Shown here: piece by piece, positions 1 through 64,000 of the stretch | Layout of the letters: every line of letters begins with the position of its first letter | Numbering within the stretch: the stretch's first letter is position 1 | Virus record (IMG/VR): IMGVR_UViG_3300027819_000006 | Length of the DNA stretch: 64,000 nucleotides | Strand: one strand, 5' to 3' | Origin: a virus | Taxonomy: Duplodnaviria > Caudoviricetes | Notes under the pieces: model-generated | Database searches by the model: none | What the model was told of the DNA's origin: nothing | The model's input: only the letters and a program-made list of their open reading frames with translations | Made by a program: the position numbers and the translations under genes

Positions 1-283
1 GTCCTTGAGTAATATATTCCATTTTAGAATCATCTTTAAAATGATCTTTTGTAGGAAAATTGACAATGTAGACAAAATCTCTATCTAGATTATGAGTAAC
101 TAGAACTCTACCAGTAGTCAGCTCATCTTCTACACAAGCATCATAATATTCTTTGAAATTATCTGGATATCTGATCCTAAATTGTTTTGCCAGACCTGCT
201 CCCATTACACCTACACAATTTACAGTATTCACAATAGCTTGAGTTCCAGCATCAAAAATGTTACCTTTAGTGTAAGTTATCAT
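1..283 (-). CDS. Macrodomain (DarG/Appr-1-p-like ADP-ribosyl hydrolase), partial at window edge
   Basis: Manual translation from ATG at 283: MITYTKGNIFDAGTQAIVNTVNCVGVMGAGLAKQFR...IVNFPTKDHF; VNCVGVMGxG and NFPTK are macrodomain motifs. Confidence 0.85.
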   Translation of the reverse strand, partial: MITYTKGNIFDAGTQAIVNTVNCVGVMGAGLAKQFRIRYPDNFKEYYDACVEDELTTGRVLVTHNLDRDFVYIVNFPTKDHFKDDSKMEYITQG

Positions 284-391
284 GTTTTGCTCCTTATTTT
301 GTCATAGACATCTGTGAAGCATGAAAATGTACAGTATTCACAAAAATTAATGATTTAATAAACAATAAAAAATTTTAACATAGCAAAAACT

Positions 392-703
392 CTATATTCG
401 TGTTAATATCAGATAGTTTAGTTGCTGATTTGAAATTACTTGATTTGCTAATTTTCTATTTATGACAACATCAGATTTGCCATATCTATTTTTCAGAACT
501 CTGACTCCTCTGTTCAAGAACACAAAAACTACATCATTCATTTCTAAATCTATGTTCTGTTTTATAGCAGCTAAGTTTTGTGCAATGTCTTGTTGATTGT
601 TAGCTCTGTTAACTCTTCGAATTAAATCATTTTCATGAATACAGAGTATTTTCATTTCACAACCTTTCTGCAGTAATCGTACATTGCTATTGCTGAGGCA
701 CAT
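392..703 (-). CDS. hypothetical protein
   Basis: ORF in operon orientation; likely start at MKILCIHEN. Confidence 0.4.
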   Translation of the reverse strand: MCLSNSNVRLLQKGCEMKILCIHENDLIRRVNRANNQQDIAQNLAAIKQNIDLEMNDVVFVFLNRGVRVLKNRYGKSDVVINRKLANQVISNQQLNYLILTRI

Positions 704-1179
704 CCCACGTTAAGAGATCTAATAGACCCCTGCATTCTGATAAAAATTATATCATTACACATGTCTAAAATATCTTTTGAAATTCCCAGCTGTTCTTCTC
801 CAAATAACATTAGAACATGTTTATCTGCTTGCCATTCATAAGTCTCTATGGACTTTGAATTCTCTACATTATCAATCCCAACTGTATAGAATTGTTTGAA
901 AAATGTTTCTAAATCTGTATCTATTGGCAAGTGTACAATCTTTTCATAGTGATTAGTTCCTACACAACCTCTTCTGTCAAATCTTTTGTTGCCATAGATA
1001 AATATTTGTTTAGCTAGAAATGCGTTGCAGTTACGAACGATAGATCCTAAATTGAAATCGTGGTGAATATTTACACAGAATACAGAAAAATTGTGTCTCT
1101 TTGCATCAAGGTCTGAAATTATTTCAGAATGAAGCCAATAATGATAGTAGTTGCAGATATTTCTGGTTTCTTTTTGCAT
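652..1179 (-). CDS. SpoU/TrmH-family RNA 2'-O-methyltransferase
   Basis: FNLGSIVRNCNAF, LFGEEQLGIS and IRMQGSIRSLNVGCASAIAMY match SPOUT motifs 1-3. Confidence 0.85.
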   Translation of the reverse strand: MQKETRNICNYYHYWLHSEIISDLDAKRHNFSVFCVNIHHDFNLGSIVRNCNAFLAKQIFIYGNKRFDRRGCVGTNHYEKIVHLPIDTDLETFFKQFYTVGIDNVENSKSIETYEWQADKHVLMLFGEEQLGISKDILDMCNDIIFIRMQGSIRSLNVGCASAIAMYDYCRKVVK

Positions 1180-1200
1180 TATAAAACCCTTTAGATAAAT

Positions 1201-1506
1201 TTAATCTATATCCTCTTCTGATTCACACATTTCAATGAGCCCAGTGAAAATATCTATCAACTTGTTTGAAAAGTTGTTGATTGCAAAACCAATATCTGTT
1301 GCAACTTTACTTGAGAACTGTTCTACTATCTGTAGCTGCTCAACCTGATGTCTTTTTGTTATTTGGCAAATACGCTTGAGAAAAACTGCTTTCTGTTCAT
1401 CGGTAATAGATTCAATGACAAAATCATCTTCTGGTTCATTGATCATATAGCTCATGATATCAACTCTTTCTCTTAAAAGAAACTGCAGGATAGACCTTGA
1501 CATCAA
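1201..1506 (-). CDS. hypothetical protein
   Basis: 101-aa ORF, operonic. Confidence 0.45.
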   Translation of the reverse strand: MMSRSILQFLLRERVDIMSYMINEPEDDFVIESITDEQKAVFLKRICQITKRHQVEQLQIVEQFSSKVATDIGFAINNFSNKLIDIFTGLIEMCESEEDID

Positions 1507-1831
1507 AAACTTCAGAATTCACTGTATCTGAAACATCTAAATTTTTCTTGAGTTCCTTTGAAATTGAATGAGAAACTTTTGTTTCGACATACTTGCTATA
1601 CATATCACCAAAGAAAGATTTTAAAACATTCTCATCATTACTTTTGAAACTGAAAGACTTCCTCCAGAGAATTTCACAAATTGCAGTATCACCATCAAAA
1701 AGAGCTTTTGTACTATTAGATTTTTCAATCATACAAGATCTAATTTGTCCAAGTCTAAATGACAATTCTGCAATTTGATCTTGAATGTCAATAGCTTCAT
1801 CGATCAATCTTGCAATAGAGTCTGAATTCAT
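1460..1831 (-). CDS. hypothetical protein
   Basis: 123-aa ORF with GGAG RBS. Confidence 0.5.
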   Translation of the reverse strand: MNSDSIARLIDEAIDIQDQIAELSFRLGQIRSCMIEKSNSTKALFDGDTAICEILWRKSFSFKSNDENVLKSFFGDMYSKYVETKVSHSISKELKKNLDVSDTVNSEVFDVKVYPAVSFKRKS

Positions 1832-2054
1832 TTTATAACTCCTTAACGAGAGTCATCCATCATTGCAAAAGCTTGCCCATTTTCCACAATCCACATTCCA
1901 TACTTGTCTTTTGGCAGTTTACGATTCAGATATTCAACCTTGATAGTAGCAGATTTTTCAGAAAGTTCGCTATAAAGAGTTCTGAGATATTGATAATTTC
2001 CATTCTTCATTTGCAAGTAGAGATTGACATCGAAGAGTCTCATTTTTTCTTATC

Positions 2055-2282
2055 CTATGAGATGAGATTCATTACTACATCTTCTCTAAAGCTATAAACA
2101 TTTTTTGGACATATTGGGCTATCATCAGAAGTTATAGCTTTTATAATACCCGTCTTAAAAAGATTTGTAGATAGTACTGTATATTCAACTCCATCAACAT
2201 AAAACTTTTTTCCTAACGGAGAACCCTTACCATTAAAGCGCTTTTCAGTAAGATTTTTAAAATATTCCTCTAGATTGTTCAT
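2055..2282 (-). CDS. hypothetical protein
   Basis: First ORF after the promoter at 2325-2353, GGAG RBS. Confidence 0.5.
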   Translation of the reverse strand: MNNLEEYFKNLTEKRFNGKGSPLGKKFYVDGVEYTVLSTNLFKTGIIKAITSDDSPICPKNVYSFREDVVMNLIS

Positions 2283-2324
2283 TTGAATTCTCCCGTTTAA
2301 GTTATAACCATTTTGTAATGTTTA

Positions 2325-2353
2325 AATATAAACAATCTATGAACGAATGTAAA
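2325..2353 (-). promoter_or_regulatory. sigma70-type early promoter (class I)
   Basis: TTTACA-N17-TATATT with conserved spacer ATAGATTGTT; one of 12 copies. Confidence 0.75.
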
Positions 2354-2424
2354 CAAAAAAGATTAAACTCCGACAAAATAATTCATCAGAGCTTTTAATT
2401 TTCTACCTTATTCACAGATAAAAT

Positions 2425-2862
2425 CTATCTCAAAACAATTTCTCTGATCTTTTGCTTAACTTCTTCTCTATTAAGATTTATATCATGCTCCCAAAATCTT
2501 AGCAATTGAAACCCTCTCTTTCTAGCTAACCAATTTTTGACAACATCATTTCTTTTATTCTTCAATTGCATATAATTCTTATTTTCATTCATCTCATCAG
2601 AACCATGCCAATAATCTCCATCAACTTCTATAAGGATGTTTTTGCTCAGAATTCTAAAGTCATATACTTTCCAGCTATTGATGAAATTTATTGGATACTC
2701 AATTTCAAATTCTATTCCAAGCTCTGTTAAAATGCAAGACATCTCTTCTTCTGGAGCAGTTCTTTTTCTATTCTTTCTTTGTGGTTCTCTAAAAGTAACT
2801 CTGCCTTCTTTTCTCTTGTTTTTCAGAAATTTTACAAATGTCTTCTTAAAGCCTCTCTTCAA
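2425..2862 (-). CDS. DUF559/Vsr-like endonuclease
   Basis: EEEMSCIL...YDFRIL..NILIEVDGDYWHG...GFQLLRFWEHDI. Confidence 0.75.
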   Translation of the reverse strand: MKRGFKKTFVKFLKNKRKEGRVTFREPQRKNRKRTAPEEEMSCILTELGIEFEIEYPINFINSWKVYDFRILSKNILIEVDGDYWHGSDEMNENKNYMQLKNKRNDVVKNWLARKRGFQLLRFWEHDINLNREEVKQKIREIVLR

Positions 2863-2871
2863 GCATAATCT

Positions 2872-3300
2872 CTATTTTGATCCCTCAGGAGATTCATCAG
2901 GATCTATGATCTTACCTAAATTTTCAGAAACATGATTTGATGCATTCTGTATCATGTCATTTATCATGGCATTTCCGCCTCCAGGAACTTGTTCTGCTAT
3001 CAGACTAAGTTTGGTTTCTACATCTTGTCTAGCTATAAATCTCTGTAATACCTCAAATAAATATACTTGAGCTTCACAGAAATTAGCTTGTGCACTCTTG
3101 ATTCTCTTACACTGTTCAAGAATTTCCATTGGATCAGTTAAATCTAAAAATTCTCTTTTTGTAGATAGTAATTGTAGAGCTGCATATACGTTGTCTAATT
3201 GGTTTTTGACACTGTCATATATTTGAGTTACAGAACTGATTGTTAGATTAACATCTAATCTTTGTTCTTTATTTACATTTTTACCATTGCTTTTTTTCAT
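2872..3300 (-). CDS. hypothetical coiled-coil protein
   Basis: 142-aa ORF. Confidence 0.45.
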   Translation of the reverse strand: MKKSNGKNVNKEQRLDVNLTISSVTQIYDSVKNQLDNVYAALQLLSTKREFLDLTDPMEILEQCKRIKSAQANFCEAQVYLFEVLQRFIARQDVETKLSLIAEQVPGGGNAMINDMIQNASNHVSENLGKIIDPDESPEGSK

Positions 3301-3318
3301 TATATAGCTTTCTATTTG

Positions 3319-3912
3319 CTAAAATTGTTTAATATATGTGAATGATGCTCTTCTAAGTACTTTGTCAGCATAATTTGTAGTGCTAAATTTGTTTCCTTTA
3401 TTGTATCTCTCTAATGCTCTTACTAGATTATTGTTTTCTATTTTCAGACACCACTCTAAATGATTGATACCTGCTTTCAGATTTTCTTTTGTATTGTACA
3501 GATCATAACCTCTTACTCCATATATTTCAGCTGTAGCAGGTTTTACTTGCATCAGACCACGAGCATTTTTATTAGATTTACTATTTGTATTGAAATCTGA
3601 TTCTATGCTGATAATGCTGAAAACTATTGCAGGATTGATTTTCTTGTTTGTAGACATAAAATAGATGTATATAGCAAGAGTAGTATCAATTTTAAATTCT
3701 TTGGCATAAAGTTTAGATTTATTTATATGTTGTTCGAGTATTTTTGTTCTATGTTCTATGTCCTGTATTTTAGAGTTCAGTTCTGATATCTTTGTATTAT
3801 TTTTATCGATAATTTCTAATTTCTTTATGTAGCTCAAGCTACACACCATAAAGACAAAAATAATAAATACAGATAGAGAAATCTTTATAGTGAATAGAGC
3901 TTTAAACAGCAT
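3319..3912 (-). CDS. Lytic transglycosylase (SLT domain) with N-terminal membrane anchor
   Basis: IISIESDFN (catalytic E), ARGLMQVKPATA, NLKAGINHL, ALERYNKG. Confidence 0.85.
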   Translation of the reverse strand: MLFKALFTIKISLSVFIIFVFMVCSLSYIKKLEIIDKNNTKISELNSKIQDIEHRTKILEQHINKSKLYAKEFKIDTTLAIYIYFMSTNKKINPAIVFSIISIESDFNTNSKSNKNARGLMQVKPATAEIYGVRGYDLYNTKENLKAGINHLEWCLKIENNNLVRALERYNKGNKFSTTNYADKVLRRASFTYIKQF

Positions 3913-4648
3913 TTTCTAGAGTAATAAAAAAATCTTTTTCTAAATTTAAATTAGAAGCATGACAAATTCCAGAGCCATTAACAATAGCTAAACGTCTAGC
4001 CTTTACATCAGAAATCCATTTAGGATTTGCAGTTTCTGCTCTTTTAATAGCTATTATAGTAAGTTTTTGAACTTCATCAGTTATATTCTGTTTTACAAAA
4101 GTTTGCAATATATCTAATTTCATTGTATCAGAAATTCCACCTTGCTGTGTTCTCAAATCGAAGAACATCGCTGCCGCTCTTTGAGACTTAACCTGGTATA
4201 TTGGCATCATAGCCAAAGCTTTATCAAATACATTTTTAGCAACTTTCAACTGAATTTGTTGCATTTCATTAGTCTGACCTAATTTATAGAATCTATCTTT
4301 CCATTCTGGTAATATTTTATTATTTGTTTGTATTGCAGCTGACCAAGCTACTTGTGATTGTATATCTGTTTTATTCAACATCTCTTTAAAAGTAGCCGAA
4401 CCATTGCCAAAAATATTATCTACTATAGCACTATGACTCTGAATCATTTCTTTTAAAAGTGGTTGTAATGATCCTTGTCCTAAACAAAATTGTAAACATC
4501 CAAATGAAAAACCTTGTCCGTCAAAATTTCCACTCATGCCACTATAACTTTCAAGTGGCATTTTACCTGTCTCTATAAAACTTGTAAGAGCTACACACTT
4601 CTCTAATAATGTAGAGTCTTTATTTAATCTATTCATATAATTCTCCAA
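3902..4648 (-). CDS. Putative endolysin (lysozyme/chitosanase-like fold); likely start 4636
   Basis: FIETG...SGNFDGQGFSFGCLQFCLGQGSLQPLL resembles phage/Firmicute peptidoglycan hydrolases; adjacent to SLT. Confidence 0.6.
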   Translation of the reverse strand: MENYMNRLNKDSTLLEKCVALTSFIETGKMPLESYSGMSGNFDGQGFSFGCLQFCLGQGSLQPLLKEMIQSHSAIVDNIFGNGSATFKEMLNKTDIQSQVAWSAAIQTNNKILPEWKDRFYKLGQTNEMQQIQLKVAKNVFDKALAMMPIYQVKSQRAAAMFFDLRTQQGGISDTMKLDILQTFVKQNITDEVQKLTIIAIKRAETANPKWISDVKARRLAIVNGSGICHASNLNLEKDFFITLENAV

Positions 4649-5477
4649 AGTTTATTAACATCACTTTCCCATATTCTAACTAATTTATAACCATATTTTT
4701 TAGCTAATTCATTTTTTAATTGATCTATTTCTATTTTTATTTTCTGAAATTCGTTTACTGGTCCATTTGGATAATATTCAGGATTACAATGATGATAATT
4801 GCCGTCTACTTCTACTAGTATATTAAAATCTTGTAAATAAAAATCATAATATCTGTTTTCGATCTTGAATTGATTTTCATACCTAATATTACTTTCTATA
4901 TTTTTTCTACTGATTCTTCTACTTTTGAAGTTCTTCTATGCCAATCTTTAGCTACTTTTTCTTTCCACATTTTTTCAGCTATTTCTATACCAAAACTTTT
5001 AGCCCAAAAATCTTTGACTGTTTTGCCATACATCACATTCTTTGAACCTTTTTTATCATCTGACATTTTTAGCAATCTATCATCTGTATTCTTATTTAAC
5101 CCGTCATTCCAGTTTTTACCACCATTTTCATAAAATAAAATCATGCCTGCAGAAGTTTTATTTCCATGTATTTTTACTCTCTCATCTGTTTCTTTTGTAA
5201 GACCTTTATTCCAAGCACCCGATTTGACAAAACCAATTTTTAAAATGCTATTACGACATCCATAACATCTATTATTAGGTCCTTTCACTTCTTTATTACA
5301 GTCATTTTCTATACATTTATATTTATCTAATTTCAGAATTTCAAACCAATATTTTTTAGAATTTACCTTATGTTTTGCTCCAACATGACCAAATAAAGCA
5401 TTATAGCTTTTGAAAACTTTCTTGCAAATAAAACATGATGGTAGTGGATTATTACTTTTATATTCACTTATATTCAA
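4633..5477 (-). pseudogene. Homing-type endonuclease (Zn finger + NUMOD3-like + DUF559), one frameshift near 4896
   Basis: AWNKGLTKETDERV repeats; other frame continues NIRYENQFKIENRYYDFYLQDFNILVEVDGNYHH...VRIWESDVNKLWRII*; stop overlaps lysin ATG. Confidence 0.75.
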
Positions 5478-5497
5478 TCTATTTCTCCTATAATAAA

Positions 5498-5614
5498 AGC
5501 CAAGCAATTGTAATCTACAATAGACTATGAATCTAGTAGTTGCTTGGCTCAAACTATTGGTTAAGTTTATTGTAGATTACAATATAAATATATTTATAAG
5601 AGAAATAAATGCAA
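5498..5614 (-). promoter_or_regulatory. Class II promoter plus interleaved inverted-repeat leader (X-Y-X'-Y')
   Basis: ttgtaatctacaata 5508-5522 / 5568-5582 and agccaagcaa 5498-5507 / 5540-5549; TTGCAT...TATATTTATATT upstream. Confidence 0.75.
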
Positions 5615-5619
5615 ATCAC

Positions 5620-5769
5620 TCACTGCTGGATAGGGCCATACGAAATTCCCATGAGATCGAAATTTCCAGAAATGCAGCTGTAACACTCGGGTGGCATCTT
5701 ACTGTTTTCAATAAATCCAGTGAGACAGACTACCTTTTCTAATAGAGATGAATCTTTAGTTAATTTCAA
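5620..5769 (-). pseudogene. Displaced N-terminal stub of the lysin at 3902-4648
   Basis: TTG start with GGAG RBS; MKLTKDSSLLEKVVCLTGFIENSKMPPECYSCISGNFDLMGISYGPIQQ*; 29/46 identical to the lysin N-terminus by hand alignment. Confidence 0.85.
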
Positions 5770-5815
5770 ATTAACTCTCCATATTAATTGTTCAATATAA
5801 ATATATAATGCTAAT

Positions 5816-6115
5816 CTATAATGTCAGAACAGTATAGTCTCTTAACATTTGTCTGAACGGTGAAACTTTCTTTTTAGGATACAACTCTTCATCAGCTTTC
5901 ACAAAATCTTCATATTGTAGAGTAACAATATTCATATATTCGACATAGTCCATATCTTCTTTATTAACTTTCAGTTGTTTTACTCTTTCATTTTTAATCT
6001 GTACAGCTCTTTCTGCTATTTTTACTCTTTTAGCATAAACTGCGTTATCAAAATGAGCCACAATTGTTGGCATAAAAGCTATCAATATGAAAAGAACAAT
6101 GCAAGCTATGATCAT
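5816..6115 (-). CDS. hypothetical membrane-anchored protein
   Basis: N-terminal hydrophobic segment. Confidence 0.45.
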   Translation of the reverse strand: MIIACIVLFILIAFMPTIVAHFDNAVYAKRVKIAERAVQIKNERVKQLKVNKEDMDYVEYMNIVTLQYEDFVKADEELYPKKKVSPFRQMLRDYTVLTL

Positions 6116-6132
6116 TTCTATACTCCTCTTAT

Positions 6133-6173
6133 GTGAACTAATTCCACCTAAAGGTTGGAATCTTTCTTTTTGA
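6133..6173 (-). mobile_element. 41-bp IS200/IS605-type remnant (fused left/right end hairpin)
   Basis: gtgaactaattccacctaaagg matches the right end at 27599; ggaatctttctttttga matches the left end at 28972-28988. Confidence 0.65.
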
Positions 6174-6177
6174 AATT

Positions 6178-6558
6178 TTATGTAAAATAAGCAATTGCTA
6201 AATAGTTACACAACAAATGAAATGTATTATCTGTAACAATGTAGACTAACCACTTAATAGATTCTATTCTGTCTGATCTCAGACCAGTGATTTCACAAAC
6301 TTTATGTTCATCAATACAATCTACATACATGTTTCTGAATTTGCAGAAAAATTTAGCCAATGAAAATCTATCTAGAATGAAATGACTGCTGAAAATTAGC
6401 AATACAGAAGCATAAGATAGATGTAGAAAATAAGCAAATGGAAGACTATATGTTATACAGTGAGTAATACAGATAAGAGAATCTTTAGACTTGTTTAAAG
6501 CCATTCTCTCAGTTTGCAACAGATAGTCTCCAACTAGATGACAGAGTAATTGTAACAT
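6178..6558 (-). CDS. DUF3307-like membrane protein
   Basis: HLVGDYLLQ...HCITY...HFILDRF...DNTFHL. Confidence 0.65.
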   Translation of the reverse strand: MLQLLCHLVGDYLLQTERMALNKSKDSLICITHCITYSLPFAYFLHLSYASVLLIFSSHFILDRFSLAKFFCKFRNMYVDCIDEHKVCEITGLRSDRIESIKWLVYIVTDNTFHLLCNYLAIAYFT

Positions 6559-6756
6559 TTAATCTCTCTTCTTGATTATTGTTATATCTAGTGCAGTTTT
6601 CAAATAAAACATGACTGCAGGAATTGGTCCAATTACTAGAGAAATCAATATAGTAAAAATTATATCAAACAACGTTAAATCATACTTTTTTGAATCAGAT
6701 ATGATATTGAATGCAATTCCAGATATAGCCCATATAATATAAAGTAAGATTGACAT
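6559..6756 (-). CDS. small membrane protein
   Basis: Two hydrophobic segments; abuts neighbours. Confidence 0.45.
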   Translation of the reverse strand: MSILLYIIWAISGIAFNIISDSKKYDLTLFDIIFTILISLVIGPIPAVMFYLKTALDITIIKKRD

Positions 6757-7640
6757 TTATCCATTCTCCTGTAAATAATCATTTGTGATTTCTACTAATA
6801 GTTTGTCTATGGCTTTATCATTTGGTGAATACGGCAGATCACTAGTTTCATACAGCTCTTCCATTTCTTTATCATATTTCTCAGCAATTTCTATGATCTC
6901 TTCATATGTATATTTACCATTTCTAATAGCTAACAGTTCTTCTCTGTCATGCTCTCTGTAAGTAATAACTTGTTTATCTCTGTATTTCTATACCCATTCT
7001 CATGAGTCTGAAAAGATGAACACAGTGTTTTGTATCTACTTTATATTTTTCCTCTAACTCTGCTCTTTCTTTATTTCTGTTTTGCTTCCAATGCTCATAC
7101 TGTTCATATTTCTTTTTAGCATTCTCATATGCATCTTTATCAAAATAGTATCCGCCATTTTTAGTATATTCTTTTGGAATATCAAACATATTTGTTTCTA
7201 GCTTTTTCAGGTATTTCTCTGGTTCTGGCTTTGGCGGAGGATTATCTATCCAAACTTTATGCCCTTTTACTCTCTTAAGTTGACTATATGCGTAACCTGC
7301 GAAGCGGTGACGTGCTAATTTTGATAAAAATATATCTCTATTGTCAACCAATCTTTGTCCATTTGTCGCAGAATAGAATATTTTTAGGGTGTGAAAATAA
7401 AAGTTCTAAAACATTGGGATTGCAGTCTCTTGCAAGCTGAACAAACTTGTTTATAGAATATATTACAGTATCTGGCTCTTTATATTCTTGTTGCTCAAAT
7501 TTGTGCAGTCCATAGTAGAATTCTCGAGGTGCTATGCAAATCCCACGTATGTCTTCATCTGACAAAGAAGTAGAAATTCCATAGCCTATGCTGCCAGATA
7601 TACATTTGAAAATAGTTCTTTTTTCAATCCAATCAAACAT
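6757..7640 (-). pseudogene. Nucleotidyltransferase (RlaP / Pol-beta superfamily), two frameshifts
   Basis: SGSIGYG...SDEDIRG, NPNVLELLF, FAGYAYSQL, KHCVHLFRLMRMG; shifts near 7347 and 6975; third piece REHDREELLAIRNGKY...ENG*. Confidence 0.75.
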
Positions 7641-7842
7641 TTTTAATCCTTGTCATAAAATCTACAACAGCTACAGAAATATTTTGTAACAATTCTAATA
7701 GTTGTGTTTTAATTTTATCGTTGAAATCTTTAGAATCAAAAATGTAAGCGTTCATTTTCTTTATTTCATCTGGAATAGTTATAAGATTCTCAGACATAGC
7801 TGACTCCTTTGAAAGTTTTTAGCAACCATTTTGTAATGTTTA

Positions 7843-7871
7843 AATATAAACAATTTGCTATGAAAAGTAAA
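7843..7871 (-). promoter_or_regulatory. sigma70-type promoter (class I)
   Basis: TTTACT-N17-TATATT. Confidence 0.7.
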
Positions 7872-7880
7872 CAGATATTT

Positions 7881-8048
7881 TTAAACATCAATTATGGACT
7901 CTAAATAGTAATTTGGTAACATATCTTTGTTCATTTTCAAAATATTGTTAAAACATGAATCTAAAATGTAAGTATTTGCATAATCTGTATCATTTCTTAT
8001 AGATCTACCGCAGCCTTGAAGTATCTCGACGATCGTCTTCCACTGATA
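7881..8048 (-). pseudogene. Duplicate (displaced) C-terminal 55 codons of the DinG-like helicase; predicted TnpB guide source
   Basis: YQWKTIVEILQGCGRSIRNDTDYANTYILDSCFNNILKMNKDMLPNYYLESIIDV*; 36/55 identical to helicase 9364-9531; same length (168 nt). Confidence 0.9.
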
Positions 8049-8052
8049 ATTG

Positions 8053-9237
8053 CTATTTGCAGCTGCTTTCTTTGTCAGAGGGATTATAAACTCCTCTGTG
8101 CAGAATGTTTAAAGCAGCATTATAGTCTGCATCTAAACTTAGACCGCATTCCAGACATAAAAATTTATCTAATTTCCTATTTTCTTTATGTTTGAATCCA
8201 CATGAAGAACATTCCTGACTAGTATAGAAAGAAGAAACTTTCTTCAACTCTATACCCTGTTCTTCACACATCGACTGTAATTTTGAAATAGTTTTTGTAT
8301 AAGACCAATATTGCATTTTATTATTCATTTTCTTAGAATATTTTGATTTGTGTTTTACATTTTTCAAATCTTCTAAAACAACAATGGAGTTATTATAAAA
8401 ATCAATTTTATTGCATATTTCATTGATCTTATTATCTTTAAAAATAAGATATTGCTTATAATTTATAGACCCTCGTTTCATATTTGATAATTTAGTATAC
8501 AATTGTTTCATTTCTACACCATAGACATCATTGTTTGAAGAAACTAGAAGCTTATCATACCCGATGTCAAAAGCAACAGCAGCTTGCTGTTGTTTCAGCA
8601 TTATTTCTTTTTCATAAATAAATGTAATATAAAAATTACCATGTATTTTTCTTAGCAATATCGTATTTTTTCTATTCCAATTTTTGTATTTTAAAGATTG
8701 TTTATGTTGTTTGATAGGTAGATTAATTTTAAAAGCTCTTCTTTTGCTTTTTAAATATGGTAATTTTATGCCTATAAATTCATCAAAATGAGATGAAGAT
8801 TTATCATAACTTATAATTCTATAATCCATATTTATGCATATGTTTTTTATATTGATTCGTATTCTTGAAAATATATGATTTAATCGAAGCTCTGAAAATC
8901 TTTTACTCAGAAATTTTAACTGTCTATTATTTTTAGCGAAATATTTATAGCATTTTTTATATCTACTATATCTTTTATTTCTAGCATATCTAATATTAGA
9001 GCGTATTATTTCAGAAGCTTGTTTATGTATTATCTGTTTCCATCTTGAGTGTATTATTATGTTTGAGCTAACAGATTCAAAAAATTTAGCACTATTTAAG
9101 TCTGGTTTTTGCTTCAATATTTGTTCTATATAAAATATAAGATCTGTTTTATAGTCTTCAAAAACTTGCTCTAGCTGCTCTATCTTATTCTTATTAGAAA
9201 ATTTTAAAATGTGAGTGCTGCTTCTTTTTATAATCAA
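8053..9237 (-). CDS. tnpB: TnpB-family RNA-guided nuclease (RuvC triad apparently intact)
   Basis: AVAFDIG (RuvC-I), VVLEDL (II), SQECSSCG...CLECG Zn ribbon, DADYNAALNI (III). Confidence 0.9.
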   Translation of the reverse strand: MIIKRSSTHILKFSNKNKIEQLEQVFEDYKTDLIFYIEQILKQKPDLNSAKFFESVSSNIIIHSRWKQIIHKQASEIIRSNIRYARNKRYSRYKKCYKYFAKNNRQLKFLSKRFSELRLNHIFSRIRINIKNICINMDYRIISYDKSSSHFDEFIGIKLPYLKSKRRAFKINLPIKQHKQSLKYKNWNRKNTILLRKIHGNFYITFIYEKEIMLKQQQAAVAFDIGYDKLLVSSNNDVYGVEMKQLYTKLSNMKRGSINYKQYLIFKDNKINEICNKIDFYNNSIVVLEDLKNVKHKSKYSKKMNNKMQYWSYTKTISKLQSMCEEQGIELKKVSSFYTSQECSSCGFKHKENRKLDKFLCLECGLSLDADYNAALNILHRGVYNPSDKESSCK

Positions 9238-9257
9238 GTATATATCTCAAATAAAAA

Positions 9258-9361
9258 TGCCAAGTATTGGATCTTAAAAGACTATATGTCTAAAGATACT
9301 TGGCAGTTGATGTCAAGCCTTTTAAGATCCAATAATAAATATGAAATATAGAATAATGCAA
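9258..9361 (-). promoter_or_regulatory. Class II promoter plus X-Y-X'-Y' leader of tnpB
   Basis: ttggatcttaaaag 9267-9280 / 9319-9332; tgccaagta 9258-9266 / 9297-9305. Confidence 0.75.
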
Positions 9362-9363
9362 TA

Positions 9364-10977
9364 CTAAGCATCTATTATGGCATCTAAAAAATATTTTGGA
9401 AATAAATTTTTGTTCATTTTTAGCATATTATCGAAACAGGAGTCTAGAATGTAAGTTTTAGCATAATCATTTTCACTCCTTATAGATCTACCATAAGACT
9501 GTAATATTTCTGCTACAGATTTCCATTGATACCAGTCAGGCATAGTTTTCAATCTTTTCTTTACTTTTGGTGATGCTAAATTTGGAAATGGCACTTTGAC
9601 TATAATCTGAAATCTAGACAAGTCGTCTTTCAAATCTATACCATTTGTCATAGACGGAGATACAATCACTGAAGCATTTGTTGATTCATAATGCTCTTGT
9701 AGCTTGTCTTCTCTGTCATCTATATCGTGAAATATCAATCTATCATTATCAATACTGTGCATAATGATATTAGATATTTCGTAGCTATTAGTATGAATTA
9801 TGCCTTTTTCATTTTTGTGCTTATTCAAAATTGTATTTATAACTTGAGGTAAGTCTTTATAAGTATCATGTTTCTCTCTGTATGACAGCTTACCGATATC
9901 TAAATTGTACACCAATCTATTCTTGACTTCAAATGGAGAATCTAGACTCATATATGCTACATCTTGTTTTAGACCCATGTAATTTTTGAAGAAATTTTTA
10001 TTAAGAATAGTACCAGACATGAATATTACATGATCATAGTTCTTCCATATCATTTCTAGATGATCTTTGCCCCAGACTAATTCTGTTTTCAACACAGTCA
10101 AACCATCTTTATCTTTCTCTTTATAAAATACCCATTTTTCTGTATTATCTTCAGATTCATTTATAAATCTGTTAAATTTACAAATTACTTTATCTAAAAA
10201 TGAATAATCTTTTAATATTTTCAATTTTACATTTTGCACTGCAGCTAACTTGCATTGTTCTTTCAATTCTTTGTATCTAATATTTAAAACTGGTATTAGA
10301 TCATCAGTTACAAATTTAATATAAGTTTCTATTGATCCAATTCTATCAAGCTTAGACAGAAGTCTTGCATTTTTTATACCCCATCTGTTCATAGAACTTC
10401 TAGATATTGTGGAAGAAATGAATTCACAGAACACTTCTTCAAATGAATGTGCTTCATCTACGAATAGAACATTAGAACATCTTTTTTCTATAAATGTTGG
10501 AACATATATTAAATATGATAAGTAGACATGAAAATTTGCTAAACCCACTTTAGCATTTAAAAATTCTTCATATGCAGCTTTAGATGGACAGAAACTGCAT
10601 TCTGTTTTATTGAGCTTGTTTAAATCTTGTCCATCATCACAAGTCAGATTCCATTTTTCGCAGTTATAGTTATTCTTACCTTTGATACTTCTGATGAAAT
10701 CAAAATCAGCAGTATATTGATTTTGTAGAATTTTAGTATTAGTTAGAATATCAAATTTAGCATTTTTATCTATATTCTCAACATACCACTTCATTGCCAT
10801 GACAGCAAAATAACTCTTACCACACCCTACAGAAACGTCTAATAATAAAAATTTCTTCTTAGAATTGATTGACTCTTTGAAGAAATTTAACATCTGGTCT
10901 TGTTGCTGTCTTGGATTATGCTTTAGAGTGATCATAGAAAATAAATGAATGCACCTATTATAGGAATTTTGCTCCAT
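9364..10977 (-). CDS. DinG/Rad3-like SF2 helicase
   Basis: VGCGKS Walker A, FVDEAH, MSGT, IIHTNSY, SPSMTNGIDL, QSYGRSIR motif VI. Confidence 0.9.
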   Translation of the reverse strand: MEQNSYNRCIHLFSMITLKHNPRQQQDQMLNFFKESINSKKKFLLLDVSVGCGKSYFAVMAMKWYVENIDKNAKFDILTNTKILQNQYTADFDFIRSIKGKNNYNCEKWNLTCDDGQDLNKLNKTECSFCPSKAAYEEFLNAKVGLANFHVYLSYLIYVPTFIEKRCSNVLFVDEAHSFEEVFCEFISSTISRSSMNRWGIKNARLLSKLDRIGSIETYIKFVTDDLIPVLNIRYKELKEQCKLAAVQNVKLKILKDYSFLDKVICKFNRFINESEDNTEKWVFYKEKDKDGLTVLKTELVWGKDHLEMIWKNYDHVIFMSGTILNKNFFKNYMGLKQDVAYMSLDSPFEVKNRLVYNLDIGKLSYREKHDTYKDLPQVINTILNKHKNEKGIIHTNSYEISNIIMHSIDNDRLIFHDIDDREDKLQEHYESTNASVIVSPSMTNGIDLKDDLSRFQIIVKVPFPNLASPKVKKRLKTMPDWYQWKSVAEILQSYGRSIRSENDYAKTYILDSCFDNMLKMNKNLFPKYFLDAIIDA

Positions 10978-11291
10978 TTATCAACAAATCTATCTTTCCA
11001 ATCTATTTCATTAGCTCGAATATAAATTCTATTTTCATCTTTTTCATCATACTCTATGTGATACAAATCAGTTTTAAAATATGCTTTACTTTCGCATAAC
11101 TTTATAATATGTTTTGCATCATCTACACATTCAATAGATATTTTTATATACTTTTTATCTCGCACTTTATCAAGCTCACGTAATCTTGAAAAATCAAAAT
11201 AGACGACTTTTTTTTCAGCATATTTTGCATTTTTCAATTGATTCAATTTATCTATGATTGAATCTACTATATCTTCTATACTTTCTGACAT
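10932..11291 (-). CDS. hypothetical protein
   Basis: 119-aa ORF. Confidence 0.45.
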   Translation of the reverse strand: MSESIEDIVDSIIDKLNQLKNAKYAEKKVVYFDFSRLRELDKVRDKKYIKISIECVDDAKHIIKLCESKAYFKTDLYHIEYDEKDENRIYIRANEIDWKDRFVDKWSKIPIIGAFIYFL

Positions 11292-11486
11292 TTATTCCTC
11301 TCTATTGTAATGAGACAAGTCTTTTATCAAATCTAAGTTTTTACCGCCTCTTCTTATATAATCTAATCCGCCGTCTGTAAATGTTTTATTTTCACATTTG
11401 CACATTTTAAAATCATGTCTATGCTTTGATTCTAAAATTTCTCCACAAGACAAACATTCACAGATATTTCTATACTGTTTTTGCAT
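11292..11486 (-). CDS. small Cys-rich phage protein
   Basis: CLSCGEILESKHRHDFKMCKC...DGGLDYIRR, a common phage motif. Confidence 0.6.
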   Translation of the reverse strand: MQKQYRNICECLSCGEILESKHRHDFKMCKCENKTFTDGGLDYIRRGGKNLDLIKDLSHYNREE

Positions 11487-11948
11487 TTACTTATCTCCAT
11501 AAATCCACACAATTGGCCACAAAAATCCAACTTTTCTTATTTCAATATCTCTTTTAGCATCTACTACAGCACATCTTGCATTTGCCAAATCTTTATTTGC
11601 TTGTGCTAATTGATCTACAATAGTTCTAATTGGAGAATCAGCATTTGCTACTACGAGTAGATTGCCATTATCTATATTTTTATTATCTTTGATTAGTCCA
11701 GATAGTTCTTTGACTCTGTTATCAAGAATCTGAATTCTTTCAAATTGTGTCCTGAGAGTTGCTAAGTTTTTAAAATGGCTATCTGAATTTACAGCAAATA
11801 TCAGCGAAGAAAATAAAAATAGTACTATAGAAAAGAATGCATAAATTCCAGTTTCAAAATGCTCATTATCACTATTTGTTTCATTTCTTCTAATATATGC
11901 TAAACTTGCAAATAATAAGCATATAGAATATAAAAATATGAATAACAT
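11487..11948 (-). CDS. membrane protein with coiled coil
   Basis: Two N-terminal TM segments. Confidence 0.5.
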   Translation of the reverse strand: MLFIFLYSICLLFASLAYIRRNETNSDNEHFETGIYAFFSIVLFLFSSLIFAVNSDSHFKNLATLRTQFERIQILDNRVKELSGLIKDNKNIDNGNLLVVANADSPIRTIVDQLAQANKDLANARCAVVDAKRDIEIRKVGFLWPIVWIYGDK

Positions 11949-11961
11949 TTCTATCTCCCTT

Positions 11962-12252
11962 TTAATTTCCAGATGACAGCATCAAAGTTTCTACAGAACC
12001 TAAAATTCTACTAATCATTCTTTTGTGATTTTCACAAGTTCTGATTTTATGTCTTATAAGAGATAGTTCTCCTCTTTGCTTATTTTCTAATGCTTCTGAC
12101 ATTTCATTGTGCAGAACAGAAATGTTCAAAGACTCTCCATCGTACTTCTTCCTTAATTGTAGCAGAATTTGCTCATAAGTAATATTATCTTCAGTATGAT
12201 TCATATGTAGTAGTGTCTTATAAAAGCTGTGCATTAGTGATATCTGAGCCAT
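11962..12252 (-). CDS. hypothetical protein
   Basis: 96-aa ORF. Confidence 0.4.
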   Translation of the reverse strand: MAQISLMHSFYKTLLHMNHTEDNITYEQILLQLRKKYDGESLNISVLHNEMSEALENKQRGELSLIRHKIRTCENHKRMISRILGSVETLMLSSGN

Positions 12253-13333
12253 CTTTTGTCTCAGAAAATATGATCTTGTTCAATCCAGTCTCTACTTTTG
12301 TGATTCTTTCTAAATTCTCTAAAAATCTCTGTGGTGTTCTGTAAGTCTTCAATTCTCTGTTAAATACAAATCTATACGGATTCAGTTCTATTTCTCTTGG
12401 TATCTGCCTTAGCACATCCATTTTATTGAATATTACATGAGTGCCTCCAATAGATTTAACAGCATGAATAATCTTGTCTAGATTCATTACACCAATTTTT
12501 CTTGGTCTACCAGTAGTTTCACCAACTTCTTGACCGATGTCTCTGATTAGAGATTCCATTCCTTTTTTAAAGATATATTCAAATGGTTGTTCTTTGAAGC
12601 CAGAATAAGTAGAATATACTTTACAAACTGCATATACATTTCTCAATAAGCTAACTGGCATGTTAAAAGTAGTAAAAAAATGTCCGGGATGCAAATGTGA
12701 GCTAGTGCAATATGGATAGGAGTCAGAATCTATAGAAATTTGCATCCCTTGACTCCCTTCTAGCAAACAGTTACCAGAAAACTTAGTACATTTATTGTGG
12801 TAGAAATCATCTTGTTCCATGTATACATCTTTTATTGTAAATCTGTCATTATACTGTTCTGATTTACCTGATTCAAATTCTTGATCTTTTATATCTTTTA
12901 ATCTAATTCCTGTTCTATTATATTTGTCGACATAGCATGGACCAATGCCTTGTCTAGTAGTTCCTATTTTTATATCTTTTCCATCATCCTCCAAATTCTT
13001 ATCAGTTATAATATGACACTTTGAAGATATAAACATTCTATCTTTTAGATCAAATATATTATAAAATTTATCATATTCATCAAAAAATTTCTTCAAATTT
13101 ATACAGCAGCCGGGTCCAATGATCACGTTTGTGCTCTTATTATATATTCCCGAAGATAGAAGATGGGTTACATATTTCTGCCCATCTGCATATACAGAAT
13201 GTCCAGCATTGCTCCCACCTGAATATCGGATACAATTTTTATAGTTTTCTGTATCGATGAGTCTTTTAGAAATCTTTCCCTTCGATTCGTCGCCTTTGTC
13301 TATTCCTATAACTGCATCTACAAATTTTATCAT
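12218..13333 (-). CDS. purA: Adenylosuccinate synthetase
   Basis: GDESKGK, GGSNAGH, IGTTRQGIGPCY, EGSQG, GETTGRPR, NKMD. Confidence 0.9.
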   Translation of the reverse strand: MIKFVDAVIGIDKGDESKGKISKRLIDTENYKNCIRYSGGSNAGHSVYADGQKYVTHLLSSGIYNKSTNVIIGPGCCINLKKFFDEYDKFYNIFDLKDRMFISSKCHIITDKNLEDDGKDIKIGTTRQGIGPCYVDKYNRTGIRLKDIKDQEFESGKSEQYNDRFTIKDVYMEQDDFYHNKCTKFSGNCLLEGSQGMQISIDSDSYPYCTSSHLHPGHFFTTFNMPVSLLRNVYAVCKVYSTYSGFKEQPFEYIFKKGMESLIRDIGQEVGETTGRPRKIGVMNLDKIIHAVKSIGGTHVIFNKMDVLRQIPREIELNPYRFVFNRELKTYRTPQRFLENLERITKVETGLNKIIFSETKDGSDITNAQLL

Positions 13334-14320
13334 AAAATCTTCAATTCTTTTAATTTATTTTTATCCCATAGTTCGATTGGAATTTTGATACACTCCTGTA
13401 ATAGTGCAGGATATTTTTCACTACCATCAAACCATCCTTTAACCTCTATTATTTTTAATATTTCCTTCTATATCATAAACTATAAAATCTGGTAAATAAC
13501 TTCTATCTCTTATTATACATATTCTAAATTGTTCATATTTCCAAATAATGTTATTATTGTCGAAATATTTAGCGACTTTTGCTTCCCAAGTAGATTTAAA
13601 ACATATACCATTATAATATATTTTCTTTCCATGAGCTCTTGGTTTGCCAAATCTGGGATTTTTAATCCCTTTGGCCACTCCCTTTGATTTTCTTGTATTG
13701 GAAACACTATTTGCTAATTTTATCAGCCTAACATCTGTTTCTTTAGTTAGCCCTTTTTGCCAAGATGTCCAGCCATTAGCTACTAATTCTTTTTTTCTAT
13801 CAGACATTCTTTTTTTAGTTTCTTCAGAATGATTTCTACCATAAAAAGAAGCATTCTCGCCTGTACAGGAACCTGTCAATATTTTAGTCATGCATCCTTT
13901 TTCATGCCATTCTCTAAATTTTTCATCTGTATCTTTAGTCTTTCCTTTTTGCCAATTCACTATATTTCCTAAAGCATACCCCTCTTTTATAACTTTCGAC
14001 ATATTGCTTCTATATTCTTCAGAAAATATTCGATGAGAATTTCTACAACCATAACACATATTGCACTCTGCTTTAACTTCATTAAGACATCCTTGAACAG
14101 CGCAATAATATGTTAAAGAAGCTACACATTCAGAGCATCTATCTCCTCTATATCCAGTTACTTTGCTTAATATATCTCCACAAGTAGTGCATCTTTTTCT
14201 GTTTTTATTATATTCTGCTGCTTCACATTCTTTGCAAAATTTACTTTTTCTTCTACCATCATAAATATTGTTGCATATATCAAAATTTGAACATTTCGTT
14301 ACTCTCATCTTCTTCTCCAA
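13330..14320 (-). pseudogene. Homing-type endonuclease (Cys-rich + NUMOD3 + PD-(D/E)xK), frameshift near 13450
   Basis: SFYGRNHSEETKKRMS, KSTWEAKVAKY...YLPDF; other frame continues IIEVKGWFDG...LKIL*, whose stop overlaps the purA ATG. Confidence 0.75.
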
Positions 14321-14321
14321 C

Positions 14322-14448
14322 TAGTAAAGCCGATTAGTATCATCCTGATAGGGTATCCTACTGGCTAATCGGCTTTACTACAAAGTATATTTATGATTAA
14401 CCTATCAGAATGATAATATAAATATACTCTTGGAGAAAAATAGTACAT
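14322..14448 (-). promoter_or_regulatory. Class II promoter plus X-Y-X'-Y' leader
   Basis: tagtaaagccgattag 14322-14337 / 14365-14380; (at)ctgatagg 14342-14352 / 14401-14411. Confidence 0.7.
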
Positions 14449-14461
14449 TTTAAGGTTGTAA

Positions 14462-14508
14462 CTTTGCCTCATCGCCTGCCTCCCCTCATAGACGCAATCT
14501 ACATACAT
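14462..14508 (-). pseudogene. Probable displaced N-terminal stub of purA
   Basis: ATG 4 nt after upstream stop; with one restored base reads MYVDCVYGGEAGDEAK vs intact FVDAVIGIDKGDESK. Confidence 0.6.
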
Positions 14509-14512
14509 GCTT

Positions 14513-14818
14513 CTATTTCCTTTCTAACAATCCTTTTCTCAACTTTGCAATGAAATAATCTACACAATCTACTAAATCGTCAGAATCACTGTATTTATCT
14601 GCATAGTAATTCACAATCTTTGTTATCTGTTCACAGTTAAAATTCAGCATTCTAAATGCTTCATTTTTATCATGCTCTTTGATAACTTCTGGATAGTTAT
14701 CTGTTATAAATTTCTTACATTTTGCCATAGCTTCATCACATGCAGTAGATCTATCTGGCCACATTCTAGTTGCATATTCTACTTCTAGTATGTTCTCATA
14801 TAGCTCTAAAATGTTCAT
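14513..14818 (-). CDS. hypothetical protein
   Basis: 101-aa ORF. Confidence 0.45.
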   Translation of the reverse strand: MNILELYENILEVEYATRMWPDRSTACDEAMAKCKKFITDNYPEVIKEHDKNEAFRMLNFNCEQITKIVNYYADKYSDSDDLVDCVDYFIAKLRKGLLERK

Positions 14819-15000
14819 TATTCCTCCGCTACTGATATTTCAAAAATTTCATAGCCAAAGTTCTTAGCATAGAAATGCTCTTTCATTTCTTCATCTGCAT
14901 CTTCATAGCTATCATATAGTTTAACTTCATCATTCTCTTCTTCTATGGGTATTATTTTAGTGCCCTTCTGGTTGAACATCATCACGAAGAACATAGTTTT

Positions 15001-16713
15001 TCACTTTCTAATTGAGAATTCATACAGTTTATTTTCAGAGTAGACTACTACTTTCTGTCCATTATTGCTAATTATCATATTGTCTAGCAGCTTGCTGTCT
15101 TTTATGACTATGTTTCTATCATCTGACATGGCAGAATAGAATATTTCTATTGCTTTATCTTCTATTTGAGAAATAGCTATTCCAGTATCGAGTACAGTGA
15201 AATTAACATCTTCAAAATCAATGTCTTCTACTAACTGAGATTTATATGTTTTGAATTCTTCATTGAATTTTACTGTCAGTTTATATTTAATTCCATCCTT
15301 GAACATTATAAACATAATAATATTCTTACATTTTTTAGCATTCAATATCTTATAACCATCTAATTCTTTGACATGCAAAATAGAGCAGCTAGATCTATTA
15401 TTGAAATAGTACGGAATACTCAAATGTATTCTGCCAAATATATCTGTAGCGCAGAATTCACTATAGATAGTTGTAGCATTTTCTAATATATCCCAACTAT
15501 TCTTCACATTTGGAATGATTCTTCCATTTATTTCTTTGAACTGTATTTCTGATAATTTTCCAGCACTTATAGCATATAGTCTGTTTTCAGATACAAATTT
15601 CTTGTTCACTGCAATAAATACATTGTTTAGCATTTTCTTTTTGTTGCAGTTAAATTCTAATAGTCTATTCTTTACGCTAACAGCAATCCATACATCTTCA
15701 TCTAAAAATATTATATGATCATCTTTATTGCAGTTTGTAGTTATATGATTGAACAGAAATTTGTCTGACATGAATACAGCATCTCTGTTAAAAACATTTT
15801 TATAGAATGTAATATCTGATCCATATGTTTTTAATAGCTTGAATTCAAATTTATCACTACCAGTAATTACTTGAGTTGAAGATCTAACCACTGTAAATGC
15901 ACCGGTTACATATGGAGGCGCTAATCTTTCTCCTTTTTCAAATATTTTTAGAAACCATTCTTTGTAGTCTCCAGGAATGTGTGAAAAATTTCTAACATTT
16001 GCAGGTACAGATACATCTTTATTGAAGACAGAGATATTAGACTTCATTCTGCCCTCTAAATCTTTTTTCTGAAATTTTGGATGTGTTCCTTTATATGGAT
16101 GAATGCCTACAAACATCTGACAAGATATGATTCCAAAGCTGAACCAGTCAGATTCAGCATTGAATTGTTTAGCATGCCAGTCTCTGATAGATGGCATAAT
16201 TACAGTAGCAGGATAATGTGGAGTCTGATATGAATCTACATCTATGAAATATGGAATTTTAAATTTTTCATCTACTAAAAAATTGAAATCATTACAATCT
16301 ACAATCAGACATTTCTTGTCATGAATGAATTGAATAGTAGATTGCATCTCTTTTGTAAGTTCTAATATAATATTGGCATTTATACTATTCTGTGTCCAAA
16401 ATGAATTAGCAAATAGCTTGCACAGAGGCAGAGTATTTTCTACATAATCCATAGTAAAGCCAATATATTTGCTTTTTGAATCAAATATTTGATCTTTAGG
16501 GATTAGAACATTATTTTTATTTAAGCTTTTTAATTCTTGTATTTTATCAATAGCTATAGCATGTTTAGCATCTTGATATATTTTATAGACTACTCCATTC
16601 TTAGAATATAAATCTGCCTCTCCCCCAGCTCCAAGGAAATCGTTTTGAGAAAGAATAGTTTTAATTCCAGCTACAGAAACACTTAATTTGCTATTCATCT
16701 CTATTCTCCACAA
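15001..16713 (-). CDS. Ser/Thr kinase-like protein (TerY-P triad type)
   Basis: GAGGEADLY, VYKIY, IVDCNDFNFLV, FIDVDSYQ, DWFSFGII, GIHPYKG. Confidence 0.8.
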   Translation of the reverse strand: MWRIEMNSKLSVSVAGIKTILSQNDFLGAGGEADLYSKNGVVYKIYQDAKHAIAIDKIQELKSLNKNNVLIPKDQIFDSKSKYIGFTMDYVENTLPLCKLFANSFWTQNSINANIILELTKEMQSTIQFIHDKKCLIVDCNDFNFLVDEKFKIPYFIDVDSYQTPHYPATVIMPSIRDWHAKQFNAESDWFSFGIISCQMFVGIHPYKGTHPKFQKKDLEGRMKSNISVFNKDVSVPANVRNFSHIPGDYKEWFLKIFEKGERLAPPYVTGAFTVVRSSTQVITGSDKFEFKLLKTYGSDITFYKNVFNRDAVFMSDKFLFNHITTNCNKDDHIIFLDEDVWIAVSVKNRLLEFNCNKKKMLNNVFIAVNKKFVSENRLYAISAGKLSEIQFKEINGRIIPNVKNSWDILENATTIYSEFCATDIFGRIHLSIPYYFNNRSSCSILHVKELDGYKILNAKKCKNIIMFIMFKDGIKYKLTVKFNEEFKTYKSQLVEDIDFEDVNFTVLDTGIAISQIEDKAIEIFYSAMSDDRNIVIKDSKLLDNMIISNNGQKVVVYSENKLYEFSIRK

Positions 16714-17501
16714 TAAATAGCTGCTACAGACACATCGTCATAGTTGACAATTCCTTCTTTTTCATAATCTTTCATCAGTTTATACATTCGTCTTTTGACA
16801 AATTCACCAGTGTGATTCTTGAATGCTATAACATCTTTTACTACTCTGTCTATTGGAATATTTTCACCAGTGCTTTTGTTGAAGAAAGAAGATAATCCAT
16901 CAGAAGCAATGCAGACATATTTCAGATTTTTATATTGATGATCTCTAATCGTAAAAGTATAATCAAACGCATCGTTAAAATATTTGATCTCTTCTTCTAT
17001 TTTGTTATTGAAATATAGTTTTTCACTTTTTATAGAAACACTAGTTAACGAAGCTATATACTGATTTTGTCTATCTATATCGAAATAGTAACTTAAATAG
17101 AATGGAGCATTGTTAGAATATTTCAGTTCATAATGATATGTTTCATCATTTCCGTAACAAAATATTAGATTACCATCGCCAAAAATTTTTACATCTACAA
17201 GATCATCATTTACCTTACAAATTATTAGCGTTGCATCTAAACTTTCTTGCTCTAATCCTAATCTATCAATTGTTTCTTTACAATGTTCAAATACAGATAT
17301 ATCAAAATCATCATCTCTAACATGTCTTAGTACTTCTTTTTTAAAATGTTGTAACAACACTCTTGCTCCAATATCTGTATTTGGAGAAGATGAACAACCA
17401 TCTCCAATCATTACAAAAGGAAATGGTTTCATTACAGATAGAGCATAATCTTGACAGATGTGATGTTGTCTAGTTCCTGTGAAGAAACAGTCAGAGTTCA
17501 T
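16701..17501 (-). CDS. PP2C-like protein phosphatase
   Basis: TGTRQHHICQDYA, IGDGCSSS, FGDG, IASDGL, NYDDVS. Confidence 0.85.
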   Translation of the reverse strand: MNSDCFFTGTRQHHICQDYALSVMKPFPFVMIGDGCSSSPNTDIGARVLLQHFKKEVLRHVRDDDFDISVFEHCKETIDRLGLEQESLDATLIICKVNDDLVDVKIFGDGNLIFCYGNDETYHYELKYSNNAPFYLSYYFDIDRQNQYIASLTSVSIKSEKLYFNNKIEEEIKYFNDAFDYTFTIRDHQYKNLKYVCIASDGLSSFFNKSTGENIPIDRVVKDVIAFKNHTGEFVKRRMYKLMKDYEKEGIVNYDDVSVAAIYCGE

Positions 17502-17503
17502 AG

Positions 17504-17851
17504 TTAATATGTTTCTTTATAGAGATAGCTCATAACATCAAGTAAAGAATGAATGACACCTCTTAATCTGTCAATTTCATTTTCTAATTCTCTATCAGAT
17601 CCATACATCATATCTTGAAGATTGTTTCTATCTCTTTCTACTGTCTCAATAATATCTACTAACTCTTCTTTCAATATATTATCTAACTGTGTTCTGTCTA
17701 TATTGATTCTTAGATGCTCTGTTTTATGCTTATCGACAATATTTTTGAAAGTTCTTTTTCTATTTCTTTTTTCATAGTCTTTTTCATTTTCTCTTGGAGC
17801 AGTAGCAGCTAATAGAGCATCTATTTCATCTTGACTTAGAATATCTGGCAT
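17504..17851 (-). CDS. hypothetical protein with FliM-like N-terminal CheY-binding peptide
   Basis: Starts MPDILSQDEIDALLA. Confidence 0.55.
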   Translation of the reverse strand: MPDILSQDEIDALLAATAPRENEKDYEKRNRKRTFKNIVDKHKTEHLRINIDRTQLDNILKEELVDIIETVERDRNNLQDMMYGSDRELENEIDRLRGVIHSLLDVMSYLYKETY

Positions 17852-17860
17852 TCAATGCTC

Positions 17861-19034
17861 CTAAAATGTTAATTGCTGTGATTTGTTGTTTATAATACAA
17901 TTTAAATCTTCTTTAAATAAAATATGATATATTTTAGATTCTTTTTCATATAAACGCAAAAAATTTGCTATTTTTACTTTGCTGTTTTCATATGTATAAA
18001 TTGATTTAACTTCTTCTATTCTTATCAAATTATCATTTTCGTCATATATGAAAAAATCGGGAGTATATGTAGTTCCATCTAGTTTATAAGTTATTTCTTC
18101 ATATTTTGATATAGAATCTAAAAATTGAGCTCTTTCTAGTTCATAAGATGATTTTAAATATGTTTTGTTATATATTTTGTCCATCTATCAGTATTAGTGT
18201 ATTTATCATGCCACATTAATAAAGCTGTTTTCAAACCATATTTTTCAATCCAAACATCGAAAACAGATTTACCATACATTCCATTATTTTTACCATAAGT
18301 TGGGCAAGTTTCGCCTGTCAGACCTAATCTGTACGGAATAATTTCTCCTGAAGCATATTTTATTTTTAATGCGTCAGAAATATTTTTTTACATTCATCTG
18401 ATAGAGGAATTCCAAAACTGTGTGATAATTCTCCAGTAAGACCTTTATTCCACTGAATTCTGCCATTAGCAAATTGATCTTTTAACGTTATAGATACATT
18501 TTCTGACTGTTTTCTAACTCCGTCGCTAGTTTCTTTAGTGAGACCAGTATTCCACTGAATTCTTTCATTGGCAAACTGATATTTTAAAGTTTCTGAAATC
18601 TGCTGCTTCTCTTCTTCAGTGTGTAATCTTCCAAAATTATGGCATAGTTCTCCAGTCAATCCATAATTCCATGCATTTTCTCCTCTAGTTTTTTCATTTC
18701 TGTCTTCCCATCTCCCACTTCCTTCTTCTTCTCCATATTTTTCTATTATTACATTTTTTATTCCTCTACAAAAGACACTATGTTCTGACATATATTCAGA
18801 TAATTTGTAGTTATTACACTTCCGACATAGTTCTGCACTTCTGTTCTTTTTGTTTCCACATTTGCAAAATTTTAAAGATAGATAATACGATAAATTAGTG
18901 TTATTTTTTATTTCGATACTGAGATCTTCTATTTTATTAATGTTTTTATCTATTTTATAGTCACATTCTTTACAAACATTAGTAATATTGTTGAGCGATA
19001 ATTTGTTTGTGTTGCATATGCTGCATAATTTCAA
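17861..19034 (-). pseudogene. Homing-type endonuclease (Cys-rich, WNxGLT repeats, PD-(D/E)xK), multiple frameshifts
   Basis: Pieces 18366-19034, about 18184-18365 and 17861-18184 (KSSYELE...YTPDFFIY...IEEVKS). Confidence 0.7.
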
Positions 19035-19047
19035 GTTATTTCTCCAA

Positions 19048-19157
19048 ATAATAAAGCCTATAGTAATTGGTACAGAAATAATATTGCTATTAAGTCTTCA
19101 CTATAGGCTTTATTATTTCTGTACCAATATAAATATATTAAGAAAATTAAAATACAA
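19048..19157 (-). promoter_or_regulatory. Class II promoter plus X-Y-X'-Y' leader
   Basis: attggtacagaaataat 19066-19082 / 19112-19128; ataataaagcctatagt 19048-19064 / 19100-19116. Confidence 0.75.
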
Positions 19158-19908
19158 GCTGTTGCGATTTATTAGGATTTCCCAAGCTTGTACTTGTACT
19201 TGAGATACTGCGAGAAATGAATGCACACAATTTAGCCAATTTACCAGGACTAGCCTCACCAACATCAATGTACTGAGTCAAATTAGCTTCATCTTTAAAC
19301 TTATTCAGCACGTAACTACAAATTCCATCTTGAGTGTTAATTCCTACTAGAACTGTGATCATTGACTCAAGCTTCTCTTCTTTTGTCACTTTTGCAACCT
19401 GATCTCTAATCATAGATGGAGTAACTCTTGAAGCATTATCTACACCATCAGTGATAATAAACATAATAGCATTTACAGTATAGTCTTGATCAGATAGCAA
19501 CTGTCCATATTTTACAGTGGAAGCTACTGCATCAAATGTGGCATCATATAGAGAAGTCATTCCTCCGCAGTTGAAAGGAAGATAATCTTTATCTACATCA
19601 ATTTCATTTAAATTCTTGAATCCATGAATCTCCTTTACTCCAATTCCAGAATTGAATTGGAGAGCTCGTACAAGAATATTTTCAGACTTTGGTGCTTTCT
19701 TGCAAGAATTGACTGCACTTTTAAGTGCATCTAAAAGATTGTTTGCAAATGGTTCTACTGAACCTGTAATATCTGTTACGATTGATACAAGAGTATATTC
19801 TGTTTCTGTTAGAGCATCAGGTCTGACAGCAGAGAATGTAAATGATCCATCTGCAGCTGTGAAATTCTGCATGCTACCATCTGCATTTTGATTAAGGAAC
19901 TTAGGCAT
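19147..19908 (-). CDS. vWA-domain protein (TerY-like)
   Basis: VTDITGSV MIDAS-like motif, GMTSLYDA, FIITDGVDNAS. Confidence 0.8.
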   Translation of the reverse strand: MPKFLNQNADGSMQNFTAADGSFTFSAVRPDALTETEYTLVSIVTDITGSVEPFANNLLDALKSAVNSCKKAPKSENILVRALQFNSGIGVKEIHGFKNLNEIDVDKDYLPFNCGGMTSLYDATFDAVASTVKYGQLLSDQDYTVNAIMFIITDGVDNASRVTPSMIRDQVAKVTKEEKLESMITVLVGINTQDGICSYVLNKFKDEANLTQYIDVGEASPGKLAKLCAFISRSISSTSTSLGNPNKSQQLVF

Positions 19909-20284
19909 TTTGTTCTTCTCCTTTTTGTTTATCTGCTAGTTCAATAGCTTTTAAATAGCGGTTAATAGCTTTATCTGAGTCTAATAAATATGAAGTATGT
20001 GAATCTTTGTCATATTGAATAGACACCGCTTCTACTTCATATTTATTAACTTTTACTGCTCCATCATTCGATGAATAATCATTTAAATTCTTATTCAAGA
20101 CTGTCATAGCATACAAATTCAAAGGATCTAGTCTACCATTTTTATTTGTAAATGTTCCAACTAGTAGTTTTTCATGTTTAGGATCAAGATTTTGTGGAAG
20201 TCTGTCATCCCTAACATCTTCTAGAAACTTGATCACCTTATTCCAATTCTTGTGTAAATTCTTTACTTTCATTTTTAGCTCCAA
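19901..20284 (-). CDS. hypothetical protein (paralog of 20275-20607)
   Basis: EKLLVGTFTNKNGRLDPLNLY...YLLDSDKAINRYLKAI. Confidence 0.55.
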   Translation of the reverse strand: MELKMKVKNLHKNWNKVIKFLEDVRDDRLPQNLDPKHEKLLVGTFTNKNGRLDPLNLYAMTVLNKNLNDYSSNDGAVKVNKYEVEAVSIQYDKDSHTSYLLDSDKAINRYLKAIELADKQKGEEQNA

Positions 20285-20607
20285 TCATTTTTAAAAGAAT
20301 CTATTACTTTTAACATTCTCTTGATAGCTTTTTCTCTTGGTAATAGATAGGGCATCTTTGTCATACCATCATAATCATGGAACATACTTGAAAAATCAAA
20401 TTCAAAATCTACTATATGAAATGATTCATTTCTAATGTCTTCATAACTATATCTCATCTTTTCATGAAGAAATAGACCAATTGGATCTACTTTATTGTTT
20501 TTATTGCACCATGTCCCTACAAGAAGTTTTTCTGGCATAGAATCATCATTCTGAACTTTTACAAGAAAATTTCTGAATTGCTTTAGAGTTACTCTTTTAG
20601 ATTTCAT
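20275..20607 (-). CDS. hypothetical protein (paralog of 19901-20284)
   Basis: EKLLVGTWCNKNNKVDPIGLF...YLLPREKAIKRMLKVI. Confidence 0.55.
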   Translation of the reverse strand: MKSKRVTLKQFRNFLVKVQNDDSMPEKLLVGTWCNKNNKVDPIGLFLHEKMRYSYEDIRNESFHIVDFEFDFSSMFHDYDGMTKMPYLLPREKAIKRMLKVIDSFKNDWS

Positions 20608-20619
20608 TTTTGTATCTTT

Positions 20620-21423
20620 CTATTTTAGAAATTTATCATGAGTAGTTAAATTAAGTCCTCTTTTTACTAGTGAATCTAAAACTTTATTTGTATTATCCTC
20701 AAATCCAGGAATAATAGAACAACAATCTTTCACTAGATGTATTTTTTGAATATTCTCTTCTCCAAAATTGGCACAAATGTCGATCAAACTATACAATACG
20801 CAATGTGATAAAGCTTCGCCATAGAACCCAATTACATCGGCTCTCTGTAAAGTCTCAATTAATCTAACATTTAATTGAGTTGAGGGATCGTTTGAGTCAG
20901 GGACATCTGCAACCAACACACCAAAATGTTCCGTCGTGTAGTTGCTCCCCTTGGTAACGTAATCTACCATAGCAACTCCTTTTTCCCATTCAAGAAGCTG
21001 TTCTGCTACTGGAGAGATAACTGTAGCTCCGACGGACCCTATGAGGCAATGCGGTGGCCAAATACAAAGTTTATATCTGCCATTCTTTGCCAATGTCTCA
21101 GTATATGTTAGCATCTTTTGTGTTTCAGCAGGATTTGAAGGTTTCCATACTCCATTTTTTACATCTTCATAAGAAATAATAGTAAATGGATTCGGATGAT
21201 TTCCTTTTGAGTCTACCCAGAAAATAGGATGTGCTACGTCGTAGAAATGATGAGTATCTAGCGTTACATGGTAGTCATCTACTCTGTCTCGAATTCTTTC
21301 CATCATTTTAACCATTCTCAAAACATCTTGATCAGCACCAGGAACAAATAGCTCTCCACTTGGTGAACAAAATGATACCTGTGTGTCGATCATTAAACAT
21401 TCTATTTTCATATTAGTCTCCAT
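20620..21423 (-). CDS. Nicotinamidase / isochorismatase-family hydrolase; likely start 21411
   Basis: MIDTQVSFC, TLDTHH, WPPHCLIGS, KGSN..TEHFG, GEALSHCV. Confidence 0.85.
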   Translation of the reverse strand: METNMKIECLMIDTQVSFCSPSGELFVPGADQDVLRMVKMMERIRDRVDDYHVTLDTHHFYDVAHPIFWVDSKGNHPNPFTIISYEDVKNGVWKPSNPAETQKMLTYTETLAKNGRYKLCIWPPHCLIGSVGATVISPVAEQLLEWEKGVAMVDYVTKGSNYTTEHFGVLVADVPDSNDPSTQLNVRLIETLQRADVIGFYGEALSHCVLYSLIDICANFGEENIQKIHLVKDCCSIIPGFEDNTNKVLDSLVKRGLNLTTHDKFLK

Positions 21424-22337
21424 ATTAATTTAACTTCATCTTCCCAGACTCTAACTATTCTATCTATAACCATTGTTTTTAGCAACATTATTTTTATTAT
21501 GATCACTGGCAATTCTCTCTTTCCAGTTAAATGGTTTTTATATCCCTCTCTACAATGCCAATAATTTCCATCTACTTCTATAAGTATATTATAATCAATT
21601 AATAAAAAATCATAAACACTATACCTATTAGTGATTTCATCTAATATAAAGAATTGTTTTTTAAAATTTATGTTACACTCTATAAGCAGCTGCTCCATTT
21701 CTAATTCACATTTAGTAGTTTGATATTTTCGATTGCATAAAGATTTAGCAGCAGATAAAGATCTTTTAGCTTTTTCTTCTTCACCCATTACTCTACCTTT
21801 AGTTGTAATACCTCCATCTTGATAAAATTTTTTCAAACCCTCTGATATTTTATTTTTTGTTTCATCAGAACTAATTCTTTCAAAATTCCAGTGTAATTCA
21901 CCAGTTAACCCTTTATTAAATTGTGTTTCAGATATCTTATTGTTTCTTTCTATCCACATCTGCTCAGCTATTTCTATTCCATGTTTTAGAATCCAAATAT
22001 CTAAAACAGATTTTTCAAAAGTTCCATTTCTAGATCCAGAACTTGCACACTTTCTACATCTTACTCCTGCACTCTTTACTTGATTTTCACAATTTTCTTC
22101 TATACAATAATATATACGATGTTTAGGACATTTAAATTCTCCTTTTAAAATTGATTTTTGATATACTCTAGAAGTGCAGTTTTCTTCTGAACAATACGTG
22201 CTATTTACTGCTGAATGATATCCACAAGTGTTTTGGCCTTTTTCAACAGCACGTACACTAGCTTCATTATTGCATTTATCAACGACACATTTCACTTTTC
22301 TTCTCCATAAATAAATATGCCAAGCTGTGTACTCCAA
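21408..22337 (-). CDS. Homing-type endonuclease (Cys-rich + NUMOD3-like + DUF559); likely GTG start near 22295
   Basis: TKCELEM...VYDFLL..ILIEVDGNYWH...VRVWEDE. Confidence 0.75.
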   Translation of the reverse strand: MEYTAWHIYLWRRKVKCVVDKCNNEASVRAVEKGQNTCGYHSAVNSTYCSEENCTSRVYQKSILKGEFKCPKHRIYYCIEENCENQVKSAGVRCRKCASSGSRNGTFEKSVLDIWILKHGIEIAEQMWIERNNKISETQFNKGLTGELHWNFERISSDETKNKISEGLKKFYQDGGITTKGRVMGEEEKAKRSLSAAKSLCNRKYQTTKCELEMEQLLIECNINFKKQFFILDEITNRYSVYDFLLIDYNILIEVDGNYWHCREGYKNHLTGKRELPVIIIKIMLLKTMVIDRIVRVWEDEVKLIWRLI

Positions 22338-22431
22338 AATAGACTGTTAAGTCTAAAGGCAGCTTGGCAATAGATTTATGAATCTATTTTGGAGTACAAT
22401 ATAAATATATTTGACAGAGAAGAAAAGACAC
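22318..22431 (-). promoter_or_regulatory. Class II promoter plus X-Y-X'-Y' leader
   Basis: tgtactccaaaatag 22328-22342 / 22384-22398; tgccaagctg 22318-22327 / 22360-22369. Confidence 0.75.
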
Positions 22432-22518
22432 TACATTGTAAAACTCCTTTTATTTGGTTGGTTGTTTTGATCTGTCTATTCTATATAATATTTGAGTATA
22501 GTTTTATAAACTCTATTT

Positions 22519-23763
22519 TTACAAAACCCTCTTAAGATTAGAGTTTGGTCTTGGACCTCTACCAACTTTATGGACTTCTGTCATAGTATCAATTGTATCT
22601 CCTACAGCTACAACATCCGCGCCGGCCATTCTCATATGCTCATCCCATGAACATTCTCCGCAGCCAATCCCGTCAAATAGCTTCCAGTCTTCTCCCCAGA
22701 ATTCCTGGCACAATTTCTCATATTCTAAAAATGCTTTTACTTTTTCTATATTGCCAAAACCTGAAGATAGCAAAATCTTTACATGTGGGAATCCACTGAA
22801 ATTTAGAGTATTTCTCAATCTATGAACTCCAATTGCTGCAACTCCTTTGCATAGATAGAATTTATTGTAGTCATTCACATCATCAAATGGCAAGAATCCA
22901 TTATCATACAAAATACCTTGCATGAAATTTTCACCACAAGTATCTACTCTTACATAGTCTAAATTGCTTCCTACTTTATCTAAACATTTAGCAGTATCCA
23001 GTGAGTCTGAATATTCATGATTGTTATAATCTATTAGAGCAATTCTTGGTACAGATTTATCAATGTGCTTATCAAATGCTAGAGTTGAATTTACTACAGC
23101 ATTTTCCATTCCATATTTCCAAGCATAAATATTTTCTAGTGCATGTGGAATAGTTCCTACTCCCAACTTATTTTCATCTGCTGCACCAATATCTGTAGAA
23201 CAATCATCTGCTCCACCATCAAATGCAGCCTTTGCAATTTCAGCATCCAATTCCCAGCCCCAATGTCTAGCACCCATGTAGATGAGTTTTCTATCTTTGC
23301 CAATAAGCTCTCTAATTTCTGAGAATGTCTGAAAAGTATTATCTAATATATGTTTTTCTACATATTTCTTATGCTCATCATAATGAGCTTGCTGAATATC
23401 ACTATTTATAGCATGCAGATAATTGCATGAAGCATGTAGAGTAGTTTCTCTTGAAATTACTCCAAGGTACATTGTTTCCAACTCAATAATATCTTGAATT
23501 TTAGCTTCAATGATCATGCAAGTTTCTTTTGGAGCATAATTATCTCCTTCAGATAAAGAATATATTCTTGCATCTGTCAGCTTTGAATATTTTTGTAGAA
23601 TTTCAAGAGCTTCATTTAAGCCATGTATCTGGTTATTGTTAGATTTTCTCACAAATACTTGCATTCTGACAAATGGATTGAGATTATCAGCTTTTAGAAT
23701 CTCATTTGATCTGAGAAAATATTTGTCTGTATATGGACGATGATCAATTTGCAAATTGAACAT
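22519..23763 (-). CDS. Nicotinate phosphoribosyltransferase-like (PncB/NadC fold)
   Basis: YTDKYF, ELETMYLG, MGARH, GTIPHAL, ALIDY, VRVDT, SSGFG. Confidence 0.8.
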   Translation of the reverse strand: MFNLQIDHRPYTDKYFLRSNEILKADNLNPFVRMQVFVRKSNNNQIHGLNEALEILQKYSKLTDARIYSLSEGDNYAPKETCMIIEAKIQDIIELETMYLGVISRETTLHASCNYLHAINSDIQQAHYDEHKKYVEKHILDNTFQTFSEIRELIGKDRKLIYMGARHWGWELDAEIAKAAFDGGADDCSTDIGAADENKLGVGTIPHALENIYAWKYGMENAVVNSTLAFDKHIDKSVPRIALIDYNNHEYSDSLDTAKCLDKVGSNLDYVRVDTCGENFMQGILYDNGFLPFDDVNDYNKFYLCKGVAAIGVHRLRNTLNFSGFPHVKILLSSGFGNIEKVKAFLEYEKLCQEFWGEDWKLFDGIGCGECSWDEHMRMAGADVVAVGDTIDTMTEVHKVGRGPRPNSNLKRVL

Positions 23764-23965
23764 TGGAACTCCTTTCTAACTTTTTATGCATGAAATCTAA
23801 AAAGTTTAAATATAGCGCCATAAACATTTCTCTTTCACTTAAATTTTTTAGAAAATCATTATTAGTTAATGAAAGAGTTTTAGAGAATTCATCTGCATAT
23901 AGAGTTAAATTTTTTAGATAATTTTCTACGAAAACATTTGGTTGTTCTTTTGGTGTTGAGTGCAT
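23744..23965 (-). CDS. hypothetical protein
   Basis: 73-aa ORF after promoter. Confidence 0.4.
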   Translation of the reverse strand: MHSTPKEQPNVFVENYLKNLTLYADEFSKTLSLTNNDFLKNLSEREMFMALYLNFLDFMHKKLERSSNVQFAN

Positions 23966-23982
23966 TAGTTTACTCTATAGTT

Positions 23983-24011
23983 AATATAACAAATTAGACA
24001 TCGAAAGTAAA
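23983..24011 (-). promoter_or_regulatory. sigma70-type promoter (class I)
   Basis: TTTACT-N17-TATATT. Confidence 0.65.
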
Positions 24012-24058
24012 CAGATATTTCGTAAATAATCAAAATTATTGTATTTATTTACTTTGAC

Positions 24059-25312
24059 ATGTATATTTATAATATGGAAACAAAAATGCTAATAGTAGAG
24101 AAACATATAATAGATAAAAATCATAAACAATGGAAAACTATTGATAATTTATGCTTGTTATCTAAAAATCTATATAATCGAGCTCTGTTTCTTATAAATG
24201 AACACTATGAAAAAGAATGTAAATTTTTAAGATACAGCAAGTTAGATAAATATATTAGAGAAACTGACAAAGAACTGTATTGTGCTCTGCCAAACAACAC
24301 ATCTCAAAGAATAATAATCAAACTAGATCAGAATTTCTTAAATTTCTTTGCTGCTTTAAGATCTTGGAAAAAAGATAAGTCAAAATTTTTAGGATGCCCA
24401 AGACCTCCAAAATATAAAGAGAAAAATGGTAGAAATTTACTTATATTTACTACTAGACAAGCCAAAATTAAAGAAGGATATATTCATTTTCCTAAAAGGA
24501 CTGGTTTGCAGCCCATTAAAACAAATGTGAAAAAACTCTGTCTAGTCGAAATCGTACCTCAAGCATCTTGCTATATAGTGAGTATAATGTATGAAAAAGA
24601 AATTTTAGATCATAAATTGAATAAAGATAATTACTTAGGAGTAGACTTAGGAATAAATAATTTAGCAACAATTACTTCAAATCAGCCTGGATTAAGTCCA
24701 ATTCTGGTTAATGGTAGAATTTTAAAATCTATCAATAGTTACTACAATAAGAAAAAAGCTAAACTTCAGTCTAGTTTAGAGAAGAATCATAAAAAAAAGA
24801 CTAGTAATAGAATTAAAAAATTAGCTCTAAAAAGAAATAATAAAATAGAATATTATATGCATCATGTTTCAAAATTTATTGTTACTCACTGTATACAAAA
24901 CGATATTAGCAATATAGTTATAGGTTATAATGAGGGTTGGAAACAAGAAGTGAATATGAGTAGAAAAAATAATCAAAATTTTACAATGATTCCATTCTTA
25001 AAGCTAATAAATCAGATCAAATATAAAGCTAAATTAAACTCTATTGAAGTTATAGAAATGGAAGAATCTTATACTTCTAAATGCTCAGCATTAGATTTAG
25101 AATCTATTGAGAGACATGAAGAATATATTGGAAAAAGAGTAAAAAGAGGTCTGTTCCAATATTCAAAAGGTCTCATTAATGCTGACGTCAATGGTTCTCT
25201 AAACATTCTCAGAAAAGTAATTGGCAATGATTTTATAAATCTAGTCAATATAGGCTGTGTTAGTCAACCAGTGAAGATCGATTTTTCACAAACAAGAGCA
25301 ATCTTGAGCTAA
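24059..25312 (+). CDS. tnpB: TnpB-family RNA-guided nuclease (IS1341-like), the only long plus-strand gene
   Basis: SKNLYN, LGVDLGINNLA, EESYTSKCS, INADVNGSLNILRK, QPVKI. Confidence 0.9.
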   Translation: MYIYNMETKMLIVEKHIIDKNHKQWKTIDNLCLLSKNLYNRALFLINEHYEKECKFLRYSKLDKYIRETDKELYCALPNNTSQRIIIKLDQNFLNFFAALRSWKKDKSKFLGCPRPPKYKEKNGRNLLIFTTRQAKIKEGYIHFPKRTGLQPIKTNVKKLCLVEIVPQASCYIVSIMYEKEILDHKLNKDNYLGVDLGINNLATITSNQPGLSPILVNGRILKSINSYYNKKKAKLQSSLEKNHKKKTSNRIKKLALKRNNKIEYYMHHVSKFIVTHCIQNDISNIVIGYNEGWKQEVNMSRKNNQNFTMIPFLKLINQIKYKAKLNSIEVIEMEESYTSKCSALDLESIERHEEYIGKRVKRGLFQYSKGLINADVNGSLNILRKVIGNDFINLVNIGCVSQPVKIDFSQTRAILS

Positions 25313-25316
25313 AGGT

Positions 25317-26438
25317 TTATTTTGAAACTTTAATAGCAATAACTCTATCATCCCATATACCCCCTCTAACTTCTTCTATAGTTTTAGAGTTCAAGTATGA
25401 TAAGCAGCTTCGAAGCCCATTGCTGAACCTATGAACTACATCTACAACAGATTCTCCAGTATATGGAACTAATGTTTCTTTACCTTCGACAAATAGATTC
25501 TCTTTATTGCCATCCCATAGATCATATTCTTCAACTACTTCTTTTGAAGCCATACCTCTAAATTTTTTGAATTTACCAGTAATATGTTCCCCTGGTGGTA
25601 ATCTATTATAATCAGCCTGAGCTTCTATTCGCGTTCTTCCACTTAAATATTGAATTTTATCAAATATTTCTCCTGGTGTTTCTTTACATCCTGCAAATAT
25701 TCCACCACAAATTACAGCATCAGCACCAGCAACAATTGCTTTTGTCAAATCTCCAGGTTCTCTGATTCCGCCATCTAAAAGTATAGATGGACGACCGGGG
25801 TTCTGTCTAATATCATCTTGAGCCAATTGCCAGTTTCTAACAGCTTTCCAAGCATAATGTAGAGCAGTTACTGGAGGGCATCCGATTCCCGTAGTAGAAG
25901 AAGTAAGACAAGCGCTGCCCGTGCCCACAGAATGTCTAACCGAATCTGCACCTATAGATATAGCTCTTGATACAGATTCTTTTGTTAAAGTATTTCCAAT
26001 TGTTACATCTGTATGTGGATAATTTTCTTTAAACCAAATTGTGAAATCTCTAACCTTGTCCATTAATCCATTAGCACAATCTAAAACAAATAGATTAGGT
26101 GTGCAAACTGACCATAGAGCAGATATTCTCTTTTCATAATCTTTCAGCCCAATTGCTACATAGCATTTACCAGACTGTTTCTTTATTTGCTCTGCTTTAT
26201 CTACTTGCTCTTCTATAGGCATGAATCTGTGTAAAATACCTGCAGCTCCCATACTATTCATTGCCACACAAGACTCTACACTAGAAACTGTATCCATTGG
26301 AGACAGAATTAATGGATAGTCTATTTCTATATTTCTAGAAAGTTTTGTTTTCAGAGATACTTCTTTTCTAGAATTTATAGAAGAGAAGCGAGGTAGAATC
26401 TGGATATCTGAGAATCTCAGTCCTTCATATATGCTCAT
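25317..26438 (-). CDS. guaB: IMP dehydrogenase / GMP reductase (no CBS domain)
   Basis: SPMDTV, LDCANG, VGTGSACLT (catalytic Cys), LDGGIR, FRGMAS, EG. Confidence 0.85.
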   Translation of the reverse strand: MSIYEGLRFSDIQILPRFSSINSRKEVSLKTKLSRNIEIDYPLILSPMDTVSSVESCVAMNSMGAAGILHRFMPIEEQVDKAEQIKKQSGKCYVAIGLKDYEKRISALWSVCTPNLFVLDCANGLMDKVRDFTIWFKENYPHTDVTIGNTLTKESVSRAISIGADSVRHSVGTGSACLTSSTTGIGCPPVTALHYAWKAVRNWQLAQDDIRQNPGRPSILLDGGIREPGDLTKAIVAGADAVICGGIFAGCKETPGEIFDKIQYLSGRTRIEAQADYNRLPPGEHITGKFKKFRGMASKEVVEEYDLWDGNKENLFVEGKETLVPYTGESVVDVVHRFSNGLRSCLSYLNSKTIEEVRGGIWDDRVIAIKVSK

Positions 26439-26460
26439 TTAATTCGCCTATAAAAAATTG

Positions 26461-26790
26461 TTAAAAAAAGTGTTTCACTAACATGAAAAATGAAGTGAAT
26501 ATAGATATTAATATGATAGATGCTAAAAGAAATACTATACCCCACTTAAACAGAAACAGAAATATTCTGAACAAGATAGGAATCCAAAACATTAAATGCA
26601 AAGTAATTATAGACCAAAAAGCTATACATATCGCTTGCCACTCTAAACTTCGAACAGCTTCTATTCCATGAGCAGGAACTTTAAAGACATATTCAAGAAT
26701 ACCCTCTGCAATCAGAAAAAATATAATGAATATAAAAATCTGTACTATTACTGAAACTATAGTCAGGAATTCTAAAATTTTTCTTATCAT
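26461..26790 (-). CDS. membrane protein
   Basis: Three hydrophobic segments. Confidence 0.5.
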   Translation of the reverse strand: MIRKILEFLTIVSVIVQIFIFIIFFLIAEGILEYVFKVPAHGIEAVRSLEWQAICIAFWSIITLHLMFWIPILFRIFLFLFKWGIVFLLASIILISIFTSFFMLVKHFF

Positions 26791-26832
26791 ATCAGTAACC
26801 CTTTGTTATAGATTGTTTAGTTCTTATAGTTA

Positions 26833-26861
26833 AATATAAACAATCTATGTTCAAATGTAAA
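26833..26861 (-). promoter_or_regulatory. sigma70-type promoter (class I)
   Basis: TTTACA-N17-TATATT, spacer ATAGATTGTT. Confidence 0.75.
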
Positions 26862-27028
26862 TAAAAATTTTAGTCTGTATCATGTATTACGTACACTCCT
26901 AAAACCCAAGCAACTATGGATAAGAAAAGCCAACTATCAGAATGTTGAACATACAGAATCAATTTGCACAATACTGGCCATCCTAACATCCATAGAACTA
27001 GAGCAATCTTTTTCATTTTATCTCCGTT

Positions 27029-27445
27029 TCACTCTACATATAGCATTCCAAATCCATCCTCTAAACTATAAAATACTTTCTTTATCCCTATCTGCTTAAT
27101 CAGCTTCTGACAAATCTTACAAGGTTTTGCATTCTTCATGATTCTATTTCTGTCCTCTCTATATGTATAGAGCACAGCCTTTGAAGACAGGTCACCAAAT
27201 CGAAATGAATTATATGAACAGACTACATCTGCCTCTGCATGTGTTCCATTACAATAAGAGGGATAAATCTTGTTTATTGTATGGGTTTTATATCCATTGC
27301 ATGCTGCAATTATCTTATTCTTTGCAATGACTAGACAAGCTCCAACTCTTGTCTGATGATCTGAATTGAGCATAATCTCACGAGCAATGTTGAAGTACTT
27401 ATTTTTGAGAACAATTTCTTTTGACATTTGCGTGTGGGGCTCCAT
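27029..27445 (-). CDS. Cytidine/dCMP deaminase-like Zn protein
   Basis: HAEADVV and KPCKICQ. Confidence 0.8.
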   Translation of the reverse strand: MEPHTQMSKEIVLKNKYFNIAREIMLNSDHQTRVGACLVIAKNKIIAACNGYKTHTINKIYPSYCNGTHAEADVVCSYNSFRFGDLSSKAVLYTYREDRNRIMKNAKPCKICQKLIKQIGIKKVFYSLEDGFGMLYVE

Positions 27446-27598
27446 ATTAAAAAACCTTAGTTATAGATATGCTTTGCAATGAGAGGCTTATTAATTTCTG
27501 AAATATGAAGAGGACAATTTGCAAATTTAGCTAAAACTGATGCATACTCAAAAGCATCTTGAGGATATGGCCCTTCTGAAGATTTGCTATCATAAGTA

Positions 27599-28988
27599 GT
27601 GAATTAATTCCACCTAAAGGATGGAATCTTCCTGCTTCATAGAAGCTGACTTATTTTTGATACTTAAAGTATCATCAGCAGAGGTCAATTTCTCCACAGG
27701 CTTAAAGTCCCTATGTTCCATAGGTATATAAGATTGATTATTTTTACCAACCAATAAAATTGTTTTTGCAGCTTTTATATCTCTATCTTCTTCGAAATTA
27801 CATACATCACATTTGAAAATTCTATCTTTAAGAGTTAAATTTTCATTTATTACACCACATTTATAGCACATCTTTGTAGTAGGGAACCATTTGTCTACAA
27901 TATAAACATTATTAGATGATTTTAATTTAGATTTTATTTTTCCAAGATAACTATGCTGTACTTGTTTCCCAAATAAACCTTTATGCCAACCTCTTAAATT
28001 CTCATCTTGCATAAAGACTCTTAAGTGATTTGTTAGAAGATAGTTTACTAATTTATTGGCAGCATCATTTTTTTTATTTGTTATTTTCTCATACTCTTTC
28101 TGAATTTTAATTCTCAGCTTATATCTATTGTTTGAGTTCTTTTTTGATTTTGCAAGTTTTCTTTGCAATCTTTTAAGATGCTCAGATTCTTCAATAAAGC
28201 AGTTGAAAATTTCACCCTCAGAAGTAGTAACATTGTTTTTGATACCAAAATCAAGACCTAAATCTTGTTTATTACAACAACTATTTAGTTTTTCAAATGT
28301 TACAAATTCAAAACATGTTAATTTTATATAATAACCAGAAGCTTTTTTTACTAGTTTAGCATTTGCTAAATCATAATTATCTTTAATTTGTTCTAATCCA
28401 TGAACTTTTAGAGGTTTCTTTATATTGAAAATCTTAATTTTATTTTTATTTATTATCTTATGTGTATTACCATATTGCGACAGTTCAATAGAGTTATATT
28501 CTCTTTTAAATTTAAGTTTACCGATTTTATGACCATTTCTTTTTAAAACAGATAAAGATTTTATATTTTGATAAACGAGTTTTATCAAATCTTGTTTACA
28601 TTTTGATGGCAGATATTTTAATTCTTTTTCAATGAACTTGTCTTTATATTTTACTAGTATGTTTTTTATTTTGTAGTTTACATCTGATATATTATCTTGA
28701 GCAAGAATATAATTGTACAACCATTTAGCTTCTACAAACCACATTTTTAATTGCTCTTCTTGTTGTTTGTTTAAAGATGATTGATCAATTTTAAGCTCAA
28801 AAACTTTGCATCGCTGAGATTGTCTTTTAATTCTTGTCTTTCTAAGAGATTCTTTGATTTTATTTCTTTTTGACTCATTCATATAGTTTAAATCTTATAT
28901 AGTTTTGTTTATATAAATATACATGAGAAAAATTAAAAAACATTCAAAAATTCATATTCCACATAAATGTCGGAATCTTTCTTTTTGA
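27599..28988 (-). mobile_element. Non-autonomous IS200/IS605-family element (tnpB only)
   Basis: Subterminal hairpins ttccacctaaaggatggaa (right end, ending TTCAC) and ttccacataaatgtcggaa (left end); no tnpA in window. Confidence 0.75.
27614..28882 (-). CDS. tnpB: TnpB-family nuclease
   Basis: LGLDFGIK, FMQDENL, PTTKMCYKCG...CDVC, DRDIKAA. Confidence 0.9.
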   Translation of the reverse strand: MNESKRNKIKESLRKTRIKRQSQRCKVFELKIDQSSLNKQQEEQLKMWFVEAKWLYNYILAQDNISDVNYKIKNILVKYKDKFIEKELKYLPSKCKQDLIKLVYQNIKSLSVLKRNGHKIGKLKFKREYNSIELSQYGNTHKIINKNKIKIFNIKKPLKVHGLEQIKDNYDLANAKLVKKASGYYIKLTCFEFVTFEKLNSCCNKQDLGLDFGIKNNVTTSEGEIFNCFIEESEHLKRLQRKLAKSKKNSNNRYKLRIKIQKEYEKITNKKNDAANKLVNYLLTNHLRVFMQDENLRGWHKGLFGKQVQHSYLGKIKSKLKSSNNVYIVDKWFPTTKMCYKCGVINENLTLKDRIFKCDVCNFEEDRDIKAAKTILLVGKNNQSYIPMEHRDFKPVEKLTSADDTLSIKNKSASMKQEDSIL

Positions 28989-29126
28989 GAATTACGTAAG
29001 ATAAGTCATGATATGACCATCATCGATCAAAAGATGAACCTTTTCTCTTGTGTCGAAACTAATAATTACTCTATTTAAATTCTTCATTGCAATCTCCTTG
29101 TTTAATTTTATAACCATTTTGTAATA

Positions 29127-29155
29127 AATATAAACAATCTATACTTAAAAGTAAA
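29127..29155 (-). promoter_or_regulatory. sigma70-type promoter (class I)
   Basis: TTTACT-N17-TATATT. Confidence 0.75.
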
Positions 29156-29235
29156 CAATTTTGTTCAAATTCCAAAAATAAATGCTGTACTAAAAATTAA
29201 TTAGCACAGCATTTACATTCAACTTCTAACAATCT

Positions 29236-29445
29236 CTAAACTCCAAACAATCCCTTTCTTGAAAGAGATCCAAACAATTGTAACAATGTAACAAGATCTG
29301 GACTATTAAACAATTTCACCCATTGTATTCTATTCTGAGATAATGTCTGAATTTCTTTTAAAGCTTTATCCATTCTTTCATTATCTGCTTTTAGTCTTTC
29401 ATATTCAGCAAAAACGTCTACATTTACAGCATCACCTTGTGCCAT
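29236..29445 (-). CDS. hypothetical protein
   Basis: 69-aa ORF with AGGAG RBS. Confidence 0.45.
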   Translation of the reverse strand: MAQGDAVNVDVFAEYERLKADNERMDKALKEIQTLSQNRIQWVKLFNSPDLVTLLQLFGSLSRKGLFGV

Positions 29446-29460
29446 GAATTCTCCTTTCTC

Positions 29461-30624
29461 TTAAACATCTACTGCTTCTGTTGAAGTCAATTCTTCTACT
29501 AGAACATCTTCATCTCTTTTTGATGGATCTTGCTCAACAAATAAAACATCTTTAATTCTTGTTCTTAAAAATTCATTGATTTCTTTGTTTTCTTCTTTTC
29601 TTATAAAATCTGAAAATTCTTTATTTTTGAACTCTATAATTTGACCATTGAAATCAATAGAGGATTTTTGTTTACTTATTTCTTTAACAACCTGTAACTC
29701 TCTTAGCATATCTAACCATGTTTCTTCTTCTATAATCCCTCTATTATAATACATATTTAATAAACATTCTCTGAATGGTGGCCCCAATTTATTTTTTTGT
29801 ACTCTTACTTTTATAGAAGCACCAATCGTATCTGTACCAATCTTAATTTTTCCAGCACTATATAATCTTAATCTGACAGAAGCATGAAAAGGAATAGCAA
29901 GTCCTCCAGATTCTGTGAACGGATCGACGAAAGCTGGTGCACCAATTTTACATCTAAGTTGATTGAGAAATACCAATGCTATTCTTTCTCTACCAATATA
30001 TCTAATAATCTTTCTAAGACCTTGTCCAATTAATCTAGCTTGAAGACCCATTGTAGATTCTCCATATTCATTCTCTAATTCTTTTCTTGTTGATGTTGCA
30101 GCTACAGAATCCCAAACTATACAGCATAATTTATCCTTATAATCTGTTCTAATTTTTTTTATTATAGCTTCCATTGCTATAAAAACATCTTCTGTAGAAT
30201 CTACTTGAATATATATCATCTCTCTTTTCTCTGGATCTAATCCTATCATTTTTAGAAAAGAAAAATCAGCTGTATTCTCTGTATCAATTAAAACTGGAAT
30301 ACCACCTCTATCTTTGCAATTTTTAAGTATCATATAACCCAGTAGACTTTTTCCAGTTGCGCTTTCTCCTGCACATGTACTCAAACGACCGACAGGAACT
30401 CCACCATGCTCTCTGTTGTTCGATATAATTGTATCTAATATTACAGATCCAGTAGATATAAACTCTTTTACCTCAGATGGAATGTCCTCATCACCAAGAA
30501 CATATGCAACATTTCCTAATTGTTTATTCAGAGAACTTACTATATCTTCAAATGCTGCTGATGGGGCACTTCCTGTGTTCCCATCTTCAGTATAATTTTG
30601 TTTTAATAATGATTTTCTTCCCAT
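29461..30624 (-). CDS. recA: RecA/UvsX recombinase
   Basis: ISTGS, GESATGKS, IDTE, VWDSVA, FLNQLR, GGLAIPFHASVRL, KNKLGPPF. Confidence 0.9.
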   Translation of the reverse strand: MGRKSLLKQNYTEDGNTGSAPSAAFEDIVSSLNKQLGNVAYVLGDEDIPSEVKEFISTGSVILDTIISNNREHGGVPVGRLSTCAGESATGKSLLGYMILKNCKDRGGIPVLIDTENTADFSFLKMIGLDPEKREMIYIQVDSTEDVFIAMEAIIKKIRTDYKDKLCCIVWDSVAATSTRKELENEYGESTMGLQARLIGQGLRKIIRYIGRERIALVFLNQLRCKIGAPAFVDPFTESGGLAIPFHASVRLRLYSAGKIKIGTDTIGASIKVRVQKNKLGPPFRECLLNMYYNRGIIEEETWLDMLRELQVVKEISKQKSSIDFNGQIIEFKNKEFSDFIRKEENKEINEFLRTRIKDVLFVEQDPSKRDEDVLVEELTSTEAVDV

Positions 30625-31544
30625 TATTTCTTCTTCCCTTTGGCCATCAGTTCTTCAAATTGCTTTTCAATATCATCTTCTACTTTTGTACCATCTAAAA
30701 CTTCTTCATCAGAATCTTCTTTTGCAGGAGACGAGTCTTCTACAACTGTCTTTTCAGTAGAGAAATTCTTGATAGTCCCCTCTTTGACATCTGTATTTGT
30801 ATCTTTAAATTCCAATGATGGATCTAGATAAGTATCAAGTGCTTTCTTCATATCTTCTCTAGACTTGAATTTAAATATTTCATATAGATCTGGAACTGTT
30901 TCTAACATTGTCTTTACTTCTTCAGTTGAAGCTGCTAATGAAGAATCAGCAAATGCTAACTTGATATCTGTCTTACCATAGGGAGGATTTATAACTTTTG
31001 AAATTGCTTCATACTTGAAATCTCTACCTTTTCTTAGATCAAGAATATCAATATTAGACTGTGCTGCATCTTTGATATTTTTTAAAATATCTACGTATAC
31101 AGTTTTACTTAGACCCAACCATCTGACTCCTTGATCTTCTTCTCCTCTAACTACTATTGGTGTGTAAATTCTTAATGAAGATGCAATTTTCTTGAATAGA
31201 TCTAATTTTTCTTTTGCATCTTCACCTTGCTTATCTTTTGCATAATCTTGCCAGATTGTAGTTGCAAACTCACACATGATACAATCTTCACTTTTCATTC
31301 TAGCTGGGCACAAAAAATTCCCATTGATTCCATAATGGAAGTACATTTCAATGAACGGAAGCTCATCAGACTTTCCAGGAATTGGGACTATTCTAATCTC
31401 ATAGCTTCTTTTTGTTTTACCAGCATCAGGTTTCCATAACCTATTTTTTTGCTGAGAATCATCTCCTTGCGTTTTTTGTTTTGGTTCAAGCCTCTCTAAA
31501 GCTGCATTAATTTTCTTCATGTCTATCATGTTACTAAATTTCAC
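30624..31544 (-). CDS. gp32-like single-stranded DNA-binding protein
   Basis: IRIVP..PFIEMYFHY..FLCP..CIMCE, acidic C-tail, adjacent to recA. Confidence 0.75.
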   Translation of the reverse strand: MKFSNMIDMKKINAALERLEPKQKTQGDDSQQKNRLWKPDAGKTKRSYEIRIVPIPGKSDELPFIEMYFHYGINGNFLCPARMKSEDCIMCEFATTIWQDYAKDKQGEDAKEKLDLFKKIASSLRIYTPIVVRGEEDQGVRWLGLSKTVYVDILKNIKDAAQSNIDILDLRKGRDFKYEAISKVINPPYGKTDIKLAFADSSLAASTEEVKTMLETVPDLYEIFKFKSREDMKKALDTYLDPSLEFKDTNTDVKEGTIKNFSTEKTVVEDSSPAKEDSDEEVLDGTKVEDDIEKQFEELMAKGKKK

Positions 31545-31762
31545 TCCTAAATTGATTGTTTGTTTTTGTTGTTGTTGTTTTGCTTCTATTTTTGAACCTA
31601 ACCACTTCTACTTCTTGTTACATTTGCTCCTGACTATTTTTAAAATTATTATGCTGCTGTTAATCACCTCTTTTCTGTTTGATAAAAATGAAAAGCTCAC
31701 TATGGTTTGTGCAAATTATAGCAACCATTAATGAGCTTATTGTTGTATCTGTTTTTAAAACT

Positions 31763-31984
31763 TTATCTGTTCAGTTTAAACTTTGGTTTAACAAAAATTC
31801 TTTTAATCATTCTGAACAGAATTTGTATCTGCATTAGAAACCATAGTATAGCTATTAGAATTAGGACTGCAACAAAAAATAGAATTATACATCCAATAAA
31901 TATAAGTGGAATTGCTACAGTTAATCCAACATATGCTGCTACTGCATAGATTAACCATTTTAGAGGAAGAATCAGTTCTGACAT
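31763..31984 (-). CDS. small membrane protein
   Basis: Long hydrophobic stretch. Confidence 0.45.
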   Translation of the reverse strand: MSELILPLKWLIYAVAAYVGLTVAIPLIFIGCIILFFVAVLILIAILWFLMQIQILFRMIKRIFVKPKFKLNR

Positions 31985-32006
31985 TTTTGATTCTTTCTAT
32001 TTTATT

Positions 32007-32093
32007 TGGCGGAAGAGTGAATAGTCGAAATCCCGGCTTTCACCGCCATATCAGTATTCAAAGCTGATGGCTCTCCACAGAGCGTACTCTTCC
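32007..32093 (-). tRNA. tRNA-Ser(TGA) with tRNA-Sec-like / allo-tRNA 8/4 architecture
   Basis: 8-bp acceptor GGAAGAGT/ACTCTTCC, 5-bp D-stem with 4-nt loop, loop TTTGAAT, long variable arm, 4-bp T-stem, G73-CCA. Confidence 0.75.
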
Positions 32094-32095
32094 TT

Positions 32096-32350
32096 TTAAG
32101 GATTTAGTTTATTAAAATTTCCAATATATATAATTTTATCATTATAGCAAGATACTCTAAAAACATTTCCATTAACATTGTCTACTATAGCAATATTTGC
32201 GCCATAATTAATATTAACCAATGAATATCGTTGTGCATACATTATTTGAGGACTCACTTCTGTATGAGTTTTTATAGAGAACACTAATAATAGAAATACT
32301 ATAATAGATGCTATTACTAAAATTGTTTTTTTGCTAATGTTGATTATCAT
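32096..32350 (-). CDS. hypothetical exported protein
   Basis: Signal-like N-terminus. Confidence 0.45.
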   Translation of the reverse strand: MIINISKKTILVIASIIVFLLLVFSIKTHTEVSPQIMYAQRYSLVNINYGANIAIVDNVNGNVFRVSCYNDKIIYIGNFNKLNP

Positions 32351-32366
32351 TTTAATCCTTTCATAT

Positions 32367-32397
32367 TTGGCTGCCCTAGATCGATTTAAACGATCAA
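32367..32397 (-). pseudogene. tRNA 3'-half remnant
   Basis: GATCG-TTTAAAT-CGATC-TAGGGCA-G-CCA with no 5' half. Confidence 0.5.
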
Positions 32398-32405
32398 TAA
32401 AGTGA

Positions 32406-32478
32406 TTACCAGTGAAAGAGTTGAACTCTCATGACAAGGTTCAAAGCCTTGTATCTTAAACCATTAGATGAACTGGCA
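32406..32478 (-). tRNA. tRNA-Gln(TTG), CCA not encoded
   Basis: CAAGG-CTTTGAA-CCTTG; acceptor TGCCAGT/ACTGGTA. Confidence 0.8.
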
Positions 32479-32539
32479 TTTTAGATTTTAAAAACATATT
32501 TTCTGACTTCATCGACAAAAGACAAAGAGACTGTATTAT

Positions 32540-32618
32540 TTTGCTCAAGAACTTGGAGTTACACCAATATTTTCTCATTAGATAAATGAGCGCTTTGATC
32601 AATTTGAATTACAAGAGC
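32540..32618 (-). pseudogene. Degenerate tRNA-like sequence
   Basis: Acceptor GCTCTTG/CTTGAGC with two mismatches; CTCAT/ATGAG anticodon stem. Confidence 0.35.
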
Positions 32619-32627
32619 TTTTAATAT

Positions 32628-32855
32628 TTACCAACTTTCTAAATTGATTTCATGATATATTCCACATTCACAGTATAGTATTTCTACATATATACTGCCA
32701 TGAGAACCACATAACTCACATTCTCCAGAATTAGATCTTATGAATATTCTATCTGTTGTCATTTCTTTATTTAATTTAGGACAGATGTATTTTAAACAAA
32801 GAAGTTTAGCATCTTTATATTTCTTTATTCTTTTCATCTGTTTCATATGTTTCAT
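32628..32855 (-). CDS. small Cys-rich protein
   Basis: CELCGSH, CECGIYH. Confidence 0.45.
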   Translation of the reverse strand: MKHMKQMKRIKKYKDAKLLCLKYICPKLNKEMTTDRIFIRSNSGECELCGSHGSIYVEILYCECGIYHEINLESW

Positions 32856-32873
32856 ATAGCTTTACTTTCAATT

Positions 32874-32951
32874 TGGAGGGATGAAGCGGATTTGAACCGC
32901 AATCTGCTTGTTTCACATACAAGCGCTTTACTCGCTTAAGCTATCATCCCC
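32874..32951 (-). tRNA. tRNA-His(GTG)
   Basis: CTTGT-ATGTGAA-ACAAG, G-1, CCA. Confidence 0.85.
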
Positions 32952-32958
32952 AATTGTT

Positions 32959-33034
32959 TGGAGACTCCAGTTGGAATTTCACCAACACAAAGCAATTTTG
33001 CAGATTGTTCTCTTGAATATTAGAGCATGGAGTC
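32959..33034 (-). tRNA. tRNA-Cys(GCA)
   Basis: Loop CTGCAAA; acceptor GACTCCA/TGGAGTC; T-CCA. Confidence 0.8.
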
Positions 33035-33045
33035 TTATTTTATAT

Positions 33046-33137
33046 TGGTCGGTAAGGAGAGATTTGAACTCTAAAGATGTTTTTATCAACATCTGACAGT
33101 TTAGCAAACTGTTTGGTTCACTATACCAGATCTTCCA
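33046..33137 (-). tRNA. tRNA-Ser(GCT), 5' acceptor strand imperfect
   Basis: ACAGT-TTGCTAA-ACTGT, long variable arm, CCA. Confidence 0.6.
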
Positions 33138-33145
33138 TATAGTTT

Positions 33146-33244
33146 AATCTACACCAGAAATGCAGATAAAATATCTTGTGCACAGATAGATTAACATCAT
33201 TTCTTATGCTCTCAACCTGGATATCAGGAGTTGCAGTGTAGATT
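33146..33244 (-). ncRNA. candidate tRNA-sized structured RNA
   Basis: Closing stem AATCTACAC/GTGTAGATT with internal hairpins; no tRNA consensus. Confidence 0.35.
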
Positions 33245-33251
33245 TTTATGT

Positions 33252-33326
33252 TGGTCGAGCAAGAAAGAGTTGAACTTTCATCGACTGGTTCCCAAAACCA
33301 GGGCTATTACATTAAGCTATTGCTCG
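33252..33326 (-). tRNA. tRNA-Pro(TGG)
   Basis: CTGGT-TTTGGGA-ACCAG, CCA. Confidence 0.85.
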
Positions 33327-33337
33327 ATATTTTAATT

Positions 33338-33412
33338 TGGTGACCCGTGAGATAGTTGAAATCTCCTCTAGAGTTTGAAAGACTCTGATACTTTCCGCTG
33401 TACGAACGGGTC
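33338..33412 (-). tRNA. tRNA-Glu(TTC)
   Basis: AGAGT-CTTTCAA-ACTCT, CCA. Confidence 0.85.
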
Positions 33413-33423
33413 ATTTTATATTT

Positions 33424-33501
33424 TGGTGGCTCTAACAGGATTCCAACCTGTGGCTTCCTCTTTAGAAGAGAGGCACTCTATGCGGGCTGAGTTATAGAGC
33501 C
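33424..33501 (-). tRNA. tRNA-Arg(TCT)
   Basis: CCTCT-CTTCTAA-AGAGG, CCA. Confidence 0.85.
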
Positions 33502-33701
33502 ATTTAAATTTTATATCGTCATATTAGTATTTTTCTAATATTGTATTCTTCTTCAGATTGCAACCTCTTTAAAAAATCATTTTATCTGGACAAGAGTGAC
33601 GTACCAGACAAGCATCATTGAGCCACCATCAGAGGAACTTTCGTTACTCCTCCACCGCTACTTTTTTCACAAGAAAGTAGTAAAACTCTTTCATATTTAA
33701 G

Positions 33702-33785
33702 TGGCCCTAGAAGGATTTGAACCTTCACCCAGATTAACTGGACTAGTTCTTAAAACTAGCGTGGCTGCCGTTACACCATAGAGCC
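33702..33785 (-). tRNA. tRNA-Leu(TAA), CCA not encoded
   Basis: CTAGT-TTTAAGA-ACTAG, long variable arm. Confidence 0.85.
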
Positions 33786-33811
33786 ATTACTTATCCATCT
33801 TCTTACAAATA

Positions 33812-34033
33812 TCAATTCAGCTTATCAAACAGAAGTGCATAAAAAACTATAATTGCCATGACTACACAAAATACTGCATCAAATTTACCTTTATCTAATG
33901 TTCTCAGATGTTCCATTGGAGCATAACAGATAAACATTAATAGTAAGAGTCCATAGATTGCTCGAAACATTTTAGTAACCTTTCTTATAGACTGTTTATT
34001 TTGTATAGTATAATATAAACAATCTATAAACAA
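33812..34033 (-). CDS. small membrane protein (likely start MFRAIYG)
   Basis: Hydrophobic ORF after promoter. Confidence 0.4.
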   Translation of the reverse strand: MFIDCLYYTIQNKQSIRKVTKMFRAIYGLLLLMFICYAPMEHLRTLDKGKFDAVFCVVMAIIVFYALLFDKLN

Positions 34034-34040
34034 AAGTAAA
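34012..34040 (-). promoter_or_regulatory. sigma70-type promoter (class I)
   Basis: TTTACT-N17-TATATT. Confidence 0.7.
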
Positions 34041-34057
34041 GGAGTATTTTAAAATTA

Positions 34058-34149
34058 TTAGACTTGCCACAATCAACCAAAGCTGATTGTTCGCCACGTA
34101 ATTTGTCTAACTCTGAATCTGCAAGAGTGCAGATTCAGCAGTAGTCTAA
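34058..34149 (-). ncRNA. candidate tRNA-sized structured RNA
   Basis: Closing TTAGACT/AGTCTAA; hairpins CTGAATCTGCA/TGCAGATTCAG and ACAATCAGC/GTTGATTGT. Confidence 0.45.
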
Positions 34150-34160
34150 TTTTTATTAGT

Positions 34161-34183
34161 TGGTAGCCTGGGAGCGATTTGCA
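34161..34183 (-). pseudogene. 3' fragment of a split tRNA
   Basis: TGCAAAT-CGCTC-CCAGGCT-A-CCA; partner 5' fragment at 35333-35357. Confidence 0.6.
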
Positions 34184-34215
34184 GGCTATGTAATAAATTT
34201 ATTATATGGACTTTG

Positions 34216-34289
34216 TACGGGATGAGGGAGTCAAACCCTCCATCTTGGCTTTATAAGAACCAGGCATTCATCAGGTATGCTAATCCCGT
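34216..34289 (-). tRNA. tRNA-Ile(TAT), CCA not encoded, within a 20-bp perfect inverted repeat
   Basis: TGGTT-CTTATAA-AGCCA; repeat 34204-34223 / 34283-34302. Confidence 0.75.
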
Positions 34290-34339
34290 ACAAAGTCCAT
34301 ATTTCTATTTAAAATTATTAGCTTAAAAGTAAAAATACA

Positions 34340-35227
34340 TTATGCAAGAGCTAATTGTTTCATGAATATGTCGAATTCAACTTCTACAAATAACTCGTTA
34401 TGTTTGCCCATGTCTTTTATAATATAAACTTTATAGCCAGCTCTTTCTATTTCTTTTATTTTTATCTTTTCTCTACTCTGTACTTGTTCGACTGAATGTT
34501 TATCTGCTACTTTCTTATAATGCCAAATACCATTCCATAAAATTGCAGTTTTAATATCTTCTATTATTACATCTGCATCCCAACCATTAAAAATAGCTTC
34601 ATTATGCAGTACGTTTTTAAATTTTCTGCAACACAGTTCATAAAAATATATTTCATTCTTGCTTCTTCTTCTTAATCTCTGAGAATTAGCAGATTTTTTA
34701 CCAGCTTCTCTTGCTTTAGCTAAATATTCAGCAGAAGATCTTGTACATGTTTCACAGCAATATTTTTTATTTGAATCTATTCTTTTCAAAAACATTTTTT
34801 GACAATTGATGCTATTACATGTTACTTCTATTCTTTCTATTTTATGAATATTTACTATTCTGCCGCTTACATAACCTGATTTAATAGTATTTGATACTTT
34901 TTTTCGAGTTTCTTCACTGTGTGTTCGCGCATGCGAACATTTATCAGAACAGCATTTATGAGATAGAGCATTATCTCTAATTCTTATTTGAGTTTCGAAC
35001 CATTTGTTACATCTATCACATTTGTGAAAAACTTCAACCCATAAAATCTTTTTAGCTTTCGACTTTATACTTTTAGATAATTTCTGTAATGATTCTTCTG
35101 AAAACTTTCTTCCATAAAAGGGATTATTAGACCCTTTTAAATTTATTCCAGTGTTGCAGAATCTTTTGTGAGATGTTACTGCTCTTTTAGATTTAAAATA
35201 TCTATCGCATGTATCACATTTTATCAT
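34340..35227 (-). CDS. Homing-type endonuclease (Zn finger, NUMOD3, Vsr/DUF559-like)
   Basis: NPFYGRKFSEE, HSEETRKKVS, RSKNEIYF...WDADV...LWNGIWH. Confidence 0.75.
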   Translation of the reverse strand: MIKCDTCDRYFKSKRAVTSHKRFCNTGINLKGSNNPFYGRKFSEESLQKLSKSIKSKAKKILWVEVFHKCDRCNKWFETQIRIRDNALSHKCCSDKCSHARTHSEETRKKVSNTIKSGYVSGRIVNIHKIERIEVTCNSINCQKMFLKRIDSNKKYCCETCTRSSAEYLAKAREAGKKSANSQRLRRRSKNEIYFYELCCRKFKNVLHNEAIFNGWDADVIIEDIKTAILWNGIWHYKKVADKHSVEQVQSREKIKIKEIERAGYKVYIIKDMGKHNELFVEVEFDIFMKQLALA

Positions 35228-35332
35228 TGAACTATCTCCTCAGTGTTTATACTATAATAAATATAAACATCAAAGAGAAAAGTTCAACTACATATTACCC
35301 CAATCAATACTGTTTATTGAAGCAATATTTCT

Positions 35333-35357
35333 ACCGTCCTGGATCGGTCTGCAGGCT
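35333..35357 (-). pseudogene. 5' fragment of a split tRNA
   Basis: AGCCTGC acceptor strand plus D-arm ACCG/CGGT. Confidence 0.5.
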
Positions 35358-35366
35358 ATTTAAAAT

Positions 35367-35834
35367 TTACTTCTTCACAAGATTTGGATCAACAATTTCC
35401 GGATTGATAATTGTAACCTTGATGTCATCCATTTCGTACTTGTACTTTCCATAAGTATTTTCAAGATATGGTCTGATTGCATCTGGTGTGAAGCAGAAAA
35501 CTGATCCATCAATATCGACCAGAACTGGCATCTTCCTTCTACTAACTTTCAATCCGATAATCTTTGCATTCTTGCTATCATAAGTGAATGGCTTATTAAT
35601 CCATTCAGGATTGAGTTGATACCACTGAGCTTCTTCAATATAGTCTCTATAGAACTGCGTAATCACAACTCCATCTTCTGCAACTGCTGAACATTCAAGC
35701 TTCATACTGAAAGATGAATCATTAAACTTGATACAGCCCTGACTGAACTTGACATTATACTTTGTTTCAACAACTTTAAGAGCATTTTCAATTTCTCTAC
35801 GGATATTCTTGAGGTTGCTCTTATCAAAAACCAT
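35367..35834 (-). CDS. hypothetical protein
   Basis: 155-aa ORF with GGAG RBS. Confidence 0.55.
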   Translation of the reverse strand: MVFDKSNLKNIRREIENALKVVETKYNVKFSQGCIKFNDSSFSMKLECSAVAEDGVVITQFYRDYIEEAQWYQLNPEWINKPFTYDSKNAKIIGLKVSRRKMPVLVDIDGSVFCFTPDAIRPYLENTYGKYKYEMDDIKVTIINPEIVDPNLVKK

Positions 35835-35886
35835 TTTGATTTAATCTCCGTTTGAGAAGTTGTTGTATAACCATTTTGTACGGTTA

Positions 35887-35911
35887 AATATAAACTGAAT
35901 GCAAATGTAAA
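35887..35911 (-). promoter_or_regulatory. degenerate class I promoter (13-nt spacer)
   Basis: TTTACA...TATATT with ACAAAATGGTT downstream, as in other copies. Confidence 0.45.
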
Positions 35912-35917
35912 CAATTT

Positions 35918-36376
35918 TTATTCAATTGTCAAATTATTATCTAACCATTCTTCACACTGCTCTTGAGACTTTATATTACCAAGATTGTTCCTAAAATAGA
36001 ATAGTTTCACGTTCAAAATATTTTTAAATGCTTTAATTTTCAATTTAGATATAGTGACGTGTCTTCCTCTTCTAGAGCCCTTTATTTCTATCCATAGATT
36101 ACAATCTGGTATGAAAAAATCAGGAACATATTGCATCCCATCATCTGAAGTTCCATTGCTGATAGTGAATTTTTCAGCATTTTTAATCCAATAGATGTTT
36201 CTACTATTCAGTATATCTGCAAAAGCTAATTCATACAACCCATTCATTTCAAACTGTTCACCTTTTATATTTGCAAATTGTCTATTCTTTGTAAGCTCTT
36301 TTTGAGATTCATGGTTCAAATCAATCATGATATCTCCATTAATTGGTAACCATTTTATATGATTAAATATAAACAA
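35918..36376 (-). CDS. PD-(D/E)xK nuclease-like protein
   Basis: YELAFA...YVPDFFIPDCNLWIEIKG. Confidence 0.6.
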   Translation of the reverse strand: MFIFNHIKWLPINGDIMIDLNHESQKELTKNRQFANIKGEQFEMNGLYELAFADILNSRNIYWIKNAEKFTISNGTSDDGMQYVPDFFIPDCNLWIEIKGSRRGRHVTISKLKIKAFKNILNVKLFYFRNNLGNIKSQEQCEEWLDNNLTIE

Positions 36377-36394
36377 TTTAACCTAAAAGTAAAC
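36366..36394 (-). promoter_or_regulatory. sigma70-type promoter (class I)
   Basis: TTTACT-N17-TATATT. Confidence 0.65.
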
Positions 36395-36410
36395 AACTGT
36401 TTTATTTTGT

Positions 36411-36485
36411 AGCATCTACTCAGATTTAAACTGAGACCCTTTGCTTGGAAGGCAAACATGCTAAATCGTTAAACACTATAGATAC
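36411..36485 (-). tRNA. tRNA-Gly(TCC), CCA not encoded
   Basis: TTTGC-CTTCCAA-GCAAA. Confidence 0.8.
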
Positions 36486-36503
36486 TTATTTTTATATATA
36501 GAG

Positions 36504-36586
36504 TGCCAGAGGAGAGATTTGAACTCTCAGTAGGATTTCTCCAGATTGCTTCTAAAGCAATTTCGTATGCATTCCGACACTCTGGC
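36504..36586 (-). tRNA. tRNA-Leu(TAG), CCA not encoded
   Basis: ATTGC-TTTAGAA-GCAAT, long variable arm. Confidence 0.8.
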
Positions 36587-36836
36587 TCTTTTGTAATCTT
36601 TCTATTCTATCAAGTTCTTTTTGCATTTTTAAAATTTCTAATTCTGTATATATTAACAAAATTCTTAAAGAATCTAATTTTGTATTTGCAAATAAAAATG
36701 GGTTATTAAGATTTTTCATTATTGTTTTTACTAAAGCAGTATCTACAGGAACTGTTGCAGATTTTGTAGATACTGCAAACAATAAAATACAAGCTAAAAT
36801 TAATGCCATAACTTTCATTTTATCTCATTTTAAAAT

Positions 36837-36919
36837 TGGTAGCCCTACTCAGATTTGAACTGAGACGGCATAAATGCCACTGCTTTTGAAGCAGTTGAGT
36901 AGACATTCCTCTATAGGGC
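36837..36919 (-). tRNA. tRNA-Leu(CAA)
   Basis: ACTGC-TTCAAAA-GCAGT, CCA. Confidence 0.85.
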
Positions 36920-36945
36920 TATTGTTATTCTTCATCATTTATTAG

Positions 36946-37029
36946 TAGCTCTGGAGGGATTTCAACCCTCACTCCATTTAAGGAACATATTCTTGAAATA
37001 TGCGAGTCTAGCAATTTCTCCACAGAGCT
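36946..37029 (-). tRNA. tRNA-Leu(CAA), second copy, CCA not encoded
   Basis: CATAT-TTCAAGA-ATATG. Confidence 0.8.
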
Positions 37030-37036
37030 ATATTTT

Positions 37037-37110
37037 TGGTGGACTGAGATGGAATCGCACATCTACCACTAGTTTTTCAAGCTAGCACTCTTCTCCTGAG
37101 TTATCAGTCC
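37037..37110 (-). tRNA. tRNA-Phe(GAA)
   Basis: Loop TTGAAAA; acceptor GGACTGA/TCAGTCC; CCA. Confidence 0.8.
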
Positions 37111-37118
37111 CTATTTAT

Positions 37119-37146
37119 TGGTGCACTTGATAGGATTCGAACATAT
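37119..37146 (-). pseudogene. 3' fragment of a split tRNA
   Basis: GTTCGAATCCTAT-CAAGTGC-A-CCA; complementary 5' GCACTTG at 37872-37878. Confidence 0.7.
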
Positions 37147-37159
37147 ATGAGATTTTTAT

Positions 37160-37237
37160 TGGTGGGTCTGGCAGGAATTGCACCCGCATTTTTCTCCTTA
37201 AAAGGGAGCTACAAAAGCTAATTTTTGTTACAGACCC
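37160..37237 (-). tRNA. tRNA-Lys(TTT) with a 6-bp D-stem
   Basis: Loop CTTTTAA; ACAAAA/TTTTGT D-stem; 5' end overlaps the last codons of the upstream nuclease ORF. Confidence 0.75.
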
Positions 37238-37821
37238 ATTAAAATCTTTAATTCATTTATGCATTTTAAAACATTTTCTTTAACATCTTGAGCTTCAAAT
37301 CTTATAACTTTCCAACCATTTTCTATACTAAATTTATCTCTTCTTTCATCTATTAATTTAACTTTTGGTAAATTATGTGTAGACCCATCAATTTCAACAT
37401 CAATTTTTAAATCTATAAAAGCAAAATCATAACAATATATACTATGCTGATAATTGTATATCCATCCTTCAATGTTTGAATATTCTAAAGCATTTTTGAA
37501 TATTTTTTCTGGATAACTCATTTTAGAGCAATGATTTAGTTTGTATGGAACTTTTTCTGGATGTTCCATTAAATATTTTATTCGATGTAAAGATAATTTG
37601 TTTCTAGTTTCTTCAGTGTGATGTCTGCCTGTCCAATATATTCTTGCTGATTCTGATCTTTTCTTCCTCAATATTTCACTTTTATCATTATCAAGACAAA
37701 ACATTACATGAGAAGTCATTTTTTGTGGTATATCAAAACAAAATTCTTTTTTACAATGTTTGCATACATATATTTTCATTATGATCCTCCAATTATATAA
37801 TAAATATAACTGTCGAATCAT
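37228..37821 (-). CDS. Homing-type endonuclease (NUMOD3 + DUF559)
   Basis: WTGRHHTEETRNKLS, SYPEKIF...YDFAF..IDVEIDGSTH...GWKVIRF. Confidence 0.8.
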   Translation of the reverse strand: MIRQLYLLYNWRIIMKIYVCKHCKKEFCFDIPQKMTSHVMFCLDNDKSEILRKKRSESARIYWTGRHHTEETRNKLSLHRIKYLMEHPEKVPYKLNHCSKMSYPEKIFKNALEYSNIEGWIYNYQHSIYCYDFAFIDLKIDVEIDGSTHNLPKVKLIDERRDKFSIENGWKVIRFEAQDVKENVLKCINELKILMGL

Positions 37822-37842
37822 AAAAGACTTATGTAAAAAATA

Positions 37843-37878
37843 TTTAATAAGCTAGTTCCAGTCATGGTGTACAAGTGC
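37843..37878 (-). pseudogene. 5' fragment of a split tRNA (possibly Lys)
   Basis: GCACTTG-TA-...-CTAG-CTTATTAA. Confidence 0.55.
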
Positions 37879-37896
37879 TTTTAATATTCAATATTT

Positions 37897-38007
37897 TGGC
37901 TGGCATGGTGGGTACCGCCCCCACATAATCTCCGTTAATTTTACATCTCTTAGGTTTAGCCTAATTGATGGGACAGCGGAGCGCAATTGCTTGTCTGCCA
38001 CATGCCA
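37897..38007 (-). tRNA. tRNA-Asn(GTT) with a 35-nt insertion inside the anticodon
   Basis: CTCCG-CTGT[35 nt]TAA-CGGAG; removal gives a 76-nt cloverleaf with G73-CCA. Confidence 0.75.
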
Positions 38008-38048
38008 GTATTTAAATTAGATTGTCTGCAACAATTTTTGTATAGTTT

Positions 38049-38077
38049 AATATAAACAATCTATGATCAAATGTAAA
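38049..38077 (-). promoter_or_regulatory. sigma70-type promoter driving the tRNA array
   Basis: TTTACA-N17-TATATT. Confidence 0.75.
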
Positions 38078-38088
38078 CAACTATTTTA

Positions 38089-38129
38089 ACAAAAACAAAA
38101 AAGAGATAAAACTTGAATGTCTTATCTCT
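38089..38129 (-). terminator. intrinsic terminator with competing upstream stem
   Basis: AGAGATAA/TTATCTCT plus U-tract; alternative 12-bp stem 38114-38125 / 38148-38159. Confidence 0.55.
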
Positions 38130-38336
38130 GTGAAAGCTGTACTGCATATAAGACATTCATTCTAAGTCACTGTAGGTCTATTTTCATGATTATAGCTTTT
38201 AAAACTATTAATAGACAAACTATCTGAACATTGCAGATAGTTATCTGATAATAAGTTATGTCTTTGCTGTATGGTCATATGATTAATCTCTTTAGTTGTT
38301 GCTAATATAAATATATCTTAATCATAGCAAAATGCA

Positions 38337-38993
38337 TTAAAAATCAGCAGTCTGTTCTTTGTTTGCCCAAGTATTTGTTGCTATATACTGTATCCTCTTT
38401 TCATTGACAATCTTAACTGCTTCTTCTTTACTTTTAGCCCAGATTGTACAGTATAGCACATGCTCATCTTGCAACAGACTATTTTTGAAATTAGAACTGT
38501 CATCAGAATTAAATAGATAAGGATAGAATCTTTCTTTCTTTTCAAACCATTCACATCTAGGGTCGTAGTTTTTGTCTCCATGGTTCAAATCTTCTACTGG
38601 ATCCTGGCTATAGTCTGACTCAACAATAGAATCACCATTTTCTCTCATATATACTACATAAGTTTTGTAGCCATTATTTATGAATGTCAGAGCTTTGTTT
38701 ATGTTGTCTATTCTGTTGTTCAGTTTAAATGATTCTGTAGAATATTCGCAATCTTGTTGTTCTACTAATCTATTTAATTTTTCTTTGTGATCATCTGTGA
38801 AAACTCCAATTGTCTGCATTCCTGAATATTCACCTTCATATAGAACATGAACAGTTTCTTCATTTTTCATAGATAAAATGAATCTTTCTAATAGTTCTAT
38901 ATTAACTATACCTACTAAATTCATTAATCTTCTTAGCAGATCTTGTTGTTCATAATTCAGATCATATTTTAGAACCAACTCTAATGTTTTCAT
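38337..38993 (-). CDS. hypothetical protein
   Basis: 218-aa ORF. Confidence 0.5.
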   Translation of the reverse strand: MKTLELVLKYDLNYEQQDLLRRLMNLVGIVNIELLERFILSMKNEETVHVLYEGEYSGMQTIGVFTDDHKEKLNRLVEQQDCEYSTESFKLNNRIDNINKALTFINNGYKTYVVYMRENGDSIVESDYSQDPVEDLNHGDKNYDPRCEWFEKKERFYPYLFNSDDSSNFKNSLLQDEHVLYCTIWAKSKEEAVKIVNEKRIQYIATNTWANKEQTADF

Positions 38994-39262
38994 AGTATGC
39001 TTGGATGATCCTTTAAAAAAGACAATACATCATTTATGCCACAGTTGCAAGTTTTTCTAACTTCTATTGGAACTTGATAGTTGCAAAATAGAGAATGTGG
39101 AGCTAATTCATGTCCAACAGCATTTTCAATCTTTTTAAGAATAGCATACATTTCTTTGCACATTTTTCTGTACATATCTCTGTCAGCTATAGCAGCATCA
39201 AAAAAATCTCTAGATACTTTATCTTCATCTGTATCATGAGTGTCTAAATTTAAAAGGCTCAT
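38990..39262 (-). CDS. hypothetical protein
   Basis: 90-aa ORF. Confidence 0.45.
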   Translation of the reverse strand: MSLLNLDTHDTDEDKVSRDFFDAAIADRDMYRKMCKEMYAILKKIENAVGHELAPHSLFCNYQVPIEVRKTCNCGINDVLSFLKDHPSIL

Positions 39263-39271
39263 ATTGAGCTC

Positions 39272-39559
39272 CTAAAAATCATTTGGATGTCTCAATCTGT
39301 CATCCCAGAATTCATCTACATTAGGTTTATTTGCTATATAGTTTTTGATGTTCAGCCCTACTTTTTGTAATGCTTCAAATGCATCTTGCAAAGCTTGTCC
39401 ACTTCTTAGTGTCCATAGATAGACTTCTGCTCCAGCTTCTATTTCTTTCTTAATAGCATTTATTACATCCCATTTTGGCTCACCAATAGCTAGATAGTTA
39501 CTCTGAGGATCTGTGAAAGTAGTTCCATCAAAATCCAAAGCTATATGTTTTGTCATCAA
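39272..39559 (-). CDS. small HAD-like protein
   Basis: IALDFDGT, LWTLR, KPNVDEFWDDR. Confidence 0.65.
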   Translation of the reverse strand: MMTKHIALDFDGTTFTDPQSNYLAIGEPKWDVINAIKKEIEAGAEVYLWTLRSGQALQDAFEALQKVGLNIKNYIANKPNVDEFWDDRLRHPNDF

Positions 39560-40593
39560 ACTGCCATTTCTGCTGTTAATTTAGGATGGAATTGATAATT
39601 CTCTAATTCAAAATCTGTCATCACAAAATCTTCTAATTTAGTCTGTCCTCTATCTTTTATTTTTAATTTTGATTTTGGTATTTGATATGGAATTCTCTGC
39701 AGCTGTTCTTTAACTATATCTATATGATTCAAATATATATGAGTATCTCCCCCGACAAATATTAATTCGTGCGGAACAGTATTTGTAAGTTTAGCCAATA
39801 TAGATAGTAGAAATGCATATGATGAAATATTCGAGCAGAGTCCTAAAAAACTATCCACACTCCTCTGATACCATTGCAGTGACAATTTCAATTCTGGAAT
39901 TTCTATTTTTGATAATATCTGATCTAATTTTGTTGATTCTTCAAACATTCCAGTAGAAGACTCTACATCTATTTTAAGCACTTTCATTATATCATCATAT
40001 AATACAGGACTGTTATTATTTAAATAGATTAGTTTGTCAAAATTATTCATTTTTGAACAATATAGCTGTATAAGAACATGGCATGGGGGCAATGCGCATT
40101 TATCTGAACTTACTTCTGCGGGATTCCAAGCTGTAACAAGTATTCTTCTGTCATTGGGATTTTTCTTGATTGTGTCTATAACGTTTTGAAGCTGATCTAT
40201 TTCATGTTTGTATATTTCTGTTTCTACAAAATTAGCTTCTTCTTTTTCTATAAATTCCCATTTCCGCCATTGTTTGCCATAGAGTTTGCCACAATCACCA
40301 TCATCTTCATAGTTATTTCTTTTTATATAATCTGCATAGTTTCCATCCCAGAATTTATTTTTAGCATATATTTTCTTTAGATCATTGATATTGGATGAAC
40401 CAGATATGAACCATAGTAATTCTGATAATATTGAAAGAACTGGCATTTGTCGTGTAGTAATTATTGGAAATCCTTCATATATAGAAAATCTAAGCGTAGT
40501 TCCAAAGATAGATTTAGTGTCTACACCAGTTCTGTCAGATTTAGTTTCTCCATTATCTAAAATATTTTGCAATAAGTCTAAATAGTTTCTCAA
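39556..40593 (-). CDS. thyA: Thymidylate synthase
   Basis: DRTGVDT, YGKQWR, PNDRRILV, ALPPCH, QRSVD, DTHIYLNH. Confidence 0.95.
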   Translation of the reverse strand: MRNYLDLLQNILDNGETKSDRTGVDTKSIFGTTLRFSIYEGFPIITTRQMPVLSILSELLWFISGSSNINDLKKIYAKNKFWDGNYADYIKRNNYEDDGDCGKLYGKQWRKWEFIEKEEANFVETEIYKHEIDQLQNVIDTIKKNPNDRRILVTAWNPAEVSSDKCALPPCHVLIQLYCSKMNNFDKLIYLNNNSPVLYDDIMKVLKIDVESSTGMFEESTKLDQILSKIEIPELKLSLQWYQRSVDSFLGLCSNISSYAFLLSILAKLTNTVPHELIFVGGDTHIYLNHIDIVKEQLQRIPYQIPKSKLKIKDRGQTKLEDFVMTDFELENYQFHPKLTAEMAV

Positions 40594-41053
40594 AGTTTAG
40601 CATACTCCTTGTCAGAAATTTCTTGAGTAATTTCTACAATGTATGTAATTTTGTGTTTATCATTTTTAAGAGTGAATCTAAACTTTCCATCTACATAGTT
40701 CACATCAGAAGATTTAATTTTAGCATTAAATTTCTTTTCTTTATCTGATTTGACTAATGGATATATCAAAGAATCTGAAAATCTTGTTAGCAAATTGTAC
40801 AGGAAATTCTTATATGCTTTTCTGTTTTTATAAGTCATTAACATTAGATATCCTCCTTTATGATAAATTTTTCGCCATTCTTGCCTGCTTCATAAGCTTT
40901 CTTTAGTAGATCTGGTATCTCTGTCATGAAAGCTAAATCTCTTCCAAGTATCATGTCTTCTGGTGAATCACATTCATCTGAAGCAGAGCAGAAATGATGT
41001 CCATTTATTTTTAAACTATAGTAACTATCTGATGATTCAATTTCTATTTTCAT
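40590..41053 (-). CDS. two small hypothetical ORFs (40590-40844, 40844-41053)
   Basis: Coupled start/stop codons. Confidence 0.4.
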
Positions 41054-41655
41054 AGAACCTCTCTAACAAATAGTGCAACTTCTATTTTTTCTCCGCATTT
41101 CATTGATAGGTCCGATAGTAATTGTTTAATAATAACTTTATCGTTTTTGATAAACTTTTGCTCTGATAGACAAACTTCTTTGAACCATTTATTCAGCTTT
41201 CCATCTACAATTTTCTGTAATAGCTCTTGTTTATCTGTTTTAAATCCTCCTTTTTCTGTCATTTCTTTCATAGTCACAATAGATAATAGATTCTGCTGAC
41301 TATTCAGCTCTCTTTCAGAAATATCTTCTTTAGAGACATACAGTGGATTTTCAGAAGCTATCTGCAGACATAGATCGTTTCCAAGAACATTAAACTCATC
41401 AGTTTTGGCCACAAAATCAGTTTGACATTTTAGTTTTAACAGAACTCCAATTTTCTTGTTAGCATGTACATATGTGAAAATTCTACCTTCAGAAGTAGTT
41501 GCATTGTTGTTTGTCAGAATCTGAATACTCTGTTCTTGCAGCCATCTGATAGCTAGTTCTATATCATTCTCTGTTTTTTCTAATGCTTCTTTACATTTTG
41601 CAACAGACACATTAGTTCTCTGTCTGAATTCTTTTATGATGTCAAGATTGTTCAT
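41050..41655 (-). CDS. tsf: Translation elongation factor Ts (short form)
   Basis: IKEFRQRTNVSVAKCKEAL...DIELAI, SEGRI, CQTDFVAK, LQIA, IVDGKLNKWFKEVCLSEQKF. Confidence 0.85.
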   Translation of the reverse strand: MNNLDIIKEFRQRTNVSVAKCKEALEKTENDIELAIRWLQEQSIQILTNNNATTSEGRIFTYVHANKKIGVLLKLKCQTDFVAKTDEFNVLGNDLCLQIASENPLYVSKEDISERELNSQQNLLSIVTMKEMTEKGGFKTDKQELLQKIVDGKLNKWFKEVCLSEQKFIKNDKVIIKQLLSDLSMKCGEKIEVALFVREVL

Positions 41656-42716
41656 TTTAGTCCTGCTTGTTTATTCAAATATTTCATGAACCAAATTCTA
41701 GCTGCTGTGCTAGCATCTCTTGTCATATCTTTTGGCTCTAAATTATTTGACTGTAATGTGTCCATTTCCTCTTTAATAATATCATTTACAACCCATTTTA
41801 GAAATGCACCAGTTCCTTTTACGTCTGGCTCAAGTGAATTTTGAGTAAAAACATATTCTATACCCTGTAAAAGTCTAGAATCTGTCACAGTATATGCAAT
41901 AAATTCATTAATAGAATTCATCTTTTCTGTATCTACTTCAGCAAGCTTTTTAACTTTAGAAGAAGAATGTTTCATCCCTTTACTTTTAAATGTAATTCTT
42001 CCAGTTTTGTTACTGTAGTTGCAAAAAACGATTCCTTCTCCTATTCCCTCTTTGCCAAAATATTTACCTACAGGACAGCAAGCTTCTACTTCTTCTGTCA
42101 TTTTCACAATTTCATTCTGCGATCTTTCAGGATAGTTAAAATCAATATCTATTGAATATGTTTTAAATTGATGAACATTATAAATTCTATTTTCATTGCT
42201 ATGAATATTTTTATATTGATCATCTGTTAGCCAATAAGCAAATACAGACTCTTCTTCTATAGCACTCATTGGAGTAATTTTAACTCCAAAAATTAAAAAC
42301 ATTTTTTCAAGTCCAGATATTGCTACTCCACCCTGAATGTTAGACCCTGCCCACTCTCCATAGATTGTAATAATGTCATCTTGTAAACTTTTAGTATCTT
42401 CATCTATTTGTTTGAACAATTTTAAAAAAACATCTTCATTAGATTTTACAAAAAATGCAAATCCAGCATTGTCATGTTCTACAGATACATTATGATTTCT
42501 TGCCTGTGCCCATATTTCTGTACCGTCGAAGGATACAGCTGCATGTGTCCCGTGAATTTTGCAAGTTCCAGTAAATGTAAGAGTTGGCAGCATTACAGAT
42601 GGATCATAGATCGCATCTCCATTTTCATCCTTACCTTTATATCTATAAGATAGCTGCACTCCTTTAATTACATTTCTGAACTGCTCAATTTCAGGAAATT
42701 TAATGAATTTTTTCAT
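41652..42716 (-). CDS. RNA ligase (Rnl2-like)
   Basis: KIHGTHAA (motif I), YGEWAG, GEGIVF, FKSKG. Confidence 0.8.
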   Translation of the reverse strand: MKKFIKFPEIEQFRNVIKGVQLSYRYKGKDENGDAIYDPSVMLPTLTFTGTCKIHGTHAAVSFDGTEIWAQARNHNVSVEHDNAGFAFFVKSNEDVFLKLFKQIDEDTKSLQDDIITIYGEWAGSNIQGGVAISGLEKMFLIFGVKITPMSAIEEESVFAYWLTDDQYKNIHSNENRIYNVHQFKTYSIDIDFNYPERSQNEIVKMTEEVEACCPVGKYFGKEGIGEGIVFCNYSNKTGRITFKSKGMKHSSSKVKKLAEVDTEKMNSINEFIAYTVTDSRLLQGIEYVFTQNSLEPDVKGTGAFLKWVVNDIIKEEMDTLQSNNLEPKDMTRDASTAARIWFMKYLNKQAGLK

Positions 42717-43173
42717 TTAGTTTCTTCTCTCTTGCATAATCTTTCATTGCTGCTTCTTTAGTTTTAAACGGACCACAAGATTGAGAATAACCATTGAACC
42801 CATCCTTAGGAGGGTAATAGACTATCCAACTCCAAGTGTTCCAATATGTGCATTTATAATAAGCTACAGTTCTTTGAGTTCTGATTTTTGTTTTCATTTA
42901 TTATAAAAAATTGTTTATCATAGTTTAGAATATTTTATAATTCTATATTTTATTACAAGATTTCTATATTTTATATGATCATTGCATATCAACATTTTAA
43001 TATATGATCTTGCTTTTTTTCTAGTATGGAATGACGCTATTATAAGTGAATTGTCAATATCATAGTCTTCTATTATATAAGATCTAAAAATAGATTCTGA
43101 GATGTTGCAATATTTATATTCTACAACCCATACATTTTTCATATATTGTATCTTCTATTTAATAGTGATTATT

Positions 43174-43752
43174 TCAATTATCTGAATCATTGTCATCCAA
43201 AACCTGAATACCCTTCATGTATGTCCGATATGTTCCATTGAACGTATAAGTCCAATTGCACTCATCCACAAGATCATTCATCCAAGCTGATACTTCAGCT
43301 TGAGTTACAAAATATCCGTCATTTCTCAAACTTTTCTTGACATCAAATGTTGTAGTGCTACCATTATTTTCGATAAAAGTTTCTGCAACTGTTTTGACAT
43401 CATCTCTTGTAACATTTGGCTTGCTCATGACTGGAACTCCTTGTGGAATTGGTTGAGTATTTACTACAGAAACTACTCTACTTCCATTAAACATGTCAAG
43501 CAAATCATTTTCATAATACTTTAATACTTCATTTGCAACTTTTAAACTGTTAAAATATACAGTCATAAAACTTCTATACATTGGAGCTCTGACAGCATAT
43601 ACTCGATTCATTTCAGTATTATATTTGATGATATATCTTTTTTCTTGTGAATTGTTCCAATCAGGCTGCCAATCATTCTCCACAACCTGCTGTTCATCTG
43701 AAATTGCTTCCAATAATCTGAGTTTAGCATCATTAAATTTTGACACTTTCAT
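43174..43752 (-). CDS. hypothetical two-domain protein
   Basis: 192-aa ORF. Confidence 0.5.
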   Translation of the reverse strand: MKVSKFNDAKLRLLEAISDEQQVVENDWQPDWNNSQEKRYIIKYNTEMNRVYAVRAPMYRSFMTVYFNSLKVANEVLKYYENDLLDMFNGSRVVSVVNTQPIPQGVPVMSKPNVTRDDVKTVAETFIENNGSTTTFDVKKSLRNDGYFVTQAEVSAWMNDLVDECNWTYTFNGTYRTYMKGIQVLDDNDSDN

Positions 43753-43846
43753 TTCCTTTCTATATTATAAAGTTTGAAACCCTAAACATAAAATATGCAA
43801 TAAACAAATGACGAAAATTGCATACAATAAAAATCTAATCAATTTC

Positions 43847-44425
43847 TTAAACACTTTTTTCTCCATGGTGATCTATTGGTTTAAACATTTTCTTATTCAT
43901 TGTCTCTTTTACTTGGTCAAAATGTAGTGGTGTAAAATTGTGGCAATCTACTCCAACATCAAAACTTAAAGAATTAGGATCATCTAGTAAAGAACCATGA
44001 CTATGTCCATATAAATGCCAAGTTCCATAGTGAGATTTATGCCATTTTTTCATAGCATAATGGCAAAGTGTGATTTCCCGTCCATTTACTTTGATCTTCT
44101 TATAGTTTTCTGTAATTGAACCAAAATATTTGTAACAATCTTTCTTGTGCTTATCTATATATCTGTCATGATCTCCAGTAATCAGATGAATAATTCCATT
44201 CAGCTTTTCTGTAAGCAGTTCTAATTCTGTAGCGCTATTTATAAAAGCAAAGTCTCCTAAATGATAAACAGTATCAGCTGGGTTGACTACAGCATTCCAA
44301 TTTTCAATCATTGTGATATTCATCTCTTGCACAGAATTGAATGGACGGTTGCAATATTCGATTATTCTAGCATGCTGGAAATGGCTATCGCTCGTGAAGT
44401 ATGCCTCAGACATTTTCTTTCTCAT
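43847..44425 (-). CDS. Calcineurin-like metallophosphoesterase
   Basis: TSDSHFQH, HLGDFA, GDHD, LCHY, YGHSH. Confidence 0.9.
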   Translation of the reverse strand: MRKKMSEAYFTSDSHFQHARIIEYCNRPFNSVQEMNITMIENWNAVVNPADTVYHLGDFAFINSATELELLTEKLNGIIHLITGDHDRYIDKHKKDCYKYFGSITENYKKIKVNGREITLCHYAMKKWHKSHYGTWHLYGHSHGSLLDDPNSLSFDVGVDCHNFTPLHFDQVKETMNKKMFKPIDHHGEKSV

Positions 44426-44795
44426 ATTTAGCTTTTAATAGAGCTAATGTTCTCTTTTCTCTCAACTCTTCTTGTCTCTTCTGTTCTGCTAATTTTTCAG
44501 CATTTAATCTATCTCTTACAAATTGAGCTTTGTTTATTCTTTCTGTCTCCAATTCTACTATCTCAGCATCTGGTTTATTAAAATATAATAATGGTATATC
44601 TTCATATGCATTATCATCAGAATATCTGTGATGACTTAGATAGTACCTGATCTTGTTTCCATCTAATTCTATATCGTTTACATAGTAGTCAATATTTTTA
44701 GTTTCTAGAGCTAAAATTAATAGTGCTATCCTACCTGATTCTTTTGTTAGCTCTTGATATTCGTTATATGTTTTAGCTACATCAGTAGATTTCAT
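44406..44795 (-). CDS. hypothetical protein
   Basis: 129-aa ORF. Confidence 0.45.
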   Translation of the reverse strand: MKSTDVAKTYNEYQELTKESGRIALLILALETKNIDYYVNDIELDGNKIRYYLSHHRYSDDNAYEDIPLLYFNKPDAEIVELETERINKAQFVRDRLNAEKLAEQKRQEELREKRTLALLKAKYEKENV

Positions 44796-46025
44796 CTAAA
44801 CCTCGACTATATATTTAATTGTTGTCTGTGCAACGTTATAAACCATAAATTCATCATTTCTCAAATCTGCTCCCCTAAGAGCAAAAACAGAATCGTAGTT
44901 TCCCTTTGCTTTCAAATTTTTCTCATTAAGATTATAGCAATCAGAAGAATGCTTTTGAATCTTATACTGATTTCCAACATGCACATCATAAAGAGAAAGA
45001 AGTCCAGTATCTGCAGTTCCACCAGTCCAACAACTTCCTCTTTTAGAAGTATAACCTAAACTCTTCTGAAATTTATTTGCAAAGTAGATTGAATTCCCAA
45101 ACATCGCACCAGTAGATACTGCATTTGATGGCCGAATCAAAAGTCCTGTGTCCAAAATATTCCACCAATTTTCATTTCTACTTCCATGCCAGAATGTCTG
45201 AACATCTTTATTTGCAGCTTTTTCAATCCATTCATTAAATCTCTTCTGAGTCTTCACATTCTCAACTCTGAAAGCAGATATAAACGTGTTGGCATTATCT
45301 TGCATCTTCATTCTGATAGAGTTAACTTCATTCTGTTCAACTGTGTACATTTTGACTCCAATTGAATCAAGAATTGTCATTCCCTTTGACTCAATAGAAG
45401 TAGAATCATCTTTGATAGAAACCTGTCCTTTCATAACATCAAGAGTATCTTGTTCTGAACTAACAAGTCTTCTAACTGTTTCAATATTCTGATCTGTAAT
45501 GACAGGAAAATTGAATATGAAATTCTGAACCTTGTTCATCTTCCTTGGGATTACAGTATAGAGATTGAGCAGTTTTGTATTTACGGGCTGTGTAACATTT
45601 CCAATTGCGAGCATGTTTGAAATTTCATCAACAATTCTCTGTGCTTCATCTACTTGTTGCATTGTAACATTAGATACTGCAACTGTATAGTTGTCTGAAA
45701 TGCTTCTCTTTGCAAATGCTTGAAGCTTGTTGATGAATGTTTTAATCAGCGGATTTGTAATATCTATGAATCCATTAGGAGACTGAACAGTTTCTGCAAA
45801 AAGAGTGGTCACATCTTTGTAACCCTTCTTGATCTTTGACTTGTAGAGAGGTTCCCATTTTTCAATCGGATAGTTTTCTTCAGTAAATCTGCCTCCCACG
45901 CGGCCATAATTAACTTTAAAACTACCAGTGCCAGAGTCAAACATCTGATATTCTTTGTTATTGTTTTGATCCGTCACCATTATGAGCTTTACAACTTTCT
46001 TGAACTCTTTTGATTCTTCACTCAT
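44796..46025 (-). CDS. PARP-family ADP-ribosyltransferase with WGR and helical domains
   Basis: YGRVG, LYTVIPR, FWHGSR (H), GAMFGNSIYFA..KSLGY (Y), DEFMVY (E). Confidence 0.85.
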   Translation of the reverse strand: MSEESKEFKKVVKLIMVTDQNNNKEYQMFDSGTGSFKVNYGRVGGRFTEENYPIEKWEPLYKSKIKKGYKDVTTLFAETVQSPNGFIDITNPLIKTFINKLQAFAKRSISDNYTVAVSNVTMQQVDEAQRIVDEISNMLAIGNVTQPVNTKLLNLYTVIPRKMNKVQNFIFNFPVITDQNIETVRRLVSSEQDTLDVMKGQVSIKDDSTSIESKGMTILDSIGVKMYTVEQNEVNSIRMKMQDNANTFISAFRVENVKTQKRFNEWIEKAANKDVQTFWHGSRNENWWNILDTGLLIRPSNAVSTGAMFGNSIYFANKFQKSLGYTSKRGSCWTGGTADTGLLSLYDVHVGNQYKIQKHSSDCYNLNEKNLKAKGNYDSVFALRGADLRNDEFMVYNVAQTTIKYIVEV

Positions 46026-46070
46026 TTTGTATCCTCATGAATGATGAATTGAAACTATTTTGTATGATTT

Positions 46071-46099
46071 AATATAAACAATCTATGAGCAAAAGTAAA
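46071..46099 (-). promoter_or_regulatory. sigma70-type promoter (class I) upstream of PARP
   Basis: TTTACT-N17-TATATT. Confidence 0.75.
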
Positions 46100-46103
46100 C
46101 AGT

Positions 46104-46625
46104 TTATTTAGATTTTTTCATCAATTCCACATAAATTTTTTTACATGCTTCTGTACCATTCATCGCTGAATGAGGCTTATTCTCTCGTTTATGCCCAAAA
46201 TGTTCTAAAATGCAATCCAAAGAGTAATATTTTAATCTCAATGGCCAAGCCAAAGATATTGTATCTATCCAAGTGTATGAAGTAATCTCTACTCCATATT
46301 GTCTAGATGAATATGTTATAAAACTTCTGTCAAATGATGAATTATGAGCTACAAATGCAGATCCTTTTGTTATTGATTCAAATTCTTCCCAGAATGCTTT
46401 TGTTTGCAGCTGAGCAGACTTTTTCCATTCTGTCAAAACAAATCCATTCACAGCAGAAGCAGAAGGATGCATTCTATGCAGATATACAGGAAGCAATTTT
46501 CTATACCACCTGCAAAGCTCTTTAGAGCAGTCAGCATTAGTTTTTATTAAAGCTATTTCTATAATTTCATTAAATTCTGGTAAGAGACCAGTAGTTTCTA
46601 TATCTATGAAGCAGAGATTTTTCAT
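46104..46625 (-). CDS. DEDDh 3'-5' exonuclease (DnaQ-like)
   Basis: IDIETTG, AHNSSFD, WIDT, HSAMNG. Confidence 0.85.
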   Translation of the reverse strand: MKNLCFIDIETTGLLPEFNEIIEIALIKTNADCSKELCRWYRKLLPVYLHRMHPSASAVNGFVLTEWKKSAQLQTKAFWEEFESITKGSAFVAHNSSFDRSFITYSSRQYGVEITSYTWIDTISLAWPLRLKYYSLDCILEHFGHKRENKPHSAMNGTEACKKIYVELMKKSK

Positions 46626-47004
46626 CAGTTAGCATTCTTATCTTTATGAGCATGTGCAATCTTGTTCATCGCTCTGTCAATTTCATGCATGACTTGTTCT
46701 GTTGGAGCAGATACATATAGAAAATTTTTAATATAACTGAATAGTTCAACAGCTTCATTGTGCACCAGAGTATAGTCTATTGATTGTTTCATTTCTATTT
46801 ATCCAATTTTTGACAAGTTGTGGAGTTATATGAAATAGTTTGTCTTTTTGTTTATCTTCAATGTCATTCCAACTGAATCCACTAATTTCTGATATGCTAG
46901 TTATTATTTTTTGATTTTCTGGAGATTCTATAATGACTGATTTTTAACTATAGAATAACTCCAGATTTTATTTTCTATAGTTACTTTTTTAAGTTTGTTG
47001 CGTC

Positions 47005-47829
47005 TCATTTTGTGTTTTCGGGTATTTCGCAAATTGGTGGCATGTTCATTTTATGAGAATTGCTTGTATGGAATTTAGAATAAATATCTAATACTTCTTT
47101 TGATCTATCATCTAAATCTGCTACAAGATGATTATAATCTTGAATTGTCATAAAATTTTTATGTTCGTTAAAATTCATTGCCCATTCAAGTTCTTCATAT
47201 GAAGCTCCAATATGATCTTCATCAGACCTTCCATCTTCCCAAAGACCATCTGTTGGAGTAACTTCAATAATTCTCTTATCAATATTCATCCATTTTGCAA
47301 GTTCTCTAACTTCTGTTTTTGTAAGTTTTCCAATAGGACTAATATCTACTCCTCCATCTCCATATTTTGTGAAAAATCCCACTCCATAGTCTTCTACATA
47401 GTTTCCAGTTCCTACAACTAAAAGTTTTTCATCTGCTGCAAAATTATAGAGTGCACACATTCTGAGCCGAGACTGTAAATTTGCCATAGCAAGTTTATTC
47501 TGAACTTGATTGATTGGTAATACTCCTTTGAAAGCGTTGAAAACAGTCTCTAAATAAATGATTTTGGGCTCTGCACAATCATAAGTATTTCTAAGCCAAT
47601 ATGCATGAATAGCTGAAAGCTCGTCCGGTTCAATGGGCTTAGTGGGTAATCTAACAACAACAGTTTTCTTACCAGTCATTGCACACAGAGTAGAAACTAC
47701 AGCAGAGTCAATTCCTCCTGAAATTCCTATAATAAAACCATTCATATTAGCTTCGTTACGGTAATCTGATAACCACTGAACAATATGATTTGTAACTTTT
47801 TGACAGTTCATATTTATCCTTTCTATCAT
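47005..47829 (-). CDS. nadE: NH3-dependent NAD+ synthetase
   Basis: GISGGIDSAV, NLQSRLRM, GTGN..E, FTKYGDGG, PTDGLW..GRSDED. Confidence 0.9.
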   Translation of the reverse strand: MIERINMNCQKVTNHIVQWLSDYRNEANMNGFIIGISGGIDSAVVSTLCAMTGKKTVVVRLPTKPIEPDELSAIHAYWLRNTYDCAEPKIIYLETVFNAFKGVLPINQVQNKLAMANLQSRLRMCALYNFAADEKLLVVGTGNYVEDYGVGFFTKYGDGGVDISPIGKLTKTEVRELAKWMNIDKRIIEVTPTDGLWEDGRSDEDHIGASYEELEWAMNFNEHKNFMTIQDYNHLVADLDDRSKEVLDIYSKFHTSNSHKMNMPPICEIPENTK

Positions 47830-47834
47830 TTGCT

Positions 47835-48173
47835 TTATACTCTATTTATGATATAGACTATGGGTTTACCTATAAAACTAAATGCATAATATGTAAACCA
47901 AAACATTATCGCTAAAATTTTATATAATAAGAGTGCTGTATATGGTGCTATGAGCAAAGATATAAACATCATTTCTAACAATTGATCTAGATTTAAGTAC
48001 TCTTCCATCATGTCATACCAAGAAGGCTTATGATAATTATTATCTCTGATAGGAATAGAATCTCCATCATAAAATGCAAATCTACCATCATATTTATATT
48101 TTTGATAAACGATAAGTAAAAGTCTAAACATGAAAAGAGATATAGCTGTTAAAATATAACTGTAGATTGTCAT
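47835..48173 (-). CDS. membrane protein
   Basis: Hydrophobic segments. Confidence 0.45.
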   Translation of the reverse strand: MTIYSYILTAISLFMFRLLLIVYQKYKYDGRFAFYDGDSIPIRDNNYHKPSWYDMMEEYLNLDQLLEMMFISLLIAPYTALLLYKILAIMFWFTYYAFSFIGKPIVYIINRV

Positions 48174-48348
48174 AGATTATCCTTTTCTATTAAAAATGTC
48201 CAAAAATTTATGTTCTCTTATTATTTAAGCAAGTATTTTTTGAGTTTTTAAATTTTTGTTTTGAAGATTTTGTCTCCTTGAATAAATTTTATTAAATTTT
48301 GTTAAAAAATGTTATGTTTTAAAAATATAAATTGGAGAAAAGTAAATG

Positions 48349-49626
48349 TCATCTCCCATCTTCTTTAAATTTCACAAAAACTGGAAAGCGCAATGAATAA
48401 ACTGTTGTATTTTCACTTGTTGTTACATTCTGATATTTAATTTCGACTATTTTACCTATATATTTATCTCTATTGTTCCAAATCATATCTCTATCTTGAT
48501 CACTGAATCCAGATCCACAACTTGATCTGACAAATTTACCCTCGATTTCTCCTTCTACAAAAATATTGCCCAAAGTATTTGAATTTTTGCCATTTCCAAG
48601 AGCAAAGCCCGTAATTTGTAAGTCTTCCTCTTTAAACATTTTAACTTTCAGCAAATTATTATCACGATCCCATGAATAATAATTATCGGGAGATCTTAAC
48701 ATTGCTCCCTCGAACCCAGCTTCAACAAACTTTACACAAATCTTTTCAATCTCTTCTTTTGTATTAGGAATTACAGAATAGTTAATTGGAATTACATATT
48801 CATATTTTTTCCAATTAACTCTTTTCAGAACCATCACCATGTCATTTGTATTCTTGAAATTACTACTTCCTACAGCAAATACATTGAACTTGATCTTCTT
48901 CTTATGATCATCATTTACGTTTCTATAAGACAAAACATATCCCTGAATTGTCTCAAATGGAATGTCTGGTGAATAAAGTTCTCCGTCAATGAATTCAAAA
49001 TCATTGTCTTTGCATATTTCATTAAGCTCTGCAATTACATGATCAAAACCTGTAATTTCTGTAGCACCTCTTGTATAAGCTACTCCAGTTTTGAGATCAT
49101 AATTTATGTCTAGATTGTGTGGATGTTTTGTATTGAATAATGTACATCTCAGCCCATCGTACTTTTTTGAAGCAAACCAATACTTCACTCCATAATCTCT
49201 ACCTTCTTCCCATTTATTTGCAAGCTGAACTTTATATTCTTTGATGAAATCCTTGCCATAGACCTTCTTCAATGAAGTAGAAGAGATTCCAATCTTGAAT
49301 CCTTTTTGCAGAATGCATGTAAAAATTTCTTGAGTTTCTTTTGTACACTCCATCATCAGGTCATCGATTGCATCTTTTGCTGCATTACCAGTCAGCTTTC
49401 TGCTCTTCAACTTTTCTTGTAAGTCATAGAATTCATGCCACTTCTCATGAAATGTATCACATCCGGTAACAGATGTTTTGATTTTATTGACATTAAAAAT
49501 TTCAAATGGATCATAACAGAGTCTAAAAGCTTCTCTGATTTCTGTATCAGATGAATACTTGCAGAGAATGGCCAACTTTTCATTTGTTCCAGTAGAAGCT
49601 TTGATCTCTGAGATTAGTTTTTCCAT
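48349..49626 (-). CDS. ATP-dependent DNA ligase
   Basis: KKYDGLRC, DGELY, EGAMLR, LLKVK, SLRFPVF. Confidence 0.9.
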   Translation of the reverse strand: MEKLISEIKASTGTNEKLAILCKYSSDTEIREAFRLCYDPFEIFNVNKIKTSVTGCDTFHEKWHEFYDLQEKLKSRKLTGNAAKDAIDDLMMECTKETQEIFTCILQKGFKIGISSTSLKKVYGKDFIKEYKVQLANKWEEGRDYGVKYWFASKKYDGLRCTLFNTKHPHNLDINYDLKTGVAYTRGATEITGFDHVIAELNEICKDNDFEFIDGELYSPDIPFETIQGYVLSYRNVNDDHKKKIKFNVFAVGSSNFKNTNDMVMVLKRVNWKKYEYVIPINYSVIPNTKEEIEKICVKFVEAGFEGAMLRSPDNYYSWDRDNNLLKVKMFKEEDLQITGFALGNGKNSNTLGNIFVEGEIEGKFVRSSCGSGFSDQDRDMIWNNRDKYIGKIVEIKYQNVTTSENTTVYSLRFPVFVKFKEDGR

Positions 49627-49667
49627 TTTTGCTTCCTATAGTTTATATGATTATTTTTGTATAGTTA

Positions 49668-49696
49668 AATATAAACAATCTACACTTAAAAGTAAA
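49668..49696 (-). promoter_or_regulatory. sigma70-type promoter (class I)
   Basis: TTTACT-N17-TATATT. Confidence 0.75.
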
Positions 49697-49809
49697 CAGT
49701 TATATTGACATATCCTTCAATAAATTGATCCAAGCTACAGCTACAATAGAAACACAAATAACTACTACAATCCACACTAGTGCTTCTGGCCACCTCATGA
49801 TAAAACTCC

Positions 49810-50282
49810 TTATGTAAAGAAAGTCAATGAATCTTCTTCTATGATGATTCCACACCGTTTCAGCTCTATAATCTGATCTTCTGTTATGACTTCTGCTAAT
49901 TCTTCTAAATTGATGTTCAGATAAAATATATCATGCTCAGCAGCTGCAATCATGTCAGAATCTTCTGATTGCAGCTCACTCAAAAGTAACATAGCATGAA
50001 GGTCTGGTCTATTACTTCTTTTATTTTCTATTTTATGAAACTCTAGATATTCTTCATCATGCTTATCAAACAATTCCAGCATTTCTGATAGATCCATATC
50101 TACTCATCTCCTTCTTCAATTTTAGAATCGAATTCTTCAGCATCTTTTAAATCTTTGATCTGCCTAAGATTTCTTCTGAGCTCTTGTCTAAATCTTCTAT
50201 TGTGATTCTTTTTATTTTTTTCAACTACATAGTCTGCACTATTAGAATCACTATTATTAAAACCCTGTTTTTGCTTCCTCAA
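49810..50282 (-). CDS. two small hypothetical ORFs (49810-50097, 50100-50282)
   Basis: Operonic ORFs. Confidence 0.45.
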
Positions 50283-50283
50283 C

Positions 50284-50721
50284 TCATTTCTCCTTCTTGA
50301 AATTTAATTTTAGTATTTTCTGTAGCCTTAAACTTGTTATATTGACAATAAATTTTTGCCATTTTCTACCAATTTCAGTAAATTCTTTTTCAGTCAACCA
50401 TTTTGTATCTTTTGTTTCATAGTGAGGCTCATCAAAATCATCTATATTGTGAACACTGCAAGCATATACAGTCATTGGATTGAATTTGCCTATTTTATGT
50501 ATATTTTCTATATTTGTTTCTTTTAATCCTAATTCTTCTTTTCCTTCTCTAATAGCAGCATCTAATTCTGTTTCTCCGTCATCTATCATTCCTTTTGCTA
50601 TCTGATATTCTAACGATCCAAAATTTTGATCACTCGGTCTCATGAACAGAAAATGAAACTCATCATCTTTTATATAAAATGGAATCATTGCAGCTCTATT
50701 TTTCTTTTCATCTACAGACAT
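50284..50721 (-). CDS. NUDIX hydrolase
   Basis: KGMIDDGETELDAAIREGKEELGL Nudix box. Confidence 0.9.
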   Translation of the reverse strand: MSVDEKKNRAAMIPFYIKDDEFHFLFMRPSDQNFGSLEYQIAKGMIDDGETELDAAIREGKEELGLKETNIENIHKIGKFNPMTVYACSVHNIDDFDEPHYETKDTKWLTEKEFTEIGRKWQKFIVNITSLRLQKILKLNFKKEK

Positions 50722-51427
50722 TCGATTAAATCCTCTTTTGGAATTTTAACTCCATACACTTTGCCAATACCGAATAAATTGCAACAATATAGACCATTTG
50801 GCTGAGAAGTGATTTCATCTAAAGAATTAACAGCAAGAGTCTTCTTAATATCTGGTCCATAATGAACAGGATATGTTCTATTAGAATGTTTTAGTTTAAA
50901 CTTTTTCATCTTCAGATTCCTCCTCGCCTACAAATAGATTATCATTTTTAAAAATGTGCAACTGATAAGAATCTGTATTTTTTGAAAATAGCTTTGACCA
51001 CATGCTTTTCTTAGCTATGACTGCAACATATTCTTTGTCTAATTTTAATCTCAATTCCTCAGTAATATGTTCATCGCAAGCAAGACGTAATAAAACAGCA
51101 GATTTCACTTTGTTAAATTCTTCTTGCATTTGCTCTAAATCTAATGACCATATACTAGGCATACTAAATCTCCTTAGATGACTCATGTTTAGATGTTAGA
51201 TCTTCATCTGGAATTTCAATGTTGAAAACCATTCTGTCTGATCTGTGCAGAGTGAATAGATTTGTATTTTCTTTGAGTAATACATCTTTTCTGTTAAGTT
51301 CAATTTGTCCCACAATAGACTTATTTTTATAGTTTCTATTCTTAACATCATAACCAGAAACATGATAGAAATTATATGTCTTAGATTCTTTAACTCTGTG
51401 AATGGTTCCAGTGATGTAGTAGCTCAT
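50712..51427 (-). CDS. three small hypothetical ORFs (50712-50909, 50896-51186, 51164-51427)
   Basis: Overlapping operonic ORFs after promoter. Confidence 0.4.
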
Positions 51428-51464
51428 ATTGTCCTTTCAGTATTTTGTTATTTATAATATTTTA

Positions 51465-51493
51465 AATATAAACAATCTATACTCAAATGTAAA
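51465..51493 (-). promoter_or_regulatory. sigma70-type promoter (class I)
   Basis: TTTACA-N17-TATATT. Confidence 0.75.
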
Positions 51494-51910
51494 CAACTAT
51501 TTTTAGAAAATATTAAAAGCTACACATAGATATTATCTATACATAACTTTTTTAACTCATTTTATTGTTGCATCAAAACACCCTTTTAAGCAGTTTCAAC
51601 GGCTTCATTCATTGAACTCATTACTGCTGCTCCACATCCAGAACAGAATTTATTTGAGCTTTCATTTAAAGCATCAGTTAGTTTAATATTGAGCAAATTT
51701 ATATCTTGAAAATCAGATTGCCATATTTTTACAAATTTACATTTTAAAATATTTATTATATTTTGTTCTCTAATGTTGTCTCTTTCTATCTATTCATTAT
51801 TGAATAGATGTTAATTGCGGGAACATTCAGATTTTAACTGAAATTACCAGGGTTTGGAATCCTGCATTTTGTCTTTTAAACTATGTTCCCATGTTTCATT
51901 TTAATACAAA

Positions 51911-52528
51911 CTATACAAATTTTAAAAAATAGTTCCAATCTTCTCTATTTTTCAGATCAACAACCTTTTGAAATTTATTGATCCATTGTGGTTTAGATGG
52001 CTTTTTTAACAGCTTAAAACCAACTTCTTCTAAACTTTTGTTGCCTTTGTATTCATTGCAGTTTTTACAACATGCAACACAATTAGAAAAACTGCTACTT
52101 CCACCAGAAGCTTTCGGAATTATATGATCAATTGTTAGCATATCTATATTATATTTTTTATAACAGAATTGACAAGTATAAGAATCTCTCTGCAGTATAG
52201 ATGCTCGACTATACTTGACAAAATAACTTGGTAATTCATCTGTTCTATGAACTATAACAGAAGGAGCTAAATGTTTATATTTTGGAGAATGAACTATATG
52301 ATATTTATCTTCTGGCAATCTATCTGATATTCTCACTAATTCGTCATAATCAATAGCTGAAAGTTTTGATCCTACTAAATTGTTAAACTTGTCATATACA
52401 TCTTCTGTAAGAACCATTTTAGCATAATTCTTATATATTAGTCCGAAAGCTGTTCTTACATCTGTAATGTTCAGAGCAATCCAGCTCCTGTTAATACAGA
52501 GAGTTTCCCTATTCAATAAAGAACTCAT
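51911..52528 (-). CDS. HNH endonuclease (McrA-like family)
   Basis: ILQRDSYTCQFC...TIDHIIP..GG...NCVACCKNCNEYKG. Confidence 0.9.
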   Translation of the reverse strand: MSSLLNRETLCINRSWIALNITDVRTAFGLIYKNYAKMVLTEDVYDKFNNLVGSKLSAIDYDELVRISDRLPEDKYHIVHSPKYKHLAPSVIVHRTDELPSYFVKYSRASILQRDSYTCQFCYKKYNIDMLTIDHIIPKASGGSSSFSNCVACCKNCNEYKGNKSLEEVGFKLLKKPSKPQWINKFQKVVDLKNREDWNYFLKFV

Positions 52529-52532
52529 TTTA

Positions 52533-52796
52533 TCAATCCCAATTTAAAAAATCTGAATGCTCTAAACAGACGCATCTATCATATTTAGCACTGCCAAGCA
52601 TAGATTGATTAATGATGCCTAAGTCTAAACATGCTTGACAAGGAATAACTTTATAGCAAAATGCACAAATTATTCCTTTTTTTTCAGCAGTTCTAATAAC
52701 TGGACATTTACAATTGCACTTTTCGCTGTATACATAACTGAAAATATGACTAAATGCTAATTTTATTCTTTCATTTTTAGCAGTACTATAACTCAT
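52533..52796 (-). CDS. small Cys-rich protein
   Basis: Several CxxC motifs. Confidence 0.45.
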   Translation of the reverse strand: MSYSTAKNERIKLAFSHIFSYVYSEKCNCKCPVIRTAEKKGIICAFCYKVIPCQACLDLGIINQSMLGSAKYDRCVCLEHSDFLNWD

Positions 52797-53470
52797 TTTG
52801 CTGTTTTCTTTCTATTAGCAGAACTAGTTTTTTTATCCCAACTTTTTCTATTTCTATATGTAAATTTTGGTTCGATAATCTCATCCACCCAGCCATATTC
52901 TAGAGCTTGCTCGCTAGAAATGTACCATTCACGCTCTTCGTTAATTTTAGCTTCTATTTCTTTTTCAGACAAATTTGACTGTTCGCTTAAAAGTTTTAGA
53001 ATTCTTCTCCATAGATCTTCTAAATTTTTAGCATGGCTTAATGTAGATTTAGCATCTGCATCAACTATTCCAGCACTGATATTATGCATCATCAAAGTTG
53101 TATTTTTATAGCAATATCTTTTTAGACCAGAAACTAGAATTATAAATGCTCCAGAGCAACATTCTCCAATACCAATGGTTCTTACAGCACAAGTACCAGA
53201 TCTTATATAGTCAGATATGAACATTGATACTTGAGCATCACCACCTGGGGAATTTATGTATAGATCAATAGGTTCTTTCTCTTCTTTAATTTTTAACAAT
53301 TCACATTGTAACCATACTGTCTCTATAGCATTTTCTGTGATCAGACCATTCATTATTACATATCGGTTATCTAAAGCTGCTTTTTTGCATTCATATATGA
53401 GACTATTATCTGGATCATCAAATTTTTCATCAGCTTCAAGATCATATTGCATGCTCTTCACCACAGTCAA
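52793..53470 (-). CDS. clpP: ClpP-like protease subunit
   Basis: LYINSPGG, GECCSGAF, LMMHN, EQALEYGWVDEI. Confidence 0.8.
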   Translation of the reverse strand: MTVVKSMQYDLEADEKFDDPDNSLIYECKKAALDNRYVIMNGLITENAIETVWLQCELLKIKEEKEPIDLYINSPGGDAQVSMFISDYIRSGTCAVRTIGIGECCSGAFIILVSGLKRYCYKNTTLMMHNISAGIVDADAKSTLSHAKNLEDLWRRILKLLSEQSNLSEKEIEAKINEEREWYISSEQALEYGWVDEIIEPKFTYRNRKSWDKKTSSANRKKTAK

Positions 53471-53541
53471 CGTCTCCTAAAATTAATGGGCAGAAAATTT
53501 AATCTCTGCCCATTTTTACATCTTTTAGCATTACATATATT

Positions 53542-54177
53542 CTACAGATTAAATCCTACAGCTATTCTTTGAAGTTTTGAATCTCTGATATCTTCAAAAT
53601 TATACGCTACATAAACATGTTTTGTCATGTTTAGAGAAACTACTCCAACATTGTCAAACTTATGAACATCTAAAGTTCTGTCAACATTCCAAGAAGTCTT
53701 CCAGAATAGTTTTAGATCTCTGTTAGCATAATTAAATGTTGCCCACGATACTAATATTTTATGATCTACTTTGGCAAAATTCTGATCTAAATCTTGTTTA
53801 TATCCTAAATTTGCAGAAAAATATTTTGTTACATTTGCACCAACACCAAGTACATACTCGTGATACTTTACTGTATCATATGTATATTTGTATGAACCAG
53901 ATAGATTTACTAGAGATACTCTTCTTGATAAGTCTACTGTTCCATTTGCTCTGTATTTTTTACCATTGATATGCACATATTTGCCATAAATTGCTACTGC
54001 AACTTTATTGACATTCAGATTATGATTTACAAACAAGCTTTTTTGATCAACTGAATTATCTTTCATCCAAGAAAAATCAGCATTCAAAGCATGAGCAAAC
54101 TTAGGTAAAGCTATTAATGACAGTGTAATTGCTAAAATTGTTGCGAATATTTTCATATATTGTACTCCTCTATTCAA
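53542..54177 (-). CDS. Putative outer-membrane beta-barrel protein
   Basis: Signal peptide ending AHA, alternating aromatic beta-strands, C-terminal VGFNL. Confidence 0.6.
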   Translation of the reverse strand: MNRGVQYMKIFATILAITLSLIALPKFAHALNADFSWMKDNSVDQKSLFVNHNLNVNKVAVAIYGKYVHINGKKYRANGTVDLSRRVSLVNLSGSYKYTYDTVKYHEYVLGVGANVTKYFSANLGYKQDLDQNFAKVDHKILVSWATFNYANRDLKLFWKTSWNVDRTLDVHKFDNVGVVSLNMTKHVYVAYNFEDIRDSKLQRIAVGFNL

Positions 54178-54646
54178 TGATTTCTAAAATTGTGAATTTT
54201 TTGCTTATGGGAACTGTGTATACCAAACTACTTGTCAGCATGATATCTTTAAAATAGTCATTATTTTCATCTAGAAATTCTAAATCAAATATCACCTCCT
54301 TAGGATTTATTTCTTCTCTTATCACTATTCCAAATTGATTTGCTGAGTCTTCTTTCTTTAAAGCATTCTTTCTTGCTGTATTGACATCTTTGTACCATTC
54401 AAAGATAGTTGTTTCTATATTTTTTTTCTGCTTCATGTCATTAAAATTAGCATATGAATTGCTGTTTCTGTTATCAGAAAGTATTAATCCTTTGTAGAGA
54501 ATATAGCTGTCTGAATCGACAAATTCTTGTATCCTACCTGACATATTTATAACTTCATTAATATTTTTTTGCTTTCTAGTTAACCATTTCAAAATTCTAT
54601 AATATTCTAGAGTTTTGTTTTCTACTATTATATCAGATAAGTTCAT
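54170..54646 (-). CDS. hypothetical protein
   Basis: 158-aa ORF. Confidence 0.45.
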   Translation of the reverse strand: MNLSDIIVENKTLEYYRILKWLTRKQKNINEVINMSGRIQEFVDSDSYILYKGLILSDNRNSNSYANFNDMKQKKNIETTIFEWYKDVNTARKNALKKEDSANQFGIVIREEINPKEVIFDLEFLDENNDYFKDIMLTSSLVYTVPISKKFTILEIIE

Positions 54647-54797
54647 ATGTTTAAATTTTATACAACTAAGTGTTTATATTTTATACAGTTATAGTCTTTT
54701 AAATTTAATTTGTTCAATCGTAGAAATTTAAATCATAAAATTTGTACATCCACTATTCAGCTAATATTAAATATTAGTGAGCTTTTAAACTTGTACC

Positions 54798-56111
54798 TTA
54801 ATATGTTTTACCAAAACTTGTAACAAACGTAAAAAAGTCATTAATGTTTACTGCTTTGTCATCATTAAAATCTCCACGAAGATCTGAATCAGACCAGTAT
54901 TCTTGAAAAATCCAAAAGTCTTGCAGTGTTACAACTCCATCTGCATCAAGATCTGGAATTGGTGCTGCAACTTTCAAACTTTCTTTAACATCTGTAAACT
55001 TGCCTACAAGAATATTTGGAAGTTTAGTATTTGCATTCTTTCCATTTACATATAGAATATTTCTCATTTCTAAACTATTTAGGGGTTCTCTTCCCAATGA
55101 TTTTCTTGCAGAACTTATATTTGTTGCTATAGCTCCTGCAAATGCTCCTGCAACAGAGGTTCCTCCAAAACTACTTGTATACCATCTATTTTTATTTGTA
55201 CTATTTACAAGATCTCCTCTACCACAAGTTGTGATATCTACTCCTGGACAGCATATATCAACCCTTGAACCATATGAAGTAATACCAGAAGGGCCTATAT
55301 AATCATCTTTTATATAAGCTGCCGCAACAAAAATAGCACCAGAATCTCTAAAATTTCTATCAAATTTTCTTCCAAATTTTAGATCATCTAAATCTGTATT
55401 TGTATTCCCGACTGGTTCTATTACAATTATTCCTTTATCAATACAATATTTTATTCCATCATATACATAATCTGCATATTCAACTGGAACATGTTCATTA
55501 TTAAATTGTAAAGCACATTCAAAAAATATTACATCACCTTTACTTAATTTATCTCCTGCAGTTAATAAAGAATCCAATAAATTATATGTGCTAGCAAAGC
55601 TTATTTCTGCATCTTGACACAACCCATTTATGCCAAATTTATTATTTTGTGCAGCTAATATCCCAAGAACTTCCGTACCATGATCTGTATAGCTGTCTCC
55701 ATCTATCATAGGTCCATTTATAAAACCAACATGTTTCCATATTAAATCTTCATGTAAAAAATTACAATTACCATCTATTATACAGACTTTAATTCCAGAA
55801 CCAGATAAATCTTTTCTCCATAGAGGATAATTCAAAGATTTGATTATTTGTGCCCAATAAGAAGTTAAATCTGGAGTTACATCATTCTCTTTCAAGTCCA
55901 TGATTACTGCTGTACTAACTTTTGTTGGTTCTTCATGATAGCTATCTATATATTGTGAATTTTTTGTAATTTGATCTAAAGAATCTACTGAAAAATAACA
56001 TTTTAGACTATCAGAAACATTTCTATGCTCATATGGAAAATAGAAATCCTCTGATTTTAATTTTAGTATCAATTCTTTTGTATATTGTTTTAACTTTCCT
56101 ATATAGCGCAT
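54798..56111 (-). CDS. S8 subtilisin-like peptidase with C-terminal dockerin/EF-hand-like repeats
   Basis: CIIDG (D), DHGTEVLG (H), GGTSVAG (S); DLDADGVVTLQDF and DFNDDKAVNINDF. Confidence 0.85.
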   Translation of the reverse strand: MRYIGKLKQYTKELILKLKSEDFYFPYEHRNVSDSLKCYFSVDSLDQITKNSQYIDSYHEEPTKVSTAVIMDLKENDVTPDLTSYWAQIIKSLNYPLWRKDLSGSGIKVCIIDGNCNFLHEDLIWKHVGFINGPMIDGDSYTDHGTEVLGILAAQNNKFGINGLCQDAEISFASTYNLLDSLLTAGDKLSKGDVIFFECALQFNNEHVPVEYADYVYDGIKYCIDKGIIVIEPVGNTNTDLDDLKFGRKFDRNFRDSGAIFVAAAYIKDDYIGPSGITSYGSRVDICCPGVDITTCGRGDLVNSTNKNRWYTSSFGGTSVAGAFAGAIATNISSARKSLGREPLNSLEMRNILYVNGKNANTKLPNILVGKFTDVKESLKVAAPIPDLDADGVVTLQDFWIFQEYWSDSDLRGDFNDDKAVNINDFFTFVTSFGKTY

Positions 56112-56297
56112 TTAATTTCTCTATAATGTTTTGTTTTCTAGTGCTAATTGTAATTCTGTTAAAAACAAGTCAGACACACATGCAATCTGACATAGCAAGA
56201 TTCATTTTCGAGATGTGAAATTTCTACTGCATCTCTTTTAAGTATATTTCTGCCAAGAGTTCCTTGAATGAATTTCTTGCAAACATCACAAATGTAT

Positions 56298-56657
56298 TTA
56301 GTTTCTTTCATCTGCTGTTTTTCTATTTAGCAATTTTACTTTACTTGGATGAGATAGTTTAAAATCTTCTTCTATATCTTTTTCTACATCTTCTCTATAG
56401 CCAAAATAACCTTTCAGATATCTTTTGCATCTAGCATTGAATTCTATTTCATCATTTTCTTGTAAATTTAGTTTAGCAAACCCTTTTGTATATGAGAACC
56501 ATAGATGATCAGTTAAAATGTTACCTTCAGCATCTTTTACATCTTTCAGAAGTACAGTCTTTTCTGGTCCTCTATAGCCATTTTTAAGTCCAAATCTAGA
56601 AAATGTAGCTGTGAATTTTAATCTTTCTTCTTCTATTTTTTCTAATTGTTCTCTCAT
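56298..56657 (-). CDS. hypothetical protein (conserved phage family)
   Basis: FTATFSRFG...TDHLWF...EFNAR..Y.KGY. Confidence 0.55.
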   Translation of the reverse strand: MREQLEKIEEERLKFTATFSRFGLKNGYRGPEKTVLLKDVKDAEGNILTDHLWFSYTKGFAKLNLQENDEIEFNARCKRYLKGYFGYREDVEKDIEEDFKLSHPSKVKLLNRKTADERN

Positions 56658-56664
56658 TTAAAAA

Positions 56665-57870
56665 CTAAATAAACTCCCAATGTTTTGTTTCTTGTCGAGC
56701 TTTAGGCATTTCTATATTTAATAGATTGTTTTCCCAATTCTGTTTTTGTTCTGAATCTAATTGGTCATATTCTAACTTTAGATTCCAAATACTCTTACAA
56801 CTTTCGTGATTCTTGCATAGCGCAGAGCATCCTGAAAATTTTTCTTTTTCTTCTATTAAATGCATAACTTTCATTCTATTTTCGACATCATTCCAAATAT
56901 CTATAAAACTCCTCTTATAAACATTGCCATATGAATACTTCAGATGCCCACGAGTATTAGGACACACAAAAATTTCTCCTTGAGCACCTATACATGGAGT
57001 TAACTGACTACCATAGCATTTCTTATAGTGTCGACCAAAGTGAATAGGATCATCTATTAAGTCATTCAACTTATATTCGTTGATCTGAAATTTGTCTCCT
57101 AATATTTCTTTTGCTTGCTTTAATAGTGGTTTTATATCAGTTTCCCAGAATTCTACTTTTCTTTGAGTTTCTCCTTCTTTTTCTACACTGATTATTTCTG
57201 GCTTATATTGACAATAATCTACATCATAATTTTTAAACATGTTAGCAAAATCAATTATTTCAGTATAATTGTCAGGAGTTATAACAAATCCAGTACCTAT
57301 TACTGTTTTGCTATTTATTCGCTTTTTAGTTTCTATTAATTTAGACAGATTAGATAGCATTTTATTCCAATCTGTATTCTTGTTAGTAACTCTAATTCTA
57401 TTATATGTTTCTTCTGTTCCTGAATCTATTGAAAATCTGATCCATTCCATATATTTGCACATAGATTCAAATAGATCAAATTTATCTAGCATTACACCTG
57501 CTGTAAATATACCCATTTTAATGTCAGAATTTTGTCCAATATATTCTAGAACGGGTTTAAATGCGGGTGAAATTGTCGATTCTCCACCCCCTGTGAAGTT
57601 TGTGCTGCGTACTCCAATGCTTATAAGATCTTTTGCTATTTCTAATGCTTTTTCTTTTTGCATTATAGATCTGTCAAATGTTTCAGAATTCTTATATTTA
57701 TCGAAATGAATATGCGCTGACAGGCAGAAGAAACACGAGTGCATACAGCTATTTGACAAGTCCCACTCTATAAGCACTGGAGGTGGATGATTTCCTTTTA
57801 TTAGCTCGATTGTTCTATCTATATTAGCTATTATTTTTTGCTGAGGAGAGAAGATTTTTAAATTTTTCAT
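56665..57870 (-). CDS. Radical SAM enzyme with SPASM/twitch domain
   Basis: CMHSCFFC, TGGGES, RFSIDS, C-terminal Cys cluster. Confidence 0.9.
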   Translation of the reverse strand: MKNLKIFSPQQKIIANIDRTIELIKGNHPPPVLIEWDLSNSCMHSCFFCLSAHIHFDKYKNSETFDRSIMQKEKALEIAKDLISIGVRSTNFTGGGESTISPAFKPVLEYIGQNSDIKMGIFTAGVMLDKFDLFESMCKYMEWIRFSIDSGTEETYNRIRVTNKNTDWNKMLSNLSKLIETKKRINSKTVIGTGFVITPDNYTEIIDFANMFKNYDVDYCQYKPEIISVEKEGETQRKVEFWETDIKPLLKQAKEILGDKFQINEYKLNDLIDDPIHFGRHYKKCYGSQLTPCIGAQGEIFVCPNTRGHLKYSYGNVYKRSFIDIWNDVENRMKVMHLIEEKEKFSGCSALCKNHESCKSIWNLKLEYDQLDSEQKQNWENNLLNIEMPKARQETKHWEFI

Positions 57871-58855
57871 ATTAAATTCAATTCTTTCATTTTGCTATTA
57901 TCCCATATCTCTATTGGAACATCTATATTGTTTTTAGCAAAAATGAGTTTATTTTTTGATTTTTCATCCATGTATCCTTTTACTTCTATTATTTTTGTAA
58001 GTAAATTATTTTCGAATATAAAGAAATCTCCTCTATAATGATTGTTTTTATCTTGCACTACATTCATATATTCGTATTTCCATACTATATTATTATCATC
58101 TAAATAGCAACTTTTAGCTCCCAAGACGATCTCATCCAAATATCATTATAATATCCACCTTTGCCAATGCCTGCATTTTTATATGCTGGCTCGCCATAAT
58201 GATGATGATTTTCACCTCTCAAATGATCATTACAATGCTGTTCCCACATTTCTAAAGCTTTTTCTCTACCATATTTATCTGTCCAAATATCCAATATAGA
58301 TATACCATACATAGGATTTCCTTCTCCTACATACAGTATCTTATTCCTTTCACTAGTTTTTATAGATATTGCTTTTAATCTATCATCTGTATCTTTAGTC
58401 AATCCTTTATTCCAATTTGGACTTATTATATTTGAGCAAGACATGCAATATAATTCATTCCTACCTATCTCTTTATAGCAAAAAATACATCTACCTTTGC
58501 AGTCTTTGCATATATAAGTATTATTGTTCCATGACAATTTATTTCCACAATACATGCAAAGTTTATCTATAGTGGGAACATGTCTGCATTCTGGGCACGC
58601 ATCATAATCATATTTTATTGTTAAATAATGTAATACTTTATTACAAAATCTGCATCTTTTTCTATCATTGTCTACACACTCACAGCATCTAGTTCGCTCT
58701 TTTGAAGAATTATTACCTAATTTATTATTACAACTTTCACATCTTCTAATTATAATTAATTTTGATTTCTCCAATAAACAATGTTTGCAAACTCCATGGC
58801 TATTTTTATTACCTAATCTATTACTGCACCCTTCTTCTTTACAAAATCTTATCAC
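57867..58855 (-). pseudogene. Homing-type endonuclease (Cys-rich + NUMOD3-like + PD-(D/E)xK), frameshift near 58100
   Basis: WNKGLTKDTDDRL, MRSSWELKVA, then WKYEY...DFFIF..IIEVKGY in the next frame. Confidence 0.75.
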
Positions 58856-58874
58856 TTTCTCTTCTCCATAAATA

Positions 58875-58996
58875 GAAATAGCTTATAGGTGTCTGAAAAA
58901 TACAAATTACTGTACTTTTTCCTATAAGCTATTTCATTATTTATAGCTTGTATTTTTCAGACAATATAAATATATCTATTATAGAAGAAAAGACAT
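58875..58996 (-). promoter_or_regulatory. Class II promoter plus X-Y-X'-Y' leader
   Basis: tgtctgaaaaatacaa 58890-58905 / 58948-58963; gaaatagcttatagg 58875-58889 / 58921-58935. Confidence 0.75.
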
Positions 58997-59050
58997 TAAA
59001 AACTAATAATTTCTCCTTTTATTAAATCATGAATACAGATTTCATATCTT

Positions 59051-59845
59051 TTAAAGTTGTTGATTACTGTGATATCCGCTTAAATGATCTACATAAAAAT
59101 CAAAATTATTTACACTTTTCAAACATGTTATATTTTCCATATCAAATAAATTATGCCCAGCTATATGTTCTCCTGGCTGCATACTAGAAAATATATATGG
59201 TACTTTTACAAATAGCTCTCTGTGACATAAATGTGCACTTCCATAAGCATTGTCTTTTGTAGTGCATTTATAGAATTTGTTATTGTGTTCATATAGTTGC
59301 ATCTCTTCATCTATATCTAAATGATTACTAAATATATACTTGTTATCATTTTCTTTGAATTTTCCTTTATAATCTACTACTTGTTTAGCTGGTGAATTAT
59401 ATTTTATTAATCTTGCTTCTATTTTATCTATTGGTAATTGTTCTAATCTCTGTGGAGAAAAATAGATATTTGAATCAGTTCTCATTATAAGCTCTATATC
59501 ATCTTTAATGTTTATATAAACAATCTGATCTGCATCATTATAGAAGAAAAATTCATATTTACTAAAATCTGAATCTACCTTATTCTGTACATATTTTACT
59601 ATTTCGTGCCACAGATGATTTGGTGGAACTGTATGTTCATCAAATTTAGCTATATAAAAATCTAATTCAAGACTTGTAAGATCTTTGTAATCTATGTCAT
59701 TTTGTACACCTACAACTATATCTGAAAACTGTTTCATAGATTTATAAGTTTCTATAAAGTAATCTATAGATTTTTCTTTAGGCAGAACTCTTGTATGTGG
59801 ATAGTTATCTTGAGCATAGTATGGTAAAATAGATAGATATTTCAA
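59051..59845 (-). CDS. hypothetical protein, possibly GT-A-like
   Basis: FFYNDADQ (DxD-like) within a modification cluster. Confidence 0.4.
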   Translation of the reverse strand: MKYLSILPYYAQDNYPHTRVLPKEKSIDYFIETYKSMKQFSDIVVGVQNDIDYKDLTSLELDFYIAKFDEHTVPPNHLWHEIVKYVQNKVDSDFSKYEFFFYNDADQIVYINIKDDIELIMRTDSNIYFSPQRLEQLPIDKIEARLIKYNSPAKQVVDYKGKFKENDNKYIFSNHLDIDEEMQLYEHNNKFYKCTTKDNAYGSAHLCHRELFVKVPYIFSSMQPGEHIAGHNLFDMENITCLKSVNNFDFYVDHLSGYHSNQQL

Positions 59846-60220
59846 TTACAGTCTTCCATCTTTAGAGAATCTTTTAGCTTCATCTTCTATTACTTGTTTG
59901 CTCCTATTATAATCTGAAATCATCATTTCATAATCCATAGAATAGTCATTCTTCAACTGATACAAATGATACAATTCATGTCTCAAACTTTCTATTACGC
60001 TTGACAAATATCTTCCATTAACTTTAACATAGATTTGAAATATTCCGTTTACATCTTTTTCTAACAACCCTGAAGCTTTTGTGTTTATATGATCAACTAA
60101 ATTTATGTCTAATTTGATACTTTGTATTTTCAATCTAGCTACTATATTCTTTACTGCTCTTTTAATGTCTTCAGTATAGCTTTTTACTTCTTCATTTTTT
60201 GACTTAATTCTCAGAATCAT
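59846..60220 (-). CDS. small HExxH-containing protein
   Basis: LRHELYHLYQ. Confidence 0.5.
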   Translation of the reverse strand: MILRIKSKNEEVKSYTEDIKRAVKNIVARLKIQSIKLDINLVDHINTKASGLLEKDVNGIFQIYVKVNGRYLSSVIESLRHELYHLYQLKNDYSMDYEMMISDYNRSKQVIEDEAKRFSKDGRL

Positions 60221-60957
60221 GTGTTCATCAGCTTTCTATAAATTTCTTTCATGTCATTGTTGCTATTAACTACATCTAAAATATCTTGATTATCTATTGA
60301 CTTTATGTTTTGACAGACATAGTAGTGATGCAGAGCTTTACCATTAGTTTTGACTCTTGTATATGGATTTTCTGTAAATGAATCTGCATGAGCATGAACA
60401 AATGGTCTGTAGAAAACTATCTTAAAATACATCTGGTTCAAAAATGCTTCGAAATATTTTGGAATGAACAGACCAGGGTAGACAAAAGCATGTTGATGTC
60501 CTTCATAACCAAATTGATGATCAAAATCAGGGATAGAAATATGAACATATCCACCATCTATGCATATATTCTTTATATTAATTAAAGCATGATAAGGCGA
60601 AGATACATGCTCTAGTACTTCATAGATCATTACAAATTCAAATTTATCATACAGTTCAGATTTCTTATCTATTGTATCTTCTACGATATCTAATTTAAAG
60701 AAGTCATCTATTTCTTCTAAACCTTGCAGCTCTGCAAATATTTTTATGCTTTCATCTGAAACATCTGAAGCTGTAACATGATTGTCATATTTTTGTTTTA
60801 TTTCTTTTGCTGTATGTCCGAAACCAGAACCTATTTCTAAAACTTTTTTGTGATGAGGAATGAGCTCTGATGGTAGCTCAAACTGTGTCCAATATTGTGT
60901 TATAAATTTTTCTACTCCTCCCAATAAAGAACTACCATACACATCATGAGCATTCAA
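60217..60957 (-). CDS. Class I SAM-dependent methyltransferase
   Basis: VLEIGSGFG, SDVS, EVLEHV, GGYVHISIP. Confidence 0.85.
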   Translation of the reverse strand: MNAHDVYGSSLLGGVEKFITQYWTQFELPSELIPHHKKVLEIGSGFGHTAKEIKQKYDNHVTASDVSDESIKIFAELQGLEEIDDFFKLDIVEDTIDKKSELYDKFEFVMIYEVLEHVSSPYHALINIKNICIDGGYVHISIPDFDHQFGYEGHQHAFVYPGLFIPKYFEAFLNQMYFKIVFYRPFVHAHADSFTENPYTRVKTNGKALHHYYVCQNIKSIDNQDILDVVNSNNDMKEIYRKLMNT

Positions 60958-60960
60958 ATG

Positions 60961-61305
60961 TTATCTCTTTGAAAGTTCATTGTATGAATCTACTGCATTA
61001 TCTATAGTTATGTCTGCTACCATGCCATGTTTTTTGATCTGTTCATTAGCAATTTGTCTAATCTCTACATCTTTTTTACTAACTTCATAAAGCTGAGCAT
61101 AAAATGATCTTCCACCATGAGACTTGTTTCCAGAAAGTTTAGCATATTCTTTCAATCCCAAAGCTTGTCTAATAGCTCTTAAATCTCTTCCATTCATGTT
61201 ACATTTTTCAGATCCTGAACATCCAAGCAGTCTGCCTAATTGATTTACTGAATTAGCTCTTTTTGCCCAAAATCTGATTTCTGATTTATCTATATTGTAT
61301 AACAT
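60961..61305 (-). CDS. hypothetical protein
   Basis: 114-aa ORF. Confidence 0.45.
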   Translation of the reverse strand: MLYNIDKSEIRFWAKRANSVNQLGRLLGCSGSEKCNMNGRDLRAIRQALGLKEYAKLSGNKSHGGRSFYAQLYEVSKKDVEIRQIANEQIKKHGMVADITIDNAVDSYNELSKR

Positions 61306-61324
61306 TCTGTGAATCCTTTTTATT

Positions 61325-62186
61325 TTATATTAATGATAGTTCTTTCATTTTTTCACCATCCCATACTTCTACAATACAGTGCTCTAGTATTTCTTTTAAT
61401 AATAAAACTTTGAGCATATTTTCCATAGTAACATATCCTTTTACTTCAATTATTTTTATAAGTTCTTTCTTGTTATTATAAATGAAAAAATCTGGTAAGT
61501 ATGAAACATTGTTCCATAAAATATATCTTTTTTCTTCATACTTCCATATTATATTATTGTCGTCTAAATATTTTGCTACTTTTGCTTCCCATGTAGATCT
61601 AAAACATATTTTTTTATATCTAGTTTTTATACCTCTCCCTATTTTGGAACTTAATTTTATAAAACCATTTCTGAAACCATTTTTTCTTGTCTCAGATATC
61701 TTATCTCTTGTTTCTTTACTTACTTCTTTTCCAAACATTGGATTATTTTCGCCTTTGAACTCTTCTCCTTTTCCATATCTTGGATTATTTATTCCTCTGT
61801 AGTGATCATTTAAGTATTGTTCATACATTTCTTCTGCTCTTTCTTGTCCATAATTATCTATCCAAACATCTTTTAAACTTCTATTATATCGAGGATTATT
61901 TTCGCCCTTTAATGATCCATTATCTCTTATTGTTTTAGAAGCTTTTAAAGATATATTTTTGTATATTTCTTTAACTTCGTCTTTATTTCTATTTTTCGTC
62001 CAATGTTCTATTTCTCCACTATCTATTTTTGCTTTTCTAAAACCATTCGATAATTTAGCATTTGGAAATTTTATTTTATATCTTTAATGTCATGTTGTGC
62101 TTTTTAAGATGTGATGCAGTTATAAAAGAAAAAAGCTTATACTCTGTTTTATCTTCTATACATTGTAAGCAATGTATTTTATCCAA
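61325..62186 (-). pseudogene. Homing-type endonuclease (NUMOD3 + PD-(D/E)xK), frameshifted N-terminus
   Basis: TTG start near 62186 (HCLQC...ITASHLKKH); C-terminal part NPMFGKEVSKET, RSTWEAKVA, YLPDFF, IIEVKGY. Confidence 0.7.
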
Positions 62187-62273
62187 TTTATTCTCCAATA
62201 AAAATATTGTCAAACTATATGTTTAATAGATTTTTGATATCTATTAGCGCTCTGTAATAAATTTATGTTAGTA

Positions 62274-62749
62274 TTAAATATAAATATGCTGACTTATAGC
62301 TTTTACAATTCCTGTCTTTACGAATCTGTTAGATGTCTGTATTATTAAGTCTGCTTCTTTGCCATAGTCTATAGCTTCTTTATTAGATATTGAATAGTCA
62401 TAGTATAAGTTTTCATGGTTAACATAAACATAATTTGATTTTTCTGTAACTTTAAATTCTATATTTTTATCATCTAAATCATGTAATCCAAGAATTATTT
62501 GAGAAGTACTAAAACAATACTCAGGAGTACAAACAATTAAGATTTTCATTTATTTCTATAAACTTTTGACCATTTTTCTAATATTTCAAAATGTTCATAA
62601 AGCAATATTCCATCTTTTTTGATTTCTTCTGGACAAGCATATTCATTTTGAATATCTGACATAGCCCTTCCAAGGCAATCTTCTAGCTTGTCATCTTCAT
62701 AGAGTTCTTTATTTATGAAACCAAATTTCTTATAAATATATTCTATCAT
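62274..62749 (-). CDS. two hypothetical ORFs (62274-62549, 62546-62749)
   Basis: 62274-62549 resembles a glycosyltransferase N-terminus (MKILIV) and ends in the nuclease promoter. Confidence 0.4.
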
Positions 62750-62755
62750 GATTTT

Positions 62756-63439
62756 TCAAATTCTTCGTGCAACAAAAATCCACCCCATAGCAAGCTCATG
62801 TCTGCTAATATCTGGTGAAGTTATAAATTCTGCACTAATATCGTTAAATTCTTTATTATCTTTCATGAATCTCTTTATTGCATTATCAACACCAGCTAAA
62901 TTTTTATCATGTAGTATTACATATCCATCTTTAATAACTTTTGGTGTAAATTTATATAATTCCTGTACTACAGATTCTTCTTCATGACTAGAATCTATGA
63001 ACAATAATCCTAAATCTGGTATTTGATCTATATCAACATCTTGAGATTTCATTCTGTGTTTTACAATTAAACGATCAACTTGCCATTTAGTCATATTATC
63101 GTCATACATTTTTCTTAGATCAAGACTATTTTCATTTACTTGTTTTACAAGATTGCCATCATATGCTAAATCTTCGACAGTTAATGGATCTATAGAATGT
63201 AATCTAAGTTTTGTATTTTCTCCAAATCTGTCTTGCATTGATGTAGCTAAAACTACAGACATTGCTCCTACCCATGAACCACACTCTGCAATATTGCTTT
63301 CTGGCATCAATTTTACAGCTTTATTTAATATCTGAGGTTCAAATTCGCATGTCATCGAGACAATTCCTAATGCATCATCTCCTCTTTGATTTGCATCACA
63401 TTTGTTATGGTGAAGCATATATTCATCAAATCTATTCAT
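62756..63439 (-). CDS. Class I SAM methyltransferase (Methyltransf_24-like)
   Basis: AECGSWVGAMS, SIDP, LFIDSSH, GYVILHD. Confidence 0.8.
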   Translation of the reverse strand: MNRFDEYMLHHNKCDANQRGDDALGIVSMTCEFEPQILNKAVKLMPESNIAECGSWVGAMSVVLATSMQDRFGENTKLRLHSIDPLTVEDLAYDGNLVKQVNENSLDLRKMYDDNMTKWQVDRLIVKHRMKSQDVDIDQIPDLGLLFIDSSHEEESVVQELYKFTPKVIKDGYVILHDKNLAGVDNAIKRFMKDNKEFNDISAEFITSPDISRHELAMGWIFVARRI

Positions 63440-64000
63440 TTATTACTCCAGCAAGTTCACATTCTTTTAATAAATAGGACACACGAGCAATTGTTGTATG
63501 ATTCTCAAGAACATATTTAAAACAGTTTGTAGCTACTTTTTCTCTATAATCATCATTATCTAAATTATAAACTGCTTCTAAAAGTGAATCTTCGTCATCA
63601 AAATCTAAGTAATGTTCACCTCTAATAAATGAGTATGGCATATAAATCTTTATTGGTTGAGTGAGAATAAAACATCCATTTGCAAACCCTTCCCACATTC
63701 TTGCAGCGTTACAATTCAGCGACCCATAGCCATCAACACAAATTTTAGAATTGTACAAAGTTTCATAATAGTTAGAATGATCTCTATTACCAGTGTCTAC
63801 TGCAACTTTATTTTTATGATCATACATATTTCCTATAACAGAATTTTCTAACTTTGCATTTTTTAGCGTATTTTCGATCCAGATGCGATCTGGTTTTGTC
63901 TCGTCATGTGGTCCGAACATACATGCTAAATATATATTCTTATTTTTAATGTTATTTAGTATTTCATCATGAGACTTAAAAAAATATCTATTTTCTATAG
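63432..64000 (-). CDS. Glycosyltransferase (CgeB/GT1-like C-terminal domain), partial at window edge
   Basis: Frame stays open to 64000; YNSKICV...ARMWEG..NGCFILT...ENHTTIARV. Confidence 0.7.
   Translation of the reverse strand, partial: IENRYFFKSHDEILNNIKNKNIYLACMFGPHDETKPDRIWIENTLKNAKLENSVIGNMYDHKNKVAVDTGNRDHSNYYETLYNSKICVDGYGSLNCNAARMWEGFANGCFILTQPIKIYMPYSFIRGEHYLDFDDEDSLLEAVYNLDNDDYREKVATNCFKYVLENHTTIARVSYLLKECELAGVINE

What the first reader, a model, noticed from the sequence alone, without database searches (positions are those of the whole stretch)
20926..21065. GC-rich synonymous codons cluster at catalytic motifs in an otherwise very AT-rich genome
Seen: nicotinamidase WPPHC (CCG CAT TGC CTC ATA GGG TCC GTC) and KGSN..TEH (GGG AGC AAC TAC ACG ACG). 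Also GuaB catalytic loop near 25890-25945 (TCG, GGC ACG GGC AGC), NTase near 7285-7320 (CGT CAC CGC TTC), radical SAM GGE near 57575-57612 (CGC AGC...TCG...CCC), ThyA LPPCH, Rnl2 motif I and ligase KxDG. Third positions are G/C, so amino-acid composition does not fully explain it. The stubs next to the nucleases show the same bias. Inference: fossil record of synonymous recoding to escape homing nucleases or RNA-guided targeting at sites where the protein cannot change.
Basis: partly seen in the sequence, partly recalled or inferred. Interest (0 to 1): 0.62.

Follow-up and report, generated by a model that had tools for sequence, protein, structure and literature searches.

The report
GC-codon islands beside phage homing nucleases
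In an AT-rich giant groundwater phage, short runs of rare G/C-ending codons are real, but they are not a general feature of catalytic motifs: they lie in conserved gene segments next to selfish DNA-cutting-enzyme genes and probably mark where those enzymes act.

Summary
The quoted codons exist on the minus strand. The flagged stretch is the middle of a nicotinamidase-family gene (20620-21423). Its TKGSN..TEH motif is the strongest amino-acid-matched GC3 island in the 64 kb (z about 7; never reached in 300 synonymous shuffles).

The general claim holds only in part:
- Over nine enzymes, strictly conserved residues carry no significant GC3 excess (74 observed, 66 expected).
- Several named motifs (ThyA, ligase, NTase) are not individually significant, and other catalytic motifs show nothing.
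- At the level of 10-codon windows, islands do fall in conserved segments (P=0.0003; 0.006 without the flagged gene).

The islands are lineage-specific. They are absent at the same positions in the only syntenic relative and in other AT-rich homologues.

They are about 2.5-fold concentrated within 500 nt of 11 free-standing homing-endonuclease (HEG) cassettes: 13 of 33 islands against 15% of codons, permutation P below 0.005. There is no enrichment near the three TnpB genes. Three relic gene stubs beside nucleases are also GC3-rich.

The best reading is that these are footprints of HEG traffic, either target-site immunity alleles or junction scars. This is inferred, not shown. Earlier notes of this scan report similar islands in other phage genomes; I did not check them.

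The parts
20620..21423 (-). Nicotinamidase-family (isochorismatase-like) gene, 267 aa (263 aa from the second ATG). It holds the flagged stretch.
   Evidence: More than 2,000 homologues, some named nicotinamidase/pyrazinamidase and carrying PF00857. D13, K158 and C208, and D56/H58/H125, are invariant. A weak PDB match to yeast nicotinamidase 2h0r, E=5.6e-4. No Pfam hit at E<=0.001.
20926..20961 (-). Island B: Y-V-T-K-G-S-N-Y-T-T-E-H, written TAC GTT ACC AAG GGG AGC AAC TAC ACG ACG GAA CAT. It holds the invariant TKGSN..EH motif with the catalytic Lys158.
   Evidence: z=7.1-7.2, the top window of 64 kb. No shuffle reaches it. L083 scores z=2.0 at the same codons. Other AT-rich homologues score 0.17-0.25 GC3 there.
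21031..21060 (-). Island A: W-P-P-H-C-L-I-G-S-V, written TGG CCA CCG CAT TGC CTC ATA GGG TCC GTC.
   Evidence: z=3.7-4.0, P=0.002. L083 scores z=-0.6.
20890..20925 (-). Third island (codons 169-178), plus a run F167-G168-V169-L170-V171 that replaces the family's near-invariant Y-S-A-V-Q.
   Evidence: z=3.5. Y167 and S168 are 100% conserved in 80 plus 43 homologues, and only this phage deviates. Identity to L083 drops from 0.80 to 0.50-0.60 after about codon 160.
21408..22337 (-). Free-standing Vsr/EDxHD-like homing endonuclease gene, between the NAMPT-like gene and the nicotinamidase gene. Its stop overlaps the nic start.
   Evidence: PHROG 'homing endonuclease' 4.7e-7 and 'HNH endonuclease' 2.5e-6. 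Distant Vsr/DUF559 relatives. Paralogues at 2425-2862, 4636-4899 and 18582-18860. Absent from the syntenic relative L083.
22519..23763 (-). NAMPT/QRPTase-like gene on the other side of that HEG, with islands at 22618-22647 and 22660-22689 near its 3' end.
   Evidence: PF02749. Islands z=3.4 and 3.6, 295-337 nt from the HEG. L083 scores z=-0.9 and -0.7.
13333..14320 (-). NUMOD3-type HEG cassette directly upstream of purA (the nuclease domain continues in another frame down to 13333).
   Evidence: PF07460. PHROG endonuclease hits. Paralogy extends to 13333. Absent in L083.
12218..13333 (-). Adenylosuccinate synthetase (PurA), with islands on the P-loop (13274-13303, GGC GAC GAA TCG AAG GGA AAG) and at 13109-13138.
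   Evidence: PF00709. z=3.9-4.0 and 4.5-4.8. L083 scores z=-0.8 and -1.5. Mosaic identity to L083: 0.47 in codons 1-40 against 0.85-0.93 in codons 241-360.
14462..14508 (-). Relic purA start (M-Y-V-D-C-V-Y-E-G, one-base slip, A-G-D-E-A-K), stranded upstream of the cassette and cut off inside the P-loop.
Evidence: GC3 7 of 14 against 2.5 expected.
57867..58855 (-). Split (frameshifted) HEG, a paralogue of the NUMOD3 cassette, directly upstream of the radical SAM gene.
   Evidence: Paralogy to 13439-14320 and 61325-61828. Double zinc ribbon hit.
56665..57870 (-). Radical SAM/SPASM gene, with islands on CxxxCxxC (57715-57744) and before GGE (57589-57618).
   Evidence: PF04055 and PF13186. z=3.9 and 3.3, 138 and 264 nt from the HEG.
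4636..5552 (-). HNH/zinc-finger HEG cassette upstream of gene 3902-4648. A relic of that gene's first ~50 codons lies at 5626-5766, and there is an island at 4151-4180.
   Evidence: PHROG HNH 2e-7. Stub is 62% identical over 47 aa. Stub GC3 16 against 9.0 expected; working copy 6 against 9.3.
7884..8048 (-). Relic copy of the helicase C-terminus (55 aa), beyond TnpB 8053-9237.
   Evidence: 65% identical, E=6e-20. Equidistant from the working copy and from L083. GC3 15 against 9.6 expected; working copy 8 against 9.6.
25881..25943 (-). GuaB/IMPDH catalytic-Cys loop island (TCG .. GTG GGC ACG GGC AGC). The nearest mobile gene is TnpB 24059-25312, not a HEG.
   Evidence: PF00478. z=4.0-4.4. L083 scores z=0.7.
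34340..37821 (-). HEG cluster (34340-35227 NUMOD3; 35918-36376 nuclease stub; 37228-37821 DUF559), interleaved with tRNA genes and the GC3-richest gene of the window (35367-35834, three islands).
51911..52528 (-). HNH endonuclease gene. An island at the start of gene 51164-51427 lies 499 nt downstream of it.
   Evidence: PF14279 and PF01844. Island z=4.1.
2425..2862 (-). Short Vsr-like HEG paralogue with no island nearby. Further HEG-like ORFs without nearby islands are at 17861-19034 and 61325-62002.
   Evidence: Their flanks have GC3 at or below expectation.

Best explanation
The flagged stretch is the centre of a nicotinamidase-family gene of a 272-kb, 30% GC groundwater jumbo phage. Its two most conserved motifs are spelled with rare G/C-ending codons.

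Such islands are not a property of catalytic motifs as such. They are lineage-specific. They sit in conserved segments of genes that lie next to free-standing homing-endonuclease (HEG) cassettes. Here the cassette is a Vsr/EDxHD-like HEG inserted just upstream of the gene and absent from the only known relative.

The most likely reading is that the islands are DNA-level footprints of homing. HEGs recognise conserved coding sequence close to their insertion point. The allele that travels with a cassette, or survives beside it, must differ from the cleavable sequence. Where the protein cannot change, the differences are synonymous. In a genome whose norm is A/T-ending codons, any such change reads as G/C.

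Shown: the islands and their statistics; their absence in relatives; their proximity to HEGs; cassette-plus-stub layouts; mosaic identity around cassettes.

Inferred: that the islands are recognition or cleavage regions; that they block cutting; and the order of events.
For: 1. The nic island is the strongest in 64 kb (z about 7) and no synonymous shuffle reaches it.

2. The islands are lineage-specific. At the aligned codons the syntenic relative L083, which lacks these cassettes, scores z between -1.5 and +2.0. Four-fold sites between the two phages are near saturation. AT-rich homologues from other genomes have background GC3 at both nic motifs.

3. The islands are near HEGs. With 11 HEG-like cassettes defined by PHROG/Pfam hits and all-against-all paralogy, 13 of 33 islands (z>=3) lie within 500 nt, against 15% of codons (P<0.001). 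For z>=3.5 it is 9 of 21 (P=0.002). This is robust to window sizes of 8-12 codons, cut-offs of 300-800 nt, gene-normalised expectation, and removal of any one gene.

4. The islands lie in conserved segments: percentile 0.75 against 0.49, P=0.0003. Of the 55 z>=3 windows in nine enzymes, 46 are in the four HEG-adjacent genes.

5. Conserved residues show GC3 excess only in HEG-adjacent genes (44 observed against 33.2 expected), not in the others (30 against 32.8).

6. The purA relic upstream of the NUMOD3 cassette stops inside the P-loop, and the working copy's P-loop is an island. This places a cassette junction on a catalytic motif.

7. Immediately 3' of nic island B, five near-invariant residues are replaced in this phage only, and identity to L083 drops there. 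That is a local burst of change.

8. A documented analogue exists. In yeast WHO elements, the neighbouring FBA1 allele resists its own nuclease through nucleotide differences, some of them synonymous, and stubs are left behind (bioRxiv 10.64898/2026.08.13.744650). HEGs also sit at recombination boundaries in phages (PMC10448857).
Against: - No cleavage site is known for any of these nucleases.
- Mean GC3 over whole 750-nt HEG flanks is not raised once all 11 cassettes are used (z about 1.1-1.3). Only short islands are enriched.
- Four HEG-like ORFs (2425, 4636, 17861, 61325) have flanks at or below expectation.
- After dropping the three strongest genes the proximity signal falls to P=0.07-0.19.
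- In two of three stub pairs the relic is GC3-rich and the working, supposedly immune, copy is ordinary.
- No nic relic was found upstream of its HEG.
- About 60% of islands, including GuaB, Rnl2, ligase, PARP-like and phosphoesterase, are more than 500 nt from any HEG.
- Island thresholds and distance cut-offs were chosen during the analysis.
- Only one relative lineage exists for comparison.
Confidence: 0.45

Rival explanations
1. Reverse causality. The islands arise for some other reason, and HEGs settle beside them. In a 30% GC genome, G/C-containing conserved stretches are the only long, unique, information-rich sequences a DNA-binding nuclease can recognise, so islands attract cassettes rather than result from them.
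For: All three relic stubs, which are the remains of alleles that were invaded, are GC3-rich. This fits 'the cut allele was GC-rich'. Some HEG DNA-binding domains are said to favour GC-rich sequence (discussion in PMC10448857). Many islands lie far from any HEG.
Against: It leaves the origin of the islands unexplained. The cassette-free relative has no islands at the same positions, so the islands do not pre-exist in the one uninvaded lineage that can be seen. A resident island recognised by the resident HEG would be cut.
Confidence: 0.17
2. Repair bias. HEG-induced breaks make their neighbourhood a recombination hot spot between diverged co-infecting phages. Heteroduplex forms best in conserved segments, and GC-biased mismatch correction, or error-prone repair, raises GC at silent sites there.
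For: It explains three things at once: the direction of change (towards G/C), the location in conserved segments and near HEGs, and the fact that both relics and working copies can be GC3-rich. Mosaic identity to L083 around cassettes shows that recombination does occur there.
Against: The HEG ORFs themselves are GC3-poor (ratio 0.79), and whole flanks are not enriched. Unchecked notes of this scan report A/T-rich patches at homing sites in high-GC phages. If true, that fits 'away from the norm' rather than 'towards GC'. GC-biased conversion has not been shown in phages, to my knowledge.
Confidence: 0.15
3. Chance, reader selection and heterogeneity. The reader's eye was drawn to G/P/C/H/W-rich motifs. 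A few true outliers, together with context effects such as AAG runs and NNC before A, give an over-dispersed background, and my HEG association is partly a product of choices made after seeing the data.
For: Four of the nine named motifs have P=0.1-0.2, and unpicked motifs show nothing. The per-residue test is null. There are strong context effects and lag-1 autocorrelation. A first, biased HEG list inflated the effect (against 53). The signal weakens without the three top genes.
Against: The nic island is beyond all shuffles. The window-level conservation link gives P=0.0003. HEG proximity gives P<0.005 under many settings, with a rigid-shift null that keeps island clustering intact. Stub GC3 is 38 observed against 21 expected.
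Confidence: 0.12
4. Translation-level selection. The islands are rare-codon clusters that slow ribosomes at critical folds, or accuracy-optimal codons placed at residues that must not be mistranslated.
For: The islands lie in conserved segments. Many island codons are NNC forms of two-fold families (TAC, AAC, TTC, AGC), which are read by Watson-Crick pairing.
Against: The islands are not conserved in position in L083 or in other AT-rich homologues. Conserved residues of RecA, GuaB, ThyA, NadE and EF-Ts show no excess (30 observed against 32.8 expected). There is no enrichment for NNC at conserved F/Y/N/D/H sites. Untranslated relic stubs carry the same bias. The islands include ACG, CCG, TCG and GGG, which are not optimal in any known system.
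Confidence: 0.08

Closest known systems
Intronless homing by free-standing phage endonucleases (T4 SegF/SegG, MobE; Liu et al. 2003 J Mol Biol 334:13, cited in PMC10448857)
   Same: A nuclease gene sits between conserved genes, present in one phage and absent in its relative. Cleavage is expected within a few hundred bases, inside a neighbouring conserved gene. The carrier genome is protected by sequence differences at the site, and flanking markers are co-converted.
   Different: Here no cleavage site or resistance has been measured. The new point is a codon-usage signature: rare G/C-ending islands, readable from one genome, across many cassettes. To my knowledge this has not been described for the T4 enzymes.
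WHO elements beside yeast FBA1 (Coughlan et al. 2020 eLife; bioRxiv 10.64898/2026.08.13.744650)
   Same: A nuclease sits beside a conserved enzyme gene. Homing replaces part of that gene with a resistant version and leaves the old part as a stub. Resistance comes from a few nucleotide differences, a third of synonymous changes suffice, and there is positive selection in the recognition site.
   Different: WHO elements are eukaryotic, use LAGLIDADG enzymes and replace 3' ends. Here the nucleases are Vsr-like, NUMOD3 and HNH in a phage, with 5' as well as 3' replacements. For the nic gene no stub was found.
HEGs at boundaries of genetic exchange in ICP1 and other phages (Barth, Dunham, Seed 2023, PMC10448857)
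   Same: HEGs mark the edges of recombination tracts between related phages. The mosaic identity of purA, nic and the helicase end to L083 fits this.
   Different: That work maps recombination boundaries by identity between genomes. It does not report a synonymous-codon bias at the targets (no occurrence of 'synonymous' in its text).
Rare-codon clusters (Clarke and Clark 2008) and accuracy-driven codon choice at conserved residues (Akashi 1994); both recalled from memory
   Same: Rare codons are non-randomly clustered, and there is some association with conserved regions.
   Different: Those effects are expected to be conserved in position among homologues and to hold genome-wide. Here they are lineage-specific, absent from enzymes away from HEGs, and present in untranslated stubs.

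Membership tests
Nicotinamidase / isochorismatase-like hydrolases (PF00857; PncA, Pnc1) | Asp-Lys-Cys catalytic triad. | tested here: met
   D13, K158 and C208 are invariant in 44 close and 80 genomic homologues. Mapping them to the PncA triad rests on my memory of the PncA sequence.
Nicotinamidase / isochorismatase-like hydrolases (PF00857; PncA, Pnc1) | Metal-binding Asp/His residues, including the W-P-x-H-C motif. | tested here: met
   D56, H58 and H125 (in WPPHC) are invariant. The WPxHC segment aligns to yeast Pnc1 2h0r.
Nicotinamidase / isochorismatase-like hydrolases (PF00857; PncA, Pnc1) | Reaches the Pfam family model. | tested here: not met
   No Pfam hit at E<=0.001 for this protein. 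Some homologues carry precomputed PF00857 hits. The PDB match has E=5.6e-4 over residues 10-144 only. It is best called a distant, separate subfamily.
Free-standing homing endonuclease with intronless homing | Nuclease domain of a HEG family. | tested here: met
   ORF 21408-22337: PHROG 'homing endonuclease' 4.7e-7, HNH 2.5e-6, and distant Vsr/DUF559 relatives. Other cassettes: NUMOD3, HNH, DUF559.
Free-standing homing endonuclease with intronless homing | Presence/absence polymorphism at the same locus between related genomes. | tested here: met
   L083 has NAMPT-like then nic, and the 101-aa ORF then purA, with no nuclease gene between them.
Free-standing homing endonuclease with intronless homing | Cleaves the cassette-free allele near the insertion point, while its own allele is resistant. 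| not testable with these tools
   This needs enzyme assays. Only the sequence differences are seen.
Nuclease cassette that carries a replacement gene part and strands the old part (WHO-like, fungal mORF-like) | A relic of the neighbour gene on the far side of the nuclease. | tested here: met
   Met for helicase/TnpB, for gene 3902-4648/HEG and for purA/HEG. Not met for nic, rSAM and two other loci, where scores fell within the shuffled range.
Accuracy-driven codon bias at conserved residues | Conserved residues across genes use the favoured class more than variable ones, amino acid by amino acid. | tested here: not met
   Mantel-Haenszel OR 1.26, P=0.18 in six genes. 74 observed against 66 expected in nine genes, and 30 against 32.8 in genes away from HEGs.
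Position-conserved rare-codon clusters | The same cluster positions appear in homologues of similar base composition. | tested here: not met
   Window-level correlation with L083 is r=0.09, and L083 scores about 0 at the islands. AT-rich homologues L010, L006, L064 and L086 are at background.
TnpB/omega-RNA guided targeting as the cause of the islands | Islands are enriched beside TnpB genes. | tested here: not met
   0, 1 and 3 of 33 islands lie within 300, 500 and 800 nt (P=0.42-0.63). The helicase stub beside TnpB 8053-9237 is, however, GC3-rich.

The most novel reading that the evidence does not exclude
The G/C spelling is functional in itself. An earlier, unchecked note of this scan (e1-5338682) says this phage probably replaces cytosine with a sugar-decorated hydroxymethyl-cytosine. 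If so, every silent A/T-to-G/C change adds one bulky modified base to the duplex. The islands would then be local shields of hypermodified cytosine, laid over the conserved sequences that nucleases (HEGs of rival phages, host restriction or CRISPR enzymes) can most reliably target. That would be a codon-level way to concentrate DNA modification where the protein sequence cannot move.
Probability: 0.07. Interest if true: 0.85.

Novelty: new variant of a known kind. Interest (0 to 1): 0.58.

Why it matters
If the islands do mark HEG recognition regions, the targets of dozens of uncharacterised homing nucleases could be read from a single genome sequence by a codon-usage scan. That would give a map of nuclease-target pairs for enzymology and genome-editing scaffolds, and a direct record of the arms race between selfish nucleases and essential genes in giant phages.

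It also warns annotators that local rare-codon runs in phage genes may reflect DNA-level conflict rather than translation.

If instead they come from repair bias, they would be the first sign of GC-biased conversion around phage double-strand-break hot spots.

The narrower lesson for this finding is that 'GC3 at catalytic motifs' is not a general rule of the genome.

Tried and rejected
- **First HEG test.** It used six nucleases that I had partly annotated because they lay near islands. It gave z=4.5, P=0.004 for mean GC3 within 750 nt. With an unbiased list the mean-GC3 effect vanished. Only the island-level test survives.
- **RNA structure.** The nic patch folds no better than shuffles (z=-0.36).
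- **Donor patch.** None of 80 genomic homologues or L083/L086 is unusually similar in DNA over the islands (at most 77%).
- **Close relatives.**
  - Nothing related in INPHARED phages except TnpB-type matches.
  - Two IMG/VR scans found nothing.
  - Best non-self nic homologue is 66% identical, best purA 72%, and the HEG itself at most 33%.
- **Population variation.** JGI contig L002 and Logan contigs of four groundwater/sediment runs are identical where they cover, and no cassette-free variant was seen. This gives no information either way.
- **Relics.** A search for relics of nic, rSAM, gene 51164-51427 and gene 35367-35834 upstream of their HEGs gave scores within the shuffled range.
- **G-then-C polarity.** This was reported for other genomes by earlier notes. 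Here the count is 8 against 3 clusters, not significant.
- **The genome search.** It found no bacterial homologues for the NAMPT-like protein, the helicase or the dCMP deaminase. No whole genome is held for the window, and L001 is not a searchable record.
- **Antisense ORF 20926-21111.** It is explained by the absence of TTA/CTA/TCA codons over 61 codons and was not pursued.
Full report
**What the window is.** The 64 kb belong to a 271,885-bp metagenome contig from groundwater (runs). It is 30% GC, and nearly all genes are on the minus strand.

It encodes phage replication and nucleotide-metabolism genes:
- RecA, a gp32-like SSB and a helicase.
- ThyA-like, GuaB, PurA and dCMP deaminase.
- DNA and RNA ligases, and EF-Ts.
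- NAD-related enzymes: a NAMPT-like protein, a nicotinamidase-like protein, NadE, a PARP-like protein and a NUDIX protein.
- 14 tRNA genes, three TnpB genes and many homing-endonuclease-like ORFs.

GC3 is 0.21, and codons such as TCC, CCG, ACG, ACC and CGC each make up 1-4% of their families.

**The flagged stretch.** Positions 20926-21065 are the middle of gene 20620-21423 (minus strand). The protein has more than 2,000 homologues, some labelled nicotinamidase/pyrazinamidase. It keeps the invariant Asp13-Lys158-Cys208 and Asp56/His58/His125. It matches yeast nicotinamidase only weakly and misses the Pfam model.

With expectations matched by amino acid:
- KGSNYTTEH carries 7 G/C-ending codons of 9 against 1.4 expected (P=3e-5).
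- WPPHCLIGSV carries 6 of 9 against 1.7 expected (P=0.002).

In a scan of all 10-codon windows, the first of these is the top island of the window (z=7.1). It lies beyond the maximum of every one of 300 within-gene synonymous shuffles.

**Is it more than chance, genome-wide?** Clustering of G/C-ending codons exceeds the shuffles: 8 windows reach z>=4.5 against 1.4 expected, and lag-1 autocorrelation is 0.045 against 0.009 +/- 0.007.

Part of this comes from context. GC3 falls to 0.46 of expectation before a codon that starts with G and rises to 1.35 before A. It is lower, not higher, in GC-rich codon neighbourhoods. A null conditioned on amino acid and next base leaves the same islands on top.

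**Catalytic motifs.**
- GuaB loop P=0.007; rSAM GGE 0.004; rSAM Cys motif 0.02.
- ThyA 0.1; Rnl2 0.2 (z=4.0 for a shifted window); ligase 0.15; NTase 0.16.
- NadE SGGxDS and helicase Walker A and DEAH show nothing.

I built conservation profiles for nine enzymes from 17-80 homologues each.

- Per residue there is no significant effect. Residues identical in at least 90% of homologues carry 74 G/C-ending codons against 66 expected. The Mantel-Haenszel odds ratio in the first six genes is 1.26, P=0.18.
- Per window there is one. Windows with z>=3 sit at conservation percentile 0.75 against 0.49 under within-gene circular shifts (P=0.0003; P=0.0055 without nic).

So islands prefer conserved segments, but most conserved residues and many catalytic motifs are spelled normally.

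**Lineage specificity.** Eighty genomic homologues of the nic gene span GC3 from 0.12 to 0.93. The AT-rich ones have background GC3 at both motifs, while this phage has 0.67 and 0.75 against 0.19 elsewhere in the gene.

The only relative found is contig L083: 12.6 kb, 59-87% protein identity over 12 syntenic genes. Its four-fold sites are near saturation against the window. At the codons aligned to the window's islands it scores z between -1.5 and +2.0.

This argues against position-conserved translational signals. It shows that the islands arose, or were imported, in this lineage.

**Nucleases.** L083 lacks several genes that the window has at the same loci:
- ORF 21408-22337, between the NAMPT-like gene and nic.
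- The NUMOD3 ORF upstream of purA.
- TnpB beside guaB.

ORF 21408-22337 hits PHROG homing-endonuclease and HNH families and distant Vsr/DUF559 proteins.

My first proximity test was biased, because I had annotated ORFs near islands first. I then scanned the remaining ORFs of 100 aa or more with PHROGs and ran an all-against-all tblastn. This gave 11 HEG-like cassettes.

With this list:
- Mean GC3 in the flanks is not raised.
- Short islands are enriched. 13 of 33 (z>=3) lie within 500 nt of a cassette, against 15% of codons. A rigid circular shift of the cassette set reaches this in none of 3,000 trials. For z>=3.5 it is 9 of 21, P=0.002.
- The result holds for 8-12-codon windows, for 300-800 nt, with gene-normalised expectations and after removing any single gene. 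It weakens to P=0.07-0.19 when nic, purA and gene 35367-35834 are all removed.
- TnpB genes show no enrichment.
- Among the nine enzymes, the four next to HEGs hold 46 of the 55 z>=3 windows. They are the only ones with a conserved-residue excess: 44 observed against 33.2 expected, versus 30 against 32.8.

**Stubs and mosaics.** Three relic fragments flank nucleases:
- The last 55 codons of the helicase, beyond TnpB 8053-9237. They are 65% identical to the working end and equidistant from it and from L083.
- The first ~50 codons of gene 3902-4648, beyond HEG 4636-5552.

All three are GC3-rich: 15 observed against 9.6 expected, 16 against 9.0, and 7 against 2.5. Because stubs are not translated, translation cannot maintain the bias.

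In the helicase and gene-3902 pairs the working copy is ordinary (8 against 9.6; 6 against 9.3). In purA the working P-loop is itself an island.

Identity to L083 is mosaic around cassettes. For purA it is 0.47 in codons 1-40 and 0.85-0.93 in codons 241-360. For nic it is 0.75-0.88 in codons 41-160, then 0.48-0.60. The nic break coincides with island B and with a run of five replacements of near-invariant residues (Y-S-A-V-Q to F-G-V-L-V) seen in no other homologue.

**Explanations.**
- Translation-level selection is poorly supported. The islands are not conserved in position, they are absent from enzymes away from HEGs, and the bias is present in stubs.
- RNA structure is not supported.
- No donor sequence was found.

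What remains is a link to HEG traffic, with three mechanisms that my data cannot separate:
- (a) Target-site alleles that differ from the cleavable sequence, synonymously where the protein is fixed. It is analogous to T4 Seg/Mob immunity and to WHO elements, where a third of synonymous changes in the recognition site give resistance.
- (b) HEGs preferring G/C-containing conserved sequence as targets.
- (c) GC-biased or error-prone repair around break hot spots.

I favour (a), for three reasons. The purA relic places a cassette junction on a catalytic motif. The cassette-free relative is spelled normally. The nic island adjoins a burst of otherwise forbidden amino-acid changes. The GC3-rich relics fit (b) or (c) at least as well.

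Earlier notes of this scan describe similar G/C islands beside endonucleases in other AT-rich phages, and A/T patches at homing sites in GC-rich phages. These are unchecked leads, not evidence. The one testable detail, a G-then-C polarity, is not seen here (8 against 3).

**Verdict.** There is one very strong island, several moderate ones, and a real preference for conserved segments. There is no general GC3 excess at conserved residues.

The association with homing endonucleases is statistically solid within this window. Escape by recoding is plausible but not shown. The RNA-guided variant is not supported.

Noticed in passing
window, all genes: Strong codon-context rule. The chance of a G/C-ending codon is 0.46 of expectation when the next codon starts with G and 1.35 when it starts with A. 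GC3 is higher in AT-rich neighbourhoods than in GC-rich ones.
   Followed up: partly
window, gene starts: Codons 2-6 carry 27% more G/C-ending codons than expected (z=3.0). Several top islands sit at the very start of genes, for example 14962-14991 and 51398-51427.
   Followed up: no
window:20911-20925 (-): The nicotinamidase-like protein replaces the family's near-invariant Y-S-A-V-Q, after the TEH motif, with F-G-V-L-V. It deviates from 23 of 118 strongly conserved positions overall, so its activity may differ from that of its relatives.
   Followed up: partly
window:25317-26438 (-) and L083:896-1858: The phage GuaB/IMPDH lacks the CBS pair of bacterial enzymes. The window's copy is 373 aa with a canonical C-terminal part, but L083's is 320 aa. 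TnpB 24059-25312 abuts the window gene's 3' end on the opposite strand.
   Followed up: no
window:22519-23763, 20620-21423, 47005-47829, 44796-46025, 50284-50721: A scattered NAD set: NAMPT-like, nicotinamidase-like, NAD synthase, a PARP-like ADP-ribosyltransferase and a NUDIX hydrolase. The more distant relative L086 adds a NADAR domain. This suggests phage control of NAD salvage and ADP-ribosylation.
   Followed up: no
window:41050-41655 (-): A phage-encoded elongation factor Ts homologue (PF00889, E=1e-25).
   Followed up: no
window:32406-34289 and 36409-37237: Thirteen tRNA genes in two blocks, interleaved with three HEG-like ORFs. Nearly all read A-ending codons, including tRNA-Ile(UAU). 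A fourteenth, tRNA-Trp, sits just downstream of the HNH gene at 51817-51890.
   Followed up: no
window:21551-21596 and 26810-26871: A ~45-nt sequence inside HEG ORF 21408-22337 recurs upstream of gene 26461-26790 and on other contigs of the same phage at the same depth. It may belong to the shared nuclease leader described in earlier notes.
   Followed up: no
window, HEG and TnpB ORFs: The nuclease genes themselves are poorer in G/C-ending codons than the rest of the genome (ratio 0.79 for HEG-like ORFs, 0.88 for TnpB).
   Followed up: no
window:17504-19146 against L083:5682-5727: A 1.6-kb insertion relative to L083 holds three ORFs. Two of them (18366-19034, 17861-18184) are pieces of a decayed HEG related to 21408-22337 and to the NUMOD3 cassette.
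   Followed up: partly

Follow-up and report, generated by a model that had tools for sequence, protein, structure and literature searches.

What becomes of a phage tRNA gene when a nuclease gene is lodged inside it? Homing nucleases usually avoid harming their host gene by residing in a self-splicing intron or an intein, or by taking a position beside that gene. We analyzed a 64,000-nt stretch of DNA from a virus of the Caudoviricetes (the window) in which a nuclease gene and a complete tRNA-Lys gene lie between two pieces of another tRNA gene. The window has a GC content of 30%, encodes T4-type proteins (UvsX-like, gp32-like, RNA ligase and thymidylate synthase) and carries nearly all of its genes on the minus strand. 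A tRNA array detected with ARAGORN and Infernal extends from 32406 to 38007, and the features of the array described below all lie on the minus strand. Read along that strand, the locus consists of a tRNA, the 5′ piece, a 63-nt leader, the nuclease ORF, the tRNA-Lys, the 3′ piece and a further tRNA. A first-pass annotation had proposed that a tRNA gene is split here by a cassette made of a nuclease and a tRNA-Lys, and we recovered every one of these elements in place.

Two remnants derive from a single broken tRNA gene

The 5′ remnant (37843-37878) comprises an acceptor strand GCACTTG (37878-37872), the dinucleotide TA, a short D-arm (CCA/TGG with a 4-nt loop), A26 and an anticodon-stem strand ACTAG (37856-37852), followed by CTTATTAA; its loop reads CTT (37851-37849) and then A-TTAA-A (37848-37843). 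The 3′ remnant (37119-37146) holds a T-arm, the acceptor strand CAAGTGC, A73 and CCA. Its T-stem (ATATG/CCTAT) contains one U-C mismatch and its T-loop, TTCGAAT, is a textbook one. The two acceptor strands pair at seven of seven positions, as expected from the complementarity that had first drawn attention to them.

Several observations bear on whether the pieces belong together. The pattern GTTCRANTC-12 nt-CCA occurs five times in the window against 0.01 expected, always within the tRNA array, and the 3′ piece scores 9.0 bits on a profile of tRNA 3′ halves, which equals the true tRNAs of the window. The sequence GCACTTGTA (the reverse complement of the acceptor strand plus TA) occurs once against 0.49 expected in 128 kb (both strands), and this one occurrence is placed 736 nt upstream of the 3′ piece on the same strand; the chance that it would fall on this strand no more than 1 kb upstream is roughly 0.004. 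The start of the 5′ piece, 18 nt after the preceding tRNA (38007-37897), is also just the position at which the array should continue with another tRNA. At the other end, an 8-nt spacer separates the 3′ piece, which ends at 37119, from a tRNA-Phe with anticodon GAA (37040-37110, anticodon loop TTGAAAA) that Infernal scored at 42.7 bits and ARAGORN missed. Taken alone, the 5′ piece matched neither Rfam nor a profile of 5′ tRNA halves, as is the case for most true tRNAs of this phage, and Rfam scans of each stub alone for truncated tRNA matches returned none. The chance counts and the profile score therefore support the origin of both pieces from one tRNA gene rather than from different ones, in agreement with the first-pass reading.

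In the outer tRNA, positions 35-48 or 39-48 are missing (10-14 nt), which removes the variable loop together with the anticodon-stem 3′ strand. An Rfam scan of 31000-40000 found no group I or group II intron, and ARAGORN, when allowed introns of up to 1500 nt, called no tRNA spanning the gap. Because these positions are missing and there is no intron ribozyme, the outer tRNA is wreckage and not a spliced gene: two dead ends, beyond splicing. A group I intron in a tRNA anticodon loop is absent from the window and present in a relative, L105, described below. The loss of 10-14 nt from the outer gene is not something that simple homing predicts. It suggests that the founding event was not a clean homologous repair.

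The stub had also been described as close to a Lys loop. In fact, removing a single A at the 34/35 junction turns CTT-A-TTAA into the Lys loop CTTTTAA, but a literal reading gives the anticodon UAU (with stem ACTAG) or AUU (with stem CTAGC), not UUU. Alignment to 166-246 tRNAs yielded no isotype for the 5′ stub of the window, and its odd D-arm is like that of no tRNA-Lys in the comparison set. Judging from the loop sequence and from the relatives described below, the outer gene was likely a tRNA-Lys.

Intact versions of the locus were sought in several collections. Exact scans of viral contigs for either stub gave no match, and an intact tRNA of the pattern GCACTTG...CAAGTGC with a T-loop was found in none of the viral contigs, metagenome contigs or bacterial genomes. 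A 22-mer of the 5′ stub matched twice in metagenomes, both times by chance in unrelated, non-tRNA DNA of higher GC content. The DNA of the region had no match among INPHARED phages. The upstream gene of 218 aa had no homologue among 5.8 billion proteins, and the contigs carrying it were all identical to the window. Relatives of the thymidylate synthase were at most 42% identical, and thus no sister phage is at hand for comparison. No cassette-free allele of the locus was found in the viral, metagenome or bacterial collections searched.

The cassette encodes a predicted Vsr-like homing nuclease

The nuclease gene (37228-37779, 183 aa) starts with an ATG at 37779, six nucleotides downstream of GGAGG, and its product carries a C2HC-type zinc finger, a NUMOD3-like motif and a C-terminal Vsr-like (DUF559) domain. 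Pfam assigned DUF559 (E = 1.5e-10) and, below the cut-off, NUMOD3 (E = 0.019), and nothing else; the GIY-YIG domain that marks the SegB family is therefore lacking. Its 161 homologues are at most 60% identical to it, and many come from contigs 0.3-0.4 Mb long. When 33 members are aligned, strong conservation is seen across the 125 C-terminal residues, and the window nuclease retains 31 of 31 invariant columns, including D118, D127, E129, D131, H135 and D148. N-termini differ across the family, with zinc fingers in some members and helix-turn-helix-like segments in others.

An AF2 model of the protein (pLDDT 89) was compared with known structures using Foldseek. It matched the catalytic domain of I-Bth0305I (3r3p; TM 0.68-0.70, probability 1.0), a DUF559 structure (3hrl; TM 0.82) and also Vsr itself (1vsr, 1cw0). 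The domain assignment and the predicted I-Bth0305I-like fold support the earlier view of a DUF559/NUMOD3 nuclease of homing type, which we describe more precisely as a predicted Vsr-like enzyme (DUF559, putatively EDxHD-type).

A hairpin leader and an overlapping tRNA-Lys flank the nuclease gene

The 63-nt leader of the cassette (37780-37842) holds an RBS hairpin and a late-promoter-like motif. The hairpin (37823-37779) pairs both the RBS (GGAGG, 37790-37786) and the first base of the ATG; it folds at -21.8 kcal/mol (z -5.0), and none of 200 shuffles folded as well. At its top sits the motif TTATATTTATTATA (37809-37796), which matches at five places in the window where 0.63 would be expected; the two exact matches both precede nucleases of the array. 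The same hairpin design precedes a second nuclease of the array (35300-35215, z -4.6) and the nuclease of a distant relative, L020 (z -5.9). Aligning the leaders of four nucleases yielded no informative result. An RBS hairpin with an internal promoter-like motif is the arrangement of Seg/Mob-type free-standing homing endonucleases. The same RBS-hairpin design is found at I-TevI, I-TevII, I-TevIII, segB and mobE, and where such a hairpin contains a late promoter, read-through transcripts are silent whereas transcripts starting inside the hairpin are translated (PMC2988022, PMC2330249). By analogy, the nuclease transcript of the window would start inside its hairpin. What had been annotated as a promoter between the fragments is thus an enriched promoter-like motif, with a start site that we infer from these precedents.

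The inner tRNA-Lys(UUU) (37160-37237) is complete, with an encoded CCA. ARAGORN called it as Lys(ttt) and Infernal scored it at 49.5 bits against a gathering score of 29, confirming the first-pass call. It is followed by a 13-nt spacer, ATAAAAATCTCAT (37147-37159), which resembles the other inter-tRNA spacers of the array. The tRNA is odd in several respects: its T-loop (TGCAATT) is non-standard, its D-loop lacks GG and a G-A pair occupies 27-43. The 6-bp D-stem previously pointed out is possible (ACAAAA/TTTTGT), but ARAGORN draws one of 4 bp.

The 5′ end of this tRNA was rightly placed within the last codons of the nuclease gene. The overlap is 10 nt long and takes in GGT CTG TAA, the last two codons and the stop. 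The nuclease stops about two residues beyond the ends of other family proteins, and its final G-L and stop come from the 5′ end of the tRNA-Lys. In T4, processing of tRNA-Arg severs the stop codon from the last codon of the segB mRNA, a cut proposed to limit SegB synthesis (PMC2330249). The physical lock that had been claimed between tRNA and ORF is therefore real as an overlap but not novel (PMC2330249). Indeed, T4 SegB already provides precedents for the stop-codon/tRNA overlap, the RBS hairpin and the presence of a nuclease in a tRNA cluster.

A second cassette lies 2.5 kb away in the same array (34161-35359). It consists of a stub, a hairpin leader with the same motif, a nuclease, a complete tRNA-Ile(UAU) and a 3′ remnant. 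Its nuclease is a zinc-finger/NUMOD3 protein of 295 aa, and the two array nucleases have only the NUMOD3 and zinc-finger motifs in common. A cassette of like build with a different nuclease implies that the design recurs with different enzymes.

The nuclease family is linked to tRNA-Lys

We examined the genomic context of the nuclease family in 22 viral loci and on further contigs. The nearest tRNA is a Lys within 120 nt of the nuclease in 13 of 16 lineages, against a background in which Lys makes up 22% of the tRNAs in the loci examined (binomial probability 7e-7, an optimistic value since the lineages are related). Four further lineages (L108, L111, L112 and L113) also have a tRNA-Lys within 120 nt, which brings the total to 17 of 20. 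In L111 the closest Lys called by ARAGORN is 172 nt away, and a nearer, probable Lys(UUU) was missed by that program.

The arrangement of the two genes is variable. The tRNA-Lys lies directly downstream on the same strand in the window, L112 and L020. It is convergent, touching or overlapping the end of the ORF, in L010, L012, L013, L099 and L105, and directly upstream in L001, L003, L017, L018, L101, L108, L111 and L113. In L103 it is found on both sides of the nuclease. Many of these loci contain two to three tRNA-Lys genes or alternating Tyr/Lys arrays. Because the arrangements differ between lineages, they argue for repeated events. A family-wide link between nuclease and tRNA-Lys is thus supported, and it is new in the present analysis.

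Relatives point to the anticodon loop as the probable target

The closest relative of the nuclease, in L112 (59% identity), has a 5′ tRNA half in front of it and a tRNA-Lys(UUU) 6 nt behind it. Among 166 5′ halves, the best match of this half is tRNA-Lys, with a score of 15 against 8.9 +/- 1.1 for shuffles (maximum 12). It ends in CCGGA CTT-AA-TTAA, which is the Lys loop with two extra A after U34. The more distant L020 (34% identity) carries a 5′-half-like element before its leader, which ends in CTTGA CTT without TTAA and scores 7.1 bits on the 5′-half profile, like true tRNAs. Neither L020 nor L112 has a 3′ stub, and the window is the most complete two-stub bracket of the three.

L105-107 offer a different configuration. 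There, the end of the nuclease gene lies 2 nt from the 3′ end of a tRNA interrupted by a group I intron (195 nt; Rfam, 59 bits). Given an intron-terminal G and a 7-nt loop, the spliced exons read CTT+TTAA, that is Lys(UUU), although the P1 register of Infernal puts the 5′ splice site one base earlier. We assign the L105 tRNA to Lys because the group I intron ends in G, because of A73 and the synteny with L010 and L012, and because Lys is its best match. The alternative call by the intron mode of ARAGORN, Asn(GUU), needs an intron ending in U. Run on the relatives with introns of 300-3000 nt, ARAGORN produced only spurious chimeras of two real tRNAs. The position of the L105-107 intron, the L112 stub and the window stub all point to the same place, and the target of the nuclease is on these sequence grounds probably the 34/35 junction of the anticodon loop of tRNA-Lys(UUU).

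Discussion

The best explanation of the locus, to which we assign a probability of roughly 0.6, is that a free-standing homing-endonuclease cassette became lodged in a gene of the tRNA array, destroying the resident tRNA and bringing a spare tRNA-Lys. The cassette would extend from about 37147 to about 37848 and comprise the hairpin leader, the nuclease gene and the tRNA-Lys(UUU), with the resident gene cut in or just past its anticodon loop. During mixed infection the nuclease would cut the cassette-free tRNA-Lys(UUU) of related phages near anticodon position 34/35, and recombinational repair would copy in the nuclease gene together with the spare tRNA-Lys, which would offset the destroyed gene. 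The nuclease would be translated only from transcripts starting inside the hairpin. Maturation of the tRNA-Lys by RNase P would strip the stop codon from the nuclease mRNA, so that the level of the nuclease would stay low. We infer that the nuclease is active on this target site, that the outer gene had a Lys identity and that the inner tRNA is immune.

The cassette may instead have hit an unrelated tRNA, such as a tRNA-Ile(UAU), by illegitimate or T-loop-guided recombination, in which case the tRNA-Lys would be a passenger or a usual neighbor. With the stem ACTAG, the literal CTTAT does give the anticodon UAU, and T4 SegB recognizes a generic T-loop motif without preferring any isotype (PMC2330249, PMC13096335). 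That 10-14 nt were deleted is a sign of a non-homologous event, and the D-arm of the stub is unlike any tRNA-Lys in the set. We nevertheless judge this account unlikely, if well worth keeping in view: the nuclease family is linked specifically to Lys, the L112 stub is most like tRNA-Lys, the Lys loop underlies both CTT-A-TTAA and CTT-AA-TTAA, and the L105 intron sits at the same junction. It is more improbable that the stubs were left not by an insertion but by segmental amplification and collapse driven by the nuclease within the array, as in the case of T6 SegB, with the nuclease kept for amplifying or spreading an anti-defense tRNA-Lys. SegB amplifies a unit of tRNA-Tyr and truncated segB bounded by microhomology (PMC13096335), relatives have, next to the nuclease, two to three tRNA-Lys genes or arrays in which Tyr and Lys alternate, and PARIS cuts host tRNA-Lys, which T5 escapes with its own variant tRNA-Lys (PMC11464382). 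However, no repeat of the unit is present in the window, and the stubs, rather than duplicating each other, represent complementary halves of one gene. This possibility also overlaps in part with the homing explanation rather than excluding it.

Two further readings carry very little weight with us. The outer tRNA could be functional if the 700-nt insert were removed as an intron or if its halves were joined by a protein such as the RNA ligase, whose gene lies 4 kb upstream (41652-42716); the perfect acceptor pairing and the intact T-loop would fit. This is highly improbable given the absence of the anticodon-stem 3′ strand and variable loop, the lack of group I and group II signals and the failure of the ARAGORN intron mode to find a tRNA. 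Least probable of all is that both fragments are chance look-alikes. The DNA is AT-rich and the 5′ piece is recognized by no model, but the joint chance is about 0.004 or less, the 5′ piece starts at the position expected for the next tRNA, and a second cassette of like build lies close by.

The homing cassette with a spare tRNA that we favor resembles T4/T6 SegB in being a free-standing nuclease of a phage tRNA array with an RBS-sequestering hairpin and an ORF end that overlaps the next tRNA (PMC2330249, PMC13096335). SegB targets tRNA genes and is copied with flanking tRNA genes (PMC2330249, PMC13096335); for the window, such targeting is what the stubs and relatives suggest. SegB is a GIY-YIG enzyme whereas the window nuclease is a Vsr-like DUF559 protein, making it SegB-like in its working and not a SegB homologue. 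SegB shows no isotype preference (PMC13096335) while the family described here is tied to tRNA-Lys, and, unlike with SegB, the resident tRNA gene of the window is split and left as two stubs. The cassette is thus a variant of the SegB-type free-standing homing endonuclease, with a Vsr-like enzyme, a tie to tRNA-Lys and a spare tRNA in place of an intron.

By its predicted fold, the nuclease is closer to I-Bth0305I, the prototype of Vsr-like EDxHD homing endonucleases (PMC3239194). It has in common with this family a Vsr-like C-terminal domain, variable N-terminal DNA-binding modules and an occurrence in phages, where EDxHD members are free-standing or beside introns (PMC3239194, PMC2677866). 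I-Bth0305I is intron-encoded in recA (PMC3239194), whereas the window nuclease lies in a broken tRNA gene. Free-standing EDxHD members also occur between the halves of "fractured" phage genes (PMC2677866). Those genes are mended by split inteins (PMC2677866); in the window the host gene is a tRNA, and a whole spare gene would be the remedy.

The relatives L105-107 recall another arrangement, that of F-CphI, which is free-standing beside the intron-bearing psbA of cyanophage S-PM2 and exemplifies collaborative homing (PMC6083498, PMC2988022). In L105-107 the nuclease likewise abuts a tRNA-Lys(UUU) with an ORF-less group I intron in its anticodon loop, a layout that would be expected, by this analogy, if the nuclease cuts the intron insertion site. 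The window differs from the F-CphI case in lacking an intron, and its nuclease is of a different family. An anticodon-loop region is also the target of I-Ssp6803I, a homing nuclease of the PD-(D/E)XK superfamily encoded in a group I intron of the Synechocystis tRNA-fMet gene. I-Ssp6803I is intron-encoded and its tRNA is restored by splicing; the window lacks a ribozyme, and its outer gene is dead.

Breaking a gene while supplying a whole spare copy represents a third solution to the problem of harm, next to splicing and a position beside the gene, and one that is feasible for genes the size of a tRNA. We found no description of it for phage tRNA genes in the literature searched. A wider proposal is tentative. 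A clade of Vsr-like nucleases may home into the 34/35 junction of phage tRNA-Lys(UUU) and neutralize the damage interchangeably, through a spare tRNA-Lys borne on the cassette, as in the window, L112 and L020, through a group I intron located where the nuclease cuts (L105-107), or through a divergent neighboring allele. It might thereby spread atypical tRNA-Lys between huge phages, and these tRNAs may resist host nucleases that cut tRNA-Lys (PrrC, PARIS). PrrC, like PARIS, cuts tRNA-Lys. Given its unusual D-arm and T-loop, the inner tRNA-Lys is by analogy with the T5 variant a possible anti-defense tRNA.

The relatives form a natural series (spare tRNA, group I intron, plain neighbor) for testing how free-standing nucleases and introns unite. 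The tie of the family to tRNA-Lys(UUU) further suggests that selfish nucleases help to move anti-defense tRNAs among huge phages.

tRNA-like units and a further nuclease-like gene in the array

The tRNA that follows the 3' remnant of the broken gene (37040-37110, minus strand), with the anticodon loop TTGAAAA (Phe GAA), was missed by ARAGORN and found only by Infernal (42.7 bits). Neither program called the minus-strand unit at 33046-33137, in which a Ser(GCT)-like anticodon arm together with a long variable arm lies just before a tRNA 3' end made up of a T-loop, CTTACCG and ACCA. The matching 5' acceptor strand is absent, and the unit could be a further example of a damaged or unusual tRNA. 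At 32545-32617 (minus strand), a tRNA-shaped unit beginning GCTCTTGTA was left uncalled by every tool; its acceptor stem contains two U-U mismatches, its anticodon loop reads TTATCTA and its T-loop TGTAACT.

The elbow is non-standard in several of the phage's tRNAs. U55 of the T-loop is near-universal in tRNAs; it is replaced by G in both the tRNA-Lys of the cassette (37160-37237, T-loop TGCAATT) and the tRNA-Cys (32959-33034, T-loop TGAAATT), and both have a D-loop without GG.

The array also carries a third nuclease-like gene (35918-36376, minus strand, 152 aa; PHROG endonuclease, E 1e-9), located immediately after tRNA-Gly.

Introns and tRNA arrays in relatives

In three loci encoding relatives of the cassette nuclease (L105:3589-3859, minus strand, and likewise L106 and L107), a group I intron that contains no ORF (195 nt; Rfam, 59 bits) interrupts the anticodon loop of a tRNA that is most likely Lys(UUU). 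The stop codon of the DUF559 nuclease lies on the opposite strand, 2 nt from the 3' end of this split tRNA, an arrangement that resembles collaborative homing, here with a tRNA gene. Two further tRNA genes, in another locus (L019:8830-9144 and L019:6460-6723), also appear to contain long inserts; the insert at 8854-9072 is a group I intron (Rfam, 56 bits).

In five other loci (L001, L003, L101, L111 and L113), the nuclease is directly preceded by an array in which tRNA-Tyr and tRNA-Lys genes alternate and Lys is present two or three times. These two tRNAs are the ones known to be cleaved by defense systems (Septu, PARIS). The arrays are reminiscent of the amplification driven by SegB, the free-standing homing endonuclease of the T4/T6 tRNA cluster.

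Follow-up and report, generated by a model that had tools for sequence, protein, structure and literature searches.

Genomic context

The DNA analyzed here, a stretch of 64,000 nt hereafter called the window, belongs to a 271,887-bp contig from groundwater metagenomes and is AT-rich (about 30% GC). It carries a tRNA array of at least 16 genes, the genes for EF-Ts, RecA, thymidylate synthase and an Rnl2-type RNA ligase, many homing-endonuclease genes, and sigma-70-like promoters. The window reads as part of a huge phage of a bacterium, the bacterial host being suggested by the EF-Ts, the RecA and the sigma-70-type promoters. On the minus strand, at 38007-37897, lies a tRNA-like gene of 111 nt with a split anticodon, the interrupted tRNA-Asn gene that is the subject of this work.

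The gene upstream of it, at 38337-38993, is an ORFan: searches of IMG/VR, of the deposited phages and of a set of 5.8 billion proteins gave no relative. It is apparently ended by a terminator-like hairpin and T run (38102-38129, minus strand), one of two terminator-like sites found in a consensus scan, against 0.1 expected in shuffles. A promoter-like site, TTTACA-17-TATATT (38049-38077, minus strand), forms the core of a dispersed motif of ~45 nt, which on the minus strand reads TGTTTAC...ATAGATTGTTTATATT. The motif has nine same-strand copies in the window (2323-2368, 7841-7886, 26831-26876, 29125-29170, 34010-34055, 38047-38092 or more widely 38036-38092, 46069-46114, 49666-49711, and 51463-51508) and more elsewhere in the contig, and it probably represents an early or middle class of promoter that belongs to the phage itself. 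The order on the minus strand is terminator, promoter and then the tRNA-Asn gene, 42 nt downstream of the -10 hexamer. With a terminator and a promoter directly ahead of it, tRNA-Asn would be the first gene of its transcription unit; the preliminary description of this DNA had placed it first after the array promoter, and the site at 38077-38049 supports this.

An asparagine tRNA is the kind of gene that this phage would be expected to keep. Across 62 ORFs, Asn accounts for 7.15% of the codons and AAT is the second commonest codon, and the tRNAs of the array, which serve AAA, GAA, ATA, AGA, TTT, and TTA, cover most of the other top codons. No second Asn tRNA was found in the 64-kb window, either by ARAGORN or by the tRNA-Asn profile search described below.

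Judged by its sequence, the array is one that mobile nuclease genes have reworked. A tract next to tRNA-Asn (37119-37878, minus strand) looks like a tRNA gene that was replaced by a nuclease-plus-tRNA cassette. It opens 20 nt downstream of tRNA-Asn with an apparent tRNA 5' fragment (starting GCACTTG), continues with an ORF for a DUF559 nuclease (37821-37228), the end of which overlaps an intact tRNA-Lys(TTT), and finishes with a T-arm/acceptor fragment ending CAAGTGC-A-CCA. Such apparent tRNA wrecks beside homing-endonuclease genes suggest that broken tRNA genes are tolerated in the array. At least eight ORFs of the homing-endonuclease type are present in the window (two DUF559, five NUMOD3, and an HNH), as are three genes for TnpB (OrfB_IS605/Cas12f-like), at 8053-9237 (minus), 24059-25312 (plus), and 27614-28882 (minus).

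Some other genes of the window deserve mention. The thymidylate synthase (39556-40593, minus strand; 345 aa) matches its Pfam profile in two stretches, which suggests an insertion within it. Identification of 39272-39559 as a HAD phosphatase was rejected, as this ORF has no Pfam match and its PHROG label is only "phosphoheptose isomerase", and the ORF at 46104-46625, although Pfam matches it to RNase T, is more plausibly the proofreading subunit of a DNA polymerase. A PARP-like ADP-ribosyltransferase, an NAD synthase, a quinolinate phosphoribosyltransferase N-terminal-domain protein, and a NUDIX hydrolase, all encoded on the minus strand (44796-46025, 47005-47829, 22519-23763, and 50284-50721, respectively), may together form a set for NAD+ salvage or counter-defence.

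Structure of the interrupted tRNA-Asn gene

The 5' exon (37973-38007, minus strand) corresponds to tRNA positions 1-35 and comprises the 5' strand of the acceptor stem, the D arm with the loop ACAAGCAA, the 5' strand of the anticodon stem, and C32 T33 G34 T35. It is followed by an insert of 35 nt (37938-37972) and by the 3' exon (37897-37937), which provides T36 A37 A38, the 3' strand of the anticodon stem, the variable loop, the T arm, the 3' strand of the acceptor stem, G73, and CCA. The insert thus interrupts the anticodon itself, separating T35 from T36 (in the register shifted by one base, G34 from T35). Because a T stands at both junctions, deletion of the shifted interval yields an identical product, and the two intervals are equivalent, as had been stated at the outset.

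When 37938-37972 was deleted in silico, ARAGORN at its default threshold called the remaining 76 nt as tRNA-Asn(gtt), in agreement with the 76-nt tRNA-Asn(GTT) with G73-CCA initially proposed for this locus. The insert-free form has an acceptor stem of 7 bp, a D stem of 4 bp with one G-T pair, an anticodon stem of 5 bp, and a T stem of 5 bp, so that all 21 of the 21 stem pairs are intact. Its anticodon loop is CTGTTAA, G73 and an encoded CCA stand at the end, and the T1-A72 pair and G73 are those of a bacterial-type tRNA-Asn. Other splice registers would lead to ATT, which is also Asn, or to GTC (Asp); the T1-A72 pair and the comparison with the phage tRNA-Asn family favour Asn with GTT.

The unspliced gene of 111 nt was missed both by ARAGORN with introns allowed and by a search with the Rfam tRNA model at a cutoff as loose as E<=10, and a cloverleaf with a 7-nt anticodon loop showing GUU is present only after in silico removal of the 35 nt. 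A custom scanner for cloverleaves with enlarged anticodon loops, the calls of which were confirmed by ARAGORN, returned exactly one locus in the window, this tRNA-Asn; 30 shuffles that preserved the dinucleotide composition of the window, 3.8 Mb over both strands, contained no such locus.

The insert

The insert begins CCCAU, ends AAAAU, and contains a hairpin (37944-37970, minus strand) in which a 2x2 internal loop separates a basal stem of 4 bp from an upper stem of 5 bp, capped by a loop of 5 nt, with two unpaired bases before the hairpin and six A/T-rich bases after it. The predicted folding energy of -8.9 kcal/mol (z = -4.28) was matched by none of 200 shuffles, and the pairings are the CATC/GATG and TTAGG/CCTAA first noticed in the insert. 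In the predicted fold of the precursor, the anticodon stem can gain two weak pairs, with a 3x6 internal loop then lying at the base of the insert.

It had been remarked that this insert fits neither the self-splicing introns of bacteria nor the introns of archaea and eukaryotes, and the present tests agree, given its 35 nt, the lack of an Rfam intron or ribozyme match, and the lack of a bulge-helix-bulge. The Rfam search covered 37200-38700 and gave no intron or ribozyme at E<=10. Group I and group II introns are excluded by the length and by boundary rules that the insert breaks (group I introns end in G, and group II introns follow GUGYG...AY). Nor can a bulge-helix-bulge be drawn: its central helix, placed by hand, would be CUGU/AAAU, with two of four pairs, and the fold has the 3x6 internal loop instead.

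Other origins and modes of excision were rejected as well. The core motifs of a hammerhead are absent from the insert by eye. Excision as a minihelix by RNase P and RNase Z does not fit, since the hairpin is unlike a tRNA acceptor/T minihelix and the enzymes would not cut at the required bonds, which are offset from the hairpin by 2 nt and 6 nt; there is no NCCA tail either. A double cut of the colicin-E5 type at the two UGU motifs would leave a loop of 12 nt. The insert is single-copy in the window, which rejects a repeat, a MITE or a copy of local sequence as its source. Avoidance of the site GTTAAC, which the insert splits, was also dismissed, there being seven such sites in the window and 8.5 expected.

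Relationship to phage tRNA-Asn genes

The 17-nt anticodon arm in its uninterrupted form was found, exact, in 69 IMG/VR loci, and in 62 of these ARAGORN called a tRNA-Asn(gtt), representing 43 distinct sequences. A profile of the tRNA-Asn family was made from 40 uninterrupted phage genes and searched against the whole window, on both strands. The two best matches (nhmmer) were the two exons, 38004-37973 for profile positions 4-36 and 37938-37897 for positions 36-77, and they abut at one profile position, inside the anticodon. The spliced form scored 35.9 bits against this profile, a value with some circularity in it, since the anticodon arm was the criterion for choosing the family; the D arm, the acceptor stem, G73, and CCA likewise align to the profile. 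The interrupted tRNA-Asn is up to 69% identical to the 43 distinct phage sequences.

An unusual elbow

The interrupted tRNA-Asn departs from the canonical tRNA elbow, in which the D loop has G18 G19 and the T loop has T54 Psi55 C56 ... A58. Its D loop, ACAAGCAA, does not contain the usual GG, and its T loop, GGCGGTA, has no T54, Psi55 or A58. The complete T arm, GTGGG-GGCGGTA-CCCAC (37908-37924, minus strand), is identical in other phage tRNAs and in several tmRNAs. This 17-mer occurs exactly in 12 IMG/VR loci. In eight of these (7 distinct sequences) it occupies the T-arm position of other tRNA-like genes, namely Ala types with G3-T70, Ile GAT, Met-like CAT, Thr CGT, and Gln TTG; three are phage tmRNAs and one is apparently a chance match. 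The GGCGGTA loop is also found on other T stems in further phage tRNAs (twice in locus L147, at 3293 and 7425, and a second time in locus L311, at 5927), and several of the phage tRNAs with this loop were confirmed by Rfam at 33-49 bits. Among bacterial genomes, the 17-mer stands in the 3' T arm of tmRNA genes at 11 loci (Saccharibacteria/Patescibacteria and Pelagibacteraceae), and all five of the loci tested were Rfam tmRNA or alpha_tmRNA at the gathering score.

The D loops of the phage tRNAs that share the T arm have a common motif centred on A-A/T-A-G-C/T, for example AATAGCAA, GACAAGTAAG, AATAAGTAAA, and GAGAAGCGA, to be compared with ACAAGCAA of the tRNA-Asn. The core GG-GGCGGTA-CC of the T arm recurs in unrelated phage tRNAs and in tmRNAs (among loci L306-L317 and L318-L355), often as the exact 17-mer, together with D loops that have no GG, and no published description of this T-arm type was found in the literature searched. 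The phages with the 17-nt T arm showed no further match to the tRNA-Asn gene and no Rnl2 homolog, and are therefore not close relatives. One of the loci with the GGCGGTA loop, L147, is an IMG/VR contig of 58,892 bp that contains a class A bacterial RNase P RNA (181 bits), a tmRNA, and more than 30 tRNAs within 9 kb (features at 8848-9131 and 10741-11084).

Remodelling of the elbow is general in the phage of the window. Deviant T loops are present in other tRNAs of the array, on the minus strand: TGAAATT in Cys (32959-33034), TGCGATT in Phe (37037-37110), TGCAATT in Lys (37160-37237), and TTGAAAT in Leu (36945-37029), and some of these tRNAs also have a D loop with no GG. Because the GGCGGTA loop is present in tRNAs confirmed by Rfam and in tmRNAs, it is best taken as a functional variant, and the tRNA-Asn body evidently belongs to a recurrent, functional type of phage tRNA. 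Neutral, long-term decay of the gene is excluded, since its stems are intact and its elbow recurs elsewhere. The gene is not a tmRNA either: its match to the alpha_tmRNA model is partial (11 bits, over the T arm), it has a complete D arm and anticodon stem, and G3 pairs with C70 rather than forming G3-U70, so that it is not alanine-accepting as tmRNA is. A tmRNA-type T arm common to unrelated phage tRNAs points to a class with a redesigned elbow.

Search for relatives and for other interrupted phage tRNAs

Neither the region 37600-38400 nor the gene alone gave a relevant BLAST match among deposited phages, and the exact 24-mer formed by the T arm and acceptor did not occur in IMG/VR. Among the IMG/VR tRNA-Asn genes with the same 17-nt anticodon arm, none had an insert of 12-42 nt at the site, versus 62 that are uninterrupted. 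Exon patterns with gaps of 15-45 and 12-42 nt in IMG/VR, and of 15-45 nt in the JGI metagenomes, returned only chance matches in coding DNA. With a gap of 44-74 nt in IMG/VR, only chance matches in coding DNA and one unrelated tRNA, L222, were present among the matches listed. In ~1 Mb of phage loci containing tRNA-Asn genes, no anticodon-loop insert was found, and inserts of this sort are rare.

A search for inserts at the same site of phage tRNA-Asn genes, with covarying stems, had been suggested as a check of the original proposal, and it turned out negative, with no homologous insert in IMG/VR, the JGI metagenomes or the deposited phages. As there is no relative with the same or a similar insert, the hairpin has neither conservation nor covariation behind it. 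Logan contigs of sequencing runs showed no variant of the locus; those of two runs are probably the source assembly, and the low-depth contigs of two others leave 37897-38005 uncovered. The closest relative of the window's RNA ligase (described below), 70% identical, is on a contig of 2.8 kb that is too short to reach the tRNA, and in 80 IMG/VR loci linked to Rnl2 the only interrupted tRNA was the unrelated L048. The two unrelated cases are both phage tRNA genes with an insert in the anticodon loop. L048:8477-8599 is Pro/Tyr-like, with an ambiguous register and an insert of 50 nt, and L222:146-278 is Ile-like (Ile/Thr, register ambiguous), with an insert of 60 nt in an array of 12 tRNAs; both were recognised by ARAGORN once their inserts had been removed. 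No description of a splicing mechanism or of this type of insert was found in the papers searched.

Candidate processing enzymes

Two genes on the same strand, 3.6-6.5 kb upstream of tRNA-Asn, are of interest for its processing. The first (41652-42716, minus strand) is a ligase gene by its matches to Pfam RNA_ligase and to the PHROG RNA ligase, and its product shares ~40% identity with phage proteins that carry the annotation RNA ligase 2. A search of PDB with the single sequence gave no match, while the family profile matched T4 Rnl2 (2HVQ, residues 36-299, E 7.5e-9), that is, beyond the catalytic domain. In the family alignment, K53, H55, G56, and T57 of motif I (K-x-H-G-T-N) are invariant. 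By these features the protein belongs to the Rnl2 family of RNA ligases. The second gene (43847-44425, minus strand) encodes a calcineurin-like metallophosphoesterase (Pfam Metallophos_2; PHROG phosphoesterase, E 4e-52). An Rnl2 ligase and a phosphoesterase within 4-6 kb had been part of the preliminary description, and the Pfam, PHROG, and T4 Rnl2 profile matches agree with it.

The ligase is a candidate for sealing the tRNA after removal of the insert, a link drawn from its proximity, and the metallophosphoesterase is, by a similarly conditional link, a candidate for healing the ends. T4 Rnl2 prefers nicks in duplex RNA, not open anticodon loops, and we know of no natural substrate or role for Rnl2. 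No EndA, RtcB or polynucleotide kinase was found in a Pfam scan of the 69 larger ORFs of the window.

Comparison with known systems

The closest published parallel is in the tRNAs of Lak megaphages, which have "enigmatic", unexplained introns in the anticodon loop (Devoto et al. 2019, Nat Microbiol, PMC6784885). According to Table S6 of that work, the Lak inserts have 79-114 nt and begin with a small hairpin and an A/T-rich stretch, followed by a tRNA-like module (PMC6784885). Like these, the present case is a huge-phage tRNA with a short interruption of the anticodon loop that has no Rfam class and no known splicing mechanism, and here too a small hairpin lies 1-2 nt past the 5' junction, with an A/T-rich stretch behind it. 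The differences are the length (35 nt instead of 79-114 nt) and the content, a hairpin only instead of an embedded tRNA-like acceptor/T-arm module. Moreover, the Lak introns are identical across cohorts, whereas no second copy of the tRNA-Asn insert was found, and this insert splits the anticodon itself. Compared with the published Lak introns, the insert is shorter and simpler, has no tRNA-like module, and divides the anticodon, and it is of a kind barely described.

Archaeal and eukaryal tRNA introns are recognized by a bulge-helix-bulge, with two 3-nt bulges and a 4-bp helix; they are cut out by EndA or TSEN, and the exons are sealed by RtcB or Trl1. The tRNA-Asn insert resembles them in being short, not self-splicing, and in the anticodon loop, so that an endonuclease and a ligase would be needed. 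Unlike them, it is at position 35/36 (or 34/35) instead of 37/38, forms no bulge-helix-bulge, and belongs to a phage with a bacterial host, with no EndA or RtcB among the 69 window ORFs. The group I tRNA introns of bacteria, such as that of the cyanobacterial tRNA-Leu(UAA), have ~200 nt or more, a P1-P9 core, and a terminal G. In common with these, a bacterial-type tRNA is interrupted in or next to the anticodon and the 5' exon ends in U, but the insert has only 35 nt, ends in U (or A), and has no Rfam match. In T4, finally, the cut made by PrrC in an anticodon loop is healed by Pnkp and sealed by Rnl1. The similarity is that of a phage RNA ligase, here of the Rnl2 family, whose gene lies close to tRNA genes and which would seal a broken anticodon loop again; the difference is that the break in T4 is damage inflicted by the host and not the removal of an encoded insert, and that no Pnkp kinase is present in the window ORFs scanned.

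Interpretation

The reading that we favour, with a confidence a little short of even, is that of a working tRNA-Asn(GUU) gene interrupted by a mini-intron that does not splice itself but is removed by proteins. The phage promoter would produce a precursor of 111 nt plus a leader, in which the anticodon stem would carry an irregular extension, formed by an asymmetric internal loop and then by the insert hairpin of 4+5 bp. Protein nucleases, of the host or of the phage, would cut both ends of the insert, while the remainder of the cloverleaf would keep the tRNA halves together. An RNA ligase, most likely the Rnl2-type enzyme of the phage, would then join the halves, with the phosphoesterase healing the ends if needed, and the joining would restore the loop CUGUUAA. 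Transcription, both cuts, ligation, and the use of the product in translation are all steps that we infer.

Several observations argue for the mini-intron. Removal of the insert restores a full cloverleaf with a consensus Asn loop, T1-A72, G73, and CCA; the tRNA body is specialised and undamaged, and the gene has a promoter of its own in a phage that needs an Asn tRNA; and a clean, significant hairpin lies exactly inside the anticodon. A ligase and a phosphoesterase are encoded nearby, and there is precedent in the Lak megaphages and in L048 and L222. Against it weigh the lack of conservation of the insert, the lack of a candidate nuclease in the window ORFs scanned, the preference of Rnl2 for duplex nicks, and the tolerance of the array for broken tRNA genes. 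Of the three readings originally offered, the protein-spliced mini-intron is thus the best supported, indirectly, by the intact specialised body, the promoter-proximal position, the sole Asn tRNA of the window, and the nearby ligase, with the failure to find a homologous insert counting against it. Nothing specific emerged in favour of the second, an anticodon-nuclease decoy, and the third, a collapsed intron remnant, is indistinguishable from any other recent insertion and has no group I terminal G.

A recent inactivation, for example a 35-bp palindromic insertion during repair of a homing-endonuclease break, would have left a young pseudogene that has not yet decayed, and this we consider unlikely, although it is the strongest of the alternatives. 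The insert is unique, with no homolog in IMG/VR, the JGI metagenomes or the deposited phages; the window is rich in homing-endonuclease genes (DUF559, NUMOD3, and HNH) and in TnpB genes; apparent tRNA fragments flank a DUF559 gene only 20 nt downstream; and no splicing enzyme was identifiable among the window ORFs scanned. However, a random insertion would strike the 7-nt anticodon loop ~9% of the time, and a random 35-mer would rarely fold so well, as the shuffles indicate. The gene has no other damage, keeping all its stem pairs, the CCA, and the promoter, the insert is neither a repeat nor a copy of local sequence, and with a pseudogene here the window would supply no Asn tRNA to a phage that makes heavy use of AAT.

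Improbable, in our view, is a functional 111-nt tRNA-like RNA that is processed at its ends, left unspliced, and not used in decoding, in which the extended arm would be a handle for proteins (as a nuclease decoy, a regulator or a stable RNA). The structurally constrained body with its tmRNA-type T arm and the well-formed hairpin are consistent with such an RNA, and phage tRNA clusters do encode stable RNAs that are not tRNAs, as the cluster of T4 does with species 1 and 2. Yet the exons keep the features of a decoding Asn tRNA (CTGT/TAA, T1-A72, and G73), as found in the 43 distinct uninterrupted phage sequences, and an anticodon-nuclease decoy should rather display the 7-nt loop uninterrupted. 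In addition, the RNA has no Rfam match and, with G3-C70, would not accept alanine as tmRNA does. Something else altogether accounts for the small remaining share of probability.

Bacteria and their viruses are not known to remove tRNA introns by any route other than self-splicing, and to our knowledge short, non-catalytic inserts in the anticodon loops of phage tRNAs have been reported once, in the Lak megaphages, and never explained. The tRNA-Asn gene is about the smallest and simplest example, with a single hairpin in an otherwise functional-looking gene and an RNA ligase nearby. The wider proposal, that a virus of bacteria splices a tRNA by means of proteins, with nucleases that need neither a ribozyme core nor a bulge-helix-bulge and with sealing by a phage Rnl2-type ligase, is put forward more tentatively than the mini-intron itself. 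If the tRNA is spliced, it would be a compact substrate for finding the nuclease and the ligase involved; if the wider proposal is true, it would provide a natural substrate for Rnl2 and a third route of tRNA splicing.
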